Source: Mobula birostris
Taxonomy: Eukaryota
Direction of reading: 5' to 3'
DNA: 64,000 bases
Assembly (NCBI RefSeq): GCF_030028105.1
Contig: NC_092381.1
Location: 65,250,505 to 65,314,504, forward strand
In this document: in pieces, positions 1-64,000 of the stretch
Layout of the letters: every line of letters starts with the position of its first letter
How positions within the stretch are numbered: position 1 is the first letter of the stretch
Notes under the pieces: model-generated
Told to the model about the DNA's origin: nothing
The model's input: only the letters and a program-made list of their open reading frames with translations
Database searches by the model: none
Position numbers and translations under genes: made by a program

Positions 1-938
1 CTTTTCATATGGTTTTACCAAGTGTTTCTTTATAAATGTCAGTGTGTAAGAAATTGACACAGCAGTAATTCATAAGCACTAAGTCTGCTATGTACCATGT
101 ATAAGATCATGAGTGATCCTGTGCCCCAAGTCTATTTTACTGTCTGATCACTATAATGACAATCTCCACAACTCTCTGAAGTGGAAAATTCCAGTAATCT
201 ATAGCACAAGCTGTAAACAGGTATTCCTTTTCCAACATCCTATCCTTAGATTATGCCCCCATAATCTGTCAGCTCACCTCAAAAGTTTGTGTTTCACATT
301 TCATTCCACTGCATTGAGATGTCATGCATGATAGGCCAGGCTTCCTCAATTTTTCTTGATGAAGCATCTTCCTCGTCCCAGGAATCAAATGTTTAGATCT
401 TTGCTTTTGTAACTACATACCAAGTGTTTTTCCAGATATGGAGACCAAAATTGCACAGAGTATTCTAGGAATAGTCCTAATAAAGCCCTATGGAATTTCA
501 TTAAGCTTTTCTTACTGTTGTACTCTAACCCACTTGCATTCCTAATTGTTCTGTTTTTATTTTCATCTTCTAAAGCATTGGACTCAGATCTATTTGCATA
601 CAGTTATTTGGTGCTTATTATTGAAAAACTATTCTGGGTATCTAATATTCCATGCAAAATTCACAGCATATTTTTCCAGTTTGCCTCTGAGGTTTTTCTG
701 CAGACTCTTGTGTCCTTAAAGCATACTTTAACACCCGACTCTGAAATGTCAGGAAACCTGGATTCTGTCTTTATTTTTCAAATAACCTTTGAAAATTACC
801 TGTAGATTATCTTTGTCCTGGGCATATAATTGACCATCACAAATACGAGGAAATCTGCAGATGCTGGAAATTCAAGCAACACACATCAAAGTTGCTGGTG
901 AATGCAGCAGGCCAGGCAGCATCTTTAGGAAGAGGTAC

Positions 939-974
939 AGTCGATGTTTCGGGCCAAGACCCTTCGTCAGGACT
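939..974 (-). ncRNA. Minimal type I hammerhead ribozyme motif (PLE), stem III mutated
   Basis: Minus strand AGTC-CTGACGA-AGGGTCTTGGCCC-GAAACATC-GACT; ACGT palindrome changed to ACAT. Confidence 0.75.
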
Positions 975-1858
975 AACTGAAAGAAGAGCTAGTAAGAAAG
1001 TGGGAGGAGGAGGGGGAGATCCAAAATGATAGGAGAAGACAGGAGGGGGAGGGATGGAGCCAAGAGCTGGACAGTTGATTGGCAAAGGGGATATGAGAGG
1101 ATCATGGGACAGGAGGCCTAGGGAGAAAGAAAAGGGGGAGGGGGGGAAAAACCCAGAGGATGGGCAAGGGGTATAATGAGAGGGACAGAGGGAGAAAAAG
1201 GAGAGAGAGAAAAAGAATGTGTGTATATATAAATAACGGATGGGATACAATGGGGAGTTGGGGCATTAGCGGAAGTTTGAGAAGTCAATGTTCATGCCAC
1301 CAGGTTGGAGGCTACCCAGACGGAATATAAGGTGTTGTTCCTCCAACCTGAGTGTGGCTTCATCTTTACAGTAGAGGAGGCCAGCCTCCGGGTCCAACAT
1401 ATTATTCTCCGTAACTTCTACTTCTGCTACCTCCAACAGGATCCCACCACTAAGCACATCTTTCCCTCCCCCCCCCCACCCCGCTTTCCACAGGGATCGC
1501 TCCCTACGCAACTCCCTTGTCCATTCGCGCCCCCTCCCCCATCCCTCCCCACCGATCTCCCTCCTGGCACTTTCCCTTGTAAGCGGAACAAGTGCTACAC
1601 ATGCCCTTACACTTCCTCCCTTACCACCATTCAGGGCCCCAGACAGTCCTTCCAAGTGAGGCGACACTTCACCTGTGAGTCAGCTGGGGTGTTATACTGC
1701 GTCCGGTGCTCCCGATGTGGCCTTCTATATATTGGCGAGACCCGACGCAGACTGGGAGATCGTTTTGCTGAACGCCTACCCTCTGTCCACCAGAGAAAGC
1801 AGGATCTCCCAGTGGCCACACATTTTAATTGCACCTCCCATTCCCATTCTGATATGTC

Positions 1859-3240
1859 CTGCCTTGTCCCTGTGCCGAAGGCACCGCGCCCCAGCGGCCT
1901 CAATGACTACAGACCAGTGGCATTGACCTCCCACATCATGAAGACCCTGGAGAGACTTGTTCTGGAGTTGCTCCGGCCTATGGTCAGGCTGCACTTAGAT
2001 CCTCTCCAGTTCGCCAACCAGCCCTGACTAGGAGTTGAGGATGCCATCGTCTACCTGCTGAACCGTGTCTATGCCCACCTGGACAAGCCAGCAAGCACTG
2101 TGAGGGTCATTTTTTTTTGACTTCTCCAGTGAGTTCAACACCATCCGCCCTGCCCTGCTAGGAGAGAAGCTGACAGTGATGCAGGTGGATGCTTCCCTGG
2201 TGTCATGGATTCTTGATTACCTGACTGGCAGACCACAGTACTTGTGCTTGCAACACTGTGTGTCCGACAGAGTGATCAGCAGCACTGGGGCTCCATAGGG
2301 GACTGTCTGGTCTCCCTTTCTTTTCACCATTTACACCTCGTACTTCAACTACTGCACAGAGTCTTGTTATCTTCAGAAGTTTTCTGATGACTCTGCCATA
2401 GTTGGATGCATCAGCAAGGGAGATGAGGCTGAGTACAGGACTACGATAGGAAACTTTGTCACATGGTGTGAGCAGAATTATCTGCAGCTTAATATGAAAA
2501 AGACTAAGGAGCTGGTGGTAGACCTGAGGAGAGCTAAGGTACCGGTGACCCCTGTTTCCATCCAGGGGGTCAGGGTGGACATGGTGGAGGATTACAAATA
2601 CCTGGGGATACGAATTGACAATAAACTGGACTGGTCAAAGAACACTGAGGCTGTCTACAAGGAGGGTCAGAGCTGTCTGTATTTCCTGAGGAGACTGAGG
2701 TCCTTTAACATCTACTGGACGATGCTGAGGATGTTCTACAAGTCTGTGGTGGCCAGTGCTATCATGTTTGCTGTTGTGTGCTGGGGCAGCAGGCTGAGGG
2801 TAACAGACACCATCAACAAACTCATTCGTAAGGCCAGTGGTGTTGTGAGGATGGAACTGGACTCTCTGACGGTGGTGTCTGAAAAGAGGATGCTGTCGAA
2901 GTTGCATGCCGTCGAAGTTGCATGCCATCTTGGACAATGTCTCCCATCCACTACATAATGTACTGGGTGGGCACAGGGGTACATTCAGCCAGAAACTCAT
3001 TCCATCGAGATGCAACACAGAGCGTCATAGGAAGTTATTCCTGCCTGTGGCCATCAAACTTTACAACTCCTCCCTTGGAGGGTCAGACACCCTGAGCCAA
3101 TAGGCTGGTCCTGGACTTATTTCCTGCTATAATTTACATATTACTATTTAACTATTTATGGTTTTATTACTATTTATTATTTATGGTGCAACTGTAACGA
3201 AAACCAATTTCCCCCGGGATCAATAAAGTATGACTATGAC
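1859..3240 (+). mobile_element. 5'-truncated Rex1/Babar-type LINE inserted in the PLE
   Basis: RT motifs VPVPK..LNDYRPVALTSHIMKTLERL, LDPLQFA, KFSDD, YKYLG; stops and frameshifts including a 16-bp duplication at 2895-2926; AATAAA plus (ATGACT)n tail. Confidence 0.85.
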
Positions 3241-3659
3241 TATCCACGGCCTCCTCTACTGTAAAGATGAAGCCACACTCAGGTTGGAGGAAGAACACCT
3301 TATATTCCGTCTGGGTAGCCTCCAACCTGATGGCATGAACATTGACTTCTCAAACTTCTGCTAATGCCCCACCTCCCCCTCCTACCCCATCTGTTACTTA
3401 TTTATATGCACACATTCTTTTTCTCTCTCTCCTTTTTCTCCCTCTGTCCCTCTCACTATACCCCTTGCCCATCCTCTGGGTTCCCCCCCCTCCCCCTTTT
3501 CTTTCTCCCTAGGCCTCCTGTCCCTTGATCCTCTCATATCCCTTTTGCCAATCACCTGTCCATCTCTTGGCTCCATCCCTCCCCCTCCTGTCTTCTCCTA
3601 TCATTTTGGATCTCTCCCTCCCCCTCCCACTTTCAAATCTCTTCACTCCTCGTTCAGTT

Positions 3660-3695
3660 AGTCCTGACGAAGGGTCTCGGCCCAAAACGTCAACT
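3660..3695 (+). ncRNA. Degenerate hammerhead motif (core G12 to A)
   Basis: AGTC-CTGACGA-AGGGTCTCGGCCC-AAAACGTC-AACT; probably inactive. Confidence 0.6.
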
Positions 3696-4017
3696 GCACC
3701 TCTTCCTAGAGATGCTGCCTGGCCTGCTGTGTTCACCAGCAACTTTGATGTGTGTTAATTGACCATCAAACTGGTTTTGCACAGTTTCCAGTTCCTAACT
3801 TGTAGTTTGATTTAGCCATATCATGTACTGTTATCAATGAGATACAGCATAAATGCATGCCAGTTTCAAAAGATGATGTGATTTGGAATAACACTTCGAA
3901 AATTTCTGTTTGTAAAAACTAGATTGCAGAATTTCACGCCAGCAAAATAAATATTGCATGCATTTTCCACCTCTGAATCTTAAACTCATCACAGATAAGC
4001 AAACTCTTGATTTACTT

Positions 4018-4048
4018 ACACACACACACACACGCGCGCGTGCGCGCC
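4018..4048. repeat. (CA)n/(CG)n alternating purine-pyrimidine microsatellite
   Basis: acacacacacacacacgcgcgcgtgcgcgc read directly. Confidence 0.85.
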
Positions 4049-7000
4049 CACCCGCCCACCAATCTGAGTTCATAATTTTCATATTAATTTATTGGTTAGG
4101 CATTGTTTGTTATATTGCTTGTTATTTCATATTTTTTTGGTTAATCATTTTGGTACAGTGTTTTGGTGGTTGGTGCCTTTGGGCAGAGTGCCCACAAGAA
4201 AAGTCTATTAAATATCCAAATGCATCCTTTGACATGATTTATAGTGTTTGTCCTGTGTTCTGTCATGGCATTCACAAACGCCTGAACTACTGTTTATACA
4301 GGTACCTGAAAGAAGTGGAAGGCCATAAACAGAAAGATTGGACTAACATTTCAGTAATTCTGCATTTAAAATTATCACTGCACCATCTGGTAGTTTTTAC
4401 CATAAAAGTTAACAGATTCCTCTGCAGAAAGTTAACTGAAATATGAAAGTTTGACTTCTGTTTGTGTGGTTGGGATTGAGAACCAGTAGTCCTATACTGG
4501 CCATGCAGCATTGGCAAAGTAATATGCATTTATTAAAAGCATTAACATTTATGGAAGTTTTACCAAGAATTTATTGAACATGTAGAGAATTTGGAACTCA
4601 CCTCTTTTTATTTTCTTACAGGAATCAACTTGAGCTATGATTGATCTCCATTTTCAAGGAACTTATAAGATCCAGTTCCCGAACTTTTTTTGTCTGAAAC
4701 TGTACTCTCAGCTCCATTTGAATAAACACTTAACAGCAAGATTTTGTTGCCATTTGTAGTCTGGTAGTATCACTTTTTTATTGATCAGTATGGACTGCAA
4801 TACTTGATAACTTGTATTTATTAAAAAAAGTGTAACCAACTTTATATTGTTCCTGGAGCTGCTAAAATTGGAAAATTTTAATTTCAGTGTAAACAAATCA
4901 TTTGCTTCTAACTCTTTCTGATCATAACCTTACATCTTTTTGAGGTTGCAAGATTCTAGACTGTTTTTAACAAGTAAGGGATCCATGGTGACTTGGCTGT
5001 TTGGATTCAAAATTGGCATGTCCATAAAAATCAGAGGGTGGTGGCAGTGGAACTTATTTTGACTGGAGGTCTGTGTCTCGTCATGTCTGCAGGGGTCTGT
5101 ACTAGGACCTCTGTTGTTCGTAGTAATGTTATATAATAGTGACTTGGAAGAAAATGTGGATGGGTGAGTTGGTAGGTTTGCAGATGGTACTAAGATCATT
5201 GGCAATATGGATAGTTTAGGAAATAGAATATAGTTGCAGATATGGGTGGTGAATTGCTGATAGAGTTTAATCCAGCCAGTATAAGGTGTTGTATTTCGAG
5301 AGAGCAGTTGTAAAGAGACAGTAAACAATTAATGGCAAGACCCTTAAGAGTGTTAATGTACAGAAGAATGTTGGGGTCCTAGTTTACAGCTCTCTGAAAG
5401 TGACTACACAGGTTGGTAGAATGGTAAAGTAGGCAGACAGCATAGAAATAGAACCATAGAAAAACTACAGCACAGAAACAGGCCTTTTGGCCCTTCTTGG
5501 CTGCCGAACCATTTTCTGCCTAGTCCCACTGACCTGCACACGGACCATATCCCTCCATACACCCCCCATCCATGTATCTGTCCAATTTATTCTTAAATGT
5601 TAAAAAAGAACTCGCATTTACCACCTCGTCTGGCAGCTCATTCCACACTCCCACCACTCTCTGTGTGAAGAAGCCCCCCCTAATGTTCCCTTTAAACTTT
5701 TCCCCCTTCACCCTTAACCCATGTCCTCTGGTTTTTTTCTCCCCTTACCTCAGTGGAAAAAGCCTGCTTGCATTCACTCTATCTATACCCATCATAATTT
5801 CATATACCTCTATCAAATCTCCCCTCATTCTTCTACGCTCCAGGGAATAAAGTCCTAACCTATTCAACCTTTCTCTGTAACTGAGTTTCTCAAGTCCTGG
5901 CAACATCCTTATAAACCTTCTCTGCACTCTTTCAACCTTATTTATATCCTTCCTGTAATTTGGTGACCAAAACTGAACACAATACTCCAGATTCGGTCTC
6001 ACCAATGCCTTATACAACCTCATCATAACATTCCAGCTCTTATACTTGAATACTTTGATTAATAAAGGCCAATGTACCAAAAGCTCTCTTTACGACCCTA
6101 TCTACCTGTGATGCGACTTTTAGGGAATTTTGTATCTGTATTCCCAGATCCCTCTGTTCCACTGCACTCCTCAGTGCCTTACCATTAACCCTGTATGTTC
6201 TACCTTGGTTTGTCCTTCCAAAGTGCAATACCTCACACTTGTTTGTATTAAACTCCATCTGCCATTTTTCCAGCTGGTCCAAATCCCTCTGCAAGCTTTG
6301 AAATCCTTCCTCACTGTCCACTACACCTCCAATCTTTGTATCATCAGCAAATTTGCTGATCCAATTTACCACATTATCATCCAGATCATTGATATAGATG
6401 ACAAATAACAATGGACCCAGCTCTGATCCCTGTGGCACACCACTAGTCACAGGCCTCCACTCTGAGAAGCAATTCTCTACTCTTTGGCTTCTTCCATTGA
6501 GCCAATATCTAATCCAATTTACTACCTCTCCATGTATACCTAGCAACTGAATTTTCCTGACTAACCTCCCATGCGGGACCTTGTCAAAGGCCTTACTGAA
6601 GTCCATGTAGACAACATCCACTGCCTTCCCTTCATCCACTTTTCTGATAACCTCCTCGAAAAACTCCAATAGATTGGTCAAACATGACCTACCACGCACA
6701 AAGCCATGTTGACTCTCCCTAATAAGTCCCTGTCTATCCAAATGCTTGTAGATTCTATCTCTTAGTACTCCCTCCAATAACTTACCCACTACCGACGTCA
6801 AACTTACTGGCCTATAATTTTCCGGATTATTTTTCGATCCTTTTTTAAACAACAGAACAACATGAGCCATTCTCCAATCCTCCAGCACCTCACCCGTAGA
6901 CACCAACATTTTAAATATATCTGCCAGGGCCCCTGCAATTTCAACACTAGTCTCCTTCAAGGTCCGAGGGAATACCCTGTCAGGTCCCAGGGATTTATCC

Positions 7001-7106
7001 ACTTTAATTTGCCTCAAGATAGTAAGCACCACCTCCTTTTCAATCTCCACACATCAAAGTTGCTGGTGAACGCAGCAGGCCAGGCAGCATCTCTAAGAAG
7101 AGGTGC

Positions 7107-7142
7107 AGTCGACGTTTCAGGCCGAGACCCTTCGTCAGGACT
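7107..7142 (-). ncRNA. Minimal type I hammerhead ribozyme motif, intact core
   Basis: Minus strand AGTC-CTGACGA-AGGGTCTCGGCCT-GAAACGTC-GACT. Confidence 0.85.
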
Positions 7143-8257
7143 AACTGAAGGAAGAATGAGTAAGGGATTTGAAAGTTGGAGGGGGAGGGGGAGATCCAAA
7201 ATGATAGGAGAAGACAGGAGGGGGAGAGATGGAGCCAAGAGCTGGACAGGTGATAGGCAAAAGGGGATACGAGAGGATCATGGGACAGGAGGTCTGGCAA
7301 GAAAGACAAGGGGGGGGGGGACCCAGAGGATGGGCAAGAGGTATATTCAGAGGGACAGAGGGAGAAAAAGGAGAGTGAGAGAAAGAATGTGTGCATAAAA
7401 ATAAGTAACAGATGGGGTACGAGGGGGAGGTGGGGCCTAGCGGAAGTTAGAGAAGTCGATGTTCATGCCATCAGGTTGGAGGCTACCCAGACAGAATATA
7501 AGGTGTTGTTCCTCCAACCTGAGTGTGGCTTCATCTTTACAGTAGAGGAGGCTGTGGATAGACATGTCAGAATGGGAATGGGATGTGGAATTAAAATGTG
7601 TGGCCACTGGGAGATCCTGCTTTCTCTGGCGGACAGAGCGTAGATGTTCAGCAAAGCGGTCTCCCAGTCTACGTCGGGTCTCGCCAATATATAAAAGGCC
7701 ACATCGGGAGCACCGGACGCAGTATATCACCCCAGTCGACTCACAGGTGAAGTGTTGCCTCACCTGGAAGGACTGTTTGGGGCCCTGAATGGTGGTAAGG
7801 GAGGAAGTGTTAAGGGCATGTGTAGCACTTGTTCCGCTTACATGGATAAGTGCCAGGAGGGAGATCAGTGGGGAGGGATGGGGGGGACGAATGGACAAGG
7901 GAGTTGTGTAGGGAGCGATCCCTGCGGAATGCAGAGAGAGGCGGGGAGGGAAAGATGTGCTTAGTGGTGGGATCCCGTTGGAGGTGGCGGAAGTTACGGA
8001 GAATAATATGTTGGACCCGGAGGCTGGTGGGGTGGTAGGTGAGGACCAGGGGAACCCTATTCCTAGTGGGGTGGCGGGAGGATGGAGTGAGAGCAGATGT
8101 GCGTGAAATGGGGGAGATGCGTTTAAGAGCAGAGTTGATAGTGGAGGAAAGGAAGCCCCTTTCTTTAAAAAATGAAGACATCTCCCTCGTCCTAGAATGA
8201 AAAGCCTCATCCTGAGAGCAGATGTGGCGGAGACGGAGGAATTGCGAGAAGGGGACG

Positions 8258-8398
8258 CTATAAGCCTACTGACTCTCATAGCCTACTATAAGCCTACTGA
8301 TTCTCACAGCTTACTATAAGCCTACTGACTCTCACAGCATACTATATGCCTACTGACTCTCACAGCTATACTATAAGCCTACTGACTCTCACAGCTAT
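8258..8398 (+). repeat. 5 x 28-29 bp tandem repeat (CTATAAGCCTACTGACTCTCACAGCNTA)
   Basis: Five near-identical units; the last reads on in frame as YKPTDSHSYLGYSSSHPVSCKNAIPFSQ (PLE RT thumb). Confidence 0.9.
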
Positions 8399-8703
8399 CT
8401 GGGCTATTCCTCTTCTCACCCTGTCTCTTGCAAAAACGCCATCCCCTTCTCGCAATGCACACATTCTTTCTCTCACTCTCCTTTTTCTCCCTCTGTCCCT
8501 CTGAATATACCTCTTGCCCATCCTCTGGGTCCTTCCCCCCCATCTTTCTTCCCGGACCTCCTGTCCCATGATCCTCTCGTATCCCCTTTTGCCAATCACC
8601 TGTCCAGCTCTTGGCTCCATCCCTCCCCCTCCTGTCTTCTATCATTTTGGATCTCCCCCTCCCCCTCCAACTTTCAAATCCCTTACTCACTCTTCCTTCA
8701 GTT

Positions 8704-8739
8704 AGTCCTGACGAAGGGTCTCGGCCCGAAACGTCGACT
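8704..8739 (+). ncRNA. Minimal type I hammerhead ribozyme motif, best copy
   Basis: Stem I AGTC/GACT; core CTGACGA (8708-8714); extra A; stem II GGGT-CTCG-GCCC; GAA; palindromic stem III ACGT; predicted cleavage after C8735 (GUC). Confidence 0.88.
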
Positions 8740-10379
8740 GCACCCCTTCCTAGAGATGCTGCCTGGCCTGCTGCATTCACCAGCAACTTCGATGTGTGTT
8801 GCTTGAATTTCCAGCATCTGCAGAATTCCTGTTGTTTTCCTTTTCAATCTCTACAGTTTCCATGATCTCACTACTTGTTTCCCTTAATTCCATAGATTTC
8901 ATGCCAGTTTCCTTAGTAAATACAGACGCAAAAAACTCATTTAAGATCTCCCCCATGTCTTTTGGTTCCACACATAGCTGACCACTCTGATCTTCAAGAG
9001 GACCAATTTTATCCCTTACAATCCTTTTAATATACCTGTAAAAGCTCTTTGGATTATCCTTCACTTTGACTGCCAAGGCAACCTCACGTCTTCTTTTAGC
9101 CCTCCTGATTTCCTTCTTAAGTATTTTCTTGCACTTTTTATACTCCTCAAGCACCTTATTTACTCCCTGTTTCCTATACATGTCCTACAACTCTCTCTTC
9201 TTTATCAGAGTTGCAATATCCCTTGAGAACCAAGGTTCCTTATTCCTATTCACTTTGCCTTTAATGCTGACAGGAACATACAAGCTCTGCACTCTCCTTT
9301 GAAGGCTTCCCAATTACCGATCACATCCTTGCCAGAGAACAACCTATCCCAATCCACACTTTTTAGATCCTTCCTCATTTCTTCAAATTTGGCCTACTTC
9401 CAGTTTAGAACCTCAACCCTAGGACCAGATCTGTCTTTATCCATGATCAAGTTGAAACTAATGGTGTTATGATCACTGGAACCAAAGTGCTCACCTACAC
9501 ACACTTCCGTCACTTGTCCTAACTCATTTCCTAATAAGAGATCTAATACTGCATCCCCTCTAGTTGGTACCTCTATATATTGATTTAGAAAACTCTCCTG
9601 AACACATTTTACAAACTCTAACCCATCTAGACCCCTAACAGTATGGGAGTCCCAATCAATATGTGGAAAATTAAAATCCCCTACCACCACAACTTTATGT
9701 TTCCTGCAGCTGCCTGCTATCTCTCTGCAGATTCTCGCTGACTATTGGGTGGTCTATAATATGATCCCACTAATGTGGCCATACCTTTCCTGTTTCTCAG
9801 CTCCACCCATAAGGACTCAGTAGACAAGCCCTCTAATCTGTCCTGCCTGAGCACTGCTGTAACATTTTCCCTGACAAGCAATGCTACCCCTCCACCTTTC
9901 ATTGCTCTGCCTCTATCACATCGGAACCCTGGAACTTTAACTTTATTAGTAAAGGCACCGAGTTCAAGAGTCAGGAAGTTAATCTGCAGCTTTATAAAAC
10001 TATTAAATTATTAAACATGCATCTAAAGGATGCTTTCATTTCTGATTGCCCCATTATAAGGATGTGGAGGCAATGAAGGGGGTTACAGAGGAAGTTTACC
10101 AAGATACCTTCTAGATTAGAAGGCAGGTACTATAAAGAGAGATGGGACAAACTTGGGCTGCTTTCTGTGGAATGGCAGAGGCTGAGGGGAGACCTGGTGG
10201 AGGTTTATAAGATTATGAGAGGCATAGATACACATCCAACTTCCATTTCCCAGGGCTGAAATGTCTAGAGGGCATATATTTAAAGTGAGACAGGGTAATA
10301 TCAAAGGAAATATACTGGACAAGTTCTTAATTTCACCGAAAGTGGTGGGCACCTGGAATATTTCCACTACATACCACAT

Positions 10380-11095
10380 ATCTCCTTCCCCTTCACCTTA
10401 AATCTTTGCCCTTCATTAATTGATATTTCCAATCTGGGAGTAAGACTCTTGACTATCTACCCAATCTATGTTTCTCATAATTTTCTGTGCTTCTGTCAGG
10501 TTTCACCTAGCTTTCAGTACTCCAGTGAGAATAATTAAGTTTATCCAAACTCTCCTTATAGCTAATGCTCTCTAGATCAGGCAACGTTCTAGCAAACCTA
10601 TTCTGAACCCTCTCCGAAGCCTCCATATCCTTCCTTTAATATGATGTCCAGAACCACACACAAGATTCCAAATGCGGCTGGGCCAGTTTTATACAGCTGC
10701 AACATGACCTCATGACTTTTATATTCATCACACCGACTGAGGAAGGTAAGCATATCATATGCCTTTACCACCCTATATATTTGTGTACCCACTTCCAAGA
10801 AGTTATGGACTTGCATTCCAATATCTCCTTTAAGTGCTTCTAAGAATCCTGCCATTTACTGCTTACTGTCCCCTTAAACTTAACCTTCAAAAATGTACCT
10901 TCTCAGGCTTCTTCGGATTAAACTCAAATCTGCTATTTTTCCGCTTCTAAGAATCCTGCCATTTACTGCTTATTGTCCCCTTAAACTTAGCCTTCGAAAG
11001 TGTACCTTCTCACGCTTGTTCGGATTAAACTCAAATCTACATTTTTCCGCTCATCTCTCCAATTGATCTGTATCCTGCTGTATACTTTGACAACC
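10380..11095 (-). mobile_element. Degenerate CR1 3' fragment with internal tandem duplication of about 107 bp (10836-11049)
   Basis: YKSHEVMLQLYK-like CR1 RT C-terminus; gcttctaagaatcctgccatttactgc occurs twice. Confidence 0.7.
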
Positions 11096-11489
11096 CTCAC
11101 CTGTTAATTCTTCAGCTTCAAAATTCCTTTCTGTAGTCCTTTTCTTTTTGTGCACCACATGAAGGGAATATGTCCAAAGCTTCCTAGATACAAATGTGCC
11201 TCTAGTGCTGAGTCTTGTAGGTTCTGGGTATTTTCTTTGTGTGTGCAGGTGTTTAAATTTGTGACAGAAATGTGTTAATTAGGCAAGGATTGTTCATTAT
11301 AGATATAATAGTCATCTCATTTGCTGCTTTCACAGGTTAGAATAGGGTTACAAAATTCAAATTGACTGTGGTGCTGCTAACAGGCAGTGAGTTGCTTCTA
11401 AAGATTTTCATTTACTCAATAACTTGGTAGAGTAAATTATCTTCCACTAGTGGCATTCACTAGATTTAGACCAAAGGAAAATAAAACGA

Positions 11490-12180
11490 TAGATATAGGA
11501 CCAAAATTAGGCCATTCAGGCCATCATCAAGACTGCTCCACTATACCATGATGGCTAATTTATTATCCCTTTTAATCCATTTTTCCTGTCTTTTTCCATA
11601 ACTTTTGATGGCATTACTAATCAAGAGCCTATCAACCTCTGCTTTAATTATACCCAACAACTTGACCTTTACTGCCCTCTGTGGCAATGAATTCCATAGA
11701 TTTACCACCCTCTGGCTAAAGAAGTTCCTCCTCATCCCTGTTCTTAAGGGGACATCTTTGTATTCTGAGGCTGTACCCTCTGGTACTAGACTCGCCCTCT
11801 ATTGGAAACACCTTCACATCCACTTTTAGGCATTCCAGAATTCAATAGGTTTCAATGAGATCACCATCATCCTTCTAAATTCTAGCGAGTACAGGCCCAG
11901 AGCCATCATATGATAACCCATTATTCCCAGGATAAGTCTTTTGAACCTTCTCCTGGATGCTCTCCAATACCAGCACACCCTTTTTTTATATAAAGGACCA
12001 AAACTGCTCACAGTACTTCAAATGCAGTCTGACCAATGCCTTATAAAGCCGCAGCTTTATATTCTCACTTTTATATTCTAATCCTATCAAAATGAATGCT
12101 AACATTGCATTGCTTTCCTTACTACCAACTCAACCTGAAAGTTAACCTTAAGAGATTACTGCAGTACGATTCCCAAGGGA
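11490..12180 (-). mobile_element. CR1 3' fragment
   Basis: LGLYSLEFRRM and RRNFFSQRVVNLWNSLP motifs. Confidence 0.8.
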
Positions 12181-13214
12181 CCAGGAGGTACTTTAAGACA
12201 AGTAAGGACAATTAGTACACGAAGGGCACCATTCTCATTGGATTTCTGTATGCTCCCAAGGAAGAGAGGGAGGATTTATTTATTGAATAATTGGGAAGCT
12301 GTGGAAACAATGTTTCACATGAATAATTGTGTATATACAAGATAAGATTTCTTTCTTCCAGAAGATTGTTTATAACTTTGCTGAGGCCAAGATCACTTGA
12401 GAGGACCTTCATCTAGGAGTTGCAAATCAATCTAAAGCAATGTTATTTTTTCACATCTGAAGTCAGCAGTGAGCTCACTCTTAACCAAATTGGGTGAAAA
12501 TTGGCTCCTTATTAATTTTCTCTCCAGAATGTCAGTTCCATTTGGGCAAGTTAAGCATCAGTAAATTTTCAATGCTGGAAATGTTGGCCTGAAAGATGAT
12601 GATGTCATTAATCTTGTCAATTAATTTGAAAGATCATGTGAAAGGAAAGTTTGTGTTATGCTCTGCAGTGCCGAATGCAGGTTGTTAATATCACTGATGA
12701 ATTCAGGAGGAGCAAGATTGCTGTTGCTCATGTAGCCTAAGAGATCTCCCTAATATTGAAAGGCCTTGATAAGTGGATGTGGAGAGGATGCCTAGTACAG
12801 GTTGTTAATATCTCTGTTGAATTCAGGAGAACAAAGGTTAATGTTGATCATTAGACTGAGTTTGCTACCGAATTTAAAGGTAGCTGAATTATTTTCTAGC
12901 TAGCTAAAAGCAGTAGTGGATTATGTGGCATCTAGTTTGCATATACCATGCCCATGTGAACAACCATTGACCAAATAACCAAAAGTTTCAGCAATGTTGA
13001 CTAAAGGATAAAATTGGTCAGGATAGGTGGAATAATTAAACAGTTATTCAAAATGTTGGAACAGGATATGAGAACAAGTTTAGTGCCTAATCCTAAAGAT
13101 GTGTTTTATTCTGGGAATTTTGGCGTCATATTTGTATCATCACAGGCTTGACACTAATGCAATTCCATTAACCTTGAAAAGTAGGAATTATTAAGGTGCA
13201 CCATTACTTTTTTT

Positions 13215-13885
13215 TAGATTATGAGAACACTCAGTCCTCTTTATTGTCATTTAGAAATGCATACTTGCATTAAGAAATGATACAATGTTTCTCCGGAGTG
13301 ATATCACAGAAAACAGGACAAACCAAAGACTAACACTGACAGAACCACATAATTATAACATATAGTTACAGCAGTGCAAAGCAATACCATAATTTGATGA
13401 AGAACAAACCATGGGCATGGTAAATAAAGTCTCAAAGTCCCCGAGTCAATAGACTCCCGAGTCCCCAATAGCAGGCGGCAAAAAGGAGAAACTCCCTGCC
13501 ATAAACCTCCAGGCACCGTCAACTTGGAAGCAGCTGACCACAGCTAACACTGAGTCCATCCGTCCGAAAAATTCGAGCTTCCGACCAGCCTCTCCGATAC
13601 AGCCTCCTGAGTGCCATCCTCTGCTGAGCGCCTTCGACCTCGCCCCAGCCGCCGAAACACGCAAAGCTGAGGATTTCGGGGCCTTCTGCTCCGGAGATTC
13701 CGGTTACCACACAGTAGCAGCGGCAGTGAAGCGGACATTTCAGAAGTTTTCCAGATGTTCCTCCACACTCTCACGTCCGTCTCCATCAAATCAGAATTGT
13801 GCATGGTCCCCGACAGATAACAGACATCACCACTGAAATGGCCGCGCGCACTGTAGTCACGCTGCCATCGTCTCCTCCTCCACCA
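13215..13885 (-). mobile_element. Probable non-autonomous retroelement, family unassigned
   Basis: GC/CpG-rich island in AT-rich DNA with a minus-strand ACAATAAA 3' end; no convincing ORF. Confidence 0.45.
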
Positions 13886-14502
13886 CCGTGAACTTGGTGT
13901 AAAGAATCTCATTTTCAGATGATTTCCTTTGATTATCCATTTCCAAATTCCATAGAAATACCCAGAATCCTGTTAAAGCACATCCACGTGCAACCATTCA
14001 TGTCCATGCACTTAATCTGTTTGCAAACAAAGGAGAAGCTTACATCTTCACTGAAGATGTTTTTCAACGGGTTCTCTGAAAGGACTTTTTCATTTAACCT
14101 CATTTTCCACTTTTCTCTGTATCCATCTAAATTGGCTTTTTACATTTTGTGACTTTTTATTTTACAAACTATTATGGATTAATTATGCTATTATTTCTGT
14201 GGGACATTCAATCCACCTGCAATCTTATGTAATATGAAATGTATTAATGACCTTTTGTTACAGGTTTACAGAAGAGTAAAAATATCTTTCTCTGGTTCTA
14301 TTAGGAGAATCTTTTGTAATATTGAGTGTCTCTTTTAACTTTTCTGTTCCATACTTGTTTATTTCTGATGGTTTAAAAGAAGTGTTTCACCTCTGATCAG
14401 CATTCTATATGTATGTTTTAAGATCAGAAGAAATATTTCTAGATTACAATCATTTTCTACATTACTGATTTGAATTAGGCAATAGGGCTGGATTTTCTCT
14501 TC

Positions 14503-15410
14503 ATAAGATATAGGAGCAGATTTAGGCCAATCAGCCCATTGAGTCCATTCTGCCATTTTGTTATGGCTGAACCCAAATCCCATTCAACCCCATACACCTG
14601 CCCTCTCACCATATTCCTTGATACCCTAACCAATCAGGAATCTATCAACTTCCACTTTAAATATACCCATGAACTTGGCCTCAACCACAGTTTGTGGCAA
14701 GGCATTCCACAGATTCACCATTCTTTGGCTAAAAAAAATTCCTCCTCTTACTTCTGTTCTAAAGTGTTGCCCCTCAATTTTGAGGAACCATTCTCTCCAC
14801 ATCCACCTTATCTAGTCCTTTCAACATTTAGTAGGTTTCAATGAGATCCCCATGCATTCTTTTAAATTTCAGTGAGTACAGGCCCAAAGCTGCCAAACGC
14901 TCCTCATATGTTAATCCCTTCATTCCTGGAATCATCCTCATGCACCTCCTCTGGACTCTCTCCAATGACAATACATCCTTTCTGAGATCGGGGGCCCAAA
15001 ACTGTTGGCAATACTCCAAGTGCGGCCTGACTAGTGTTTTACAAAGCTTCGGCATTATCTCCTTGTTTTTATACTCTATTCCCCTTGAAATAAATGCCAA
15101 CATTGCATTTGCCGCCTTTACCACAGACTCAATCTGTGAATTAACCTTCTCGGAGTCCTGCATGAGGACTCCCAAGTCCATTTGCACCTCCCTATTTAGG
15201 TAATAGTCTGCACTATTGTTCATTTACCAAAATGCATTATCATACATTTCCCAACACTACCCCTTCTGCCACTTTTTTGCCCATTATTCCAATTTGTCTA
15301 AGTTCTACTGCAATCATATTGCTTGCTTAGCACTACCAACCCCTCCACTTATCTTCATATCATCTGCAAACTTTGCTACAAAGGCATCAATTCCACTATC
15401 TAAATCGTTG
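14503..15410 (-). mobile_element. CR1 3' fragment
   Basis: ANAMLAFISRGIEYK..LVRPHLEYC..LERVQRR motifs. Confidence 0.85.
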
Positions 15411-15444
15411 ACAGAGCATAGTCTCCTCTGCTGTAGACTAAATA

Positions 15445-16216
15445 CAGTGGATTCTGGTTAATTAGGACACATCAGGACCCATACATTTTGGTCAATATGC
15501 GGTTGCACTAATTAGCTGAAGTTTTTTTGGAAATAGTTTAAAATGTACAATGTTTGTATAAAAAAAACTATAACTGAGCAATAATTAATGTATTTAAATA
15601 AGATGCAGAACAAATTAGAACACTACCAATACCACTACAGTACTATAAAACTGTATTAGTTTCTAATAGTCATTGGTGGAAGAATTGATCCAGTGTATGC
15701 TGCCATGATCTTTTGATAGACTGCAAATAAACAAAGTCAGCATGGACACCTAGTGCAGATAGTAGACTATCTCCTTCATACAATGCTTTTGATGATTGTT
15801 GATACCTTCAAATTCTTCTTAGTTCCTAACTTGTTGAAGTTGTAAAATTGTTTCATTTTCATTCCTGGCCATTTCTGGCATCTCTAAGCCTGATGCTTAA
15901 AACTACAGTGAGCAAAACAGTCTGAATTGTCTTGCTGCTTATTTCTTGCCAACTATCAGTGATGGAAATCACAGCTTTTTGAACACAACACATGCAATTG
16001 ATGTTATTTAAAAACTTCACTCTAAGTACAGTGTAGTATCTAATGGCTGCACAAGTTCACAGGATTGACACTAGTTAGAAATTATTCATCAACAGTCTCC
16101 TGTCTTAATTAAGCTGCATAGTGTCCCAGCTATTTTCTCAGTTTTTGTTCTTAAGAGCTGTCCCAAATAAGCGGCTGTCCCAATTAACTGATTACCCAGT
16201 TAACCAGAATCCACTT
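15445..16216. mobile_element. Tc1/mariner (Tigger/pogo-like) non-autonomous DNA transposon
   Basis: TIRs TA|CAGTGGATTCTGGTTAA (15445-15461) and TTAACCAGAATCCACTT (16200-16216); no intact transposase. Confidence 0.75.
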
Positions 16217-17814
16217 TTATTACTTGATGCTCTTTCAAATATCAAAGATATAATGTGGAAGAATTACAGTCTTGCATACAAGTAATCTGTGCCCCCAGAA
16301 CTTGATTACAGGTATGAATTCAGGTAACTACTTTTCTCATAGTTTCCTGTATAGTATGAAGCCATGTTATGTTTCTTTTATCATTCTTAAGAATTTTTTG
16401 GAACAGACGTTTCAGGCATGTACTGCTAAAGACTTCATCTTTATTATATTGCTATTGTAATTTGAAGCCTTCAATGAACAAAAGACACAATATTTTCTAT
16501 AATAGTTATATTATACAATGTAAAAATGAGAAATGTTTAGAAATGTACAGAGTGGGAGACAACAAAAAGTATGGCTGCTTTATGGTAGATATCTATAGAA
16601 TGGATCTTAGCACTAGATCAAAGATATCTACTCTCACTATCCTCAGATTATATATGAAATGTTTCCCATTTATTTACTATTTCAATTTAGTTCAACTTCC
16701 TAATACATCAATGTTACACTAAATTTCTCTGTAAAGCAATTCCACATGTGTTAAAATATATAGTAGCATTTAATTATTTTAGGTCTATTCATTCAAGTTT
16801 CTATAACATCATTTAAACAAGGGCACTGTAATAAAACTAGTCTATTTCTTAGATGACATTTGTGAATTGTTTACAGAGGCAACCAATAGTTTTTTTTGAG
16901 GGGAGGGTGGTGATGAGGGAGTAGAACAAAGGCTACACTCAGTTAATACTGACCAATACAGTGAAGTCCATTTCTACCTTTTCACCTTTTTTTCCAAATT
17001 ACAAGATGTTCCTATTATCAAATTCAAATTTTCATTGATGAGACCAAGGGCTAGAAACATACTTTAGGCAGTGGTATAAGTGATGGATAAGGGATTTACG
17101 ACTCAATATAGCAACCTCTAATTATTTAATTCTATTGGAGTCGGTGGAATTAAATGTCAGGTTCTGTAGCTGAGAATAATAATGTTATGCAATTGTCAAA
17201 GACAAATTTCTACCCTCACTCATTCATGGATTCCTGAAGCTTTCATGACAGTGTTGTAGTCTGAAATAACAAGTGCCATGAAAATTTTCCATTGTGGTTC
17301 ACTGTAGAGTTTTTCCCCATCAGAACTCCACAGTGTATCTGAAATGGAAACAAGGAAGTAATGAACAAGCTACTGTAACAACTTAATGGTCAAATCATAG
17401 ATAGAGCTCTGCACTCAATTTTGAAGATTTTGTTTTGATAACCAAAGTGTTATCATTTAGGCTTTCAAAAGAAAGGGTACACAGAGAGAGAGAGAGTGTT
17501 GAAAGAGGTACTTGTCTGATCATAATTAGTGGCAGAGCAGACTTAATGGAGTTTACTCTAGATCCTGGAATAACAGTATTGTAGCAGTTAATGTGCAATG
17601 CATAATAATTAATTTTCTTTTTATTTAAGAGAGCGAAGAAAGGTAAAGGAAAAGCCAAGAGTGCATGTAGACATAATCTAAAAATAAAAGACTGATGAAA
17701 TTGAGATAATTATCTTCTTCCAGAGTTGTGAATCTTCAGTCTTTTCTACCCAAGGTAGGTGTAGGATGCTGTCATTAACTATAAAAAGCTAGGGATTTAT
17801 TTATTTAATTATCG

Positions 17815-18075
17815 AGCTAGAATAGGCCTTTCCAGGCCTTCAAGCTACTCAGCAATCCTCAATTTAATCCTAGCCTAATAATGGGACAATTTACAATAAT
17901 TGATTAACCTGTGAACAGTGCATCTTTAGACTGTGGGAGAAAACTGGAGCACCCAGAGGAAACCAACATAGTCATGGGGAGAATGTACAAACTCCTCACA
18001 GAAAGTGGCAGGAATTGAACCAAGGTCACTGATAATGTAAAGTGTTGTGCCAACCATTACATTACCATGCTGCCC
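17815..18075 (-). mobile_element. V-SINE (HE1-like, tRNA-derived)
   Basis: Minus-strand B-box GGTTCAATTCC followed by V-domain-like GGAGTTTGTACATTCTCCCC...GGTTTCCTCTGGGTGCTCCAGTTTTCTCCCACAGTC. Confidence 0.75.
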
Positions 18076-18334
18076 TATCTGTGTAGTACAGGAAAATCAA
18101 GCTTCTGGGGGAATGTGTATGCAGAAGCTCAAATAATACTGCACAACAGTAAATCAAGTAACTATGATCTGTTCCTTCTAATGTGTTTGTATATATACTA
18201 GTAAATCCACATATAGAAATCAGTGAATTACAGAGGCATTGGAATATTATTGCAAGTATGCATCAAAATGTGCATAGTTTTTAAGCTTTTATGTACCTGG
18301 GACTGATGTGAGATGGGCTCCACTGTATTAACAT

Positions 18335-18862
18335 TCATTCAATATCTACATCACTGCCATCACTAGCATTTTCACAAGCAGTGAATTCTCTTTCTGGCAA
18401 AAGGCCATATTCATTGAGGAAAGTTTCAACATCCACCGCAAAAAATTCTTCACCCAGCTGCTCGGTAATATGAAGGAAGTTGCCAATTAGTTCTCCTGCC
18501 TTGTACACCAGTAGTGCTGGTAGAATATTATCAGAGAAGCGGTCACTAGTTCCAGTGTTAGAGGCCTTTATTTTACAGAACTTAACCAAAGGATATTCCA
18601 AAGCAAGGCATGTTAAACAGTTAATCAAAGACTCGCATCCCTTCACTCTGTCCTCGTAAACATTCACCATCACTGTAGTTTTTTTCAATTCCTTTTCAAT
18701 CACTTCCAAGAATTGCTCCCCACTTTCAAGCTCATAGAGCATTCCAAACTGGGGGCCAACGCTTAGCTGCTGGTGCATCTCTCGCATGCATTGCTTGCGG
18801 TACCTACGAAGGCAAGCTTCATCTTCCTCATCTTGAATCATTTCATATTCTTGTACACTCAT
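18335..18862 (-). CDS. PDC: Phosducin, last coding exon (thioredoxin-like domain)
   Basis: Acceptor aaacag then MSVQEYE...[16 protein letters not shown]...[16 protein letters not shown]...[10 protein letters not shown], acidic tail, stop. Spliced CDS 73+158+528 = 759 nt = 252 aa plus stop. Short N-terminus fits PDC rather than PDCL. Confidence 0.95.
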
Positions 18863-19604
18863 CTGTTTCAGAAGGATAAAGAGAAAACAAAAGCTTTGCA
18901 AAAGAATGTTAATTTATCATGGGAAGACGTAACTCATTGTGAATTGCCTAAGGCATCAGTATCATTCAGGAATAAAAGTCTAATTGCTTTAGTGCTGACT
19001 TGCTCATTCTTGAATTTCAAATTACTTCCTGGATTTTTGTTCGTACAGTATCTGCCTTGTCTTTAATACAAAAATGCTTATTTTCCTTTTTTGATTCAAG
19101 ACTATTTAATTCACTGAAGCATCCACAGTGACAAGTAATTTGATTTCTTGTTTGTGGCATTTTCTTGGTACATTGTTGTTTACTCTTTTAAAGATTTACC
19201 TTTATTTGTATAATATATTTATTTATTCTTTAAAAAAATATTATTGTGCTTTATTTTCTTTACTTCTTTCCTGATTGTAGTTTTTAAAATGGTGAGAGGT
19301 GTAAGATGTTTTGTGTTCCCAGGAACCCTTTCTATGAATTACTTAAAATTAACTGTGAAATGAAGTGAGCAATTAGGAAGCAAACTGCATATAGGCCTGT
19401 ATGGTGAAAGGATTTCACTGCAAGAGTAAAGACTAAATGTGTTCCTGCTTGACGAAACAACATTGGAATATTGTATACAGGCTTGATCTTATTCATTGAA
19501 GGATATACTTCGAAAGGAAGAGTGTTTTGTTGCTTTGGTTGAATCCTTGAATGGAAGGTTTGTTATACCAGGTTAAAGTAAGCACAAGAGATTACATGGG
19601 TTTA

Positions 19605-20275
19605 TACAATAGGTGCAGGAGTAGGCCATTCGGCCCTTCGAGCCAGCACCACCATTCACTGTGATCATGGCTGATCATCCACACTCAGTACCCTGTTCCT
19701 GCCTTCTCCCCATATCCCCTGACTCCGCTATCTTTAAGATCTCTATCTAACTCTTTCTTGAAAGAATCCAGAGAGTTGGCCTCCACTGCCTTCTTAGGCA
19801 GAGCATTCCATAGATCCACAAGCCTCTGTGTGGAAAAGTTTTTGCGCAACTCCGTTCTAAATGGTCTACCCCTTATTCTTAAACTGTGGCCTCTGGTTCT
19901 GGACTCCCCCAACATCGGGAACATGTTTCCTGCCTCTGGTGTGTCCAATCCCTTAATAATCTTATATGTTTCAATCAGATCCCTTCTCATCCTTCTAAAT
20001 TCCAGTATATACAAGCCCAGTCGCTCCAATCTTTCAACATATGACATTCCCGCCATCCCTGGAATTAACCCAGTGAACCTATGCTGCACTCCCTCCATAG
20101 CAAGAATGTCCTTCCTCTAATTTGGAGACCAAAACTGCACACAATACTCCAGGTGGGTTCTCACCAGGGCCTTGTACAACTGCAGAAGGACCTCTTTGCT
20201 CCTATACTCAACTCCCTTTGTTATGAAGGCCAACAAGCTTTCTTAACTGCCTGCTGTACCTGTATGCTTACTTTG
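19605..20275 (-). mobile_element. CR1 3' fragment in a PDC intron, nested in an older plus-strand CR1 remnant (about 19400-20650)
   Basis: ORF 19685-20098 with RLGLYILEFRRMRRDLIETYKI..TRGHSL..LWNALP. Confidence 0.85.
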
Positions 20276-21009
20276 AGTTTAAAAGAAATAGAGGTGATCT
20301 CATTGCAAAGTACGAAGTTCTTACAACTCCACATCTACCCTCACATACACAGTTTCCTCTAGCTAGGTTATATTGAACAAAGGGACCCATTTAGGGCAGG
20401 GTTGGAAAGAAAATTCTTCAACCAGACAAGAGTGGGTCTTTGGAATTCACTCCTCCAGAAGGCTATTGGGGATCCATTACTGAACATACTTTTGGGAGAG
20501 ATTTATAGAGTTTTAGATATTAAGAGAATTGGAGGACCCAAGGCTAACACAAAAAAAGAGATGTTGATTTTAAAAATCTGCTATGATCCTATTAAGATGA
20601 CAGTAGTCTCGAAAAGTTAAATGGCCTATCCCAGTTGTACTCCTTGTTCTTATTATAATGTCTTCATTATATGTCAGTTACACTAGTGTTTTACATCTCT
20701 TGGTGTTTTAATAATCTTCGCATCGTAATCTTGAACCTTACAATGCCATAATCAACAAAACGTTCTGCTGATTTTAATTTTCCAGTATATTTTAATTTAC
20801 TACCCATTATTGTATTTAAGAATGATTATTTTGCTAGGATTTATGTACTAAGAAAATAGACCCCCAAAATAATAGAATCCTCATTATTCCTTGTTCTGTT
20901 TCTTCCTTTTGTCCTTTTATTCTATAACTGCTGCTCTGTATTTCCGTATTTTCCTAAGAATTAATAAAGAGACAATTTCAAGTCATCAAGTCCATAGTGG
21001 CTTGTAGAG

Positions 21010-21220
21010 CAATTCCATTCCCATTTTCTCAATCCCTATGCACTCCTCATATTCCCACCAACTCCTCCTTACCCTACAACTCACCTACTCACTTGGGATA
21101 ATTTGCACTGGTATATTAATCTACTAACTGGCATGATTTTGGGATCTGAGAGAAAACTGAAGCCCTAGGAAAGAAAACCAGCCACAGGAAGAACACTTAA
21201 ACTCCACAAAGCACTTGAGG
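21010..21220 (-). mobile_element. Degenerate V-SINE
   Basis: Resembles the 17815-18075 copy (gagaaaactgaagc...aaactccaca). Confidence 0.5.
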
Positions 21221-21525
21221 TTACTACTGGTTTACTTCCCTTATTTCTTCCTCTAAATCCCTTCTAGTTGGCTGCATGATTCCTTTATTAAGGTGGTAGA
21301 TCCTTAATATATAATTAATATAATTCCTTTCATTCTGATTGCCTATATGTTGTAATTAGTGTAGGTACACTCTCTCATCCTCCTCTTTCTCTTTGGAATG
21401 TGTTGCATTCTGCAATTTTTAACCAAATTTGTTCTCCACTTCTACAAATCAACGTGTTCAGTTTATCAAATTAATTTTAAATCTTCTTTGCTTTGTAATT
21501 GATTATCTTTCCTGTTTTTACTCAC

Positions 21526-21683
21526 CTTTCGAGTGAATTTCTTTCGAGTGTCTTTGTCCTCCTTACTAAAAGAGTGGTATGGTGATGACAGTTGTCTAAG
21601 GAGTTGCTTTTTATCTGAAGAAATTTCATGGTCCTCGCTTTCTAGTTTAAATTTCCTCCAGTCATTGATCACTCCTTTTGGAC
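21526..21683 (-). CDS. PDC: Phosducin, second coding exon ([17 protein letters not shown]...RQLSSP...FTRK)
   Basis: Acceptor tttctag and donor AAG|gtgagt; 158 nt, phases 1/0 fit both neighbours; contains the G-beta-gamma-binding motif GPKGVINDW. Confidence 0.95.
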
Positions 21684-22019
21684 CTAGAAATGCAACTGTT
21701 TTAATGTTGTTTTCTGCTAGACATGTGCACATTACTAATAACATTGTCCCAATGTAGTTATACAAAATTGTATGACACAGTAACAAAATCCAGCACCAAG
21801 AGTGGCAAAATGATGTAGCAGATAGTGATGCTGCTGCTCGACTCACTAGTTTGAATGCGACCTCTTGTGCCACCTGTGCTTAACTGACTGTTGTAAATTA
21901 CCCCTCAAGTATGCTTGTGGCAGGGGAATTAGGGAGGAAATCGATGGGCATGTGAAAGAAAAATGCCGAGGAATAGCACTAATGATAATGTTCACGTAAG
22001 CTTTTCATTTGCTTTACCT

Positions 22020-22285
22020 TAAATTCCAAGTTTATTATCACTGGCATATGTCATGAAATTTGTTTTGTGGTACAGTGCAATACATTAAAAAAAAGTTACA
22101 ATAAGGAATATTATTTAAAAATAGGTAATGCAAAAAGTGATCAAAATGGTGAGGTAGTGTTCATGGACCATTCAGAAATCTGATGGTGGAGGGGAAATAG
22201 TTCTCCTAAAGTGTTGAGTGTGTGTGTCTTCAGGCTCTTGTACTTCCTCCCTGATAGTACTAATGAGAAAAGGACATGACCTTCA
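22020..22285 (-). mobile_element. Rex-type LINE 3' end fragment
   Basis: Reverse complement of the ccagtgataataaac 3' end also seen near 56005 and 63805. Confidence 0.6.
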
Positions 22286-23126
22286 TCATCAGGACCTCCC
22301 TGTAGCTCCTGTTATCGCAACAACATCGAACACATCAGATATACATGGCTGAACTTAATAACTTTGGGAATTCAAATTCTCCAATTATAATAACTGGAGG
22401 ATAGCAATAGACCTAGTAGAAACAGACAGGCTGGTGGAATATGTGGATGAAAAATTCTGAACTGTTGAGTTTTGATAGGAAGGATGAGAAAGGGCAATGT
22501 AATTTAGAAAGCTAATTTCTAAAGGGGATGTATATACAGAGAGATCAAGTAAAGAATAAATTATTGAAAGGTTGAGAAAGCATACTGGAGTACCATTGCT
22601 ATGAAATCCAGGAAAAGCTACTCTATATTAGGATAAACAAATGGTTATCAGTTACAGTTATAAATTTCTTTTGAGTTCAGAGTATTTGATTTAATTCTAT
22701 ATTCTTTGGGTAATATCCACATGGAATTCACGGCTCTATTTATAATAAAGGAGATCATGTGAGAGCACTGAAATTCACTAACAGGTTCATTGTTCATTGC
22801 CCTAGTACTCCTGAGTCAAGTGAATTGAACACCTTCTCTACCAGAAACCAAAGTACACCTACAGGAATAGGCTGGTCAATGGAAGTCAAAAATATCTTTA
22901 AAAAATAATGATATGTAACCCCTTATTTTCAATCTCCTGTTGGTTATTCTGAAGCTAAAAATAAAAGGAAAGCTCAGAAGTTCAACTGTTGATTAGTTTT
23001 TCCCACCTACTTGGCCTCAGTGATGCAGTTTAAAATTTTTTAAAAACTCGACGTACCACAGCATGATGACTCTAATCTCAATGTGATGGAACAACCCAAT
23101 AGAACACGTCAAATTTATTAGGTTAC

Positions 23127-23199
23127 CTGTATTAGAAGCTGATAATTCAAGATTTCCTTCGGATTCCACATCTTCATCCCAGCTTTGTCCACAGTTCAT
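23127..23199 (-). CDS. PDC: Phosducin, first coding exon (MNCGQSWDEDVESEGNLELSASNT-G)
   Basis: ATG at 23199; ends ACAG|gtaacc (phase 1), supplying the TG of the [10 protein letters not shown] motif; likely acceptor tttttcag puts the exon start at 23228, implying a non-coding exon further upstream. Confidence 0.85.
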
Positions 23200-23574
23200 T
23201 CTAGGACAGGTGAGCAATGGAAAGGTATCTGAAAAATGGTCAATTTCATTACAAGGTCAATTATGTCTATTGGTAATACTGTTATATAATACAAATCATG
23301 ATGTAATGTTTCTTTATAAAGAGCTGTAATATAAGACTTTGTAACTTTAAAAATAAGATTTTTTAAGAAAATGTTCCAGAGAAATACAAGACCTTCTAAT
23401 AGTTGGTGTTGAAATTACAGATCATGATTTTCAGAACAGACTGGTTTGCATACTTCCTGAACATTTTCTATTTTTGGCCTTGTTGGAGAGGGAGCAGTGT
23501 CAGTCGGATGGTTGAGAAAAATTAAAAATCAAGGTGCCTTCATGGGCTACCACTGAGGTTCATGAAAGGGTGGA

Positions 23575-24180
23575 AACTAGAACATTACAGTACAGTACAG
23601 GCTCTTTGTGCTGACCTTTTAACCTACTCCAAGATCAATCCAACCCTTCCCTGCCACATACTCCACCATAGTTTTAGACTAATTTACTCTACCTGTTACA
23701 TAGAAACTTAGAAATCTACAGAACATTACAGGCCCTTCGGCCCACAGTGTTGTGCTGACCATGTAATCTGCTCTGGAAGCTGTCTAGAATTTCCCTACTG
23801 CACAGCCCTCTATTTTTCTAATGTACCAATCTATGTGTCCCTTAAAAGACCCTATTGTACACACCTCTACCACCTTCACTGCAGTGCATTCCACCCACCC
23901 ACCACTCTCTGTGTGGAAAAACTTATCTCTGACATCTTCCTTGTACCTACTTCCAAGCACCTTAAAACTATGCCCTTGTGATAGCCATTTCAGCCCTGGG
24001 AAAAGCTTCTGGCTATCCACACAGTCAATGCCTCTCATCATAATATACACCTCTATCAGATCACCTCTCATCCTCCGTTATCCCAAGGAGAAAAGGCCAA
24101 ATTCACTCAACCTACTCTCTTAAGACATGCTTTCCAATCCAGGCAACGTCCTTGTAAATCTCCTTTGCACTTTCTCTATA
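23575..24180 (-). mobile_element. CR1 3' fragments
   Basis: MRGDLIEVY..GHSFKVLG motif. Confidence 0.8.
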
Positions 24181-24479
24181 GTTGAGGGACCTAACTTGGT
24201 ACTGTAGGTTGGAGTTCCTTTATCTGTGGTGTCAATAATCAAAAATATTTATGGAACACGAACTTATTGTAAACAAACCCATTCCATCCATGTTCATCAA
24301 TGTTGGTCCATCACTAATGCAGCCCATGCCATCAGAACAACTTTGTTCCAGGCTCCTTTATCTTCAGCAGATGACTCATGCATTCTCTCAGCAAATATAT
24401 AGACTGATTTCATACTCAGAAAATAGGAGGCAAAAATAAACATGCTCTCTGGACCTCCTCACATGCCAAAAGGGGGCCT

Positions 24480-24620
24480 GAATGGATGCTGGAAATCTGG
24501 AGCAAAACATAAAATGCTGGAGTAACTCAACAAGTCAGGAAGCATCTACAGAGGGGAATAAATAGTCAGTGCTTCAGGCTGAAACACTTCAGGATTGATG
24601 AATTTTGCATGTGTTGCTTA
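24480..24620 (-). mobile_element. Short PLE 3'-end remnant with decayed hammerhead
   Basis: gatgctggaaat...aaaatgctggagtaactcaacaagtcagg matches the PLE 3' ends elsewhere in the window. Confidence 0.6.
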
Positions 24621-25439
24621 AAAAAGGAACTATCATTACTTGCATGCTTTAGCACTTGGACAGAACGTATTGCATTATTTTCTGGGTGGGTTTATGCTCT
24701 ACAGGCCCCTGGTAATTGATTGCCACAACCATTAATCATTTTATATACTTTAATGCACTGGAATAATTCAAAATAGGGAAGTCTACACGGTCCCACAGTG
24801 TGCAGTTCATTATTCATATTCCCTGACATGGCAGCAAGCCACTTATTTGTATAAACAGGACCTTTGCCGTATTCTCTGTGATCAACAAAAAATGGAAAAT
24901 ATTGAGTGAATGAATTTTTTTTTAAACTAGAGAGATGAGTAAAAATCAAAAATGCTGAAAACACTTAGCAAGTCAGGCAGCAAAGCTGGAAACAGAAACA
25001 GTAACCTTGCAGGTGGAAGATCCATCAGAACATCTTTGTTCTGAAATGTGAACAGGCCTTTTCCTCCCCACAGATGCTGCCTGAAACAGTGAGTGGAATC
25101 TTGGTGACTAGAAAGAAAAGCATGGAAAGCAACTTAAATGCTGCTTACGAGAGAACATTGAGGAACGTAGAATAAGTTTGCCCTCTTGTGATTACTAATA
25201 AGCATAACAAGCATTTAATACATGCCATACTTTTATGAATATAAGAATTAGAGATTGACCAAAATAAGGTGGTAACCAGGATTAATGGATTTTCCTAGCA
25301 ATGAAGCTCCTCCCATTGTAACCAATCAGTATAAGCTTGCCATTCCTTTCTTCCTTCACTAGCTCATCAGGGCCTCACTTGTAGCTAAAGAAAGCAGAAT
25401 GATCTTAGTCAAGGCCCTAACAATCTAATTTCTTGCTGT

Positions 25440-27370
25440 TTTGAATAACTTGGAGTATATCCCAAAAGGCCCTGGAGACTTATCCTGCTTGGTATTCTTA
25501 ACCAAACTTAACCATGCCCCATACTATCTCATTTTCCTCCATATCCTTCTCCTTGGTAAATACTGATGCAAATTACTTATTTAGGATCTCTGCCTCCAAG
25601 CACATGTTCCCTCCTTTAATCTTCAATAGTCCAAACCCCTTGCTAGTTAAGCTTTTACCTTTGACGTATGCATAGAATACCTTGGGGTCTTCTTCAACCC
25701 TACTTACCAAGGGCTTTTCATGTTCCTCCTACCAGCTGTTCTATTTGTCTTCATGAGTTCTAGCTTTATAATCCTCGAGGGCTCCATTTGATTTTTTTTT
25801 TAGCTTCCTAACCTAATGTACGCTCCTTTTCTTGTCATCCTTGTCCTCCTGAAAGGTATCCATCCCCCTGTACTTTGTACAGTTGATCTTTAAAAACCCT
25901 CCATGCCAGATGTGGACTTGCCCAAAAACAGCTTTATAAAATTCACTATTTCCTAACAACTGAGGTGTAGCTCAAATATGCATGCATAGCCCACTGCTCT
26001 ACTCTCTTGACTGTGTGGCTCATCATAGCTCAAATGACATCTATAAATTTGCAGGTGACACAATTGTAAGAGCTCAGATGGTGGTGAGGAGGCATGCAGG
26101 AATAAGATAGATTTGCTGGTTGAGTAGTGTCACAACAACAACCTCATATTCAACATGAGCAAAACTAAGGAATTGATTGTGGCCTTCATTAAAGGGGAGA
26201 TTAGGAGAACTCACACCAGTTCTCATTGAGGGGTCAGTTGTGCAAAGGGTGAGCATCTTCAAGTTCCTGGGTGTGGACATCTCAGCGAATCTATCCTGGG
26301 CCAAACACAGATTCAACAATAAAGGAAGTTCCCCAAAAACTAATTTGTTAGGAATTTGGGGAGATTTGGTATGCAGTCAAAGACTTGCAAGTTTTTATGG
26401 ATTTATGGTGGAGAACATTCTAACCGATTGATTCCCAGACTGCTATTGAAGGCACTGGATTGTTTCCCAGATTTATGATGGAGAACATTCTAACTGGTTG
26501 TTTCCCAGACTGCTATCGAAGGCACTGGATTGCAAGGCTGCACAGTGTCATAGACCCAGCCAGCTTCAACGTGCTCACAACTTCCCTGTCTTCGAGGACA
26601 TCTTTAAGAAGTGATGCCTCAAGAAGATGTCATCCATTACTAAGGGCTCTCACCATCTGAAAGATGCCTTGTTACTACTAACAGGGAGGAGCTACAGCAG
26701 CTCAAAGACCCATACTCAATGATTCAGAAACAGCGGCTTCACCTCTGCTATCAAATTTCTGACAAGTCCATGAACCCTACTCATTTCTTCTTTCTGTGGT
26801 ATTCATTTTGTAACTGAGGCTAAATTCATGTCTTTGCACTATAGTACTGATGCAAAACAACAACTTTATATATAAGACAGTGATAATAAATCTGTTTCCA
26901 AATTTCTCCTGTTCCAATTTCATATTCTTCCACAATGTCCTTACTCACATTTAAAGAAGTTATGGTCACTGTTCTCTTTTCTCAAACTGAAAGCAAGTCA
27001 CCTTGGCCAGGTTAATTTCCCAACAGCAAGTCCAATATGGCTCCTCCACTACATATTGATTTAAAAACATTCCTGGATGCACCTGACAAGTTCTGCTGCA
27101 TCTAAACCTCTTGAAATGTGGTCTGAGTCTATATTAGAGACGCTGAAGTCGCTCACTGCAATAGCCATGTTTTTGCATTTTTCCTAACCTTTCTGCATTT
27201 CCATTCATCCATGTCCCAGAGTCATTTGTGAGTCTGCAGTATACTCATACTCCCATCAACATGATGGAACCTTTCTTATTCTTCAGTTCTATCTGTGTGC
27301 ACAGTGAGTGATGTCCCCTCTGCATGCAGCTTGTGATATTGTCCCTGATTAATAATACAACCCCTTACAC
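25440..27370. mobile_element. Old minus-strand CR1 remnant interrupted by a plus-strand Rex-type fragment (about 25985-26895)
   Basis: KFAGDT and FKFLGV-like RT motifs; duplication of about 62 bp within 26401-26532. Confidence 0.6.
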
Positions 27371-28345
27371 ACACACACACACACTCACTCACTCTCCCTC
27401 TCTACCTTTTCCAAATCATTAAAGCTCTCAAATATTTAGGTACTATGTAAATGTATTTTCACTTAATACCCATTACACCACCAGGTGCAAGCACAATCTT
27501 GCACAATTAGGACTGAATACTTAATGCTATTAGACCAACAGGGGATAAGCTGGAAAATCATTTGTGACATCAGGAGCATCATATAGGTCAGTCTATCCAG
27601 TTATCCTGGTATTAGGTTAAATGCGCTTATTCTTGTCATCTTTACTGCTGGCAAGATGTGGGCCAGTGCAAACTTATTTCTAGATGTTAAGTCTTATTAA
27701 GCTCCAAAACTTCCACTCAATTTGTTGAATATCAACATCATCTGGTCCTCATGCCATCCACAGTACTGGTGTCTTTATGCTGTGTGGTTGTGTTGCAAAA
27801 TGGGTTAACCCTATGTATCCAGTGCCCAGAGAGTTCACAGTTGACCAGATCATCAAGGGATTCACTTGCATTATTGTTGCCAGTCTAGTAAAGAGCTGTG
27901 CAACTACTTTGGTGCACAAACTGATTTAACACAATCACTGAAATTATTTTCTTCTCAATCTCAGTACAAGAGGCAGTCAGTCAAATAACTCTGCTTGAAA
28001 GTACATTCAGTCAGTCTGTCCTTTAACATTAGCCTGGTAATGGTTAGCAAATATGTGGAGATTATTAGAGATTGTTCATACATAGATTACTTTAAACTCC
28101 AATGATAACTGAGACTAACTATCACTTCATTTCAAAAGGCCTAGATTTGCAAATGAGCACAATTAAAGAAGGCAAGGAAAGGAACAGAGTAGGTCCATCT
28201 GAATGGCCAATAATGTCAGCAGTCTGCAGCTGTGAAACCTTATTAGCAAATCTCTGCATGACAATTTAGACATAAAGTTCATTGATAGATGAACTGACTG
28301 CATTAAAGGCATAGTCGCTATTGAACATTTAACATAAAATCATAA

Positions 28346-28557
28346 TTTTATGTCTACGAAGGTTCTCAGTCATTCAGGTCATCGTATATCAAGCAGTAGT
28401 AAGTCAAGGTAACTGGACTTGCTGTGGTGTCTAGAAGATGTTTCACCACTGATCCGAGAGGCTTCTTCAGTCTGATCCATGGTGGGTAGCTTTCCGGTTT
28501 ATAAACTGTACAGGTTTACCAGTGAGTACAGTTGCCTTGATTTACTACTGCTTGATG
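28346..28557. mobile_element. 212-bp mini element with a second-family hammerhead, probably PLE-derived
   Basis: TSD TAAAATCATAA (28335-28345, 28558-28568); 28-bp inverted repeat 28388-28415 / 28529-28556. Confidence 0.7.
28432..28474 (-). ncRNA. Hammerhead ribozyme motif, second family (longer stem II)
   Basis: Minus strand AGA-CTGAAGA-AGCCTCTCGGATCAGTGGT-GAAACATC-TTCT. Confidence 0.65.
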
Positions 28558-28769
28558 TAAAATCATAAGGTAATCTCATCATTCACATGACAACATATAG
28601 GTTGCACTACCTTTTCAATAAAAGGCACTGCCAGCAAGTGACAATTTGTTTTTAAAATAATTAGTGCATGAATATTTTGTCTTTGAACATAATTCCTGAC
28701 AAACATGTGAAATGTTCAGTGTCACAATTTGACATTTAAAATGAAAAGTGATTTTAAAGAATAACTCAG

Positions 28770-31240
28770 AAGAGTACAGCACAACAGCAGACCCTTTGGA
28801 TCACAATGTCCATGCTGAACATGATAGCAAATTAAAGTAAATCTCTTCAGCCAATGCATGATCAATCCTTCCATACTCTGCATGGACCTAAAACTTATTA
28901 AATACCACTTTCATACCTGCTTCCAGCATTGCTCCTGACAGGCCTTCCATTCTCTGTATAAAAAAATTTGCCCCACACATCTCCTTTAAAATTTTCCTCT
29001 TTAAATATATATTCGATTTCTACCCTAGGAAAAAGATGCCAACTGTCCACCGTATCAATGCCTCTCAAAATTTCATATTATCTATTATCCATCCAGCTTC
29101 TGATCCTCAGGGAAAACAAAACAAGCTTGTCTCCTTATAGTTCACATCTTCTAATCTAGGCAACATCTTGGCAAACCTCTTCTGCATCCTTTCCAAAGCC
29201 TTTGCATCCTGCATGTGATTGAACAATCAGAGCTGCACGCGATGCTCCAAAATGTGGCCTAATCAAAGTTTTATATAGCTGCATCATGACTTTCTTATTC
29301 TTATACTCAGTGCTCTGACCAGTGAAGTCAAAAATGCTGTAGGCCTTCTTTATCACCCTACCTATTGTGCGGCCACCTTCAGTGAGCTATGGACTTGAAC
29401 TCCAAGATCCCTCTGAACATCAATGCTGTTGAGGGTCTTACCCTTAACTGTATACTTTCCATAAGATATTGGAACAGATTTGGGCCTAATCAGCACAGAA
29501 ACCCTACCCTTAAGAATCCTCTCCAATGGCTTCTCTACCACTGATGTGAGCTTACTGACCTATTATTTATAGGATTATCCATATTTCTCTTCTTGAACAA
29601 GGGAACAACATTGGCCACTCTCCATTTTTTGAGACCCTCTCTGTAAGTGAGGTAATAAAGATCTTTGTCAAGTTCCCTGCAATCTTCTTTCTTGCTCCTT
29701 TTGATAACCTGGGATAAATGTCATCAGGGCCTGGGGACTTAACCACCCTGATGCCCTTCAACAGATGCAGTGACACTTCCTCCTTGATCTCAAAATGCCC
29801 TAACCTATTAGCATGCGCCATACTCCTCGCAGTATTCCTCATGTCTTTGAGAATATTTAGTACCTTATCCATGTTCTCTGACTCCAAGCATAAATTCCCC
29901 CCTTTGTCATTGAATGATCCAATCTTCTCCCTAGTTATCCTCTTATTTCTAATAAAATGCCTTGGGATTTTCCTTAATCCTACTTGCTAAAGACTTGCTA
30001 ATTTCACGATTTCTTTTGGCCCTTCTGATCCGCTGTTTAAATTCTTTCCTGCTTTCTTTTCCGCAGGGGCTCTGTCTCATTATTGCTTGTAGTCATTATT
30101 GACTATATTCTTATCCTCCCCATCATCTGTCGTTCTTCCATCCTTGCTCTGCCTCCTTGGTTTTTAAACAACTCCTTCATGTCAGATGTGGATTTGCCTG
30201 ATAACAGTTGTTCTCAAATAATATCATGTATAATAATGTTGTAATTTACGTCCCTCCCCCCCAGTTTAGTACTTTACAGGTCCAGAGTTATTGTTATTCA
30301 TAACTGTCTTAAACCTAAAGAGCTGCGATCGCAGTTCTCAAAGTGCACCTGACTGAGAGGCCTATGACCTAGCCAGGCTCAACACACAAATCAAGGTCCA
30401 GTATGGTCTCTCCTCTGGTTGGACTATCCAGGTATCATTTCAAGAAACTCTCATGAATGCACCAAAGAAAATCTACCCCATCTGAACCCCCTGCACCAAG
30501 GAAATGTCAGTCAATATTGGGGAAACTAAAGTCACTCATTACAACAATACTGTTGCTTTTATGTCTTTCCTCTGTCTGTTCGTCCATCTCCTTGTGGCTA
30601 TTGGAAGGTCTATATTATTATCCTAATGCGAGTGATTGCACCTTTCTTACTTCTGAGTTCCACCCATACTGCCTCAGCAGATGAGCCCTACACTACGTCT
30701 TCTTTGAATGCAGCTGTGACACTCTCCCCCATTAGTAACCATTTTTACCTCCCTTAGTAGCTCATCTAATGGACAAAGTCTTAAATGTAAAATTTTCACT
30801 TGGTATTTCCAATGGAGAAGGACACAGAAGTTAGTGAGTTCAGGGGAGTGAACAGTGATATCCCGGAACAGATTAACATTATGAAGCAGAGGTGGTAGAG
30901 GATTTGAAGTGCATAGGGGTGGATTAATCCCTGAGGACTGACCAAGTGTTTCCTAAGATGTGGTGGAAAGTAAGGAGGAGATTTCTGAGGCCCTGTTAGA
31001 TATTTTCCTATCTTAGTTAGTCATAGTTGAGATACTGCATGACTGCCAATGTTGTACCTTTAGTTAAGGGAGCAGGGATTACCCATAGAAGTACAGACCA
31101 GTGAACCATATATCAGTGATGGGATGTAATTGGAAGTGATTCCAAGAGACCAGATTTATTTGCACTTAGAAATCAAGAACTGTTTAAGAATGGAAAATCA
31201 TTTACTGACAATTTTGAAGAGATGACCAAGAGGACTGGCG
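28770..31240. mobile_element. Degenerate CR1 pieces (minus about 28770-30760; plus about 30790-31240)
   Basis: KSPGPDDIYPR and MMQLYKTLIRPH motifs. Confidence 0.7.
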
Positions 31241-33609
31241 ATGATTGGAGTGCCATCTGCCTTCTAAGCTTAAAATACAAACTACTTTATCGAACCTGGG
31301 ATCACATTTGAAGCCTTTAATCTTCACTCCCAATCTAGTAGCTCTGAGCTATACTATTTACCAGGACTGCACATCTTTTCAGAGATCAGAACTGAGCACA
31401 GTACTCCAAATGAGGTCTGGTTAAAAATTTGTACAATAAAGCATTATTTCTTCATTTTTGTATATCAGCCTCTTTAAGTTGGAAGTCCATACAGAATAAG
31501 AATTTTAGATTAGTACTGAGTGAGTTGTGCAAATCGCTTGTGTGGTTCTTTGACACCCTGCTGTTATCTACATAGTGTATGAAGTTTTCCGGTTCTACCA
31601 CATGTTCTAGTGGTATTTTCTCGAAAACTAAATTTGTGCCTTGTCTCTGCCTTGGTTATATCTAGAACTATGGTGTAGAGTTACTTCTCTATCTTATTCA
31701 AAAACCTTCTGTACTTCTCAGACTATAGACAAATGTTCCCTTCAGGCCATTTTTAAATACCTACAAATATTCCTTACATAATGTAGTCACATATTTTTGT
31801 CTTTTATTAGTATGTTTTAGAAAATGTATTAGTAGCAAATATCCATTCAGAACATTAAAGAAGTCAATAATTTAAAACAAGTGCTCTAAGAAATAGAAGA
31901 AAATTAGTATGGTATGTTGAGAGTATGGAAAGATGGAGAGTGAGAGTGAGCAGTGGCTACAAGCTGCGCAATTCCAGGGATTTGTGGTGTCTTTTCTCAC
32001 TAACCCACAACGTCATGCACTTAAAATTAATCAATCTGACTAAAGCAGATTGAATACTTCAAATTAGACTATACCTGTTGACAAATGCACCTGTCAGACG
32101 TGATGAAGTGTATGTAGGTTGATGGAGTGTTAATGGATTAGCTGTAACAGTAAACAATCTAATATATCTCTAGTCCCTTGGTGACGTCTGCCTTTGCACA
32201 ATTATTACATACCTTCTCTCTATTTATTATTTTATTTTGATCGCCTCAATTTGTTTCTATTTTCAACTTTTTCTCTTTCCCCTTTTGCTCTATGCTCCTC
32301 TCTGCCACATTTTCACTCTTTTTTTCTTACACTTCTCTTGCATGCTTCCTCTTCTTATCCATCTCCTTGATTCTCTCTCTTCTTTCTTCTTTTGTCAGTC
32401 TTCTCTCCTTCACATCTTTACTAATATACTTACTCTTGCATTATCTAAACTTTAACTTCCCGATAAACTCAATGGAAACACATAAGGAATACTTGAACGA
32501 TACAGTGCAAGGATAGTAAGAACTATTTTCCCGATTGGCTTTTCCCTTTTGCATCTAGTTTAGGGGTAAATATTTGTGTTTATTGTAACAGACGTTCTGA
32601 TGTAACGTCCTCACTGCAGTCATTTCCAAAATAACATTACACACCATCAACGAATAATTTTTGTGAGGGAATTATAAGCGCCGATAGACTTGACTGTTGA
32701 ATTTTCTACATAAACGTTGTACATTCAGGTGTCTTGGTGAGTGTACATTAGAGTGAAAAAAATAAAAGGAAGAAAATCCTGGAAAACTGAAGTTTTAAAA
32801 AGATAAACAGAACCAGCTTGAAAGGCTCTGACAGGTGAGTCAATGTAAGTTGAAGAGATTGGTTATGGAGCTCTGGGTGTTTGCCCCTCATCAAATTACA
32901 GTATGTCATAACCAGTTATTTTCCTTTAGTTTGTCTCCATGATGTGACAGTCCAATTGGCCGGAGGTAATAGTGAACATGACTCCACGAATAGTTTTTCA
33001 ACCCCATCACACAAACTCATGTTCTGAAAGATGTTGATTCATTTTTTTTAAAGCTCTCTTTATTTGCTTGAAAGCAGTTCTACTTGGAAATCCTTACTGG
33101 AGCAAGGTATTTTGATTTACTGTATGTTGTTGAGGTAACTAATAGGAGTGAGATGGTTTGGATAGGGGGCAAGGTATAAAAGATGCAATGTGTCAGCCCA
33201 AAATATAACTGTTTAACACAGTTGTGAGTATTTGTTCTGGGGAGATGTTCCATTTACACTCAAATAAAGAAGTTATTCATTTCACAATAAACACAACAAA
33301 TGTAATAGGAACCATCAGCTTTTCTAAAGGTGGAGAGACTGGATGAACATTATAACTTTACATAGAACACTTTTGAAAAGAAAGATGCTATTCACAAAAT
33401 GACTGAAGTGATTTCCTATCAGATTATTTATTTGCCTTTAGATTTTCTTGCGTACCTGCACTGATGGAACTCAATCTCCCAAGGTGGCTCACTGATGCTT
33501 CTCAGTCAAAGTCACGAGTCTCAGCAAGTAGCACTGCAAAAATAAGAAGCCATATTCTTGATTGATCCTTGAGCGCTGCAATCACTAACTTCTCAGACTT
33601 AGAATAGAA

Positions 33610-34145
33610 TCCTTAGGAGCTTGGAACAATTTAGTATGTCATCAGACTCCCACAAATTGCTACCAATCTACCATGGAGAGCATTCGAACTGGTAGCATCA
33701 CTGTCTGGTATGGGTGGGGGCACTGCACAGGATCAGAAAAAGCTGCCAATTCAGCCATCTCCATCATGGACACTAGCCTCTCCAGCATCAAGGGCACTTC
33801 AAAAGGCAATGCCTCAGAAAGTTGGCATCCATCTTTAAGGACCTCCATCATTCAGGACATGCCCTCTTCTCGTTACCACCATCAAGGTGGTGGTACAGGA
33901 GCCTGAGGACACACATTCAACATTTCAGGAACAGCATTTTCCCCCTCCACCATCAGATTTCTAAATTGACAATGAACCCATAAACACTGCCTTACTATTT
34001 TCTTCCTCTCTTTTTGCACTATTTACGTTGTATATACTTATTGTAATTTATAGTTTTTTTTTATGTATGGCAATGTACTGCTGCTGCAAAACAACATATT
34101 TCATGACATGTGCCAGTGATACTAAACCTATTCTGCTTCTGATCA
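33610..34145 (+). mobile_element. Rex-type LINE 3' fragment
   Basis: ESIRTGSITVWYG motif and a 3' UTR shared with the 55060-56025 and 62640-63830 copies. Confidence 0.75.
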
Positions 34146-36429
34146 TCAATCAGAGCACTAGTATCTCTGTTATAGTGTGCCACATTTGAGAGACACCTAA
34201 TATACATTCTGTTTTCACAATCAGATTTCTTAATATGAAATATTTGCCATAGTTATACATTATGGTCATGCAAAATCCTCTTCAAATTAATCTGAATATT
34301 ATCATTAATCAGTAACTTAATCTCATGTTATATATCACAGAAACTAAGTAAACTTAATTGCCATGAAATCAACATCCAAGTAATATTGGTATCAATATTT
34401 TAACTTGAGAGAGTTTTTCTATTCAATTAGCAAATGGCCGATGTATGGAAGTCTCCGTTAAGTAAGGTTTACTTTCACAGTAAAGTGCTGCAGTTACCTC
34501 AAAAAGCTGGAAGCATGATGCAAAATCATAGCTATTGTATACCTGGTGTTTAATTATTACATAAGTTTAGAAAGCAGAAAATGCAGTTTCTTAAGTTAAC
34601 AGGGTAAGAGCCTTTGGAGATCGCATCCTAATTGCAACAGAATATTCTGACCATATCTCATTATTAATTATTTTACAAGAACAGGAAAGACTTAAATGCT
34701 GAATGCCATATCCACTTATTTCCATTCTTCCTGACTCTACTTTAAAACCTTGTAGTGGCTTTGCCTTTACATAACCCTGATTTATTTTTTCACTTTATCT
34801 GCAACGTAGGATCTTAATGATTTGTCGCTATCTATCCTTTTTTTAAATTCATTTATTTGAGATCAGCACATTATGATACAACCCACATTTATTCCCCTAA
34901 TTGTCCCTGAGGTGGTGATGAGCTGCTTTTTTGAGTATTCTCATTATGCTATTGGAAATTTCCAGGATTTGAGTCCAGCCATAATAAAAGAATAACAGTA
35001 TATTGAAAAGTTAGGGTAATGCAAAATTTATGGGGTAATCTGCAGGAGATGGATTTTCCATTCACTAATTGCTTTTGCCTTCTTGATGTTAGAGGTCAGA
35101 AGGTCAAAGGTTCAAAGGTCCAATTTAATGTCAAAGAAATGTATACAATATACATCCTGAAGTGCTTTTTCTTCACAAATATCCACAAAAACAGAGGAAT
35201 GCCCCAAAGAATGAACGACAGTTAAATGTTAGAACCCCTAAGGTCCCCCCTGCCCCCGTGCATAAGCGGCAGCAAGCAACAATCCCGCCTACCCCCACCG
35301 GCAAGTTTGGGAAGTGTTATCAGTGTAATTGGGCGTGCATTTTGTAGATGGCCATATTGTAAACACTAGGTACTGTCGGAGGAAGGAACAAATGTTTAAG
35401 ATGATGAATAGGATGCCAATCAAGCAGTATGGATGTTGGCAAGCATCCTAAGGTTGAGAGACTTGTACTGATCCAGGAAAGTGGAGAGAATTCTGTTACG
35501 CTTCAGACATGATTTGAAGATAATGGAAAAGTCTGTGGTGTCAGAAGGCGAGTTAGTCACTACAAGATATCCAGTCTCTGACTAGTATTTATTTGGCTGG
35601 TTCATTTGAGTTTCTGGTCAGCAGTAACCCCAGGATGTTGATCATGAGAGAGACTCAAAGATAGTAATGTCATTAAATGCCAAACTCAATCATTAGACTC
35701 CTTGTTGGATATAGTTGTTGACTGGCACTTTTCTGATGTGAATTTTACTTGCCACATATCAGCGCTGAATGTTTAGGTCTTGCTATTTGCAGGCATTGTC
35801 CATTTCATTCACTGAGGACTTCAATGTGGCATTGAACACAGTACAATCATCATAAAACATAGCTGCTTCTGACGTTATGATAAAAGGAGGCTCACTGATG
35901 AAGTAGCTGAGGTTGATTGGTCTGGGGTGCTTTCCTGAGGGCTCCTGCAATGAGTTTTTGGGGTTGGGACGACTGGCCTTCAACAACCACAAACATCTTC
36001 CCTTCAGTATCAAATGATTTCTATCTTTGGAACATTTGTCCTTTGGGATTCCAACTGACTTTAATTTTACCAGGACTCCTAGATGACACTCTCAATCTAA
36101 TTCTTCCTTAATGTTGAGACCAGTCATTCTCACCTCATCTCACCTCTGGATGGGTCGAAACTTAAGGCATTGGTGAGCCAATTATTGAAGAGTGAGTGTC
36201 GCTTGATAGCACGAAAGATAACATTTGCCATCACTTTTAATTAAGTATGAAGTAGGTAATCAGGGTCCTGTTTCACTTGTGTTGTCTTGAATCTGGGTTT
36301 AGTAAAAACCAACACTGGTAACATGCACTTGTCTGGAAGGTGGGCCAATTGAATTAACTCAGCGATGACTAGACCTTGGTTTAAACCAAAGTGAATGCAA
36401 AACCTCCTTAATTTAAAGCAGTATCAATA

Positions 36430-39005
36430 AAACAATAAGGCCATTCAGCCCATTGAGCCTCCTTTGCAATTTGATCATGGCTGATTTATTTTTCCTCTCA
36501 ATTCCATTCTCCTGCCTTCTCCCCCTAACCTTTGACACCCTTACTAATCAAGAACCTATTAACATCTACTTGAATCAAGAACCTGTTAACCTTCTGGTCA
36601 AGATGACGTCTACATACAATGCTCCTTTGGCTGACTTCTTCTGGATAAAACCATCTTTTTCACTTCTTTTATGTCTTGTTACATTTGTTTCTGGTTTTGA
36701 ATGGGATTCTGGAACTGTTGGAGCCTGTGTTTTGCTGTTAGATTGTTTGGGTGTTTCCGTGCTCTGCAGTCTCTGAGAGGGCTCCAGGAGGTGGAGGCAG
36801 TGTGAGTGAACCTTGTGGTGAGAAGGTTGCAGGATGCCACCTGAGCCGATGTTTGACCAGATTCCACTGATTATAGCTTCCGTTGTTTGCTGATTAAAGC
36901 AAGAAAGGTGATTGAAGCATCAAGGTGAGTGCCTAAGTTTGGATATCGTTCGGGTTCCAGCACTCTGCAGTCTCTGAGAGGATTTCAGGAGACAAGTAGC
37001 ATGCAAAAACCCTGAATTGGGCAGGCCGCAGGATGGGGCATGAGGCTGATGCTTGGCTCCATTTTGCTGATTATAGCTTCCATTGTTCACCAGCTAAAAC
37101 AACAAGGGAGGTTGAAGCATTAGAGTGACTGCAGAGGGCTGCTTAACTTTCGATCAGTTGCTCCGTACCAGAGACGGGAAAGCTTGCTGCTCCACCTGGA
37201 CGTGTTGCCCAGGTTTTTACTGCGTTTTGGATGTGGACTTTGACTATAGACTCTTTTTTTCAGTCTTATCATTTTTATATGATTTTTTTTTCCTGGTTTC
37301 TTGTTTTTTTGTGTGGGGAGGGGGATTTGAGGGTCAATGTGCCTGATGTGTTTTGTTTATTTTTTTGTGTTCTAAGAGGGATTTGGGGGTCAATGTGCCT
37401 GTTACATTTTTGTTCTTTTTTTTTTGCAGGGAGCTGTGATTTGGGGGTTGGTGATCATGCATTCTTTTCTTTCTTAGTTACATGGCTACACAGAGAATTG
37501 AAGAATTTCAGAGTTATATACTTTGATAATAAATGAACCTTTGAAATATGCCCAATGACTTGGCCTCCACAACAGTCGATGGCAATGAATTCCACAGATT
37601 CACCACCCTCTAGCTAAAGAAATTCTTCCATATCTCTGTTCTAAAGGGACATGCATTCATTCTAAGGCTGCCCCTCTGATCCTAGACTCTCCCCCTATTG
37701 AAAACATCTTCTCCACACCCACTCTATCTAGGCCTTTCAATATTCAGTAGGTTTCAATGAAATAGCACCTCATTCTTCTAACCTCCAGTGAGTACAGCCA
37801 TCAAATATTGCTCATATGTTAATTCTTTCATTCCTGGCCATTCCTGAAATCCTACTTGTAAGTCTCCTCTGGACTCTCTCCAATGCCAGCAAGCAGATCC
37901 TTTCTCAGATATGTGGGCCAAAACTGCCCAGAATGCTCCAAATGCAGTCTGACCAATGCCTTATAAAGCCTCAGCAATACATTCTTGCTTTTATATTCTA
38001 GTGCTCTGGAAATGAACGCTAATATTGCATTTGTCTTCCTTACTATGACTCAACCTGCAAGTTAATCTTTAGGCAAAGTTCCCTTGCACTTCCAATTTCT
38101 GAATTTGCTCCTCATTTAGAAAATTGTCTATGCATTTATTCCTTCCACCAAAGTGAATGACTGTACACTTTCCAACATGGTATTCCATGTTCAAAGTTCA
38201 AAGTACATTTATTATCAAAACTTGTATACTTTGTACAACCTTGGAATTCATCTCCTTACAGGCAGGCACAAAACAAAGAAACCCAATTGAATCCATTAAA
38301 AGAAAAGAAGTCCATCAAACACCCAATGTGCAGAAAAGTGTAAATAATAAAGGTAAGCAAATAACATTCAGAACTGAAGTTCACGAAAGTGAGTCCACAG
38401 CCATGAAGCCGGTCATCGCTGCAGTGGATTCAGTTGCAGGCCACAGCCTCAGTTCAGTGCAGAGACATGTAAACCTCTCCGAGCAGCAAGCTGAACCAGT
38501 CCATCCCTCATCTCCAGCCCCGACACCCTGACCTTTTCAATCTGGCCCAGTGCTTAAATCATCCAAACCTTAGGTCGTTTCTTGCTCTCGGACGCAGATC
38601 CCGATACTTCGATACATTCTTGGGCCTGAACCCTGGTGTCTAGACTCTGCATTGCCTCCGTTTGCCTCCCCTTGGTTCTACTGCTTTGAATTGTCTCCAA
38701 GTGCATTCCAGAAATAGCCAAACATTAGCTTATTCCTCGCTCTCATACCCAGGCCAAACCATAAGCCACTTCTTGCTGATTCTCTTAGTCTGTCCAAGTC
38801 GTTCTGCGGACTCCCTGCTTCACTAACAACACCTGCCCCTCTACACTTCTCTTTGTATCATCTGCAAACTTGCCACAAAGCCATCAATTCTGCTATCCAG
38901 CTCATTAATATATAACGTGAAAAACAGTGGACCCAACACAACCGCTGTGGAAGATCACTAGTCGCTAGAAGCCTAACAGAAAAGGCTCTTTTTACTCCCA
39001 CTCTG
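36430..39005 (-). mobile_element. CR1 3' fragment carrying two nested non-coding insertions (about 36590-37545 and 38190-38760)
   Basis: CR1 sequence resumes after each insert; the inserts have AATAAA plus (GAACTTT)-like tails; the first has an internal duplication of about 200 bp. Confidence 0.6.
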
Positions 39006-39289
39006 CCAACGACTTTGGGGAATGAAACACTTTTGTTCACTGCTTCACTTGTGAAGTGATAGCAGATTAGTAAACATCTGAGGAAGGAGTAATAAATAAG
39101 AACTTAAATGTCAGTATTTCATGGAATTTACCCAATTAATGGTCAAGAATATGATTTTTAAAATGCATGCAATCAACCAAGTAATTAACAAAATGTTTAC
39201 ATTACTATCTAATGCAAAAGGAAGATCACGTTCTGAAAAAGGATTTGAGGGTGAACAAGTACATTGCTGTCTGTTTTCATAAAACACAG

Positions 39290-39810
39290 AATGTTACAGC
39301 ACAGTACAGGCCCTTCAGCCCATTGTTGTGCCAGCCCTTTAACCCACTATAAGATCAATCTAACCCTCCTCTCCTACGTAGCTCTCCATTTCTCTATCAT
39401 TGATGTGCCTATTTAAGTGTTTCTTTAATGTCTCTAATGTACCTGTCTCTACCACTACCCTGGTAGGCTTTTCCATGCACTTTCTGCTCTCTGTATAAAG
39501 AACTTACCTCTGACATCCTTCTATACTTTCTTCCAATCACATTAAGATCATACCCCCTTGTATTAGCCATTTCCACCCTGTGGAAAAAAGTATTTGGCTA
39601 TGCACTCTATTTTTGCCTCTTATCATCTTGAACACCTCTCATCCTCCTTCACTCCAAAGAGAAAAGCCCTAACTCACTCAACATATTTTCATAAAACATG
39701 CCCTCAAATCCAAGCAGCATCCTCTCTAAAGCTTCCACATCCTTCCTATAATGAGACAACTAATACTGAACAGAATACTCCACGTGTGGTATATCCAGAG
39801 GTTTTCAGCT
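39290..39810 (-). mobile_element. Degenerate CR1 3' end
   Basis: acagcacagtacaggcccttcagccc terminus shared with other CR1 copies. Confidence 0.65.
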
Positions 39811-42800
39811 GCAACCTTCCCTCGTGAGCTGCTGGATTTCCGTTGGAACGTCATCATTGTCATGTGATAATTCCAATAAACCCCTAAATTAAACCACATA
39901 TTTTGTTGAACTGTTAGTAGAACTGAGTGTTCCGCAATGGCAAACTGTATAAACAATTTGTATAGATCTACAACGGAAGAACTTGCCTTTAAGCAGGACA
40001 CTTAATGATCCTTTGATTCCTCAAAGCATTTCAAAGAAGAATTATTTCACTACAGTAACTTAAGAAAGAGCAGCAGCAATTAAACCCAGAATTGGACTTC
40101 CACAAAAGCAGTACGCTGAATGACCATGTAATCTGTGAATCGGCGATGTGAATTGAGGGATGACTGTTGCAGATGATACAGAAGAACCCTGACTGGAAAA
40201 GAGCAGCATTCATGAAATAGTGAGGGTTTCTTAGAAGGCTGGTAAGAGATGGTCCTTTCAGATAATGTACTTTCTAAATCTCTTGAGACTGTGAAATGAG
40301 CAAGGTTCAAAGACATTGACTCCAATTTCATCATTTAGGCCCTGGTCTTGCTGCGGATTCAGCAAGGACTGCTCCCCTTGTGGCAAGCACCATCTCCTTC
40401 ATGGGTGGGAGCACAAGCATATCTGTCCCCTGCCAGTTACTTCTGCTTCTTTCTCATCCTCCAAGGAAAAGAAAGGGTTAATGATTGTTGCTCAAAATAT
40501 TTGAGCACTCTGGCAGTAGTGATTGAACTGTTCGTGCAAGGTGTGAGAGCTGACTAGGAGAAGTTGTATTTTATGTATAACAGAGATTGCTAATATATGT
40601 GTAATGTGGGTGTTGTGCTTTGAGTAATTGTAGCTGCTAGTGTGCTCAATGGGAAACTAATAGATTTAATCATTTCTTCAGCGTGTGAGAAAGATCATCA
40701 TAAACATTGACCACATCCTAAGTATTTAAAGCTTGTTGACTACCTTGCACAATTGTCTTTTATTAAAATGAGTCCATAATTTAATAATGACTGCAGTGAG
40801 TGCATCCTTGTCTGCAACAGTGACACGGGTGTGACACTACAGTACTCTGCCGGGAACACAAGATTAATCTTTGCCAGACTCTATGTTGCTACATTGTTAC
40901 CAAGTGGCTATATCAGACTTCCTGGCTTTTCCTGCAAATAGCCATAAAGCTTTAAATGGTCATTTAAATACTCATCAAGTTTCCCTCAGACAGAAGGCCC
41001 CACTATGGGGCCTCTCCGTCCCACTTCTTGAGACAATGATGCCTTTGTCAATTCCCTGAGAAATTGTATAACAGGTATGGGTTAATTTGAGTTTTGTAAT
41101 TCCTCTGGAGATTCTGGATGGCTATATTTCCATGCCCATTAATTTCTTGCTTTAATGTACTCTCTTGCACTTGCAGCAATTGGGCATCCAGGCTGAGAAA
41201 TTTTTCATGTGTCCAAGGTTGACTTTTGGGAAGCTGGGATGAGTTACTCAGCTTTGGAGTAATTTACTTACTGTCAATTTCATGGTGCTCCAGCACTTAG
41301 CTCTACTTGTTCACAGAAGGCAGTACTGTTAAGATAGTCAATGGTACTGGGTGAGCTGTCTGATCATTCACAAGAAGCCTGCATGGCCATTCTCTGTGCT
41401 CCCAGCAACAACACAATTGGGCCACTTAGAAGGTGCTTCAGCAACTCTGTAAACTCCAGCTGAGTGCATGGAGTACGGGCAATCTGATTTCTTTCATTTC
41501 CTATTGCTGAAAATAATGCTAAAAATAAGTTCACTGAATTTAAAAAAACTAATGATTTAATGTTCACTATTCTTCATCAGTTTGAACAAGCATTTCTACT
41601 AACAAACATAGGATATGCCTTTTAGGTGTCAAACTTTTATAACACTTCATCCAGATTTCCAAATTGTATTTTTATTTATGAATTAAGCTGCTATTAAAAA
41701 AACTTCAGTATGTAATATAGACTTTTATCAGACGCAGACTAATTGTGCCCAAATATCTGCTGTGAACTCAGTTCGAAAGACCTGAAATATCCTATAGTCC
41801 TATTGAGAAACTGGAGACTTTTTTTTTTGTATGAAATTGAGCCAAGTACACAATCAGTAACTGTGCTGGTGGCTTGTGTTTCACCAAGGAGTGGACATTC
41901 AAGTCTGGATTTAAATTTGAATTTATTGTTTAGATAATAAAGCTATTTTAATTTTTACTTTAGATAACTAGCCACATTGGTTCCTTTAACATGTATGGTT
42001 AATCGATCACTTGGGAGTTTAATACCTTTGGTATTCTTCGTAGCTTCAAAAAATGTAGTGGATTTAATTCACAACTCTCCACCTTCAAACAATATCCAGG
42101 TAACATGTTCCTTTCTGATTAATTACCAGGCAATGAAAATTCAAAGTTGTCCGTTTTTCTGATTTCAATAGCAGAATATTTAGTGTGGCAGATGGAGGAG
42201 GTAGAAACAGGAGTTTCCACATGTTGTGCTTAAAAGAATCTTAGGCCTACAAATATATGTATCATTCTTGAAAGAAAATACTATTGAACATGGATTTATA
42301 CAAGGACAATAAAAATAAAAGTAACAGCAATTTTTAAAAATTATTCTGCAGGTAACTTGATTCTTGAGCCAAATATAATACAAAATAAAAGGAAAGACAA
42401 GACATTTAAAGAGAGAAGTGGAAATAAGCATTGAACTCAATTGGAAAGTGTTTCCTATCATTTAAATAAATAACACAAGCTTCCATCACATTTTCCATTT
42501 TCACACAGATGGAAATGTCAACTGATCTAAGAAATAGCATTTGTGCTCCTTGTGGAACATTGACAAAAGAGCTTTTTAGGTATAAAATGCAGAGCATAAG
42601 GATGGCATGATGAAAGGAAAGAAGCCTACCTGCTCCAAATGGCTCCAATTTCACAGCTGGGCTGGTGTCTCTACAGGCAACAGGCAGTGAGTCTAGCACA
42701 GGACAGTAGCTCAGGCCAGGCTCCACTGAGTTTTCAACTGCCACATCAGGACAATATGTTCAGAAATGGCAGAAGTGTAAGAGGATTGAGTTAAAAGAAT

Positions 42801-43174
42801 TAGGAACCTTTTCTCATTAGTGTGATCCAATCAGATTGCGATGGCACAGTTAGTTGCTGCATTCTATTCAGGGATGAAACGGGCAGAACCTGTCTTGCAT
42901 AACAAAGCTGAAATACCATATTACAATTAATGTTGCCTTCAGGAAAAGATTGATAACATTATTAGATTCGATAGATCAAGAAATTAGAATGAATATAGGA
43001 ACTCAGAGCGTTTGATTTCATCCTTCTTGCATATCATCCTTGTTTCTTCAAAAGCACTGAACAATTTTGCAATGAGTGTAGTGTCTTGACTTCAACCACT
43101 TTTTCAAGAAACTGATGCATCTTGTAATTTCAAAACATAAAACTAGTTAAAAGATAAACAATAGAGCTGAATGA

Positions 43175-43650
43175 TGTGAATCTTAGTTTGTTCTTACTTT
43201 AAGTAAGGCACACATGTATCACGTGGTATGCAATTCACTTATTGTTACCTATAATCCATTGTAAATTATTTAATTGTACAAGAATGCTTAATTGAGTAAT
43301 ATATTTACAATATTATTCAAATACTACTGAAACACTCCTCCCTGCTTAGCTATAAATTCCAATTCAATATAGAATGCATCTCAGCTATATATACAGTAAA
43401 CTATAAAATACAACTACTATACATACATCCACAGCATAGTGAGTTTTCAACTGTCCCATTCAGCCCTAAAGATTTAATTGCTGCGGAGGATTTCTCACTC
43501 TTGTGGGATTACGTCTTTCCTGTCAGGAGGGATCACTCTGCTTGGCAGGTGAGACTTGTGGCTGTGAAAACAATCTCAGGTTCTGGGGCCTCCTCCGTGG
43601 TGGTTGTAGAAGATGACTCTGAGACTGCAGGAAGAGATTCTGACAGTTCT
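43175..43650 (-). mobile_element. Gypsy-like LTR retrotransposon 3' fragment
   Basis: Minus strand ends ERRNPTRVRNPPQQLNL-stop, resembling Gypsy pol C-termini, followed by an AT-rich 3' segment. Confidence 0.45.
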
Positions 43651-43659
43651 GGGATCTAT

Positions 43660-44560
43660 GTCGGTCCTTGTTTCTCTCCTGGTCTCAGTTTATTTCTCTT
43701 CCTTTGGTCTGCTCTTTTTTCACTTTCCTTCTCTCATGCCTTTCTCTTTCTCACTCTCTGTCTCTTCTCTCCTTTTCAACTTCTAGTTGCCTGTCAGTAT
43801 CTCCGAATTTGCTAATTTCTCAAGAAATTAAGTCCCGTTTATCCTCTTCCATTTCCATAGCACTTTGTGTCATCCTCTTCTTTCTTTTCTTTCCAGTTTA
43901 TGCATCTTCATCTTGGGAAGGTGCATTTACTTCATTGCAATATTCTCTTATTAATCATTTTATTGTTCCCTTTATGATCCGATCATAAAGATAATGAGAG
44001 GCATTGATCATGTGGATAGTCAGAGGCTGTCCCCAGGGTTGAAATGGTTAGCACAAGAGGGCACAGTTTTAAGGTGCTTGGAAGCAGGTACAGAGGAGAT
44101 ATCAGGGGTAAGTTTTTTATGCGGAGAGTGGGGAGTGCGTGGAATGGGCTGCTGGCAGCGGTGGTGGAGGCGGAAACGATCGGGTCTTTTAAGAGACTCC
44201 TGGATGGCTACATGGAGCTTAGAAAAATAGAGGGCTATGGGTAAAGCCTAGGTAGTTCTAAGGTAGGGAAATGTTTGTCACAGCTTTGTGGGCCGAAGGG
44301 CCTGTATTTTGCTGTAGGTTTTTTTTATGTTCTATGTTCTATCTCTCCTCTTAGTTTCCTCATCTGACAAATCCTCTGTTTTCATATCTCCATTGACTCC
44401 TTTCATTTTTGTTGTCCATTCATCCAGCTGGGCTTTGATCTTTGAATTTACTTTTACAAGCAGCTTTTTGTCTCCCATTTGAAGTTCATGCAATAACCTT
44501 AATGCAAGCAGAGTAGATTCTGGTTCTTTATACTCACAAAAGCCGAATGCAAGAAGCAGG
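43660..44560 (-). pseudogene. RBM25: RBM25 processed pseudogene fragment, interrupted by CR1
   Basis: AFGFCEYKEPESTLLALRLLHELQMGDKKLLVKV..KAQLDEW..DEETKRRD, continuing after the CR1 as IKGTIK*LIREY..NAPSQ..MEEDKRDLIS*EISKF and an RE-rich tract; in-frame stops; no introns visible. Confidence 0.88.
43990..44340 (+). mobile_element. CR1 3' end inserted in the RBM25 retrocopy
   Basis: TRGHSFKVLG motif and (TATGTTC)n tail. Confidence 0.85.
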
Positions 44561-44799
44561 TACTCCTTAGTAAATGTTATAGTGAGAGGCCTGCATCCCA
44601 GGTTAAAAGAAATGTTCACTGCAATTTGTGTGAGATGGGGGGGGGGGGGGGGTGGCAGGGAAGAGTTAAACAAAAATCATAAGTGCTTTACAAGATGTCA
44701 GAGGCAGTTACAATATCAAAAGATTAGAACTGTTAAGGGAAATAAGGATAGAGTACTTGTATCCACGCCCCGCAGTGTTAGAGTAGTGGACATGGCAGA

Positions 44800-47060
44800 G
44801 GGGTGTAAAAGCGATTCCTGCAGTGGGTTGTGTTTTGCTTGTGGGTAGTCAGGTTACTAGGCTCGAAGATATCCTTGCCACCAAGACAACTTTGAAAACA
44901 GTCAGCTCCTGCCTCCATCAGCTGTACAGTGGACTACGCAGTTCACTGTAAGTAACCCATTTGGACAACATCCCAGCCTCTACAGGAGGGGTGTCAAACC
45001 CAAATTCCTGCCCATTATAAGGACTTCTGTTATTCCTTTGACTGTAGATAGATGACAATTAGACTTTCTGATTGATACTGGAGCCATGTTTTCTACAATT
45101 CATGCTTCTGATTGGCCTCAAGCATCTCTAACTGATGAATCAGTAAATGTCATGGGACTCATGGGGGACACAGTTTCTCCGCCTCTTTCCTGTAAGGTCA
45201 CTTATCAGGTTTTTAGACTTGAAGGAGAACATCAGTCTTTAATAGTGCCAGAATCACCAATTACTTTATCGGACTGGGACCTCCTTTGTAAGTTGGGATG
45301 TACATTAGTATGCTCCCCAGAAGCAGTACAATTCAAGGTGCCTGAGACACTCTATGCGACTGTTTGTGCTTCATTGGAAGGCTCTATTCAAAAATGATCA
45401 GAGGTCTGGTGGTTGAATTTCACTGATGAATCGTCTGCTAATCCATTAACTTCGGTTTAGCAACTGCTGGAGCTTTCAGAGGCCTGTACAGGGCGAGGGA
45501 AATTTCCACATATGACATCTGGGTGGTGCATGACTGTCAACTGTATGGGCACATTATTCTGCAGAGGATCCAGACCACTTGTATGAGAAAACAGTGAAAC
45601 AATTGCTCCAAGATCGTAACTGTAAGTCATTCTGACTTGTTATTCTCGCCCTCTGCGTGGATCCAGAAGGTGTTGTTGCTGCAATAAAGCTGAATCATTT
45701 TGTTTAAAGGCTGCCTGATGTGAGCCTGCGTGTTACCCTTTATTTTGCACCATCGAATCGCTCATGGGATTTGGGACATATGATGAATCATCTCTTGCAT
45801 AAGCCATCAGAGGTTGACTATGCCCAATTCGACAGAAAACTATCAGTATTTCCCTAGGCAATTGTTTTTATGTACAATAACCCTGCTTCCTATTCTGCTG
45901 AATTTAAATATCAAGCCCTAAGTCTCTCATGGGTAGGTGGATAGTGAAACAATCAAAAGCTTCTTTGCTCAAGTACCAGAAATACTGTGGGCCAAGTACT
46001 GTCTGCAGAACCTCTTAAAGTATGATTGGATTTGCAAAACCCCTCCCATGCAAACCTCAGTATCCCTTGAACCAGAGAAGAGCACAAAGCCTGTATTGGA
46101 AGCACTCCTGCTAAGTGGGATTGTCATTCCAACAGTGGCACCATGTAATATGACTATATTGATTGTTTTGAAGCTGGGAAAGGGCACCTGGCATTTTGTC
46201 CAAGACCCAAGGGCTGTTAATGAATCCGTAATACCAACCTATCCCATAGTTCCGGACCCAGCTACAATCTTCTGTTGTATTCCCACAAACACTAAATACG
46301 ACACAATTGGGGCATGTTTTCAATCCCATTTCACCCAGACTCCCAATATTTGTTTGCTCTCACCAACCAAGGCAAACATTATACCTGGACCCACCTCCCA
46401 CAGGGACACACAGAGTCCAACTCTCCAAAAGGACTTGGTAGATGTAATTTTCCCATCTGAATCCATATTCTCATAATATGCACTGCAGATGATCAGCTTT
46501 TATGTTCCCCCAATCACAAAGCCTCTGTAGTCCTTTTGCGTGCCCTGCTACCAAGAGCCACAAGGCGTTGAGAAATATTACAGCTTTCACAACCCAAAGT
46601 GCATTTTTTGGGTTTTCTCTTGAATGGGGCTTGTGACCTGCTTTCTGACAAAATGGTGCCAGCCATTGTCAGTCTGTCTAAACCAGTCCTCGAGGAGGAT
46701 CGTGTACACTTTCTGGGTATGACCGGATATTGCTGACAGTGGATTCTTAACTATGTTGAACTTAGTTACCCTCTTTCAGGACCTCACTTTATGTCAGTGC
46801 CCGAGCAATTGAAGAGGTCAACTGAAGCCGACAGGTCCTTTACTGCTCTCATGTCTGCATCGACCTTCGGACTCCCAGATTGTGGTAAGCCTTTCTATCT
46901 GTTTGTACACAAAATCAGAGGTTTTTCTCAAGCAGCTCTTATTCAACAACATGATGATGCCTGTCATCTGGTAGCCTGTTATCGTACTCACCTGGCCTTG
47001 TAGCTCAAGGTTATCCTGGTTGCCTGAAAGCTGTGGCTGCAACTTGCCATGGTTTGGCCA
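44800..47060 (+). mobile_element. Decayed class I (epsilon-like) endogenous retrovirus gag-end/pro/pol
   Basis: Degenerate zinc knuckle CFACG (about 44830); protease FLIDTGA (about 45065); RT PCN..WHFVQDPRAVN..PIVPDP, YTWTHLPQG, FLGMTGYC, LPDCGKPFYLFV; many frameshifts. Confidence 0.85.
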
Positions 47061-47104
47061 CCTGACAGGGGTTGGCTTGCTGCAGAGTCCTTCTCACATT
47101 TGCT

Positions 47105-50100
47105 GCTGTTACAGACAGTGGCAACTCATCTGGGAGAGGGGTAGCTTCGTGGCCAGTGTTGTAGTGCATGCCTTGAAACATGCATAAAAGTTGTTTAGAG
47201 CATCAGGGAGGGAGGTGTCACTGGTACAGTCCATGCTGTTTTTCCTTGCATAGTCACTAATGCCCTTGAAACCCACACACATACTGTAGGTAGGGATCAT
47301 TATTGGACAGGTGTTCCTAATTTTTTGTGCATAGGTGGTTCTCCCTCTTGGTGCCTAAGATGAGGTTTCACTTGACTGCTCTGAGAGCTCTTCTGTCTCC
47401 TGACTTGAAGGCAGCATCCCGGACTTTTAGTAGAGAGTGCAGGGGCCAGGTGCACCGAGATGCAACTCCTCAGAGACCGTTTTAGGGATCTGGAGCTTGA
47501 TGACCTACTGCTTATCAGGGAAAGAGAAGAGGTGATAGACAGGAGCTACAGGGAGGTAGTCATCCCTAGGCTACAAGGGCCAGAAAACTGGGTCACTGTC
47601 AAGAGAGGGAAGGGAAATGCCCAGACAGCAGAGAGCACACCTGTGGCTGTTCCCCTCAGCAACAAATATCTTGGTCTGGATGCTGTTGAGGAGGATGACC
47701 TGACAGGGGACACCCATGGTGACCAGGTCTCTGGCACTGAGCCTGGCGCTGTTGTGCAGGAGAGAAGGAAGAAGAGGAATGCGGTAGTCATAGGGGATTC
47801 CATAGTCAGGGGAACGGACAGGAGATTCTGTGAGCCTGATAGAGATACCCACATGGTGTGTTGCCTCCCAGGTGCCAGGGTATGGGATGTCTCAGATCAG
47901 GTCCTGAATATTCTGAAGGGGGAGGGTGAGCAGCCAGTTGTCTTGGTACATGTTGGTACCAATGACATAGATAGGACAAAGGAGGAGGTCCTGAAGAGAG
48001 ATTTCCAGGAGTTGGAAGGAAGCTGAGAAGCAGGACCTCCAGGGTAGTAATCTCAGGATTGCTACCTGTGCAACGTGCTAGTGAGGGCAAGAATAGTCAG
48101 ATCAGGCAGATGAATGCGTGGCTGAGAGACTGGTGTAGGGGGCAGGGCTTCAGATTCTTGGATAATTGGGATCTCTTCTGGGAGAAGTATGACCTTTTCA
48201 AAAAGGACAGGTTACACCTGAACCTGAAGGGGACCAATATCCTGGCGGGAAAGTTTAATAGAGCTGTTAGGGAGGGTTTAAACTAATTTGGCAGGGGGAT
48301 GGGAACCGGAATGACAGAGCAGAGGAAGGGGAAAACAGAAATAAATCTAAGATAGTGAGCAGTAAAGATGTCAGGAAAGACAGGCAAGTGATGGGACAAA
48401 TTTGTAGCCATTGGGATGAGTTGCAGTGCAATAAAGTTGCAGTGAAATCAAAGCGAAAAGTACCAAATACTGGTCTTAAGGTGTTATACTTAAATGCACG
48501 CAGCATAAGGAATAAGGTGGATGATCTTGTCATACAGCTACAGATTGGCAGGTATGATATTGTGGCCATCACTGAGACATGGCTAAAGAATGCATGTCTC
48601 TGGGAGCTGAACGTCCAAGGATACACGGTGTATCAGAAGGATAGGAAGGTAGGCAGAGGGGGAGGTGTGGCTTTATTGGGAAGAAATGTTATTAAATCAT
48701 TAGAAAGAGGTGATATAGGTTCAGAAGGTGCAGAATCTTTATGGGTTGAGCTAAGAAATATCAGGGGTAAAAGGACCCTGATGGCAATTATTTATAGGCC
48801 TCCAAACAGCTGCAGTGATGTGGACTACAAATTACAACTGGAAATAGAAAAGGCTTGTCAGAAGGGCAGTGTTATGATAATTGTGGGGGATTTTAACATG
48901 CAAATGGATTGGGAAAATCAGGTCAGCACTGGATCTCAAGAGAGAGAATTTGTAGAATGTCTGCGAGATGGCTTTTTAGAACAGCTTGTTGTTGAGCCCA
49001 CTAGGGGATCAGCTGTACCGGATTGGGTATTGTGTAATGAACCGGAGGTAATTAGAGAGATTGAGGTGAAGGAACCCTTAGGAGGCAGTGATCATAACAT
49101 GATTGAGTTCACTGTGAAATTTGAAAAAGAGAAGCCAAAATCTGATGTGTTGGTATTTCAGTGGAGTAAAGGAAATTACAGTGGCACGAGAGAGGAACTG
49201 GCCAAAGTTGACTGGAAAGGGACACTGGAGGGAAAGACGGCAGAACAGCAGTGGCTGGAGTTTATGTGAGAAGTGAGGAAGGTGCAAGACAGGTATATTC
49301 CAAAAAAGAAGAAATTTTCAAATGGAAAAAGGATGCAACCGTGGTTGAAAAGAGAAGTCAAAGCCAAAGTTAAAGCTAAGGAGAGGGCATACAAGGAAGC
49401 AAAAACTAGTGGGGAGACAGGATTGGGAAGTTTTTAAAACCTTACAAAAGGAAACTAAGAAGGTCATTAAGAGGGAAAAGATTAACTATGAAAGGAAGCT
49501 AGCAAATAATATCAAAGAGGATACTATAAGCTTTTTCAAGTATATAAAGAGTAAAAGACAGGTGAGAGTAGATAAAGGACCGATAGAAAATGATGCTGGA
49601 GAAATTGTAATGGGAGATAAGGAGATGGCAGAGGAACTGAACAAGTATTTTGCGTCAGTCTTCACTGAGGAAGACATCAGCAGTATTCCGGACACTCAAG
49701 GGTGGCAGGGAAGAGAAGTGTGCGCAGTCACAATTACGACAGAGAAAGTACTCAGGAAGCTGAATAGTCTAAAGGTAGATAAATCTCCTGGACCAGATGG
49801 AATGCACCCTCGTGTTCTGAAGGAAGTAGCTGTGGAGATTGCGGAGGCATTAGCGATGATCTTTCAAAAGTCGATAGATTCTGGCATGGTTCCGGAGGAC
49901 TGGAAGATTGCGAATGTCACTCTGCTATTTAAGAAGGAGGCAAGGAAGCAAAAATGAAATTATAGACCTGTTAGCTTGACATCAGTGGTTGGGAAGTTGT
50001 TGGAGTCGATTGTCAAGGATGAGGCTACAGAGTACCTGGAGGCATATGACAAGATAGGCAGAACTCAGCATGGATTCCTTAAAGGAAAATCCTGCCTGAC

Positions 50101-52085
50101 AAACCTATTACAATTTTTTGAGGAAATTACCAGTAGGCTAGACAAGGGAGATGCAGTGGATGTTGTATAATTGGATTTTCAGAAGGCCTTTGACAAGGTG
50201 CCACATGAGGCTACTTAACAAGATAAGAGCCCATGGAATTACAGGAAAGTTACATATGTGGATAGAGCGTTGGCTGATTGGCAGGAAACAGAGTGGGAAT
50301 AAAGGGATCCTATTCTGGTTGGCTGCTGGTTACCAGTGGTGTTCCACAGGGGTCCATGTTGGGGCTGCTTCTTTTTACATTGTACATCAACGATTTAGAT
50401 TACGGAATAGATGGCTTTGTGGCTAAGTTTGCTGACAATACGAAGATAGGTGGAGGGGCTGGTAGTGCTGAGGAAATGGAGAGTCTGCAGAGAGACTTGG
50501 ATAGATTGGAAGAATGGGCAAAGAAGTGGCAAATGAAGTACAATGTTGGAAAGTGTATAGTTATGCACTTTGGCAGAAGTAATAAATGGGCAGACTATTA
50601 TTTAAATGGGGAGAGAATTCAAAGTTCTGAGATGCAACGGGACTTGGGAGTCCCTTAAGGTTAATCTCCAGGTTGACTCAGTGGTGAAGGCGGCGAATGC
50701 AATGTTGGCATTCATTTCTAGAGGAATAGAGTATAGGAGCAGGGATGTGATGTTGAGGCTCTATAAGGCACTGGTGAGACCTCACTTGGAGTACTGTGGG
50801 CAGTTTTGGTCTCCTTATTTAAGGAAGGATGTGCTGACGTTGGAGAGGGTACAGAGAAGGTTCACTAGAATGATTCCGGGAATGAGAGGGTTAACATACG
50901 AGGAACATTTGTCCGCTCTTGGACTGTATTCCTTGGAGTTTAGAAGAATGAGGGGAGACCTCATAGAAACATTTCGAATGTTGAAAGGCATGGACAGAGT
51001 GGATGTGGCAAGGTTGTTTCCCATGATGGGGGAGCCTAGTACGAGAGGGCATGACTTAAGGATTGAAGGGCGCCCATTCAGAACAGAAATGTGAAGAATT
51101 TTTTTTAGTCAGAGGTTGGTGAATCTATGGAATTGGTTGCCACAGGCAGCAGTGGAGGCCAAGTCACTGGGTGTATTTAAGGCAGAGATTGATAGGTATC
51201 TGAGTAGCCAGGGCATCAAAGGTTATGGTGAGAAGGCAGGGGAGTGGGACTAAATGGGAGAATGGATCAGCTCATGATAAAATGGCGGAGCAGACTCAAT
51301 GGGCTGAATGGCTGACTTCTGCTCCTTTGTCTTATGGTCTGCATTTAGCTAGTTCTTCTGGTTGGGACACAAGATCATTGTTCTTGAGGTAGCAATGTTG
51401 TCTATGCACTTACAGCCAGTGACAGATGAGGCATGTTCCTTGAAGTCCGTGTCTTCTCTGTTTGTGGTGGTCTCTGTGAACATTTGCTGGTTAGTCCATT
51501 CAAAACAGTCTTAAAGCATGGAGATTAGCTCATTAGGCCATACAATGCTGGTTCTCTTGACTGATTCCCCCTTTTCAGCAGCACTTGGGATACTGGGATT
51601 AACATTAAAGAGATGTGATCATGGAGACAGATAGGGGTGTGGGATGGCTTTGTAAGTACCACGTCTGTTTGTATAGACATGGTCGAGTCTGTTTGTTCCC
51701 CTAGTGGCCATAGTGACATGTTGGTAATTTAGGTAAAATGTCCTGCAGGTTAATATGATTGAAATCTTCTGCAATTATGAAGAAACTATCAGGGTGCTTA
51801 TTTTGTAGAGAGCTGATGATACTTGAAGCTCTTCAAGTGCATCCTTAGCATTCGCGCTTGGGGATGGGGTGTAGACAGTGGTGATGAACACAACAGTAGG
51901 TTACCTGAGCCGGTAATGTGGCTGGCATTTAATGGTGAGAGGTTCAATTGTCACAGAACAGTGACTGCTAACTAGAGATGAGTTTGTGCACCAACTTTTG
52001 TTAACCTCCTTATAGATTCCACCTCCTTAGATTTCCCTGACCCTGGCTGCTGGTTAAGGTCCATACAAGAGCAAGTGATTTGTGC
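47105..52085 (-). mobile_element. Rex-type LINE remnant (about 47105-47440 and 51342-52085) split by the CR1
   Basis: SLPDALNNFYACF motif on one side of the CR1 and VYTP/SDH-like endonuclease motifs on the other. Confidence 0.6.
47447..51340 (+). mobile_element. Near full-length CR1 LINE (ORF1 SGNH esterase; ORF2 EN + RT), inactivated
   Basis: ORF1 VVIGDSIVRG, VHVGTND, DRLHLN (47460-48286, frameshifted); EN YLNARS, ITETW, YRPP, GDFN, SDH (48355-49269); RT GVPQGS, KFADN; (CTTATGGT) tail. Confidence 0.93.
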
Positions 52086-52189
52086 CCAGCTTCAACAGAC
52101 AGGGTTAGATAGATCTGGGCTTCTCAGCCTTGACAAGAGGCTGAATGAGAAATTGTCTTATTTCATTAAACAGTAAAAGAGAGAAAGCA

Positions 52190-54930
52190 GAGCAGCACAC
52201 ACAAAATGCTGGAGGAACTCTGCAGGTCAGGCGGCATCTTCCGAAATGAAGAAAAAGTTGATGCTTCAGGGCAAGGCCCTTCTTCAGGACTGGAAAGGAG
52301 TGGGGAAGATGCCAGAATAAAAGGGTGGGAGGAAGGGAAGGAGGATTAGCTAGAAGGCAACAAGTGAAGCCAAGTGGGTGCGAAAGGTAAAAGGTCTGGA
52401 GGAGAATCAATTAATCAGAAAGGAGAGTGGACCATGGGATAAAAGGAAGGCGGCAGGTGAAAGTCAGGTGAGAAGAAGAGGTAAGAGGCCTGAGCGGGGA
52501 ATAGAAGAGGGAAGGAGGAGGAAAAAACTATGGGAAAGAGAAATCAAAGTTCATGCCATCAGGTTGGAGGCTGCCTAGATGGAATATGAGGTATTGCTCT
52601 TCCACCCTGTTACCTGCCTCATTGTGGCAAAAGAGGAGTCCATGGACTGACATGTCGAACAGGAATGGGGTTAGGAATTTAAATGGTTGCACACCAGGAA
52701 AATACCACTTTTGGTAGATGTTATGGAGGTGCTTGACATAGAGGTCCCCCGATTTATGATGGGTTTCACCAAAGTAGAGGAGGCTGCATTGGGAACAATG
52801 GATGCAATAGACAACTCCAACAGATTTGCTGGTGAAGTATTGCCTCACCTGAAAGGACCGTTTGTGGTCCTGAATGGAGGTGAGGGAGGAGGTTGATGGG
52901 ATGTAGCATCTGTCACTTGCAGGGGTATGTGCCAGGAAGGACATTGGTAGGACATGATTCCCTGAGACAAGGGAACCATGGTGGGAACGATTTGCGTAGA
53001 AGGCGGAGAATTGGTGGGGATTGTGGAAAGCCAAAGGTGAGTTTGGTAGTAGGATCCTGTTGAAGAGGATGGTAGTTGCAGAGGATGATGGGTTGGATGT
53101 GGAGACTCATGGGGTGGAAAGTGAGGACAAAAAGAACTCAACCCTTTTCGGGCAATGGAAAGATGGGATGAGCATAGATGTCCGGGAAATGGAGAAGATA
53201 TGGGTGAAGGCAATATCAATTTGATGTCTTGGAAAGGAAAACATCATCCTGGAACAAATGTGGCAGAGATGAAGCTTTGAAGGTGTACACCTCTGATGAT
53301 CTGACAGAAATGAGAAAATGTCATCCAGAACATTACTTCAAGTGAAACTGTGACTGGATAAAGGACATTAAACTCTCTGCTTCTTTCTCAATAAAGAACC
53401 AACCAGTTCCCCTCCTCCATGTTGTAGAGCTGGTCCTCACCCTCAACTTTTCCTTCGACTCCCCCACTTTCTCCAGACTCAAGGGGTAGCCATGGGCACC
53501 TGCATGAGCCCCAGTTATGCCTGCCTTTTCCTTGGCTATGTCAAACAGTCCATGTTCCAAGCTTCCCCAGTAATGCTCCCCAACTCTTCCTCCGCTACAT
53601 TGATGACTGCATTGGTGCTGCTTCATGCATCCTTGCTGAGCTCGTCAATTTCATCAACTTTGCCTCCAACTTCCATCCTGCCCTTAAATTCACTTAGTCC
53701 ATTTCTGACAAGTCCCTTCCCTTTCTTGATCTCTGTCTCAATTTCTGGAGAAAACTGTCAACCAACATCTTTTATAAACCAACCAATTCCCACCCTAGCT
53801 CCTGTAAAAATGCCATTTCCTTTTCTCAGTTCCTTCATCTCTGCTGTACCTGTTCCCAGGATGCTTGTTTTCTTTCCAATACATCAGAGATAGCCTCCTT
53901 CTTCAAAGAACAGGGTTGTCCTTCCTCCACCTTTGATGCTGCCCTTACCCACATCTCCATTTCCCAAACATCAGTGCTCACCTCATCTTCTCACTTACTT
54001 GACAGTGATAGAGTTCCTCTTGTCCTTACCCACCACCCCATGAGCCTCCGCATCCAACACATCAACACCGCAACTTCCGTCATCTCCAAAGGGATCCTAC
54101 TGCCAAACACACCTTTACCTCCCTCCCCCTCTGCCTTCTGCATGGATCACCCACTTTGTGATTCCCTTGTCCATTCATCCCTCCCCACTAATCTCCTTCC
54201 TGACACTTATCCCTGCAAGCAGCCCATGTGGTACACCTGCCCATTCACCTCATCATCTCCATTCAGGGCCCCAAACAGTCCTTCCAGGTGAGGCAACACT
54301 TCATCTGTGAATCTGCAGAGGTTGTCTATTGTGTCCCATGCTCCTGATGTGGTGAGTTGGTGAGACTCATCGTAAATTGAGGTCTGCTTCATCGAGCACC
54401 TCCGCTCCATCCACCAAAAGTGGAACTTCCTGGTGACCAAACATTTTAATTATGATTCCCTTTCCTGTTGCGACATGCTAGTCCATGGCTTCCTCTTGTG
54501 CCATGATGAGGCCACCCTCAGGGTGGAGGAGCAACACCATATATTCTGTCTGGGTAGCCTCCAACCTGATGGCATGGATATCGATTTCTCCTTCCAGTAA
54601 GAAAATAATTTCCTTCCCACTCCCTCTTTTCCTCACTCTGGCTTCTTGCCTCTTCTCACTTGTGTATCACCTCCCCCTGGGTCCCCTCCTCCTTTCCTTT
54701 CTCCTATGTTCTATGCTCCTCTCCTATCAGATTCCTTCTTTTCTAGTCCTTTACCTTTCCCACCCACCTGGCCTCACCTATCACCCTCTAGCTCTCCTCC
54801 TTCCCCTCCCCCCCCTTTTATTCTGGCATCTTCCCCCCTCCTTTCCAGTCCTGAAGGATTAACTGTTTATTCATTTTCATAGCAGATGCCTGACCTGCTG
54901 AGTTCCTCCGGCATTTTGTTTGTATTGCTT
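52190..54930. mobile_element. Older Penelope-like element, inverted two-arm structure with RT core
   Basis: Minus arm about 52190-53270; plus arm about 53290-54930 with QTQGVAMGTCMSPSYA, LRYIDD and decayed GIY-YIG; decayed hammerheads at 52256-52291 (minus) and about 54847 (internally deleted). Confidence 0.85.
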
Positions 54931-55059
54931 AGAGATATATTGATCATTTCATATACTGACCATTCTCTGATCTATCAGGTTCCTGATGATTCTCTGTCCT
55001 CTCATCTTAAATCTATGCCTTTCAGTTCTTGATTCCCCAAGCCCGGGGAAAGTCCGTGC

Positions 55060-56025
55060 ACATTCACCCTTTCTATATCTCCTCCTCACTGACAATCAAC
55101 ATAGGCGCATCTCAAGGATTCATGTTAGCCCACTGCTCTACACTCTCTGCAGTCACGACTGTGTGGCTAGGCACAGCTCAGATACCATCTATACATTTGC
55201 TGATGACACCACTGTTGTTGGCAGAATCTCGGATGGTGATAAGGAGGCATATAGGAGTAAGATGCATTGGCTGGTTGAGTTGTGTCACAACAACAACCTT
55301 GCACTCTGGATTAGTAAGACCAAGAAACTGATCGTGAACTTCAGGAAGGGGAAGTCAGGAGAACACACACCAGTGTTCATGAAGGGCTCAGCACAGGAAA
55401 GGGTAAGCAGCTTCAAGTTCTTATTTATTAACATCTTTGAAGATCCATCTTGGGCCCAATATACTGATGCAATCACATCAGCAGCTATATCTCCTTATGA
55501 GTTTGAGGTTTTGTATGTCGCTAAAGCCCCTAGCAAATTTATACAGATGTACCGTGGAGAGCGTTCTTACTGGCTGCATCATCGTCTGGTATGGAGGGGC
55601 TACTGCACAGAATCAGAAAAAAAAGCTGCAGGAAGTTGTAACCTCAGCCAGCTCCATCATGGGCACCAGCCTCCCCAGCATCCAGGACATCTTCAAAAGG
55701 CAATGCCTCCAGAAGGTCATATCAACCATTAAGGATCCACACTGACCAGGACCTGCTCTCTTCTCATTGCTACCATTAGTGAGGAGGTACACAAGTCTGG
55801 ATACACACACTCACTGTTTAGGATCAGGTTCTTCCCCACTACAATTAGATTTCTGAACAGAACATGAACCCATGAAGACTACTTCACTTTTTACTCTCTT
55901 TGCACTACGTATTTTAAGATATTTGTTATTGTAATTTATAGTGACTTTTTAATGTATTGGACAGTACAACTGCTGTAAAACAATAGCTTTCTTGACATAT
56001 GCCAGTGATAATAAACCTGATTCTA
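55060..56025 (+). mobile_element. Rex-type LINE RT 3' fragment
   Basis: PLLYTLCSHDCVA..FADDTTVVG..KTKKLIVNFRK. Confidence 0.8.
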
Positions 56026-57442
56026 ACTGGGACTGCATAAGATCCTATGAGCATCAGCAAATACAGAGATGTATTCCATCACTATCTGTAACTTCATTCC
56101 TGGAATATCGCTTCTTCTCTTTAAGTCCATCATGCTTTCTGTGGCATAGACCACCCACAGCAGCTTACGTCCATCCTGGACCAGTCTTTCATGTCATCCC
56201 AGGTGTAGCCCATCTTCTCCCAAGAATGAAGTCTCTGGCTCTCCTGGCATTTTTTGTGGCTCTGGGTTTTTACAGGATGGGGTTGCTCACTCCATGACTA
56301 ACCATCCTCATTTTGCATCTGGGCTTGGGACTGTTCATGGTGGAGTTTGCCCAGAATATCCCTCTACCATTACTCAGGCTGGGGTATCAACCCTGGTTCA
56401 ATAAGGAGTGCAGAGGACATGCCAGTGATGATGAAAAATGCAGGGCACATACCAAAACCAGCACGCAATTAGCAGATCAGATCAAAGCTGTGCAGTTCTT
56501 TCACATCTCATCATGAATGTTGTGAAGAGGGAAACAGTTAACTGGGGAAGGAGATTCCACAAAGATCCCACTCTCAATGTCTGAGTGTTAAAGACACACT
56601 TGAAGCATTTGCAACCAAGTTCAGATCTGGAATGGATAATCTATCTCCAATTACTTATGTTGAATCACTTTCGTAGAAGTCAATCTTCAGTTAATTTATT
56701 TGACTCTCTATGACATCAAAAATGATCCAAGAGCACTGGTTATGTTGAAAGTTTCCCCAAGGCAGTACTAACAGGCAGTACTCCAGTAAGACCTGTAACT
56801 CTGAGCAATCTGAACCAAGTGATCAGCTTGCTTCCATGAGTCTGCACTCTGTCCATCATGGCCACCTGGAGCCATGTCACTCCCCTTCCCACCCCCACAC
56901 CAATATCTCTCACCAGACTTGTCCATAGTGAAGACAAATGCAAATGACAGAATCAGCACCTCACACTCACCCTGGGCAAAAAAAAAAAAAAACAAAAGAA
57001 CTTAAAGGCAATAAATATTGAATTTCTGGTAAACTGCCTCTTTTCTGGCCCTTTTTTGCCTCCTACTGATCTACCCAGTTCCTCTTACACCACCTCACAC
57101 CCCATTTCCTTCTTCCTTTCCCACTACACCTACCCGTCACCCACACACCATGCCCACAGGTTCCCTTCCCTCATTGTCCCCATCTCCCTTGCAACACAAA
57201 CAAAATACTGCATGAACTCAGCAGGCCAGGCTGTATCTATGGAAAAGATTAAACAGTCGCATTTCGGGCTGAGACTCTTTATCACAAAAAACTGTGGGTC
57301 AATTCTTTAAGAAAAATAACTAGATGGCTTGAGTTGCAAAAATTGAGGTGCTTTTATTTACCTCAAAACAAAACAAAAACTGGAAAAAAACATATATAGT
57401 CACCCTCAGACTAAACACAAAAGAAAACTAACTCCAAAGCCT

Positions 57443-59397
57443 ATCTGTATCTTGTTTTACGGCGGTTGGCATCCAGCTTAATGGTGCATTACCGCCACCC
57501 TCTGCTCCAGAATGTGCACTAGACATACATACAAAATCTATATATCTATATCCCTACACTTCACCCTCCCATCTTTGACCATCCTAGTATCCTATTCCTG
57601 TTTATTCATCATGTTCTATAAAAAAAAACCCCTGTACCCCTTAAAAACACTAAAAATACCCGGACTTGTGCTCTCTCACCCATGCCCAGCAACCCTTTTA
57701 ATGTGAATTCCTGCATCCCCAACTCCCTTAATTTATTTCTCATCATCTCTCTCTGTATCCCATACTTCCTGCAACACAAAACTACATGTTCTACTGACTC
57801 CTCTTCCTGACATTCCCCACATAATCCTGTCTGGTGTTTCCCTATCATTTTCAATGTTTTGTTTAATGCACAATGCCCCAGCCTTAACCTAGTCCACACA
57901 ATTTCCTCTCTTCTGTTTCCATTACCTACCCTAGTAACTGCAACACTCTTTTGTATTTGATATAAATGCCTCCCTTTCCCCTCCCTGTCCCATCTTTTTT
58001 GCCACATTCGGTTGACTTTTTCCCAGATCACACACTTAACCTCTGCTTTACTGATACTAATGTGCATTTCCACATTTTCTTTCTTTAACACCCTCTTTGC
58101 CAACTCATCCACCCTCTCATTCCCCTTCACCCCTACATGTGCTGGAACCCATAGAAATTTTACCTGACCTCCCTGATTTGCAATTCTTCTAACTAACTGA
58201 AGGACTTCATAAAGTACATCTTGCCAACTATTTGTGTGAAAAGACCTTAAACTTGCTAGAACTGAGGATGAATCTGAACATATCAATGCTTTGGCTTGTC
58301 TGGCTTTCTCCACCGATTGCAACGCAACCAACACTGCCAGCATCTCCACTGTAAACACCCCTAACTTATTAGATGTTCTTCTGCTGATTCCAATTTCTTT
58401 TGCTGGTATTACCACCCCAAACCCTGTCACTCCTGTTTCAGGTTCCTTCGCACTATCCGTATAAATGTGAGAATAATCACTATACTTTTCCATCACATGA
58501 CAGTTAAATGCATTTACCAAATCTGTTTTATATCTTTCTTTCCTTTTTACCTCTAACAAATGCCAGTCTATGTCAGGCCATACAAGCTTCTACGGAGCTA
58601 CAACCAGATAAACTACTGAAGGACTTATCCTCAGATCAAATACTCCACATTCTTTCATGATATCATTCCCTACCTGACTAAAGGTATCCCTCTGAAACCT
58701 CCCATTTTCCCAGCACTCCTGCAACACTCCTTTAGTAGGGTGAGAATCATTGTTCCCCTGCAAGTTAGCCCAGTAGTTTGCCATCAGTTGCATCCTTCTT
58801 AGTTCCAAAGGCATTATTCCCATTTCTACCTGTAGGGCTGACACTGGTGACATTTTAAAAGCCCCACTGCACACTCTCCAAGGCCTGAGCCTGAATCACA
58901 TCCAGTTTCCTTATAAGAGACCTAGCTGCTGATCCATATACTATATTTCCATAATCCAATACAGATCTCACTAAAGCCACATACATTCTCTTCAAAGCTG
59001 AACAACTTGCTCCCCGTTCCCTACCAGTCAAACATCTCATCACATTTATTACTTTTTTACATTTTTCCTCAACTTTCCTGATATGGTCTGCCTATATTAA
59101 TCATGAATCAAATATAACTCCCAGAAATTTAAATGATGCAACCCTTTCTAATTCAACCCCATACATTCTTAACTTCTTCCCTACCTCAACCCTTTTCCTG
59201 GTAAAAAATACAGTTTGAGTTTTATCTACTGAAAATCTACATCCCCAATCATAACCCCACTCCACCAATTCATCAATTGCTTCTTGTAGTTTCCTGATTA
59301 TATGGTCCATGTTCCTGCCTCTTTTCCACAAAGCCCCATCATCCACAAACAGTGACCTACCTATATCCACTGGTACCTTTGTGAAGACATCATTGAT
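57443..59397 (-). mobile_element. 5'-truncated I-group (Nimb-like) LINE with RT, RNase H and zinc knuckle
   Basis: LFVDD and FKFLG RT motifs; RNase H IYTD..E..CSDS..WVPAHVGVKGNERVD; C-x2-C..H..C; TSD TAACT(C/T)CAAAGCCT at 57429-57442 and 59398-59411. Confidence 0.85.
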
Positions 59398-59871
59398 TAA
59401 CTTCAAAGCCTTGCTAACCTGAGGCTTGTAACTGCTAAGCCCCTCCCCCTAGACCAACCAAAAGCTAATTAACTCAATTATCCATTTAAAGATGGTATCC
59501 TCCACCATCAGCACACCTGTGCAGGTTGCTGCTGCCTCTATGAGACAGCTCCATGCAGCAGCTCTGGTTCAGACCCAGTCACTATTACCGCTGGGGATAA
59601 GTGTTTTACCGAGTGCGCCATATGCCATCCGTAATCAGTGACAGGCCTTCATCACACCCTTCATCAGGGCTCCCATCTCCCCTCTCCTTTATTTGGTTCC
59701 ATGCTCCACTTTCCTTTCCAATCAGATTCCATCAGACTGTCTCCACCCATCACCTCCCAGTCTCTGTCACAACTTCCACTCATCCTTCCTCCATCTCCCT
59801 ATCCCCCCTCCCCACATGGCTTCTCAGCTCTGGCTCCACTCTTCCCCTTGCCTCGCTACACTGGTTATTTC

Positions 59872-59907
59872 AGTCCAGATGAAGGGTCTTGACCCAAAAC
59901 ATTGACT
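59872..59907 (+). ncRNA. Decayed hammerhead motif in an old PLE 3' remnant
   Basis: AGTC-CAGATGA-AGGGTCTTGACCC-AAAACATT-GACT; two core mutations. Confidence 0.5.
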
Positions 59908-60234
59908 GTCCACTTCCTTCGAATAGGCTGCCTGACCCACTGACTTCCCCAGCAGTTTCTTTCTCAGTTTGGTACAGTTTCAACAGTGGCATCCACTGTA
60001 CAATGTACAATGCACAGTCAAGTCAAGTGAAGTGAAGTTTATTGTCACTTAACTACATATAATGTATATAACCATATAATATACATGGAAACGCAGCAAT
60101 GTTTCTTCGAACTGTTGAACACATGTACTTTCTGTTGACAAAAATAAGGACAAATTCAATCCTGTGAAGTGAAGTCCAATTAGTCCACTCTCAATCATCA
60201 TCAAAGCAATGTAAGCTTTCATCAATAGCACCAT

Positions 60235-60578
60235 CAAGCAGAACATGTCAGAATGGGAATGAGGATAGGGATTAAAACACTGGCAACTGGGAAGTTCCAC
60301 TTTTGGTTGGTGCAGAGGAGGTGCTCGACAAAGCAGTCACCAAATTTACATCCATTTGTCTCTCCCCACTAATCTTCTTCCTGACACATATCCTTGCAAG
60401 GAACAGAAATGCTACATCTGCCCATTCATCTCCTCCTTCACTTCCATTCAGGGCCCCAAACAGTCCTTCCAGGTGAGGCAACGCTTCACCTGCAAATTTC
60501 TTGTGGTCATCTACCGTATCTGGTGTTCCTGGTGCAGCCTCTTCTACATTGGTGAGACAAGATGTAAATTGGGGGATC
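60235..60578. mobile_element. Short inverted PLE remnant (GIY-YIG)
   Basis: Minus piece 60241-60340 abuts a plus piece 60350-60575 encoding VIYRIWCSWCSLFYIGET. Confidence 0.75.
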
Positions 60579-60847
60579 TAGATGATAGTAGGCTTCTTAA
60601 AGCAGAGGGAACCACAGCCTGAAGCAGGGAGAGGTTAAAACATGCCTGCAAATACCCTGCCAACTGATCTGCACAAGGGTCTAAGGCCAAGGCCAGGGAC
60701 ACCATCTGAGCTCGATGTTTCCTGAGGGTTCACTCTTCAGAAGACTGATCATATGCCCATGATAGTGACTGCAGAAAGAGATACACTGGAGACTATCAGA
60801 GTGGGTGGTGACATCCCTTCTGTTTATAGCATACATAGAATGTGCGA

Positions 60848-60977
60848 ACACGAGGAATTCTGCAGATGCTGGAAATTCAAGCAATACACATCAAAGTTGC
60901 TGGTGAACGCAGCAGGCCAGGCAGCATCTCTAGGAAGAGGTACAGTCGACGTTTCAGGCCAAGACCCTTCGTCAGGA
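60848..60977 (-). mobile_element. Solo PLE 3'-end insertion of about 130 bp starting at the hammerhead (60944-60977)
   Basis: TSD GAA(T/C)GTGCGA at 60838-60847 and 60976-60985; intact core CTGACGA..GAAACGTC. Confidence 0.8.
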
Positions 60978-61129
60978 ACGTGCGAGTTCATTGGGAAGGG
61001 TCAAGCTGTCGTCTGCGATGCTGTCTGCCTTTATTTTCTAACCCATTATAAGGTATAATCCCCGCCACAGCTGATGGCTGCACTAAGAGTTGACCTTGGA
61101 TTTGTACTGTCCCTTAGCATCTCTGATAC

Positions 61130-62310
61130 TTTACAAAGTGGTGCCAGAAGATTGGAGGATGGCAAGAGTTGTTTCATTGTTCAAGAAGGGTCATAGGGTT
61201 AATCCTGGGAATTATCGGGCAGTGAGTTTTACGTCAGTGGTGTGCAAACTACTCGAGAGGATTCTTACGGACAGGATTTATGAGCATTTGGGGAATCGTG
61301 GATATTAAGTTCAAGTTCCAATGTAGTTTATTGCCATTCAACTAGGCACGTGTATACAGCCAAAATAAACAGCATTACTCCGGGCCATGGTACAGAACAC
61401 AGTACGTATAACTCACCCACATGACCACAAATAAATTAAATAATAAGCTGTGTATATGATACAGGTTTAAAAAGTAAACAGTAGAAGCTACTGGTGCTTC
61501 AGATGTGATTAACCTGCCTGATGAGACTCCTGCATGGTGGCAGGGAGTTCCATAGACTTATCGCTTGGGGGTAGAAGTTGTTTCCCATCCTAACAGTTCT
61601 CGTCCTAATGTTATGGTGCTGCCTACCTGATGGTAGGGGTCAGAAAGATAGAAGGCATTATTGACAATGCTACTGGGTGGAAGAGAGACCCCAATGATCC
61701 TCTCAGCAGTCCTCACAATCCTTTGTAAGGACATGCAGTCAGATGGCTTGCAATTCCCGTACCAGAGGTGCTGCAGCTGGTTAGGACCCTCCTGATGGTG
61801 TGCTGTAAAAATTGGAAAAAATTGTGGTTGTGGGGGGGAATGGGAGCCTCGCTTGCCCTCAAGCTCCTCAGGAAGTGGAGATGCTGCTGTGATTTCTTGA
61901 CCAAAGAGGCGGTGTTCAAGGACCAGCAAGATTGTCTGTTATCTGCACTCCTCAGAGGAGTCATGTATGTGCAGTGAGGAGTGGAGGGTCAGCGTGTCTA
62001 TGTGAGGGCCAGCACCCTTTTTCCAGGGTGGCAATGACCAATACAAGAGGATATGCATTGTGAGTGGAGGAACGTTTAGGGGAGATATAAGTGGTAGCAA
62101 ATTTTATTTTACACAGAAAGTGATGGCTGCCTGGAATACACTGCCGGGGACTGTTGTACAATAAGGACACTTAAAAGACTCTTAGATAGGCAAATGGGTG
62201 TAAGAAAAATGGAGGGTTATGGGCTGTGTAGGAGGGAAGGTGATAGATTGATCACGGTGTAGGGTTATATTGTTTGGCACAACACTGTAGGCTGAAAGGC
62301 CTATACTGTT
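61130..62310. mobile_element. Plus-strand CR1 fragments (61130-61305, 62015-62310) around a minus-strand Rex-type fragment (61310-61980)
   Basis: VPEDWRMARV..NYRAVSFTS; LVKKSQQHLHFLRSL; LQRIVRTAERIIG. Confidence 0.7.
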
Positions 62311-62639
62311 CTATATATCTATTGTGCTTTCCCAAACTTTAAAATAAACCATTTTAAGACATTATGTGAAACTTTTTGTAGTACTTATAAGAGTACACAA
62401 ATTTGATTTAACTTTGAATTTTATGCAACCCTGTGTTCAGTGAAAGGTCTTGGTCTGAAACATCAACTCTTTATTCCTCTTTATAGATGCTGCCTGATCT
62501 GCTGAGTTCCTCCAGCATCTTGTGTGTGCAAATGCTTCAAAGAACTTTTTTTCCCTGCATGAAATACTCTAAACCTATAGAGAGAAGATTAAAAGAAGCA
62601 TTATAAATTTATAACATCTCAGCACTATCCTAGCCCAAA

Positions 62640-63830
62640 GATATATTTAACTGAAGTTTATCATGATGTCAGGATGCTGTTCATTGACTATTCTCAGGAT
62701 TTAATACCATCACTCCCACAATCCTGATTGAGGAGTTGCAGAATCTGAGCCTCTGCAATTGGATCCTTGACTTCCTAGATGGAAGACCACAATCTGTGCA
62801 GATTGGTGATAACTTCTCCTCCTCGCTGATGATCACCATGGGTGCTCCTCAAGGGTGCGTGCTTAGCCCACTGCTCTACTCTCTATATACACATGACTGT
62901 GTGGCTAGGCACAGCTCAAATACCATCTATAAATTAGCTGATGATAAAACCATTGCTGGTAGAATCTCTGATGATGACGAGACGGCGTACAGGAGTGAGG
63001 TATGCCAACTAGTGGAGTGGTGTCGCAGCAACAACCTGACACTCAACGTCAGACGAAAGAGCTGACTGTGGACTTCCAGAAGGGTAAGATGAAGGAACGC
63101 ATACCAATCCTCATAGAGGGATCAGAAGTGGAGAGAGTGAGCAGTTTCAAGTTCCTGGGTGTCAAGATCTCTGAGGATCTAACCTGGTTCTAACATATTG
63201 ATACAGTTATAAAGAAGGCAAGACAGCAGCTATACTTCATAAGGAGTCTGAAAAGATTTTATTATCTCAACAAATACACTCAAAAACTTCTATAGTTGTA
63301 CCGTGGAGAGCATTCTGCCAGGCTGCATCACTGTCTGGTATGGAGGGGCTACTGCACAGGACCGAAAGAAGCTGCAGAAGGTTGTAAATTTAGTCGGCTC
63401 CATCTTGGGTACTAGCCCACAAAGTACCCAGGACATCTTCAGGGAATGGTGTCTCAGAAAGGCAGCGTCCATTATTAAGGACCTCCAGCACCCAGGGAAT
63501 GCCCTTTTCTCACTGTTACCATCAGGCAGGAGGTACAGAAGCCTGAAGACACACACTCAGTGATTCAGGAGCAGCTTCTTCCCCTCTGCCATCGAATTCC
63601 TAAGTGGACATTGAACCCTAGGACACTACCTCACCTTTTTTATATATATTATTTCTGTTTTCTGCACGATTTTAATCTATTCAATATACGTATACTGTAA
63701 TTGATTTACTTATTATTATTATTTTACTTTGTTTTTTTTCTTCTATATTATATATTGCATTGAACTGCTGCTGCTATGTTAACAAATTTCACAGCACAGG
63801 CTGGTGATAATAATTCTGATTCTGATTCTG
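62640..63830 (+). mobile_element. Rex-type LINE RT 3' half
   Basis: [33 protein letters not shown]; (TTCTGA)n tail. Confidence 0.85.
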
Positions 63831-64000
63831 ACTTATAGCGACGAAACATCCAAATATTCAGCCAGTTCTCTTTCTGGCCACTGGAGGGGGTGCAGGATGC
63901 ACAAGGGATGATGTTGGAGGCTGCAGATGTTGACTGGAAGCAAGGAACAGAGAAAGGCATGCTTAGCTTAACTTATATTGTCTATCGATAAAATTATACT

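Follow-up and report, generated by a model that had tools for sequence, protein, structure and literature searches.

Inverted Penelope-like element insertions with a single tail in a ray genome window: a two-site twin-priming reading

Two inverted elements, A (840-3755) and B (7048-8837), lie in the window, by which we mean the whole 64-kb stretch of ray DNA that was analysed. They are ordinary copies of an endonuclease-bearing (EN+) Penelope-like element (PLE), a known system, and each is a single insertion in which both target strands probably primed reverse transcription at two start sites on the element RNA, the resulting cDNAs then being joined head to head.

In both elements the arms are arranged head to head, with their 3′ ends outward, within exact target site duplications (TSDs) of 13 and 14 bp, as an earlier note on this DNA had described. 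Within the 64-kb window each TSD string has exactly two occurrences, and the longest match among 20,000 random position pairs (5-nt slop) was 11 nt, five pairs at the 30-nt ceiling, presumably self-overlaps, having been set apart. The complete 3′ end does sit on the short arm of A and of B, and the long arm stops earlier at the same site; the offset, loosely put at 35-40 nt by the earlier note, is 39 nt in both (38-39 nt given a one-base ambiguity with the TSD), and we refer to these 39 nt as the tail. The arms overlap by about 345-505 nt, poly(A) is absent, and on its 5′ side the tail-less arm goes beyond the corresponding part of the tailed arm. No central palindrome lies between the arms of A or B, and no internal TSDs were seen within them. 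When A and B are compared, 10 of 11 informative sites place the two arms of an element together, which, along with the single TSD, makes each element one insertion and not two; arms inserted separately with their own TSDs, the case raised against the earlier reading, were looked for in A and B and are not what is found there. Hammerhead cleavage was ruled out as the source of the arm ends, which lie about 63 and 102 nt downstream of the cut sites. The ray 3′ end folds no better than shuffled sequences over 86-140 nt (z -0.55 to +0.58), and its 54-56-nt hairpin gives a weak folding signal (z -1.6, -1.8).

Table 1. Positions of the features of A, B and related copies in the window
Feature	Position	Strand	Remarks
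TSD of A, left copy (13 bp), TAATTGACCATCA	827..839	.	Exact match to 3756-3768
A short arm (543 nt)	840..1382	-	Last ~39 GIY-YIG ORF codons, 3′ UTR, hammerhead motif, full 3′ end
A tail, 39 nt	840..878	-	Between proposed start sites 1 and 2
Minimal hammerhead motif, A short arm	939..974	-	Decayed: ATC in place of the GTC triplet
A long arm, part 1	1381..1858	+	Linker with CX4CxxC motif, GIY-YIG core
Nested 5′-truncated LINE in A long arm	1859..3240	+	RVT_1 and ALKBH8_N
A long arm, part 2	3241..3755	+	Tail-less end at TTTGATGTGTGT (site 1)
Minimal hammerhead motif, A long arm	3660..3695	+	Core GAAA mutated to AAAA
TSD of A, right copy (13 bp), TAATTGACCATCA	3756..3768	.	Exact match to left copy
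TSD of B, left copy (14 bp), TCCTTTTCAATCTC	7034..7047	.	Inside CR1-like LINE ORF on minus strand
B long arm (~1.2 kb)	7048..8257	-	RT thumb, linker, GIY-YIG (one frameshift), 3′ UTR; tail-less at TTTGATGTGTG
Minimal hammerhead motif, B long arm	7107..7142	-	Core kept; closing C of stem II changed to T
B short arm, whole	8258..8837	+	
Five head-to-tail copies of a 28-29-nt PLE RT segment (YKPTDSHS)	8258..8398	+	In B short arm
Upstream RT segment of B short arm	8371..8456	+	
B short arm, 3′ piece (383 nt)	8455..8837	+	Full 3′ end; tail 8799-8837
Minimal hammerhead motif, B short arm	8704..8739	+	Unaltered core
TSD of B, right copy (14 bp), TCCTTTTCAATCTC	8838..8851	.	
D, older family	52186..54930	.	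Head-to-head arms 70% alike
H, old inverted fragment	60235..60578	.	Two contiguous endonuclease segments
C, solo 128-nt copy of the A/B family	60848..60975	-	Hammerhead motif and full tail

The long arm of A is split by a 1.38-kb LINE, absent from the earlier note, which we take to be Rex1/Babar-like; it has no TSD, and the flanking PLE sequence is continuous across it. At one indel-rich spot the arms of A differ, and there the long arm looks more like B. The CR1-like reading frame flanking B reads ...METVEIEK on one side and EIEKEVVLT... on the other. The five RT-segment repeats of B's short arm carry a different letter at each junction, and the RT segment at 8371-8456 ends 15 nt inside the starting point of the long arm, after which the short arm jumps about 845 nt and resumes in the 3′ UTR, with a 2-nt microhomology at the junction. 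Such a jump within 15 nt of the long-arm stop would be expected if both cDNAs used one RNA; it is a single post hoc case, and a later deletion or small inversion could be its origin instead.

Several features place A and B among the EN+ PLEs. Pfam GIY-YIG scores 22.7 bits in B (cut-off 22.6), tblastn with relatives finds RT-thumb and RT-core matches upstream of it in B and D, and the endonuclease is thus C-terminal to a PLE-type RT. The CCHH pattern appears as CSRC between VIY and LYIG with conserved His residues, the optional 30-40-nt tail as 39 nt in A, B and the solo copy C, alongside the inverted 5′-truncated copy, and the RT-EN linker motif CX2-5CxxC as CKRNKCYTC in A and B, of which 11 of 11 aligned relatives keep the first and third Cys and at least 90% the second. 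By its CX4CxxC linker and C-terminal GIY-YIG with CCHH, both shared with the Neptune and Nematis clades, the family is of Neptune/Nematis type; of the two, Neptune is likelier for a vertebrate host, Neptune and Poseidon being listed as widespread vertebrate PLE clades. Unlike in those two clades, the targets of A and B are not microsatellites. Penelope/Poseidon membership was rejected since the linker motif, which should be absent there, is present, as was Naiad/Chlamys membership (N-terminal endonuclease, no canonical hammerhead), the endonuclease being C-terminal and a hammerhead motif present. Unlike a typical EN+ PLE, A and B have neither a full ORF nor a direct pLTR. The family is extremely abundant: a pile-up on 300-1860, covering 4 of 23 listed runs, gave 70,598-237,575 contigs per run. 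A drop in summed depth across the tail bin was disregarded because depth varies several-fold between bins. Metagenome pattern scans returned 0 matches and then 22 loci, none alike beyond the ~21-24-nt pattern, and of 64 candidates in viral contigs 0 were confirmed.

A hammerhead on each arm, one per strand, had been claimed, and the motif is indeed in four of four arms of A and B; only that at 8704-8739 is intact, the other three having decayed. This copy has a bulged A before stem II, and an ACGT palindrome replaces helix III. Passages of Cervera and De la Pena 2014 (PMC4209133) describe minimal PLE hammerheads with no helix III, a palindrome at 15.2-16.2, an extra base between positions 9 and 10.1 and a G10.1-C11.1 pair, and the A/B motifs share these traits, so that a minimal hammerhead in the terminal repeat is the probable identity. 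Since Rfam at E<=1 found no hammerhead over the window (two chance snoRNA matches were returned), the identification is based on the motif and PMC4209133. The two hammerheads of each element lie on opposite strands, which makes an active dimer from the transcript of one insertion impossible.

Other copies in the window bear on the tail to varying extents. The solo copy C, flanked by a 10-bp TSD with one mismatch (60838-60847 / 60976-60985), carries the full tail and so provides an independent check of its end. The older copies at 52190-54930 (D) and 60235-60578 (H) are inverted, as the earlier note had said, but do not repeat the asymmetric architecture: both arms of D end about 5-10 nt into the tail region, neither with a full tail, and no adjacent TSD of D was found, while H has about 16 nt duplicated at its breakpoint and lacks 3′ termini. 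The window holds no full-length or tandem copy of the A/B family.

The earlier note had treated this shape as surprising, when it is a published, textbook PLE signature. Passages of Craig et al. 2021 and Arkhipova et al. 2013 (PMC8557442, PMC3846280) describe EN+ PLE insertions with an inverted 5′-truncated copy adjacent at the 5′ end, TSDs, a 30-40-bp tail often at one end only and a hammerhead in the terminal repeat, all as in A and B, and the inverted shape is already in curation guides (PMC8969392). These same passages explain the tail by endonuclease resolution and the inversion by self-priming and leave pairs uncounted, and those of PMC8557442 call the origin of the inverted repeats and one-ended tails open. 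The closest biochemical system is PAc, a Poseidon element of Anolis carolinensis (Frangieh et al. 2024; PMC11167929), whose enzyme, a predicted dimer, cleaves and extends both target strands in vitro, with two internal RT start sites that bracket the tail. PAc resembles the A/B family in start sites downstream of the hammerhead, AT-rich targets and a start-site stem-loop; as a Penelope/Poseidon element it differs from that family, which has the CX2-5CxxC linker. In the literature searched, no PLE paper was seen to invoke twin priming and none to assign one start site to each strand; the one-end rule may nevertheless have been set out earlier, in Arkhipova 2006, Evgen'ev and Arkhipova 2005 or Pyatkov 2004.

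The window offers two clean head-to-head cases (A and B), and the statistics of arm ends come from a related PLE family in another organism, genome G001, with boundaries picked by hand. Arm ends there are bimodal, about 57 nt apart: of 61 arms with an anchor upstream of site 1, the ends of 29 fall at -65..-56 and those of 25 at -11..+6, the other 7 lying in the interval. TSD-bounded pairs consist of one tailed and one tail-less arm in 16 of 16 cases, 15 with a script-assigned TSD of 11-17 bp and one read by eye; for the 15 script pairs, an independent 50:50 choice would give this outcome with a probability of 0.5^15 = 3e-5. Within the 16 pairs the arms share derived sites at 35/1431 (2.4%) compared with 0.55 ± 0.26% in re-paired arms, a value reached in 0 of 5000 permutations. 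Three mixed pairs with no clear TSD (C10b, C283, C645) are outside the 16 and inside a set of 19 in which the tailed arm is shorter than its partner in 6, longer in 2 and equal in 11, so that a rule placing the complete end on the short arm, where the earlier note had described it for A and B, is not supported. Set aside ahead of the pair count were C15 (both arms tail-less and flanks inverted too, which indicates a palindrome of larger extent), C205 (no TSD, ends at -59 and -48, and a tail fragment at a distance of 3.2 kb), C39 and C243 (a single event present twice, with a partial tail and no TSD) and C475, C555 and C667 (one 3′ end missing). Single-arm copies have a TSD of 13 bp or more in 3 of 16 tested.

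L1 twin priming, in which both target strands prime cDNA to give a head-to-head inversion within one TSD, is a point of comparison; L1 uses poly(A) and a variable internal site for priming, which leaves non-overlapping arms. The L1 type, with contiguous arms and poly(A) on one of them, does not describe A and B, whose arms overlap without poly(A), and whose sites are fixed, 39 nt apart; the arms of such elements usually overlap by hundreds of bases. What probably happens instead is that the GIY-YIG nuclease cuts the two target strands 11-14 nt apart, as the TSDs suggest, leaving two 3′ overhangs whose 3′-OH ends would each prime reverse transcription on element RNA, one strand at the inner site 1 and the other at the outer site 2, 39 nt further 3′. 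The pairing of one site with one strand is our own inference, two sites and both-strand extension having been seen in vitro for a Poseidon PLE. The two cDNAs would stop at variable points and be joined head to head, often via short microhomology or a palindrome, and repair would make the TSD, leaving two outward-pointing arms of which exactly one is tailed. Both cDNAs would come from the same source element and probably from the same RNA molecule; this is the weakest step, and gene conversion at a later time, or a donor that supplied two RNAs, would also leave variants shared between the arms.

The geometry and the 16 of 16 mixed pairs fit priming at both ends of the cut target, and the shared breakpoint, which the earlier note had offered as a possible second priming site, is best read as just that, in keeping with the two in vitro start sites (PMC11167929) and the bimodal G001 ends. 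Counting against a one-tail rule are D, with two tail-less arms, and a second hammerhead-bearing G001 family (C110:235-2247), whose arms have the same terminal base; strand-specific sites sit poorly with PMC11167929, the main text of which reports that top and bottom strands do not differ in start site.

Passages of PMC3846280 and PMC8557442 favour fold-back self-priming, in which a single cDNA, or an antisense template, folds back on itself and templates the second arm, after which endonuclease resolution of the intermediate at site 1 strips the tail from one arm. This accounts for variants shared between arms and for the one-tail rule, and also for palindromic junctions with the same stop base on both arms in C85 and C491 (TCGA), C227 (TTCGAA) and C539, such palindromes being reported in passages of PMC3846280; these four perfectly palindromic junctions fit fold-back as well as they fit twin priming. 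However, folding back cannot yield pairs in which the tail-less arm far exceeds its tailed partner in length (A, B, C161, C645, C728b), and A and B lack a central palindrome. Nor can it yield non-overlapping arms: in C110 and C591 the tailed arm lies entirely inside the tail and has nothing in common with the other arm, so neither arm is a copy of its partner. As the sole route it is excluded by these two pairs and by A and B, and we regard it as unlikely.

The earlier note had combined twin priming with a partial-tandem RNA, and it is the need for the second component that is not supported: the short arm of A holds the last ~39 ORF codons and that of B RT-thumb sequence, so both can be derived from the ordinary 3′ end of one transcript. 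In its full form, priming of the long arm would take place within the downstream pLTR, and the tailed short arm would start in the upstream pLTR and run to the 5′ end of the RNA. PLE transcription does start from tandems, many G001 arms stop at -160..-163, about 30 nt below TATATAAA, a plausible transcript start, and in C475 and C728b a short tailed arm of this kind is joined to a long one. Yet the points at which the short arm ends are unrelated in A (543 nt) and B (383 nt plus RT-thumb sequence), in C485 and C642 the tailed arm reaches further, tailed and tail-less arms of G001 mini-pairs reach the same 5′ point, which implies one pLTR used by both, and the window has no tandem copy; we give this version little credence. 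That two separate insertions or a later rearrangement built each inverted pair is very improbable: the abundance of the family would make nesting common, and A itself holds a nested LINE, but there is one TSD per pair with none internal, arms group by element and end positions are fixed, so that for A and B it is refuted, while for D such an origin is possible.

Returning to two-site twin priming, the description of A and B as such adds little to a known system, and the useful part is the count: one tail per insertion in 18 of 18 cases across two families (2 in the ray window, 16 in G001), a simple prediction and a modest mechanistic addition. The in vitro work on PAc does not discuss inverted arms or connect its two start sites to inverted copies. 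It is conceivable, though we lean somewhat against it, that PLE integration is obligately coordinated, with one (probably dimeric) enzyme and one RNA serving site 1 and site 2 on opposite strands. If so, in B the second RT would have displaced about 345 nt of the first cDNA, jumped to RNA freed where the first RT had stopped, and, in telomerase-like fashion, copied a 28-nt segment again four times before the cDNAs were joined; and inverted arms, a one-ended tail and an 11-14-bp TSD would all follow from a single rule.

Both of the inverted Penelope-like element (PLE) insertions claimed in the earlier note, here A and B, each with a short and a long arm, were found at their reported positions, and their TSDs are exact, either string occurring only twice within the window. 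As a chance control, the longest match between random position pairs was 11 nt once 5 of the 20,000 pairs, presumed self-overlaps, are set apart. B splits a CR1-like ORF (Pfam RVT_1), and the peptide of this ORF overlaps across the TSD. At A, contigs from sequencing runs X1 and X5 cross the left junction (300-866), and a contig from run X16 matches 376-839 and then continues into 746 letters of other sequence, as an empty site would. Over 337 shared columns the arms differ by 6.8% in A and 4.2% in B, against 8.6-8.9% for cross pairs, and they group by element at 10 of 11 informative sites, so each pair has one source; with one TSD per pair and same-source arms, A and B are each one insertion.

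Coordinates of the features discussed (window positions unless a contig of assembly G001 is named)
Feature	Position	Remark
Element A	840-3755	
TSD of A	827-839 / 3756-3768	exact 13-bp copies
Element B	7048-8837	
TSD of B	7034-7047 / 8838-8851	exact 14-bp copies
Solo copy C	60848-60975	10-bp TSD, one mismatch
Older inverted copy D	52186..54930	
Inverted upstream segment (old fragment)	60235-60578	overlap about 16 nt
Inverted upstream segment (in B)	8241-8456	overlap about 15 nt
Inverted upstream segment (G001)	L090:3667-4962	overlap about 61 nt
Arm start at/near predicted cleavage site, C119	L069:1186	
Same, C383	L081:5092	
Same, C660	L100:4993	
Same, C227		
Same, C431		

When the 3' ends are aligned, both long arms stop at TTTGATGTGTG(T), as had been claimed, and they do end earlier than the short arms, the gap, put at 35-40 nt, being 39 nt in both. 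We call the inner end site 1, the outer end site 2, and the stretch between them the tail. The outer end of C lies within about 3 nt of the short-arm outer point of A and B. Older PLE families are represented by four short 3' ends standing alone (24484-24591, 57190-57285, 59870-59957, 62441-62530): two of them end close to site 1, another continues into the tail, and the remaining one falls short.

The linker motif, a sequence criterion, marks the family as Neptune or Nematis; Penelope/Poseidon is excluded by the same motif (PMC8557442). The top of 31 protein matches is 95% identical and named from Mobula hypostoma, with Hypanus next, so the host is probably a myliobatiform ray. Copies of the family are very numerous: in each run, 70,598-237,575 contigs matched a stretch of 1.5 kb. 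The A and B hammerheads fit the minimal PLE type of PMC4209133, with the core unaltered in one of four. Directly 5' of the hammerhead lies a pyrimidine tract ending CAG/TAG (3640-3663, 8684-8707) that resembles a 3' splice site, and C begins at about this boundary; PMC4209133 describes a D. virilis Penelope intron ending at helix I. In all three copies, A, B and C, one frame, SPDEGSRPETS...FQHLQNSS (8704-8837), stays open from the hammerhead through the tail; it may be the N-terminus of the ORF, as in Poseidon of Anolis carolinensis (PMC11167929).

Two internal features had been overlooked. A 1.38-kb LINE is nested in the long arm of A (1859-3240), without a TSD and with short 3' microhomology to the PLE target used. 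The centre of B (8258-8398) holds five tandem 28-29-nt copies of a PLE RT-coding segment, whose junctions carry differing letters (C, T, A, TA). The pattern suggests that the PLE RT primed repeatedly on a single short template; unequal crossing-over at a later stage seems the less likely source. The copies are followed by a segment ending 15 nt inside the long-arm start, after which the sequence skips about 845 nt and resumes in the 3' UTR. An inverted upstream segment ending just inside the opposite arm's start occurs in three cases with one geometry.

A genome-contig scan turned up a related PLE, with 46-48% amino-acid identity, at five loci of a single assembly, G001. This assembly is filed among prokaryote genomes, yet at least 46 contigs (L023-L027, L058-L103) carry an animal-type PLE family and microsatellites; the PLE-bearing contigs look eukaryotic and appear to be host contamination. 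The sample comprised all 46 contigs listed by copy searches, one search having scored 40 of 99 candidates. For the 61 arms with an anchor upstream of site 1, ends were bimodal, 29 at -65..-56, 25 at -11..+6 and 7 between, so that this family has two end sites about 57 nt apart. From 25 hand-picked candidate entries, and with seven contigs set aside from the pair count, an 11-14-bp TSD with at most one mismatch was found in 15 pairs (one TSD being 17, partly element sequence), and a sixteenth was identified by eye. All 16 TSD-bounded pairs combine one tailed and one tail-less arm, as do three further pairs without a clear TSD; independent site choice predicts about half of pairs to be unmixed (0.5^15 = 3e-5). 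In 16 overlapping-arm pairs, derived variants were common to partner arms at 2.4%, against 0.55% when re-paired (0 of 5000 permutations). That the tail belongs to the short arm does not hold as a rule: judged by 5' reach in 19 pairs, the tailed arm was the shorter one in 6 and the longer one in 2, and in 11 the two arms came within 20 nt of each other. In two pairs, C110 and C591, no part of the tailed arm extends beyond the tail.

Pairs have a single TSD, fixed ends, one tail and same-source arms, some of them non-overlapping. Twin priming is known for L1. A staggered cut would leave two 3' overhangs, each would prime at a different RNA site, and the two cDNAs would be joined head to head. 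A PLE protein has been shown to cut and extend both target strands and to start at two internal RNA sites that bracket the tail (PMC11167929). That one RNA molecule serves both cDNAs is the least certain step, and rests on C110, C591 and the jump in B. The mechanism in the earlier note was right in outline, its details wrong or unproven. For the PLE inverted structure, PMC3846280 proposes self-priming. Four observations count against the twin-priming model: in vitro, the start site did not differ between strands (PMC11167929); D has two tail-less arms; the arms of L024:235-2247 stop at one identical base, a symmetric pair; and palindromic junctions are compatible with fold-back as well. The L024 pair belongs to a second hammerhead-bearing G001 family (an 870-nt inverted pair, 98% alike; five matches in G001).

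As to the template, six of nine listed G001 arm starts between -140 and -66 fall within one 6-nt span: three coincide with the position where the hammerhead is predicted to cut (-125/-126), and the other three with a palindrome lying 4 nt further downstream. This hints at hammerhead-cut RNA as template in vivo; PMC11167929 did not detect such RNA in RNA-seq. The motif TATATAAA (L026:1950-1985) sits about 30 nt above -160..-163, where many short arms stop, and may mark a pLTR promoter with its transcript start. In both families, site 1 is found about 63-66 nt further down than the hammerhead cut, at the base that opens the 3' strand of a predicted hairpin; for this hairpin z is -3.4 in G001 but no stronger than -1.6 to -1.8 in the window family, and the common placing is suggestive only.

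Inverted copy and tail are both listed as PLE curation features (PMC8969392), and PMC3846280 describes an inverted copy with a one-end tail as in A and B, with TSDs of 8-10 bp; the available parts of PMC9977147 and bioRxiv 2026.07.22.740005 held nothing further on arm geometry. A literature search, with older subscription papers outside its scope, found no paper counting tail pairing or applying twin priming to PLEs. What A and B show is a genuine feature, the insertion signature already known for EN+ PLEs, found here in a family of Neptune/Nematis type; the quantified rule of one site per end is an addition to this known system, and one that is cheap to test.

Follow-up and report, generated by a model that had tools for sequence, protein, structure and literature searches.

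PLEs of the EN+ class encode an RT followed by a GIY-YIG endonuclease, and their insertions are described as having element 3′ ends on both sides, a tail on one side only and a hammerhead-like motif in the pLTR (PMC8557442; for PAc, PMC11167929). The standard product is an inverted 5′-truncated copy with a tail of 30–40 bp at one end (PMC8557442), a tail that is also described in PMC11167929, where purified PAc nicks and extends both strands and the distance between the two start sites makes up the tail. Both sources describe the closure of PLE insertions as still undefined. PLE RTs group with TERT and DRT10 (PMC12632851); in telomerase and DRT10 the repeat period is fixed by an A-B-A′ template repeat together with a structural boundary (PMC12039810, PMC12632851).

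Host end joining is the other process against which the present locus has to be set. POLQ performs one or more primer-extension cycles on the opposite break end (PMC5068794), and Pol theta inserts are reported as runs of 3–8 nt (PMC2895639) or as having a median of 7 bp in vitro, with templated and random bases mixed (PMC4912351). Extra bases at cDNA joins in fly embryos are PolQ-dependent (PMC3280974), the extra nucleotides at the 5′ ends of fish LINEs are host-dependent (PMC4245944) and L1 inversion junctions are resolved via end joining (PMC11702581). Spacers of 0–2 nt are an outcome of RT template switching (PMC3280974).

Here we describe a PLE insertion in a 64,000-nt stretch of the Mobula birostris genome (the window), whose two inverted arms meet in an array of five copies of the element's own RT-coding sequence. 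The array is the footprint of an insertion, a dead copy without function. Its overall structure is known for PLEs and its template switch for L1; what is new is an unusually regular templated junction insertion. The EN+ PLE descriptions, in the parts available (PMC8557442; PMC11167929), include neither a skip within an arm nor a five-copy array at the join, both of which are present here. A literature search across titles and abstract openings, which took in few subscription papers, found no multi-copy reiteration at PLE joins; the available parts of PMC11371274 and PMC2718515 treat snap-back and extra-template R2 junctions and R1/R2 junction additions, and those of PMC4209133 treat PLE hammerheads, none of them being such a scar.

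THE INSERTION

The PLE insertion is 1790 nt long (7048–8837) and lies between exact 14-bp target duplications within a LINE, which we take to be of the CR1 type. Deleting the insertion and one duplication copy restores an open LINE frame (ETVEIEKEVVLTIL). Its parts, outside the array, are as follows.

7034–7047, no strand: left 14-bp target-site duplication (TCCTTTTCAATCTC), inside the minus-strand, presumably CR1-like LINE; exact copy at 8838–8851
7048–8255, minus: arm 1, 1208 nt, 5′-truncated and tailless, covering IPFSQ, the linker, GIY-YIG and the element 3′ end
7440–7817, minus: GIY-YIG endonuclease-coding part of arm 1 (PF01541, E 2.6e-05, 24.8 bits against a cut-off of 22.6)
8241–8255, minus: start of arm 1; its 15 nt recur where the switched piece of arm 2 ends
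8369–8456, plus: switched piece of arm 2, 88 nt, RT-coding, from family contig loose ends and protein alignment
8455–8456, plus: AT microhomology at the switch from 3′ UTR to ORF, from loose ends before 8455 and behind 8456
8455–8798, plus: 3′ UTR or pLTR-like part of arm 2, inverted repeat of 7048–7396 (94% over 358 nt)
8704–8739, plus: minimal hammerhead-like motif (CTGACGA ... GAAAC GTC, with AGTC/GACT as helix I), of which arm 1 has another
8799–8837, plus: 39-nt 3′ tail, at this end only; similar tail on the copy at about 846–885
8838–8851, no strand: right 14-bp target-site duplication; LINE-like loose ends before 8838 in runs X17 and X18 match the left flank

The element 3′ end is thus present at both sides and the tail at one, and an inverted 5′-truncated copy with a 39-nt tail is the arrangement given for EN+ PLEs (a 30–40-bp tail at one end). 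The order of RT and then C-terminal GIY-YIG is shown by the alignment and by the GIY-YIG part of arm 1, which scores above the Pfam cut-off; this part is frameshifted relative to the upstream part near 7810. Two homologues, P0008 and P0017, carry RVT_1 and then GIY-YIG, the RVT_1 of the former and the GIY-YIG of the latter falling below cut-off, and four of the five window pieces had no Pfam match. The arm 1 translation contains VIYCVRCSRCGLLYIG, which is given as an EN+ PLE feature in the available part of PMC8557442, and its linker CKRNKCYTC (C-x4-C-x2-C) points to a putative place with Neptune/Nematis rather than Poseidon. The proteins closest to the PLE sequence come from the annotations of Mobula hypostoma (93%) and Hypanus sabinus, the amino acid identity of arm 1 to P0001 being 93%; no relatives of the window protein were found in metagenome contigs, nor, by alignment-based search, in viral contigs. 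The hammerhead-like core was recognised by eye against the description in PMC4209133, and the minimum-energy fold differs from it; Rfam found no RNA family in 500–10000.

The window holds further PLE copies. A second two-ended copy of the same family occupies 846–1858 and 3241–3757, with the tail on its left end and a LINE of about 1.4 kb (1859–3240) interrupting it; its join near 1381 has no array, and 828–839 and 3757–3768 form a candidate target duplication. Older, more diverged head-to-head copies lie at 52191–54960 and 60243–60577, again with joins that lack arrays. The homologous copy that the initial annotation placed near 53772 does exist, but it is older and belongs to a different family (72% nucleotide identity).

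THE ARRAY

The head-to-head join at which the array sits is the exact meeting point of arms 1 and 2. TRF reports the array at 8258–8395 with period 28, 4.9 copies, 92% matches and a score of 232; none of the other nine TRF rows exceeds four copies. A 20-nt unit motif has five matches in the 64 kb, all within the array, and none in each of 100 shuffles. A five-fold reiteration of an RT-coding segment, as initially annotated, is present in the window sequence. We parse it as five copies of a 27-nt core with the spacers C, T, A and TA, into which the variable junctions noted earlier (ccta, ctta, cata and ctata) resolve.

8256–8257, no strand: filler CG, 2 nt, at the head-to-head join; differs from the family sequence upstream of the unit and is not an exact continuation of arm 1
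8258–8282, plus: unit 1, 25 nt, lacking the first 2 nt of the core, one private C>T
8283–8310, plus: spacer C and unit 2, one private C>T
8311–8338, plus: spacer T and unit 3, same sequence as unit 5
8339–8366, plus: spacer A and unit 4, one private A>T
8367–8368, plus: spacer TA
8369–8395, plus: unit 5, the first 27 nt of the switched piece of arm 2, array template

Unit 5 continues in frame as YKPTDSHSYLGYSSSHPVSCKNAIPFSQ, which aligns to RT-family proteins directly after the FLDL motif, so that the repeat is, as had been proposed, the element's own RT sequence; the region is presumably the RT thumb. The reading then runs to TCCCCTTCTCGCAAT (8442–8456), the reverse complement of 8241–8255 at the 5′ end of the minus arm, and jumps at AT (8455–8456) to the 3′ UTR, both of which the annotation had correctly read. 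At the opposite-strand joint between 8255 and 8441 the 15 letters fit both sides in contigs of all four runs described below. The GCTAT said to bound the repeat does occur at 8257–8261 and 8394–8398, but it does not set the period, and G8257 is junction filler because family sequence upstream of the unit reads ...GATGTC|TACTAT (loose ends before 8369).

ABSENCE FROM THE FAMILY AND AGE

Contigs of four runs (out of 23) were aligned on 7400–8950. They depart from the window before 8369, where the family reads ...GATGTC (at least 69 contigs in X1 and at least 70 in X5), and behind 8456 (at least 62 and at least 67). The array is thus not part of the family consensus: family contigs read non-repeated sequence upstream of 8369, and the motif occurs once in eight of eight aligned homologous proteins. 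No array-spanning contig is among the contigs listed for the four runs. Depth in the bin covering the array alone is 2241, 905, 14 and 36, against 2.47 million, 1.41 million, 180,000 and 437,000 in the bin 8388–8439, a low value that suits a single locus and misplaced family contigs fitting two places alike.

Compared with unit 5, the other units carry three private differences in 133 sites (2.3%), none common to two units, while arms 1 and 2 differ by 13 substitutions in 344 aligned sites (1.9% per arm); the two rates agree (Fisher p 0.73). The simulated chance that four distinct junctions derive from one ancestral junction is 1e-5 to 3e-4 at 2.3–6% divergence, this figure and the age comparison assuming no hypermutable base and both arms from one template. 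Because the divergence equals that of the arms, variants are not shared and the four spacers differ, the array would have formed at insertion and not by later slippage. It is most likely as old as the insertion, each junction probably having been made separately by its own priming event, which agrees with the annotation's view of repeated cycles during integration. The locus itself displays the anatomy of the array, its absence from the family, its register and its relative age; the direction of synthesis is not readable from it, and the order of events, the type of template and the enzyme are what we infer.

THE TEMPLATE SWITCH IN ARM 2

Arm 2 consists of 383 nt of 3′ UTR and tail, the jump at AT and 88 nt of ORF, about 0.8 kb being skipped. 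This ORF piece shares 15 nt at its end with the start of arm 1, and a random landing so near has a chance of 1–2%. L1 twin priming with 5′ switching, as described in the available passages (bioRxiv 2024.08.27.596794; PMC11702581), resembles this in producing two cDNAs per RNA, the second of which has moved to uncopied RNA, and in its close breakpoints, short duplication and target duplication of 12–18 bp (14 bp here). The breakpoint duplication has a median of 22 bp in L1 and is 15 bp here. L1 primers are the poly(A) and an internal site, whereas here both would start at the element 3′ end (the tail sites), and multi-copy reiteration at the join, present here, is not mentioned in those twin-priming passages.

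The same geometry recurs in a distant PLE (L029:729–1883), one arm of which skips from the 3′ part and lands about 35 nt inside the start of the other; its switched copy is 61 nt long, and at its join 11 nt from the start of the other arm have been copied again imperfectly. Several PLE arms start in one short coding stretch (YKPTD ... CKNAIPFSQFL), at 8255, 8369 and 53274 in the window and at L020:482 and L036:49–53. The shared stretch is possibly a preferred stop of reverse transcription, on a locus search that favoured copies reaching nearby.

THE REGISTER OF THE UNITS

The initial annotation suggested that the PLE RT had added the repeats by telomerase-like cycles of realigning and copying. 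The register speaks against this: pairing predicts periods of 24 or 27 nt and none of the four junctions fits. The observed periods are 28, 28, 28 and 29, with 0–1 terminal pairs for a stop at the first base of the unit, while the pairing options in the template give 11, 36, 24, 33 or 27 nt. The alignment repeats in the template are CTA...CTA (27 nt) and CTAT...CTAT (24 nt), with stronger pairings at 11, 33 and 36 nt. A single 28-nt option with three pairs (stop at C8371) predicts the spacer TAT before CTAT, which none of the three 28-nt junctions has. The register thus ignores available pairings of 2–4 nt. No stable fold was found that could act as a template boundary (z -0.11 for 8369–8456; also -0.65). 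The array looks like the product of synthesis without pairing-directed realignment and resembles re-priming at an end with 0–2 jittered bases.

Two further candidates were examined. GCTAT as the realignment microhomology is ruled out, its CTAT pairing leading to a 24-nt period and its G being filler, and a circular 28-nt template is ruled out by the differing junctions.

In what is available on telomerase, DRT10 and DRT2, the likeness to this locus lies in tandem copies of one template stretch and in an RT related to the PLE RT. These systems make exact repeats (PMC12632851, PMC12039810), whereas the array here has varied junctions, a period off the alignment repeats and a single scar. Non-LTR retrozymes (bioRxiv 10.64898/2026.07.22.740005) are similar in being tandem arrays derived from PLE sequence; their units, as described there, are pLTR-derived with a hammerhead (type I) in each, whereas the unit here is 27 nt of ORF without a hammerhead core, and a circular retrozyme template would not yield the varied junctions seen.

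RELATED PLE JUNCTIONS

An alignment search yielded 50 PLE loci from metagenome contigs, among which we could identify 10 distinct head-to-head joins. At three of the 10 a short part of an arm end has been copied again: 11 nt with period 13 in L020, 11 nt with one mismatch and period 15 in L029, and 14 nt with period 18 in L035 (3937–3991), there followed by an 11-bp snap-back hairpin, a patchwork that appears typical of templated end joining. The three other joins in the window have no re-copy, which makes 3 of 13 in all. This count excludes four of the 17 non-focal positions scored, which are unclear as head-to-head joins (L005, L023, L031 and L011), and L040, which duplicates L039. A score of at least 9 was reached at 3 of the 17 positions; among PLE-body tiles it was reached by 6 of 275 (p 0.011 for the comparison) and among tiles from all loci by 108 of 2097 (p 0.056), in a small survey of distant families in short-read assemblies whose positions and score thresholds were picked after looking. 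Three or more copies occur at none of the related PLE junctions surveyed.

At one PLE 5′ junction (L049:3231–3420) about 70 nt of adjacent flank is repeated inverted, folded at an (AT)n run, and a 28-nt core of host flank stands twice (period 36) directly before the PLE 5′ end, with a further short repeat at the PLE start; the inverted flank may instead be an older palindromic repeat. Flank-templated and snap-back copies need a DNA template, since RNA cannot provide them. Taken with the present locus, L029, L035, L020 and L049 suggest that PLE head-to-head joins are ordinary substrates of end joining.

ORIGIN OF THE ARRAY

Whether the array arose by iterative DNA-templated synthesis while two cDNA ends were being joined is a balanced call, and it is the reading that we favour. 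Going by PAc biochemistry, both nicked strands would prime reverse transcription, the two start sites being separated by 39 nt. The first cDNA (cDNA 1) would halt after 1208 nt; the second (cDNA 2) would copy 383 nt, switch over the AT microhomology onto RNA lying just ahead of cDNA 1 and stop 88 nt after the switch with a 15-nt overlap, leaving two 3′ ends that need joining. Less surely, the end of cDNA 1 may then prime at the single-stranded tip of cDNA 2 and be extended by 25–29 nt until a fixed block stops it, which the RNA:DNA hybrid still present might form; once released, it may re-prime at the tip, with 0–2 bases that are jittered or untemplated. Four such rounds that aborted, followed by one that was completed, would give an array of five units. 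Read in this way, the locus would record steps of PLE closure, namely priming at both tail sites, a cDNA switch and repeated attempts at joining, and it suggests that one event at a PLE join can be enough to seed a minisatellite-like array whose units vary.

As the enzyme we tentatively choose a host polymerase of alternative end joining, one of the Pol theta type. The annotation had offered polymerase theta as its alternative, and this fits better, given the DNA-templated and snap-back re-copies at related PLE junctions, although the enzyme is unreadable from one locus. As in Pol theta end joining, which acts on cDNA ends, there would be opposite-end extension cycles, extra bases and junction-adjacent copies (in the available parts of PMC5068794, PMC2895639, PMC4912351 and PMC3280974), all five units here copying the terminal 27 nt of arm 2. 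The inserts described in those sources are shorter and patchier, whereas here there are four extra copies of 25–29 nt whose ends are fixed and whose junctions use little microhomology (0–1 nt at the four unit junctions though 2–4 nt were available; untemplated bases can mask pairing). Five same-orientation 27-nt copies whose ends are fixed to 1–2 nt are, set beside such inserts, far more regular, and this counts against the favoured reading. That the PLE RT itself worked on DNA, through end-to-end jumps, seems to us decidedly unlikely. Also against DNA-templated synthesis, the short spacers fit RT switching, and the reading does not account for the fixed stop at AGC, AGCT or AGCTA.

RNA-templated reiteration by the PLE RT, a loosened form of realigning and copying, falls on the unlikely side. 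The RT making cDNA 2 would meet the RNA 5′ end at the first base of the unit, add 0–2 bases and re-engage the stretch of 27–29 nt four times, by end-to-end jumps on an RNase-cut fragment or by realignment in intact RNA. A broken RNA end would naturally give the fixed 5′ boundary, short spacers are also what RT template switches leave (PMC3280974), cDNA 2 had switched template once already (8455–8456), the RT groups with those of telomerase and DRT10 (PMC12632851), and one X1 contig, which joins a tail-region position to exactly 8369 via C, is a weak hint of a preferred stop. The A-B-A′ rule, however, predicts 27 nt (CTA/CTA) or 24 nt (CTAT/CTAT), found at none of the four junctions, and no stable structure that could mark a boundary appeared in the folded stretches (z -0.11, -0.65); moreover the PAc study, in its available part, reports no repeat addition (PMC11167929), and the flank-templated and snap-back scars at related junctions lie beyond RNA templating. 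That the PLE RT in vivo copies one short segment of its own RNA several times running, re-engaging a bounded 27–29-nt template end to end and needing no alignment repeat for this, we hold to be unlikely. If the array was nonetheless RT-made, it would be relevant to how telomerase repeat addition arose, and PLE join scars would be a genomic record of primitive repeat addition in telomerase's closest mobile relative.

That a single junction duplication later grew into five copies through replication slippage or unequal exchange, which would make the array a young minisatellite, is very unlikely. Two-copy tandem duplications do occur in other repeats of the window, and the PLE family has go-back joints elsewhere (for example 7500 to 7469 and 7636 to 7565), but expansion copies the junction, leaving four distinct spacers to the small simulated chance given above, and no derived variant is common to units.

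It is highly improbable that the donor, as a rare deletion derivative, already had the array and the internal skip and that both were merely copied. The depths of 2241 (X1) and 905 (X5) in the array-only bin are possibly more than one locus yields, but they are less than 0.1% of the neighbouring family bin and explicable by family contigs fitting two places. The non-repeated family sequence upstream of 8369, the single motif in eight of eight homologous proteins, and a skip landing no more than 15 nt from the end of the other arm (a chance of about 1–2%) also stand against a donor origin. An artefact of assembly or long-read consensus beside the inverted repeat is hardly plausible: the array is spanned by none of the contigs listed for the four runs, but artefactual repeats would be near identical, whereas the units carry substitutions at the arm rate, the arms have 13 differences and a clean 14-bp target duplication surrounds the whole. 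A piRNA-sized RNA fragment as template was also considered, the unit beginning with U and measuring 27–29 nt.

OTHER FEATURES OF THE WINDOW

Minus-strand frames at 18335–18913 and 21466–21879 resemble what we take to be exons of a phosducin gene, and one at 44332–44676 presumably corresponds to part of RBM25, perhaps as a retrocopy. Broken frames at 45056–46476 with protease-like (FLIDTGA) and RT-like stretches presumably belong to an LTR or endogenous retrovirus-like element. Stretches of 107, 70 and 56 nt stand as two tandem copies each at 10836–11051, 26400–26532 and 37297–37422, apparently within old repeats.

What the first reader, a model, noticed from the sequence alone, without database searches (positions are those of the whole stretch)
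8704..8739. Minimal hammerhead ribozymes at the 3' end of Penelope-like elements
Seen: AGTC-CTGACGA-A-GGGT-CTCG-GCCC-GAA-ACGT-C-GACT has the full hammerhead core (CUGANGA...GAAA...UH), a 4-bp stem I, a 4-bp stem II and a loopless palindromic stem III (ACGU). The core is also intact at 7107-7142 (-) and 60944-60977 (-). Mutated copies lie at 939-974, 3660-3695, 52256-52291, 59872-59907 and about 62440. Each motif is downstream of the GIY-YIG ORF, about 100 nt from the full element 3' end. Known: PLEs carry minimal type I hammerheads thought to work as dimers. Inference: self-cleavage processes tandem PLE transcripts, and this family has seeded the genome with ribozyme motifs that the ORF track cannot show.
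Basis: partly seen in the sequence, partly recalled or inferred. Interest (0 to 1): 0.85.

Follow-up and report, generated by a model that had tools for sequence, protein, structure and literature searches.

The report
Minimal hammerhead ribozyme in ray retrotransposon
This is a tiny self-cutting RNA motif carried at the end of a Penelope-type jumping gene, apparently in a ray genome; the pairing is already known from many other animals, and the copies here look like decaying passengers.

Summary
The motif is real. 8704-8739(+) fits the published minimal type I hammerhead descriptor of Penelope-like elements (PLEs); predicted cut after C8735. The descriptor gave 4 hits in the window and 0 in 300 shuffles. 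Rfam misses it.

It sits in the terminal repeat (pLTR) of a PLE with a C-terminal GIY-YIG endonuclease and a Neptune/Nematis-type linker; the closest named proteins are from rays. Eleven clear copies of the ribozyme module lie in the window.

7107 and 60944 carry G10.1-U11.1, and 60944 lacks half of stem I. All 7 substitutions in the young copies are CpG transitions, so genomic copies decay; selection shows only between subfamilies.

Likely mechanism: slow, dimer- or protein-assisted cleavage in the master transcript; published work finds cleavage dispensable for insertion in vitro. A known kind in a lineage I found no report for. Interest low.

The parts
8704..8739 (+). Minimal type I hammerhead, the only young copy with no substitution against the family majority; predicted cut after C8735
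8455..8837 (+). Inverted arm of the composite insertion: pyrimidine-rich 3' UTR/pLTR, hammerhead, 59-nt conserved downstream stretch and ~38-nt tail; no endonuclease DNA upstream
   Evidence: 94% identical to 7039-7396(-) over 358 nt; tblastn; ends
8255..8456 (+). Spacer made of PLE coding DNA: five 28-nt slippage repeats plus ~60 nt of RT-thumb sequence, overlapping the 5' end of the minus-strand arm by a 15-nt inverted repeat
   Evidence: D1, I10; P0004 residues 72-103 hit 8360-8455
7437..8259 (-). 5'-truncated, frameshifted PLE ORF remnant: RT thumb, CX4CXXC linker, GIY-YIG endonuclease with CxxC and two His
   Evidence: Pfam GIY-YIG 22.6 bits, E 1.3e-4, at the cut-off; up to 95% identity to ray proteins
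7048..7436 (-). 3' UTR/pLTR of the minus-strand arm, ending at the short (tail-less) end
7107..7142 (-). Second hammerhead of the same insertion; G10.1-U11.1 from CpG decay
7034..7047 (+). Left 14-bp target-site duplication, inside a LINE ORF (RT 6040-7053, minus strand)
   Evidence: D3; RVT_1 E 5.5e-33
8838..8851 (+). Right 14-bp target-site duplication; the LINE reading frame continues across the insertion
   Evidence: APE domain at 9397-9741(-)
939..974 (-). Young copy, palindrome lost (G16.2A), in a 5'-inverted insertion 842-1858 with tail
3660..3695 (+). Young copy with G12A and G1.1A, predicted dead; insertion about 3243-3755, short end
60848..60977 (-). Young 130-nt copy that begins inside stem I; 10-bp target duplication with 1 mismatch; tail present
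52256..52291 (-). Old-subfamily decayed hammerhead, 236 nt after a decayed ORF
54845..54933 (+). Old-subfamily module whose hammerhead has lost its middle by deletion; decayed RT-endonuclease ORF upstream (about 53412-54591)
59872..59907 (+). Third-subfamily decayed hammerhead with its own pyrimidine-rich upstream region; no ORF found upstream
62439..62529 (+). Old short copy, decayed hammerhead, no recognisable UTR upstream
57187..57294 (-).
24496..24599 (-).

Best explanation
What it is (shown): a minimal type I hammerhead motif in the pLTR of a PLE with a C-terminal endonuclease and a Neptune/Nematis-type linker, most likely in a ray genome. The 8704 copy is a passenger in a dead, 5'-rearranged insertion.

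How it works (inferred): an active tandem master makes an RNA with one hammerhead in each pLTR, about 3 kb apart. A single motif cannot form stem III because ACGU has no loop, and it tends to lock its own core (GACG with CGUC). Two motifs pair through the ACGU palindrome and exchange stem I arms. Probably helped by the element's protein, each then cuts the other slowly after GUC, freeing a unit-length RNA that may be circularised. Reverse transcription starts inside the RNA, about 59 or about 97 nt past the motif, so every new insertion copies the motif first. That explains the many short copies and the two 3' ends. After insertion the copies decay by CpG mutation and have no job.
For: Descriptor fit and shuffle control. 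Nearest published motif is the Acropora digitifera Neptune hammerhead, with the same core letters and a 4-bp stem II (PMC4209133 supplement). PLE protein signature; 37 of 38 long homologues examined carry the CX2-5CXXC linker. Inverted 5' arm, optional tail and target duplication match described PLE insertions (PMC8557442; PMC3846280). Two ends about 38 nt apart match the two internal RT start sites of the anole element. Selection on masters: between subfamilies the hammerhead is 81% (29/36) and 78% (28/36) identical, the downstream stretch 67% and 61%, the ORF end 71%, while the upstream UTRs score at shuffle level (scores 22-42, shuffle maxima 31-48). Decay of copies: 7 of 7 substitutions in 5 young hammerheads are CpG transitions (7 of 50 CpG cells, 0 of 128 others). 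A double-hammerhead with no crossing or bad pairs can be drawn for 8704 x 8704. Monomer lock: -11.9 against -7.9 kcal/mol for the open form.
Against: No cleavage was measured. The double-hammerhead (-14.7 kcal/mol) is far less stable in ViennaRNA than the best dimer fold (-32.1), and stems I and II fall below 10% probability in flanks of 141 nt or more (the model ignores core tertiary contacts). The 36-mer folds no better than shuffles (z -0.96). No significant covariation in 11 copies (80/500 and 103/500 shuffles reach the observed values); RNAalifold did not recover the hammerhead. 0 of 11 copies begin or end at the cut site. In the anole element cleavage was dispensable for insertion in vitro; Naiad PLEs thrive without canonical hammerheads; 8 of 9 Xenopus retrozyme dimers did not cut in vitro. 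No full-length or tandem copy is in the window, so a second motif on the same transcript is assumed. The 0 of 128 non-CpG result is not significant against about 2% in the flanks (about 2.5 expected).
Confidence: 0.78

Rival explanations
1. The motif descends from a hammerhead and is kept in the master, but cleavage is not what matters. It serves as a structural or regulatory signal at the pLTR-ORF junction (protein binding, splice acceptor, start site), or it is a hitch-hiker.
For: Core mutants did not change insertion in vitro and no reads ended at the cut site in the anole. PLE clades without the motif are successful, and the authors raise parasitism. The 59 nt downstream are conserved too (61-67%). 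Stem I starts with YY-AG after a 75-88% pyrimidine tract in all 6 copies that keep a UTR, the geometry of the D. virilis intron end beside helix I.
Against: The catalytic letters, the extra base after A9 and the palindrome are kept across phyla (PMC4209133), which fits selection for cleavage. The anole motif cuts with protein present, and C3G/G8C rescue works. YAG and Inr-like words are common in these UTRs (3-7 and 5-8 per 233-294 nt).
Confidence: 0.17
2. This particular copy has been kept by the host and cuts a host transcript.
For: It is the only one of 5 young copies with no substitution.
Against: One clean copy of five is expected at 7 changes in 50 CpG cells. It lies in a PLE inserted in a LINE, about 9.6 kb beyond the last phosducin-family coding exon. 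Its nearest same-strand partner (3660) is G12A with a stem I mismatch. A transcript through the whole insertion would bury it in a ~350-bp inverted repeat.
Confidence: 0.03
3. Chance resemblance to a hammerhead in repeat DNA.
For: No Rfam hit; no covariation signal; one other descriptor hit (C3 at 60740) looks spurious, so the descriptor can misfire.
Against: 0 hits in 300 shuffles; the position in the pLTR and the anatomy match the published class, including features the descriptor does not ask for (G10.1-C11.1, extra base, palindrome).
Confidence: 0.02

Closest known systems
Minimal type I hammerheads (min-HHR) of metazoan PLE pLTRs, Cervera & de la Pena 2014 (PMC4209133); nearest listed motif: Acropora digitifera Neptune
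   Same: CUGANGA core, extra base after A9, G10.1-C11.1, GAAAC-GUC with no loop 3, short stem I, pyrimidine-rich upstream flank, place in the 3' pLTR, mostly single copies in truncated elements.
   Different: Host lineage: no cartilaginous fish in their alignment or table. Stem II is at the short end of the range (4 bp). Stem and loop letters differ.
Hammerhead of the anole Poseidon element PAc (PMC11167929)
   Same: Motif in the pLTR upstream of two alternative insertion ends that define a 30-40 nt tail.
   Different: Different PLE clade (Poseidon lacks the linker zinc finger). In PAc the ORF starts inside the hammerhead; here no overlap could be shown: no significant hit of the module's frames in 81 and then 227 fetched proteins, none a full-length ray ORF.
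Neptune-clade PLEs (PMC8557442)
   Same: RT, then CX2-5CXXC linker, then GIY-YIG with CCHH; 5' truncation, inverted 5' arm, optional tail.
   Different: Nematis shares the linker; no tree against named reference elements was built, so the clade label is 'Neptune/Nematis type'.
Non-LTR retrozymes (PMC7229834; bioRxiv 10.64898/2026.07.22.740005)
   Same: Type I hammerhead, pLTR-related, reported from one chondrichthyan genome (mean unit 363 bp).
   Different: Retrozymes are tandem repeats with a motif in each unit; the copies here are dispersed or inverted and several are attached to ORF DNA.

Membership tests
PLE minimal type I hammerhead (Cervera & de la Pena) | Fits the RNAmotif descriptor: stem I 3-7 bp, cuganga (+1), stem II 3-7 bp, gaaannuh | tested here: met
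   (descriptor text); 0 hits in 300 shuffles
PLE minimal type I hammerhead (Cervera & de la Pena) | Extra base between 9 and 10.1, G10.1-C11.1 pair, palindromic 15.2/16.2 | tested here: met
   A8715; G8716-C8727; ACGU 8731-8734. 7107 and 60944 have G-U; 939 has lost the palindrome
PLE minimal type I hammerhead (Cervera & de la Pena) | Located in the pLTR of a PLE | tested here: met
   294 nt after the GIY-YIG ORF stop in the 94%-identical 7107 arm; by homology for 8704
PLE minimal type I hammerhead (Cervera & de la Pena) | Covariation in stems across family members | tested here: inconclusive
   11 copies; shuffles often reach the observed values; the two-sided changes fall on CpG positions
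PLE minimal type I hammerhead (Cervera & de la Pena) | Self-cleavage as dimer, none as monomer | not testable with these tools
   Dimer can be drawn but is not the predicted lowest-energy fold
Canonical type I hammerhead (Rfam hammerhead families) | Closed stem III with loop, longer stem I, score against an Rfam model | tested here: not met
   No loop 3; no hammerhead among 6 Rfam matches at E<=10
PLE with C-terminal endonuclease | RT followed by GIY-YIG with CCHH motif | tested here: met
   long homologues with RVT_1 (and GIY-YIG in some) at up to 52% identity to P0007
PLE with C-terminal endonuclease | Inverted 5'-truncated arm, 30-40 nt tail at one end only, target duplication | tested here: met
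   7048-8837: tail only at the 8837 end, 14-bp duplication
PLE with C-terminal endonuclease | Full-length ORF between two direct pLTRs | not testable with these tools
   No full-length copy in the window; no eukaryotic genome collection offered
Neptune clade | CX2-5CXXC linker between RT and endonuclease (shared with Nematis) | tested here: met
   CX4CXXC in the window; definition
Neptune clade | RT groups with reference Neptune elements in a tree | not tested
   No named Neptune or Nematis reference proteins were among the hits
Non-LTR retrozyme | Tandem units each with a complete hammerhead | tested here: not met
   No head-to-tail units with intact motifs in the self-comparison or profile scans; a decayed same-strand pair near 24500-25020 is unresolved

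The most novel reading that the evidence does not exclude
The hammerhead's first bases mark a real RNA boundary in this family. Stem I begins with an AG that follows a long pyrimidine tract, so it may be the 3' splice site (or start site) of the element's transcript. Splicing would then remove half of stem I and switch the ribozyme off in the mRNA while leaving it on in the unspliced transposition template. Copying from the 5' pLTR of such RNA would give a ~130-nt hammerhead-headed, SINE-like class. In the window 4 of 11 copies lack any UTR and begin near this edge: one sharply, right after the AG (60977; offset +2, target duplication), three fuzzily (offsets -35 to +1 depending on the reference). 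Their upstream flanks are unrelated to each other and only 42-58% pyrimidine. Weak points: n = 4, post hoc; my clustering simulation (P 0.0009 or 0.075 by zone size) assumed an 8-nt cluster that one search does not support; YAG is common here; the sharp copy can be a microhomology truncation.
Probability: 0.12. Interest if true: 0.5.

Novelty: new member of a known kind. Interest (0 to 1): 0.2.

Why it matters
[quoted passage not shown] The gain here is modest: a compact 36-nt example from cartilaginous fish, a lineage for which I found no PLE min-HHR description (searches; the bioRxiv supplements and the Lunse et al. paper were not visible). What the PLE hammerhead does in vivo is still open. 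A young, abundant family with two sharp 3' ends could be used for genome-wide statistics on copy boundaries relative to the cut site, but this one window does not settle it.

Tried and rejected
Rfam scan at E<=10: no hammerhead. RNAalifold on 11 copies gave no hammerhead and pair counts showed no covariation beyond shuffles; decayed copies cannot show it. A conserved fold downstream of the motif: not supported (z 0.02 to -0.85). The descriptor hit at 60714-60740(-): set aside as probably spurious (3-bp stems, no G10.1-C11.1, flanks translate like a LINE ORF remnant by my recall; the in-window search found only itself). It stays in the count of 4 hits and sits awkwardly with 0 hits in 300 shuffles. 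Overlap of the motif with the ORF start: no significant peptide match in 81 and 227 proteins. Target duplications for 842-1858, 3243-3755 and the three old short copies: none convincing. Inr-like start site: motif too common to count. The bacterial promoter scan does not apply to this host. The 28-nt minisatellite at 8255-8396 as a separate element: rejected, it is slipped PLE coding DNA. A dimer between 8704 and 7107 on one RNA: rejected, opposite strands. Lunse, Weinberg & Breaker (dimer cleavage of PLE hammerheads) was not held; only its title and the review's summary were seen. One search timed out and was rewritten.

Full report
Observation. The 36-mer stands at 8704-8739 on the plus strand as described. 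It has a 4-bp stem I (five with a U-G pair), the box CUGACGA, one extra A, a 4-bp stem II closed by G10.1-C11.1, and GAAACGUC with no loop 3; C17 is 8735. I coded the minimal-hammerhead descriptor printed in the supplement of PMC4209133. It hit 4 places (C3 at 8708+, 7138-, 970-, 60740-) and 0 places in 300 dinucleotide shuffles made in 2-kb blocks. A looser pattern gave 6 matches against a mean of 1.12, with 0 of 100 shuffles reaching 6. Rfam returned 6 weak matches, none a hammerhead.

Copies. An ungapped scan found 7 copies at 0-8 mismatches and nothing else below 14. Profiles built from 11 candidate copies returned those 11 with strong scores, then only weak extras (6 more at E<=10, 7 more; the best lie near 24930-25120). 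Five copies are young and near-identical, from four insertions; six are old. The distance to the 3' end is 96-98 nt in 3 young copies and 59-60 nt in 2.

The element. 7437-8282(-) matches Pfam GIY-YIG at the cut-off. Its best protein matches are from the rays Mobula hypostoma (95% over 44% of the query) and Hypanus sabinus, so the window is most likely from a ray (inference). The order is RT thumb, CX4CXXC linker, endonuclease. A longer ray homologue retrieves 46 proteins of 801 residues or more; 37 of the 38 I examined carry the linker. By PMC8557442 (passages) this linker marks the Neptune and Nematis clades; I built no tree, so the label stays 'Neptune/Nematis type'.

The locus. 8704 and 7107 belong to one insertion, 7048-8837, flanked by a 14-bp duplication (7034-7047, 8838-8851) inside a LINE whose frame continues across it. 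The minus arm (8259 to 7048) carries the endonuclease and ends without tail. The plus arm starts with five slipped 28-nt repeats and about 60 nt of RT-thumb DNA, jumps to the UTR at 8455, and ends with a tail of about 38 nt. An inverted 5' arm and a one-sided tail are described PLE features (PMC8557442; PMC3846280, passages). The two motifs point away from each other, so they cannot pair on one sense RNA.

Selection and decay. In the five young motifs all 7 substitutions are CpG transitions: 7 of 50 CpG cells and 0 of 128 other cells, against 18 of 943 upstream and 8 of 384 downstream non-CpG cells. They hit G12 (3660), C11.1 (7107, 60944), G16.2 (939), G1.1 (3660) and the loop. This is ordinary decay; the zero is not significant. 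Between subfamilies the motif keeps 78-81% identity and the downstream stretch 61-67%, while the upstream UTRs align at shuffle level. That points to constraint on the master lineages. Covariation could not be shown.

Folding. The monomer's best fold (-11.9 kcal/mol) pairs GACG of the core with CGUC; the open form is -7.9. A double hammerhead can be drawn without conflict for two 8704-type strands, but scores -14.7 against -32.1 for the best dimer, and with 141 nt or more of natural flank stems I and II drop below 10%. These numbers omit tertiary contacts. They fit the low activity reported for this class and do not show activity.

Mechanism. Shown: identity, position, insertion structure, decay. 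Taken from papers: PMC4209133 (parts 1-2 of 4 of the text and all of supplement 2) reports no monomer cleavage and low dimer cleavage for a schistosome motif, and proposes processing and circularisation. PMC11167929 (parts 1-2 of 4) reports two internal RT start sites that define the tail, cleavage only with protein present, and no need for cleavage in insertion in vitro. PMC6765202 (passages) summarises the dimer model; PMC7229834 (passages) shows RtcB circularisation of retrozyme RNA. Inferred: the same holds for this family. All copies long enough read through the cut site, and 0 of 11 start or stop there; this fits uncut templates or re-ligated circles and cannot tell them apart.

Novelty. 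The class is known. The supplement of PMC4209133 lists no cartilaginous fish (its file 1, an index page, was not searched). A search for hammerhead ribozyme, shark and Penelope gave 1 paper, where shark is only the namesake; broader searches showed nothing on point in their listings (25 of 52 papers listed, 11 of 11). The preprint 10.64898/2026.07.22.740005 (parts 1-3 of 5) finds hammerhead retrozymes in one chondrichthyan and Neptune and Poseidon in five vertebrate classes; its supplements were closed and may list this family. Lunse et al. was not held. PMC12602865 (passages) treats a fish Neptune without hammerheads.

One lead. Four of 11 copies have no UTR and start near the first base of stem I, one sharply and three fuzzily. 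Stem I starts with AG after a pyrimidine tract; in D. virilis Penelope an intron ends beside helix I (PMC2377424, passages). A splice-site or start-site boundary is therefore possible, but the numbers are small and the words are common.

Verdict. Real, correctly named, already described in kind; a new member from a ray. The 8704 copy is most likely an inert passenger. Interest 0.2.

Noticed in passing
It lies between 40-nt inverted repeats (85%); single copy in the window; fails the descriptor through stem mismatches.
   Followed up: partly
window 8255-8396: A 5 x 28-nt minisatellite made from PLE coding DNA at the inversion point, probably by RT slippage.
   Followed up: yes
window 842-1858 and 60243-60578: Further 5'-inverted PLE insertions. 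The 939 and 3660 copies both break near the same ORF position, about 410 nt upstream of the motif.
   Followed up: partly
window 24496-24599 (-), 24929-25020 (-), 25033-25119 (+): One clear and two very weak old modules close together: a same-strand pair about 420 nt apart and an inverted pair. Could be an old partial tandem or retrozyme-like unit; the DNA between is not visibly repeated.
   Followed up: partly
window 52256-52291 (-), 24560-24596 (-), 54848-54866 (+): Two old copies share GAAG at A15.1, and a third has lost the stretch between two identical 7-nt words; possibly a subfamily with a weakened core.
   Followed up: no
window 18338-18913 and 21469-21879 (-): Exons of a phosducin-family host gene (Pfam E 4.6e-84 and 9.4e-14).
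   Followed up: no
window 57609-58589 (-), 59104-59448 (-), 45056-45394 (+): RNase H, RT and aspartyl-protease remnants, probably LTR retroelement pieces.
   Followed up: no
proteins P0001, P0026, P0029, P0032: Annotated skate and ray proteins carry this PLE's endonuclease end (seen at the C-terminus of P0001, P0026, P0029), by exonisation or mis-annotation.
   Followed up: no
window 60714-60740 (-): A descriptor hit with 3-bp stems in what looks like a LINE remnant; probably spurious.
   Followed up: partly
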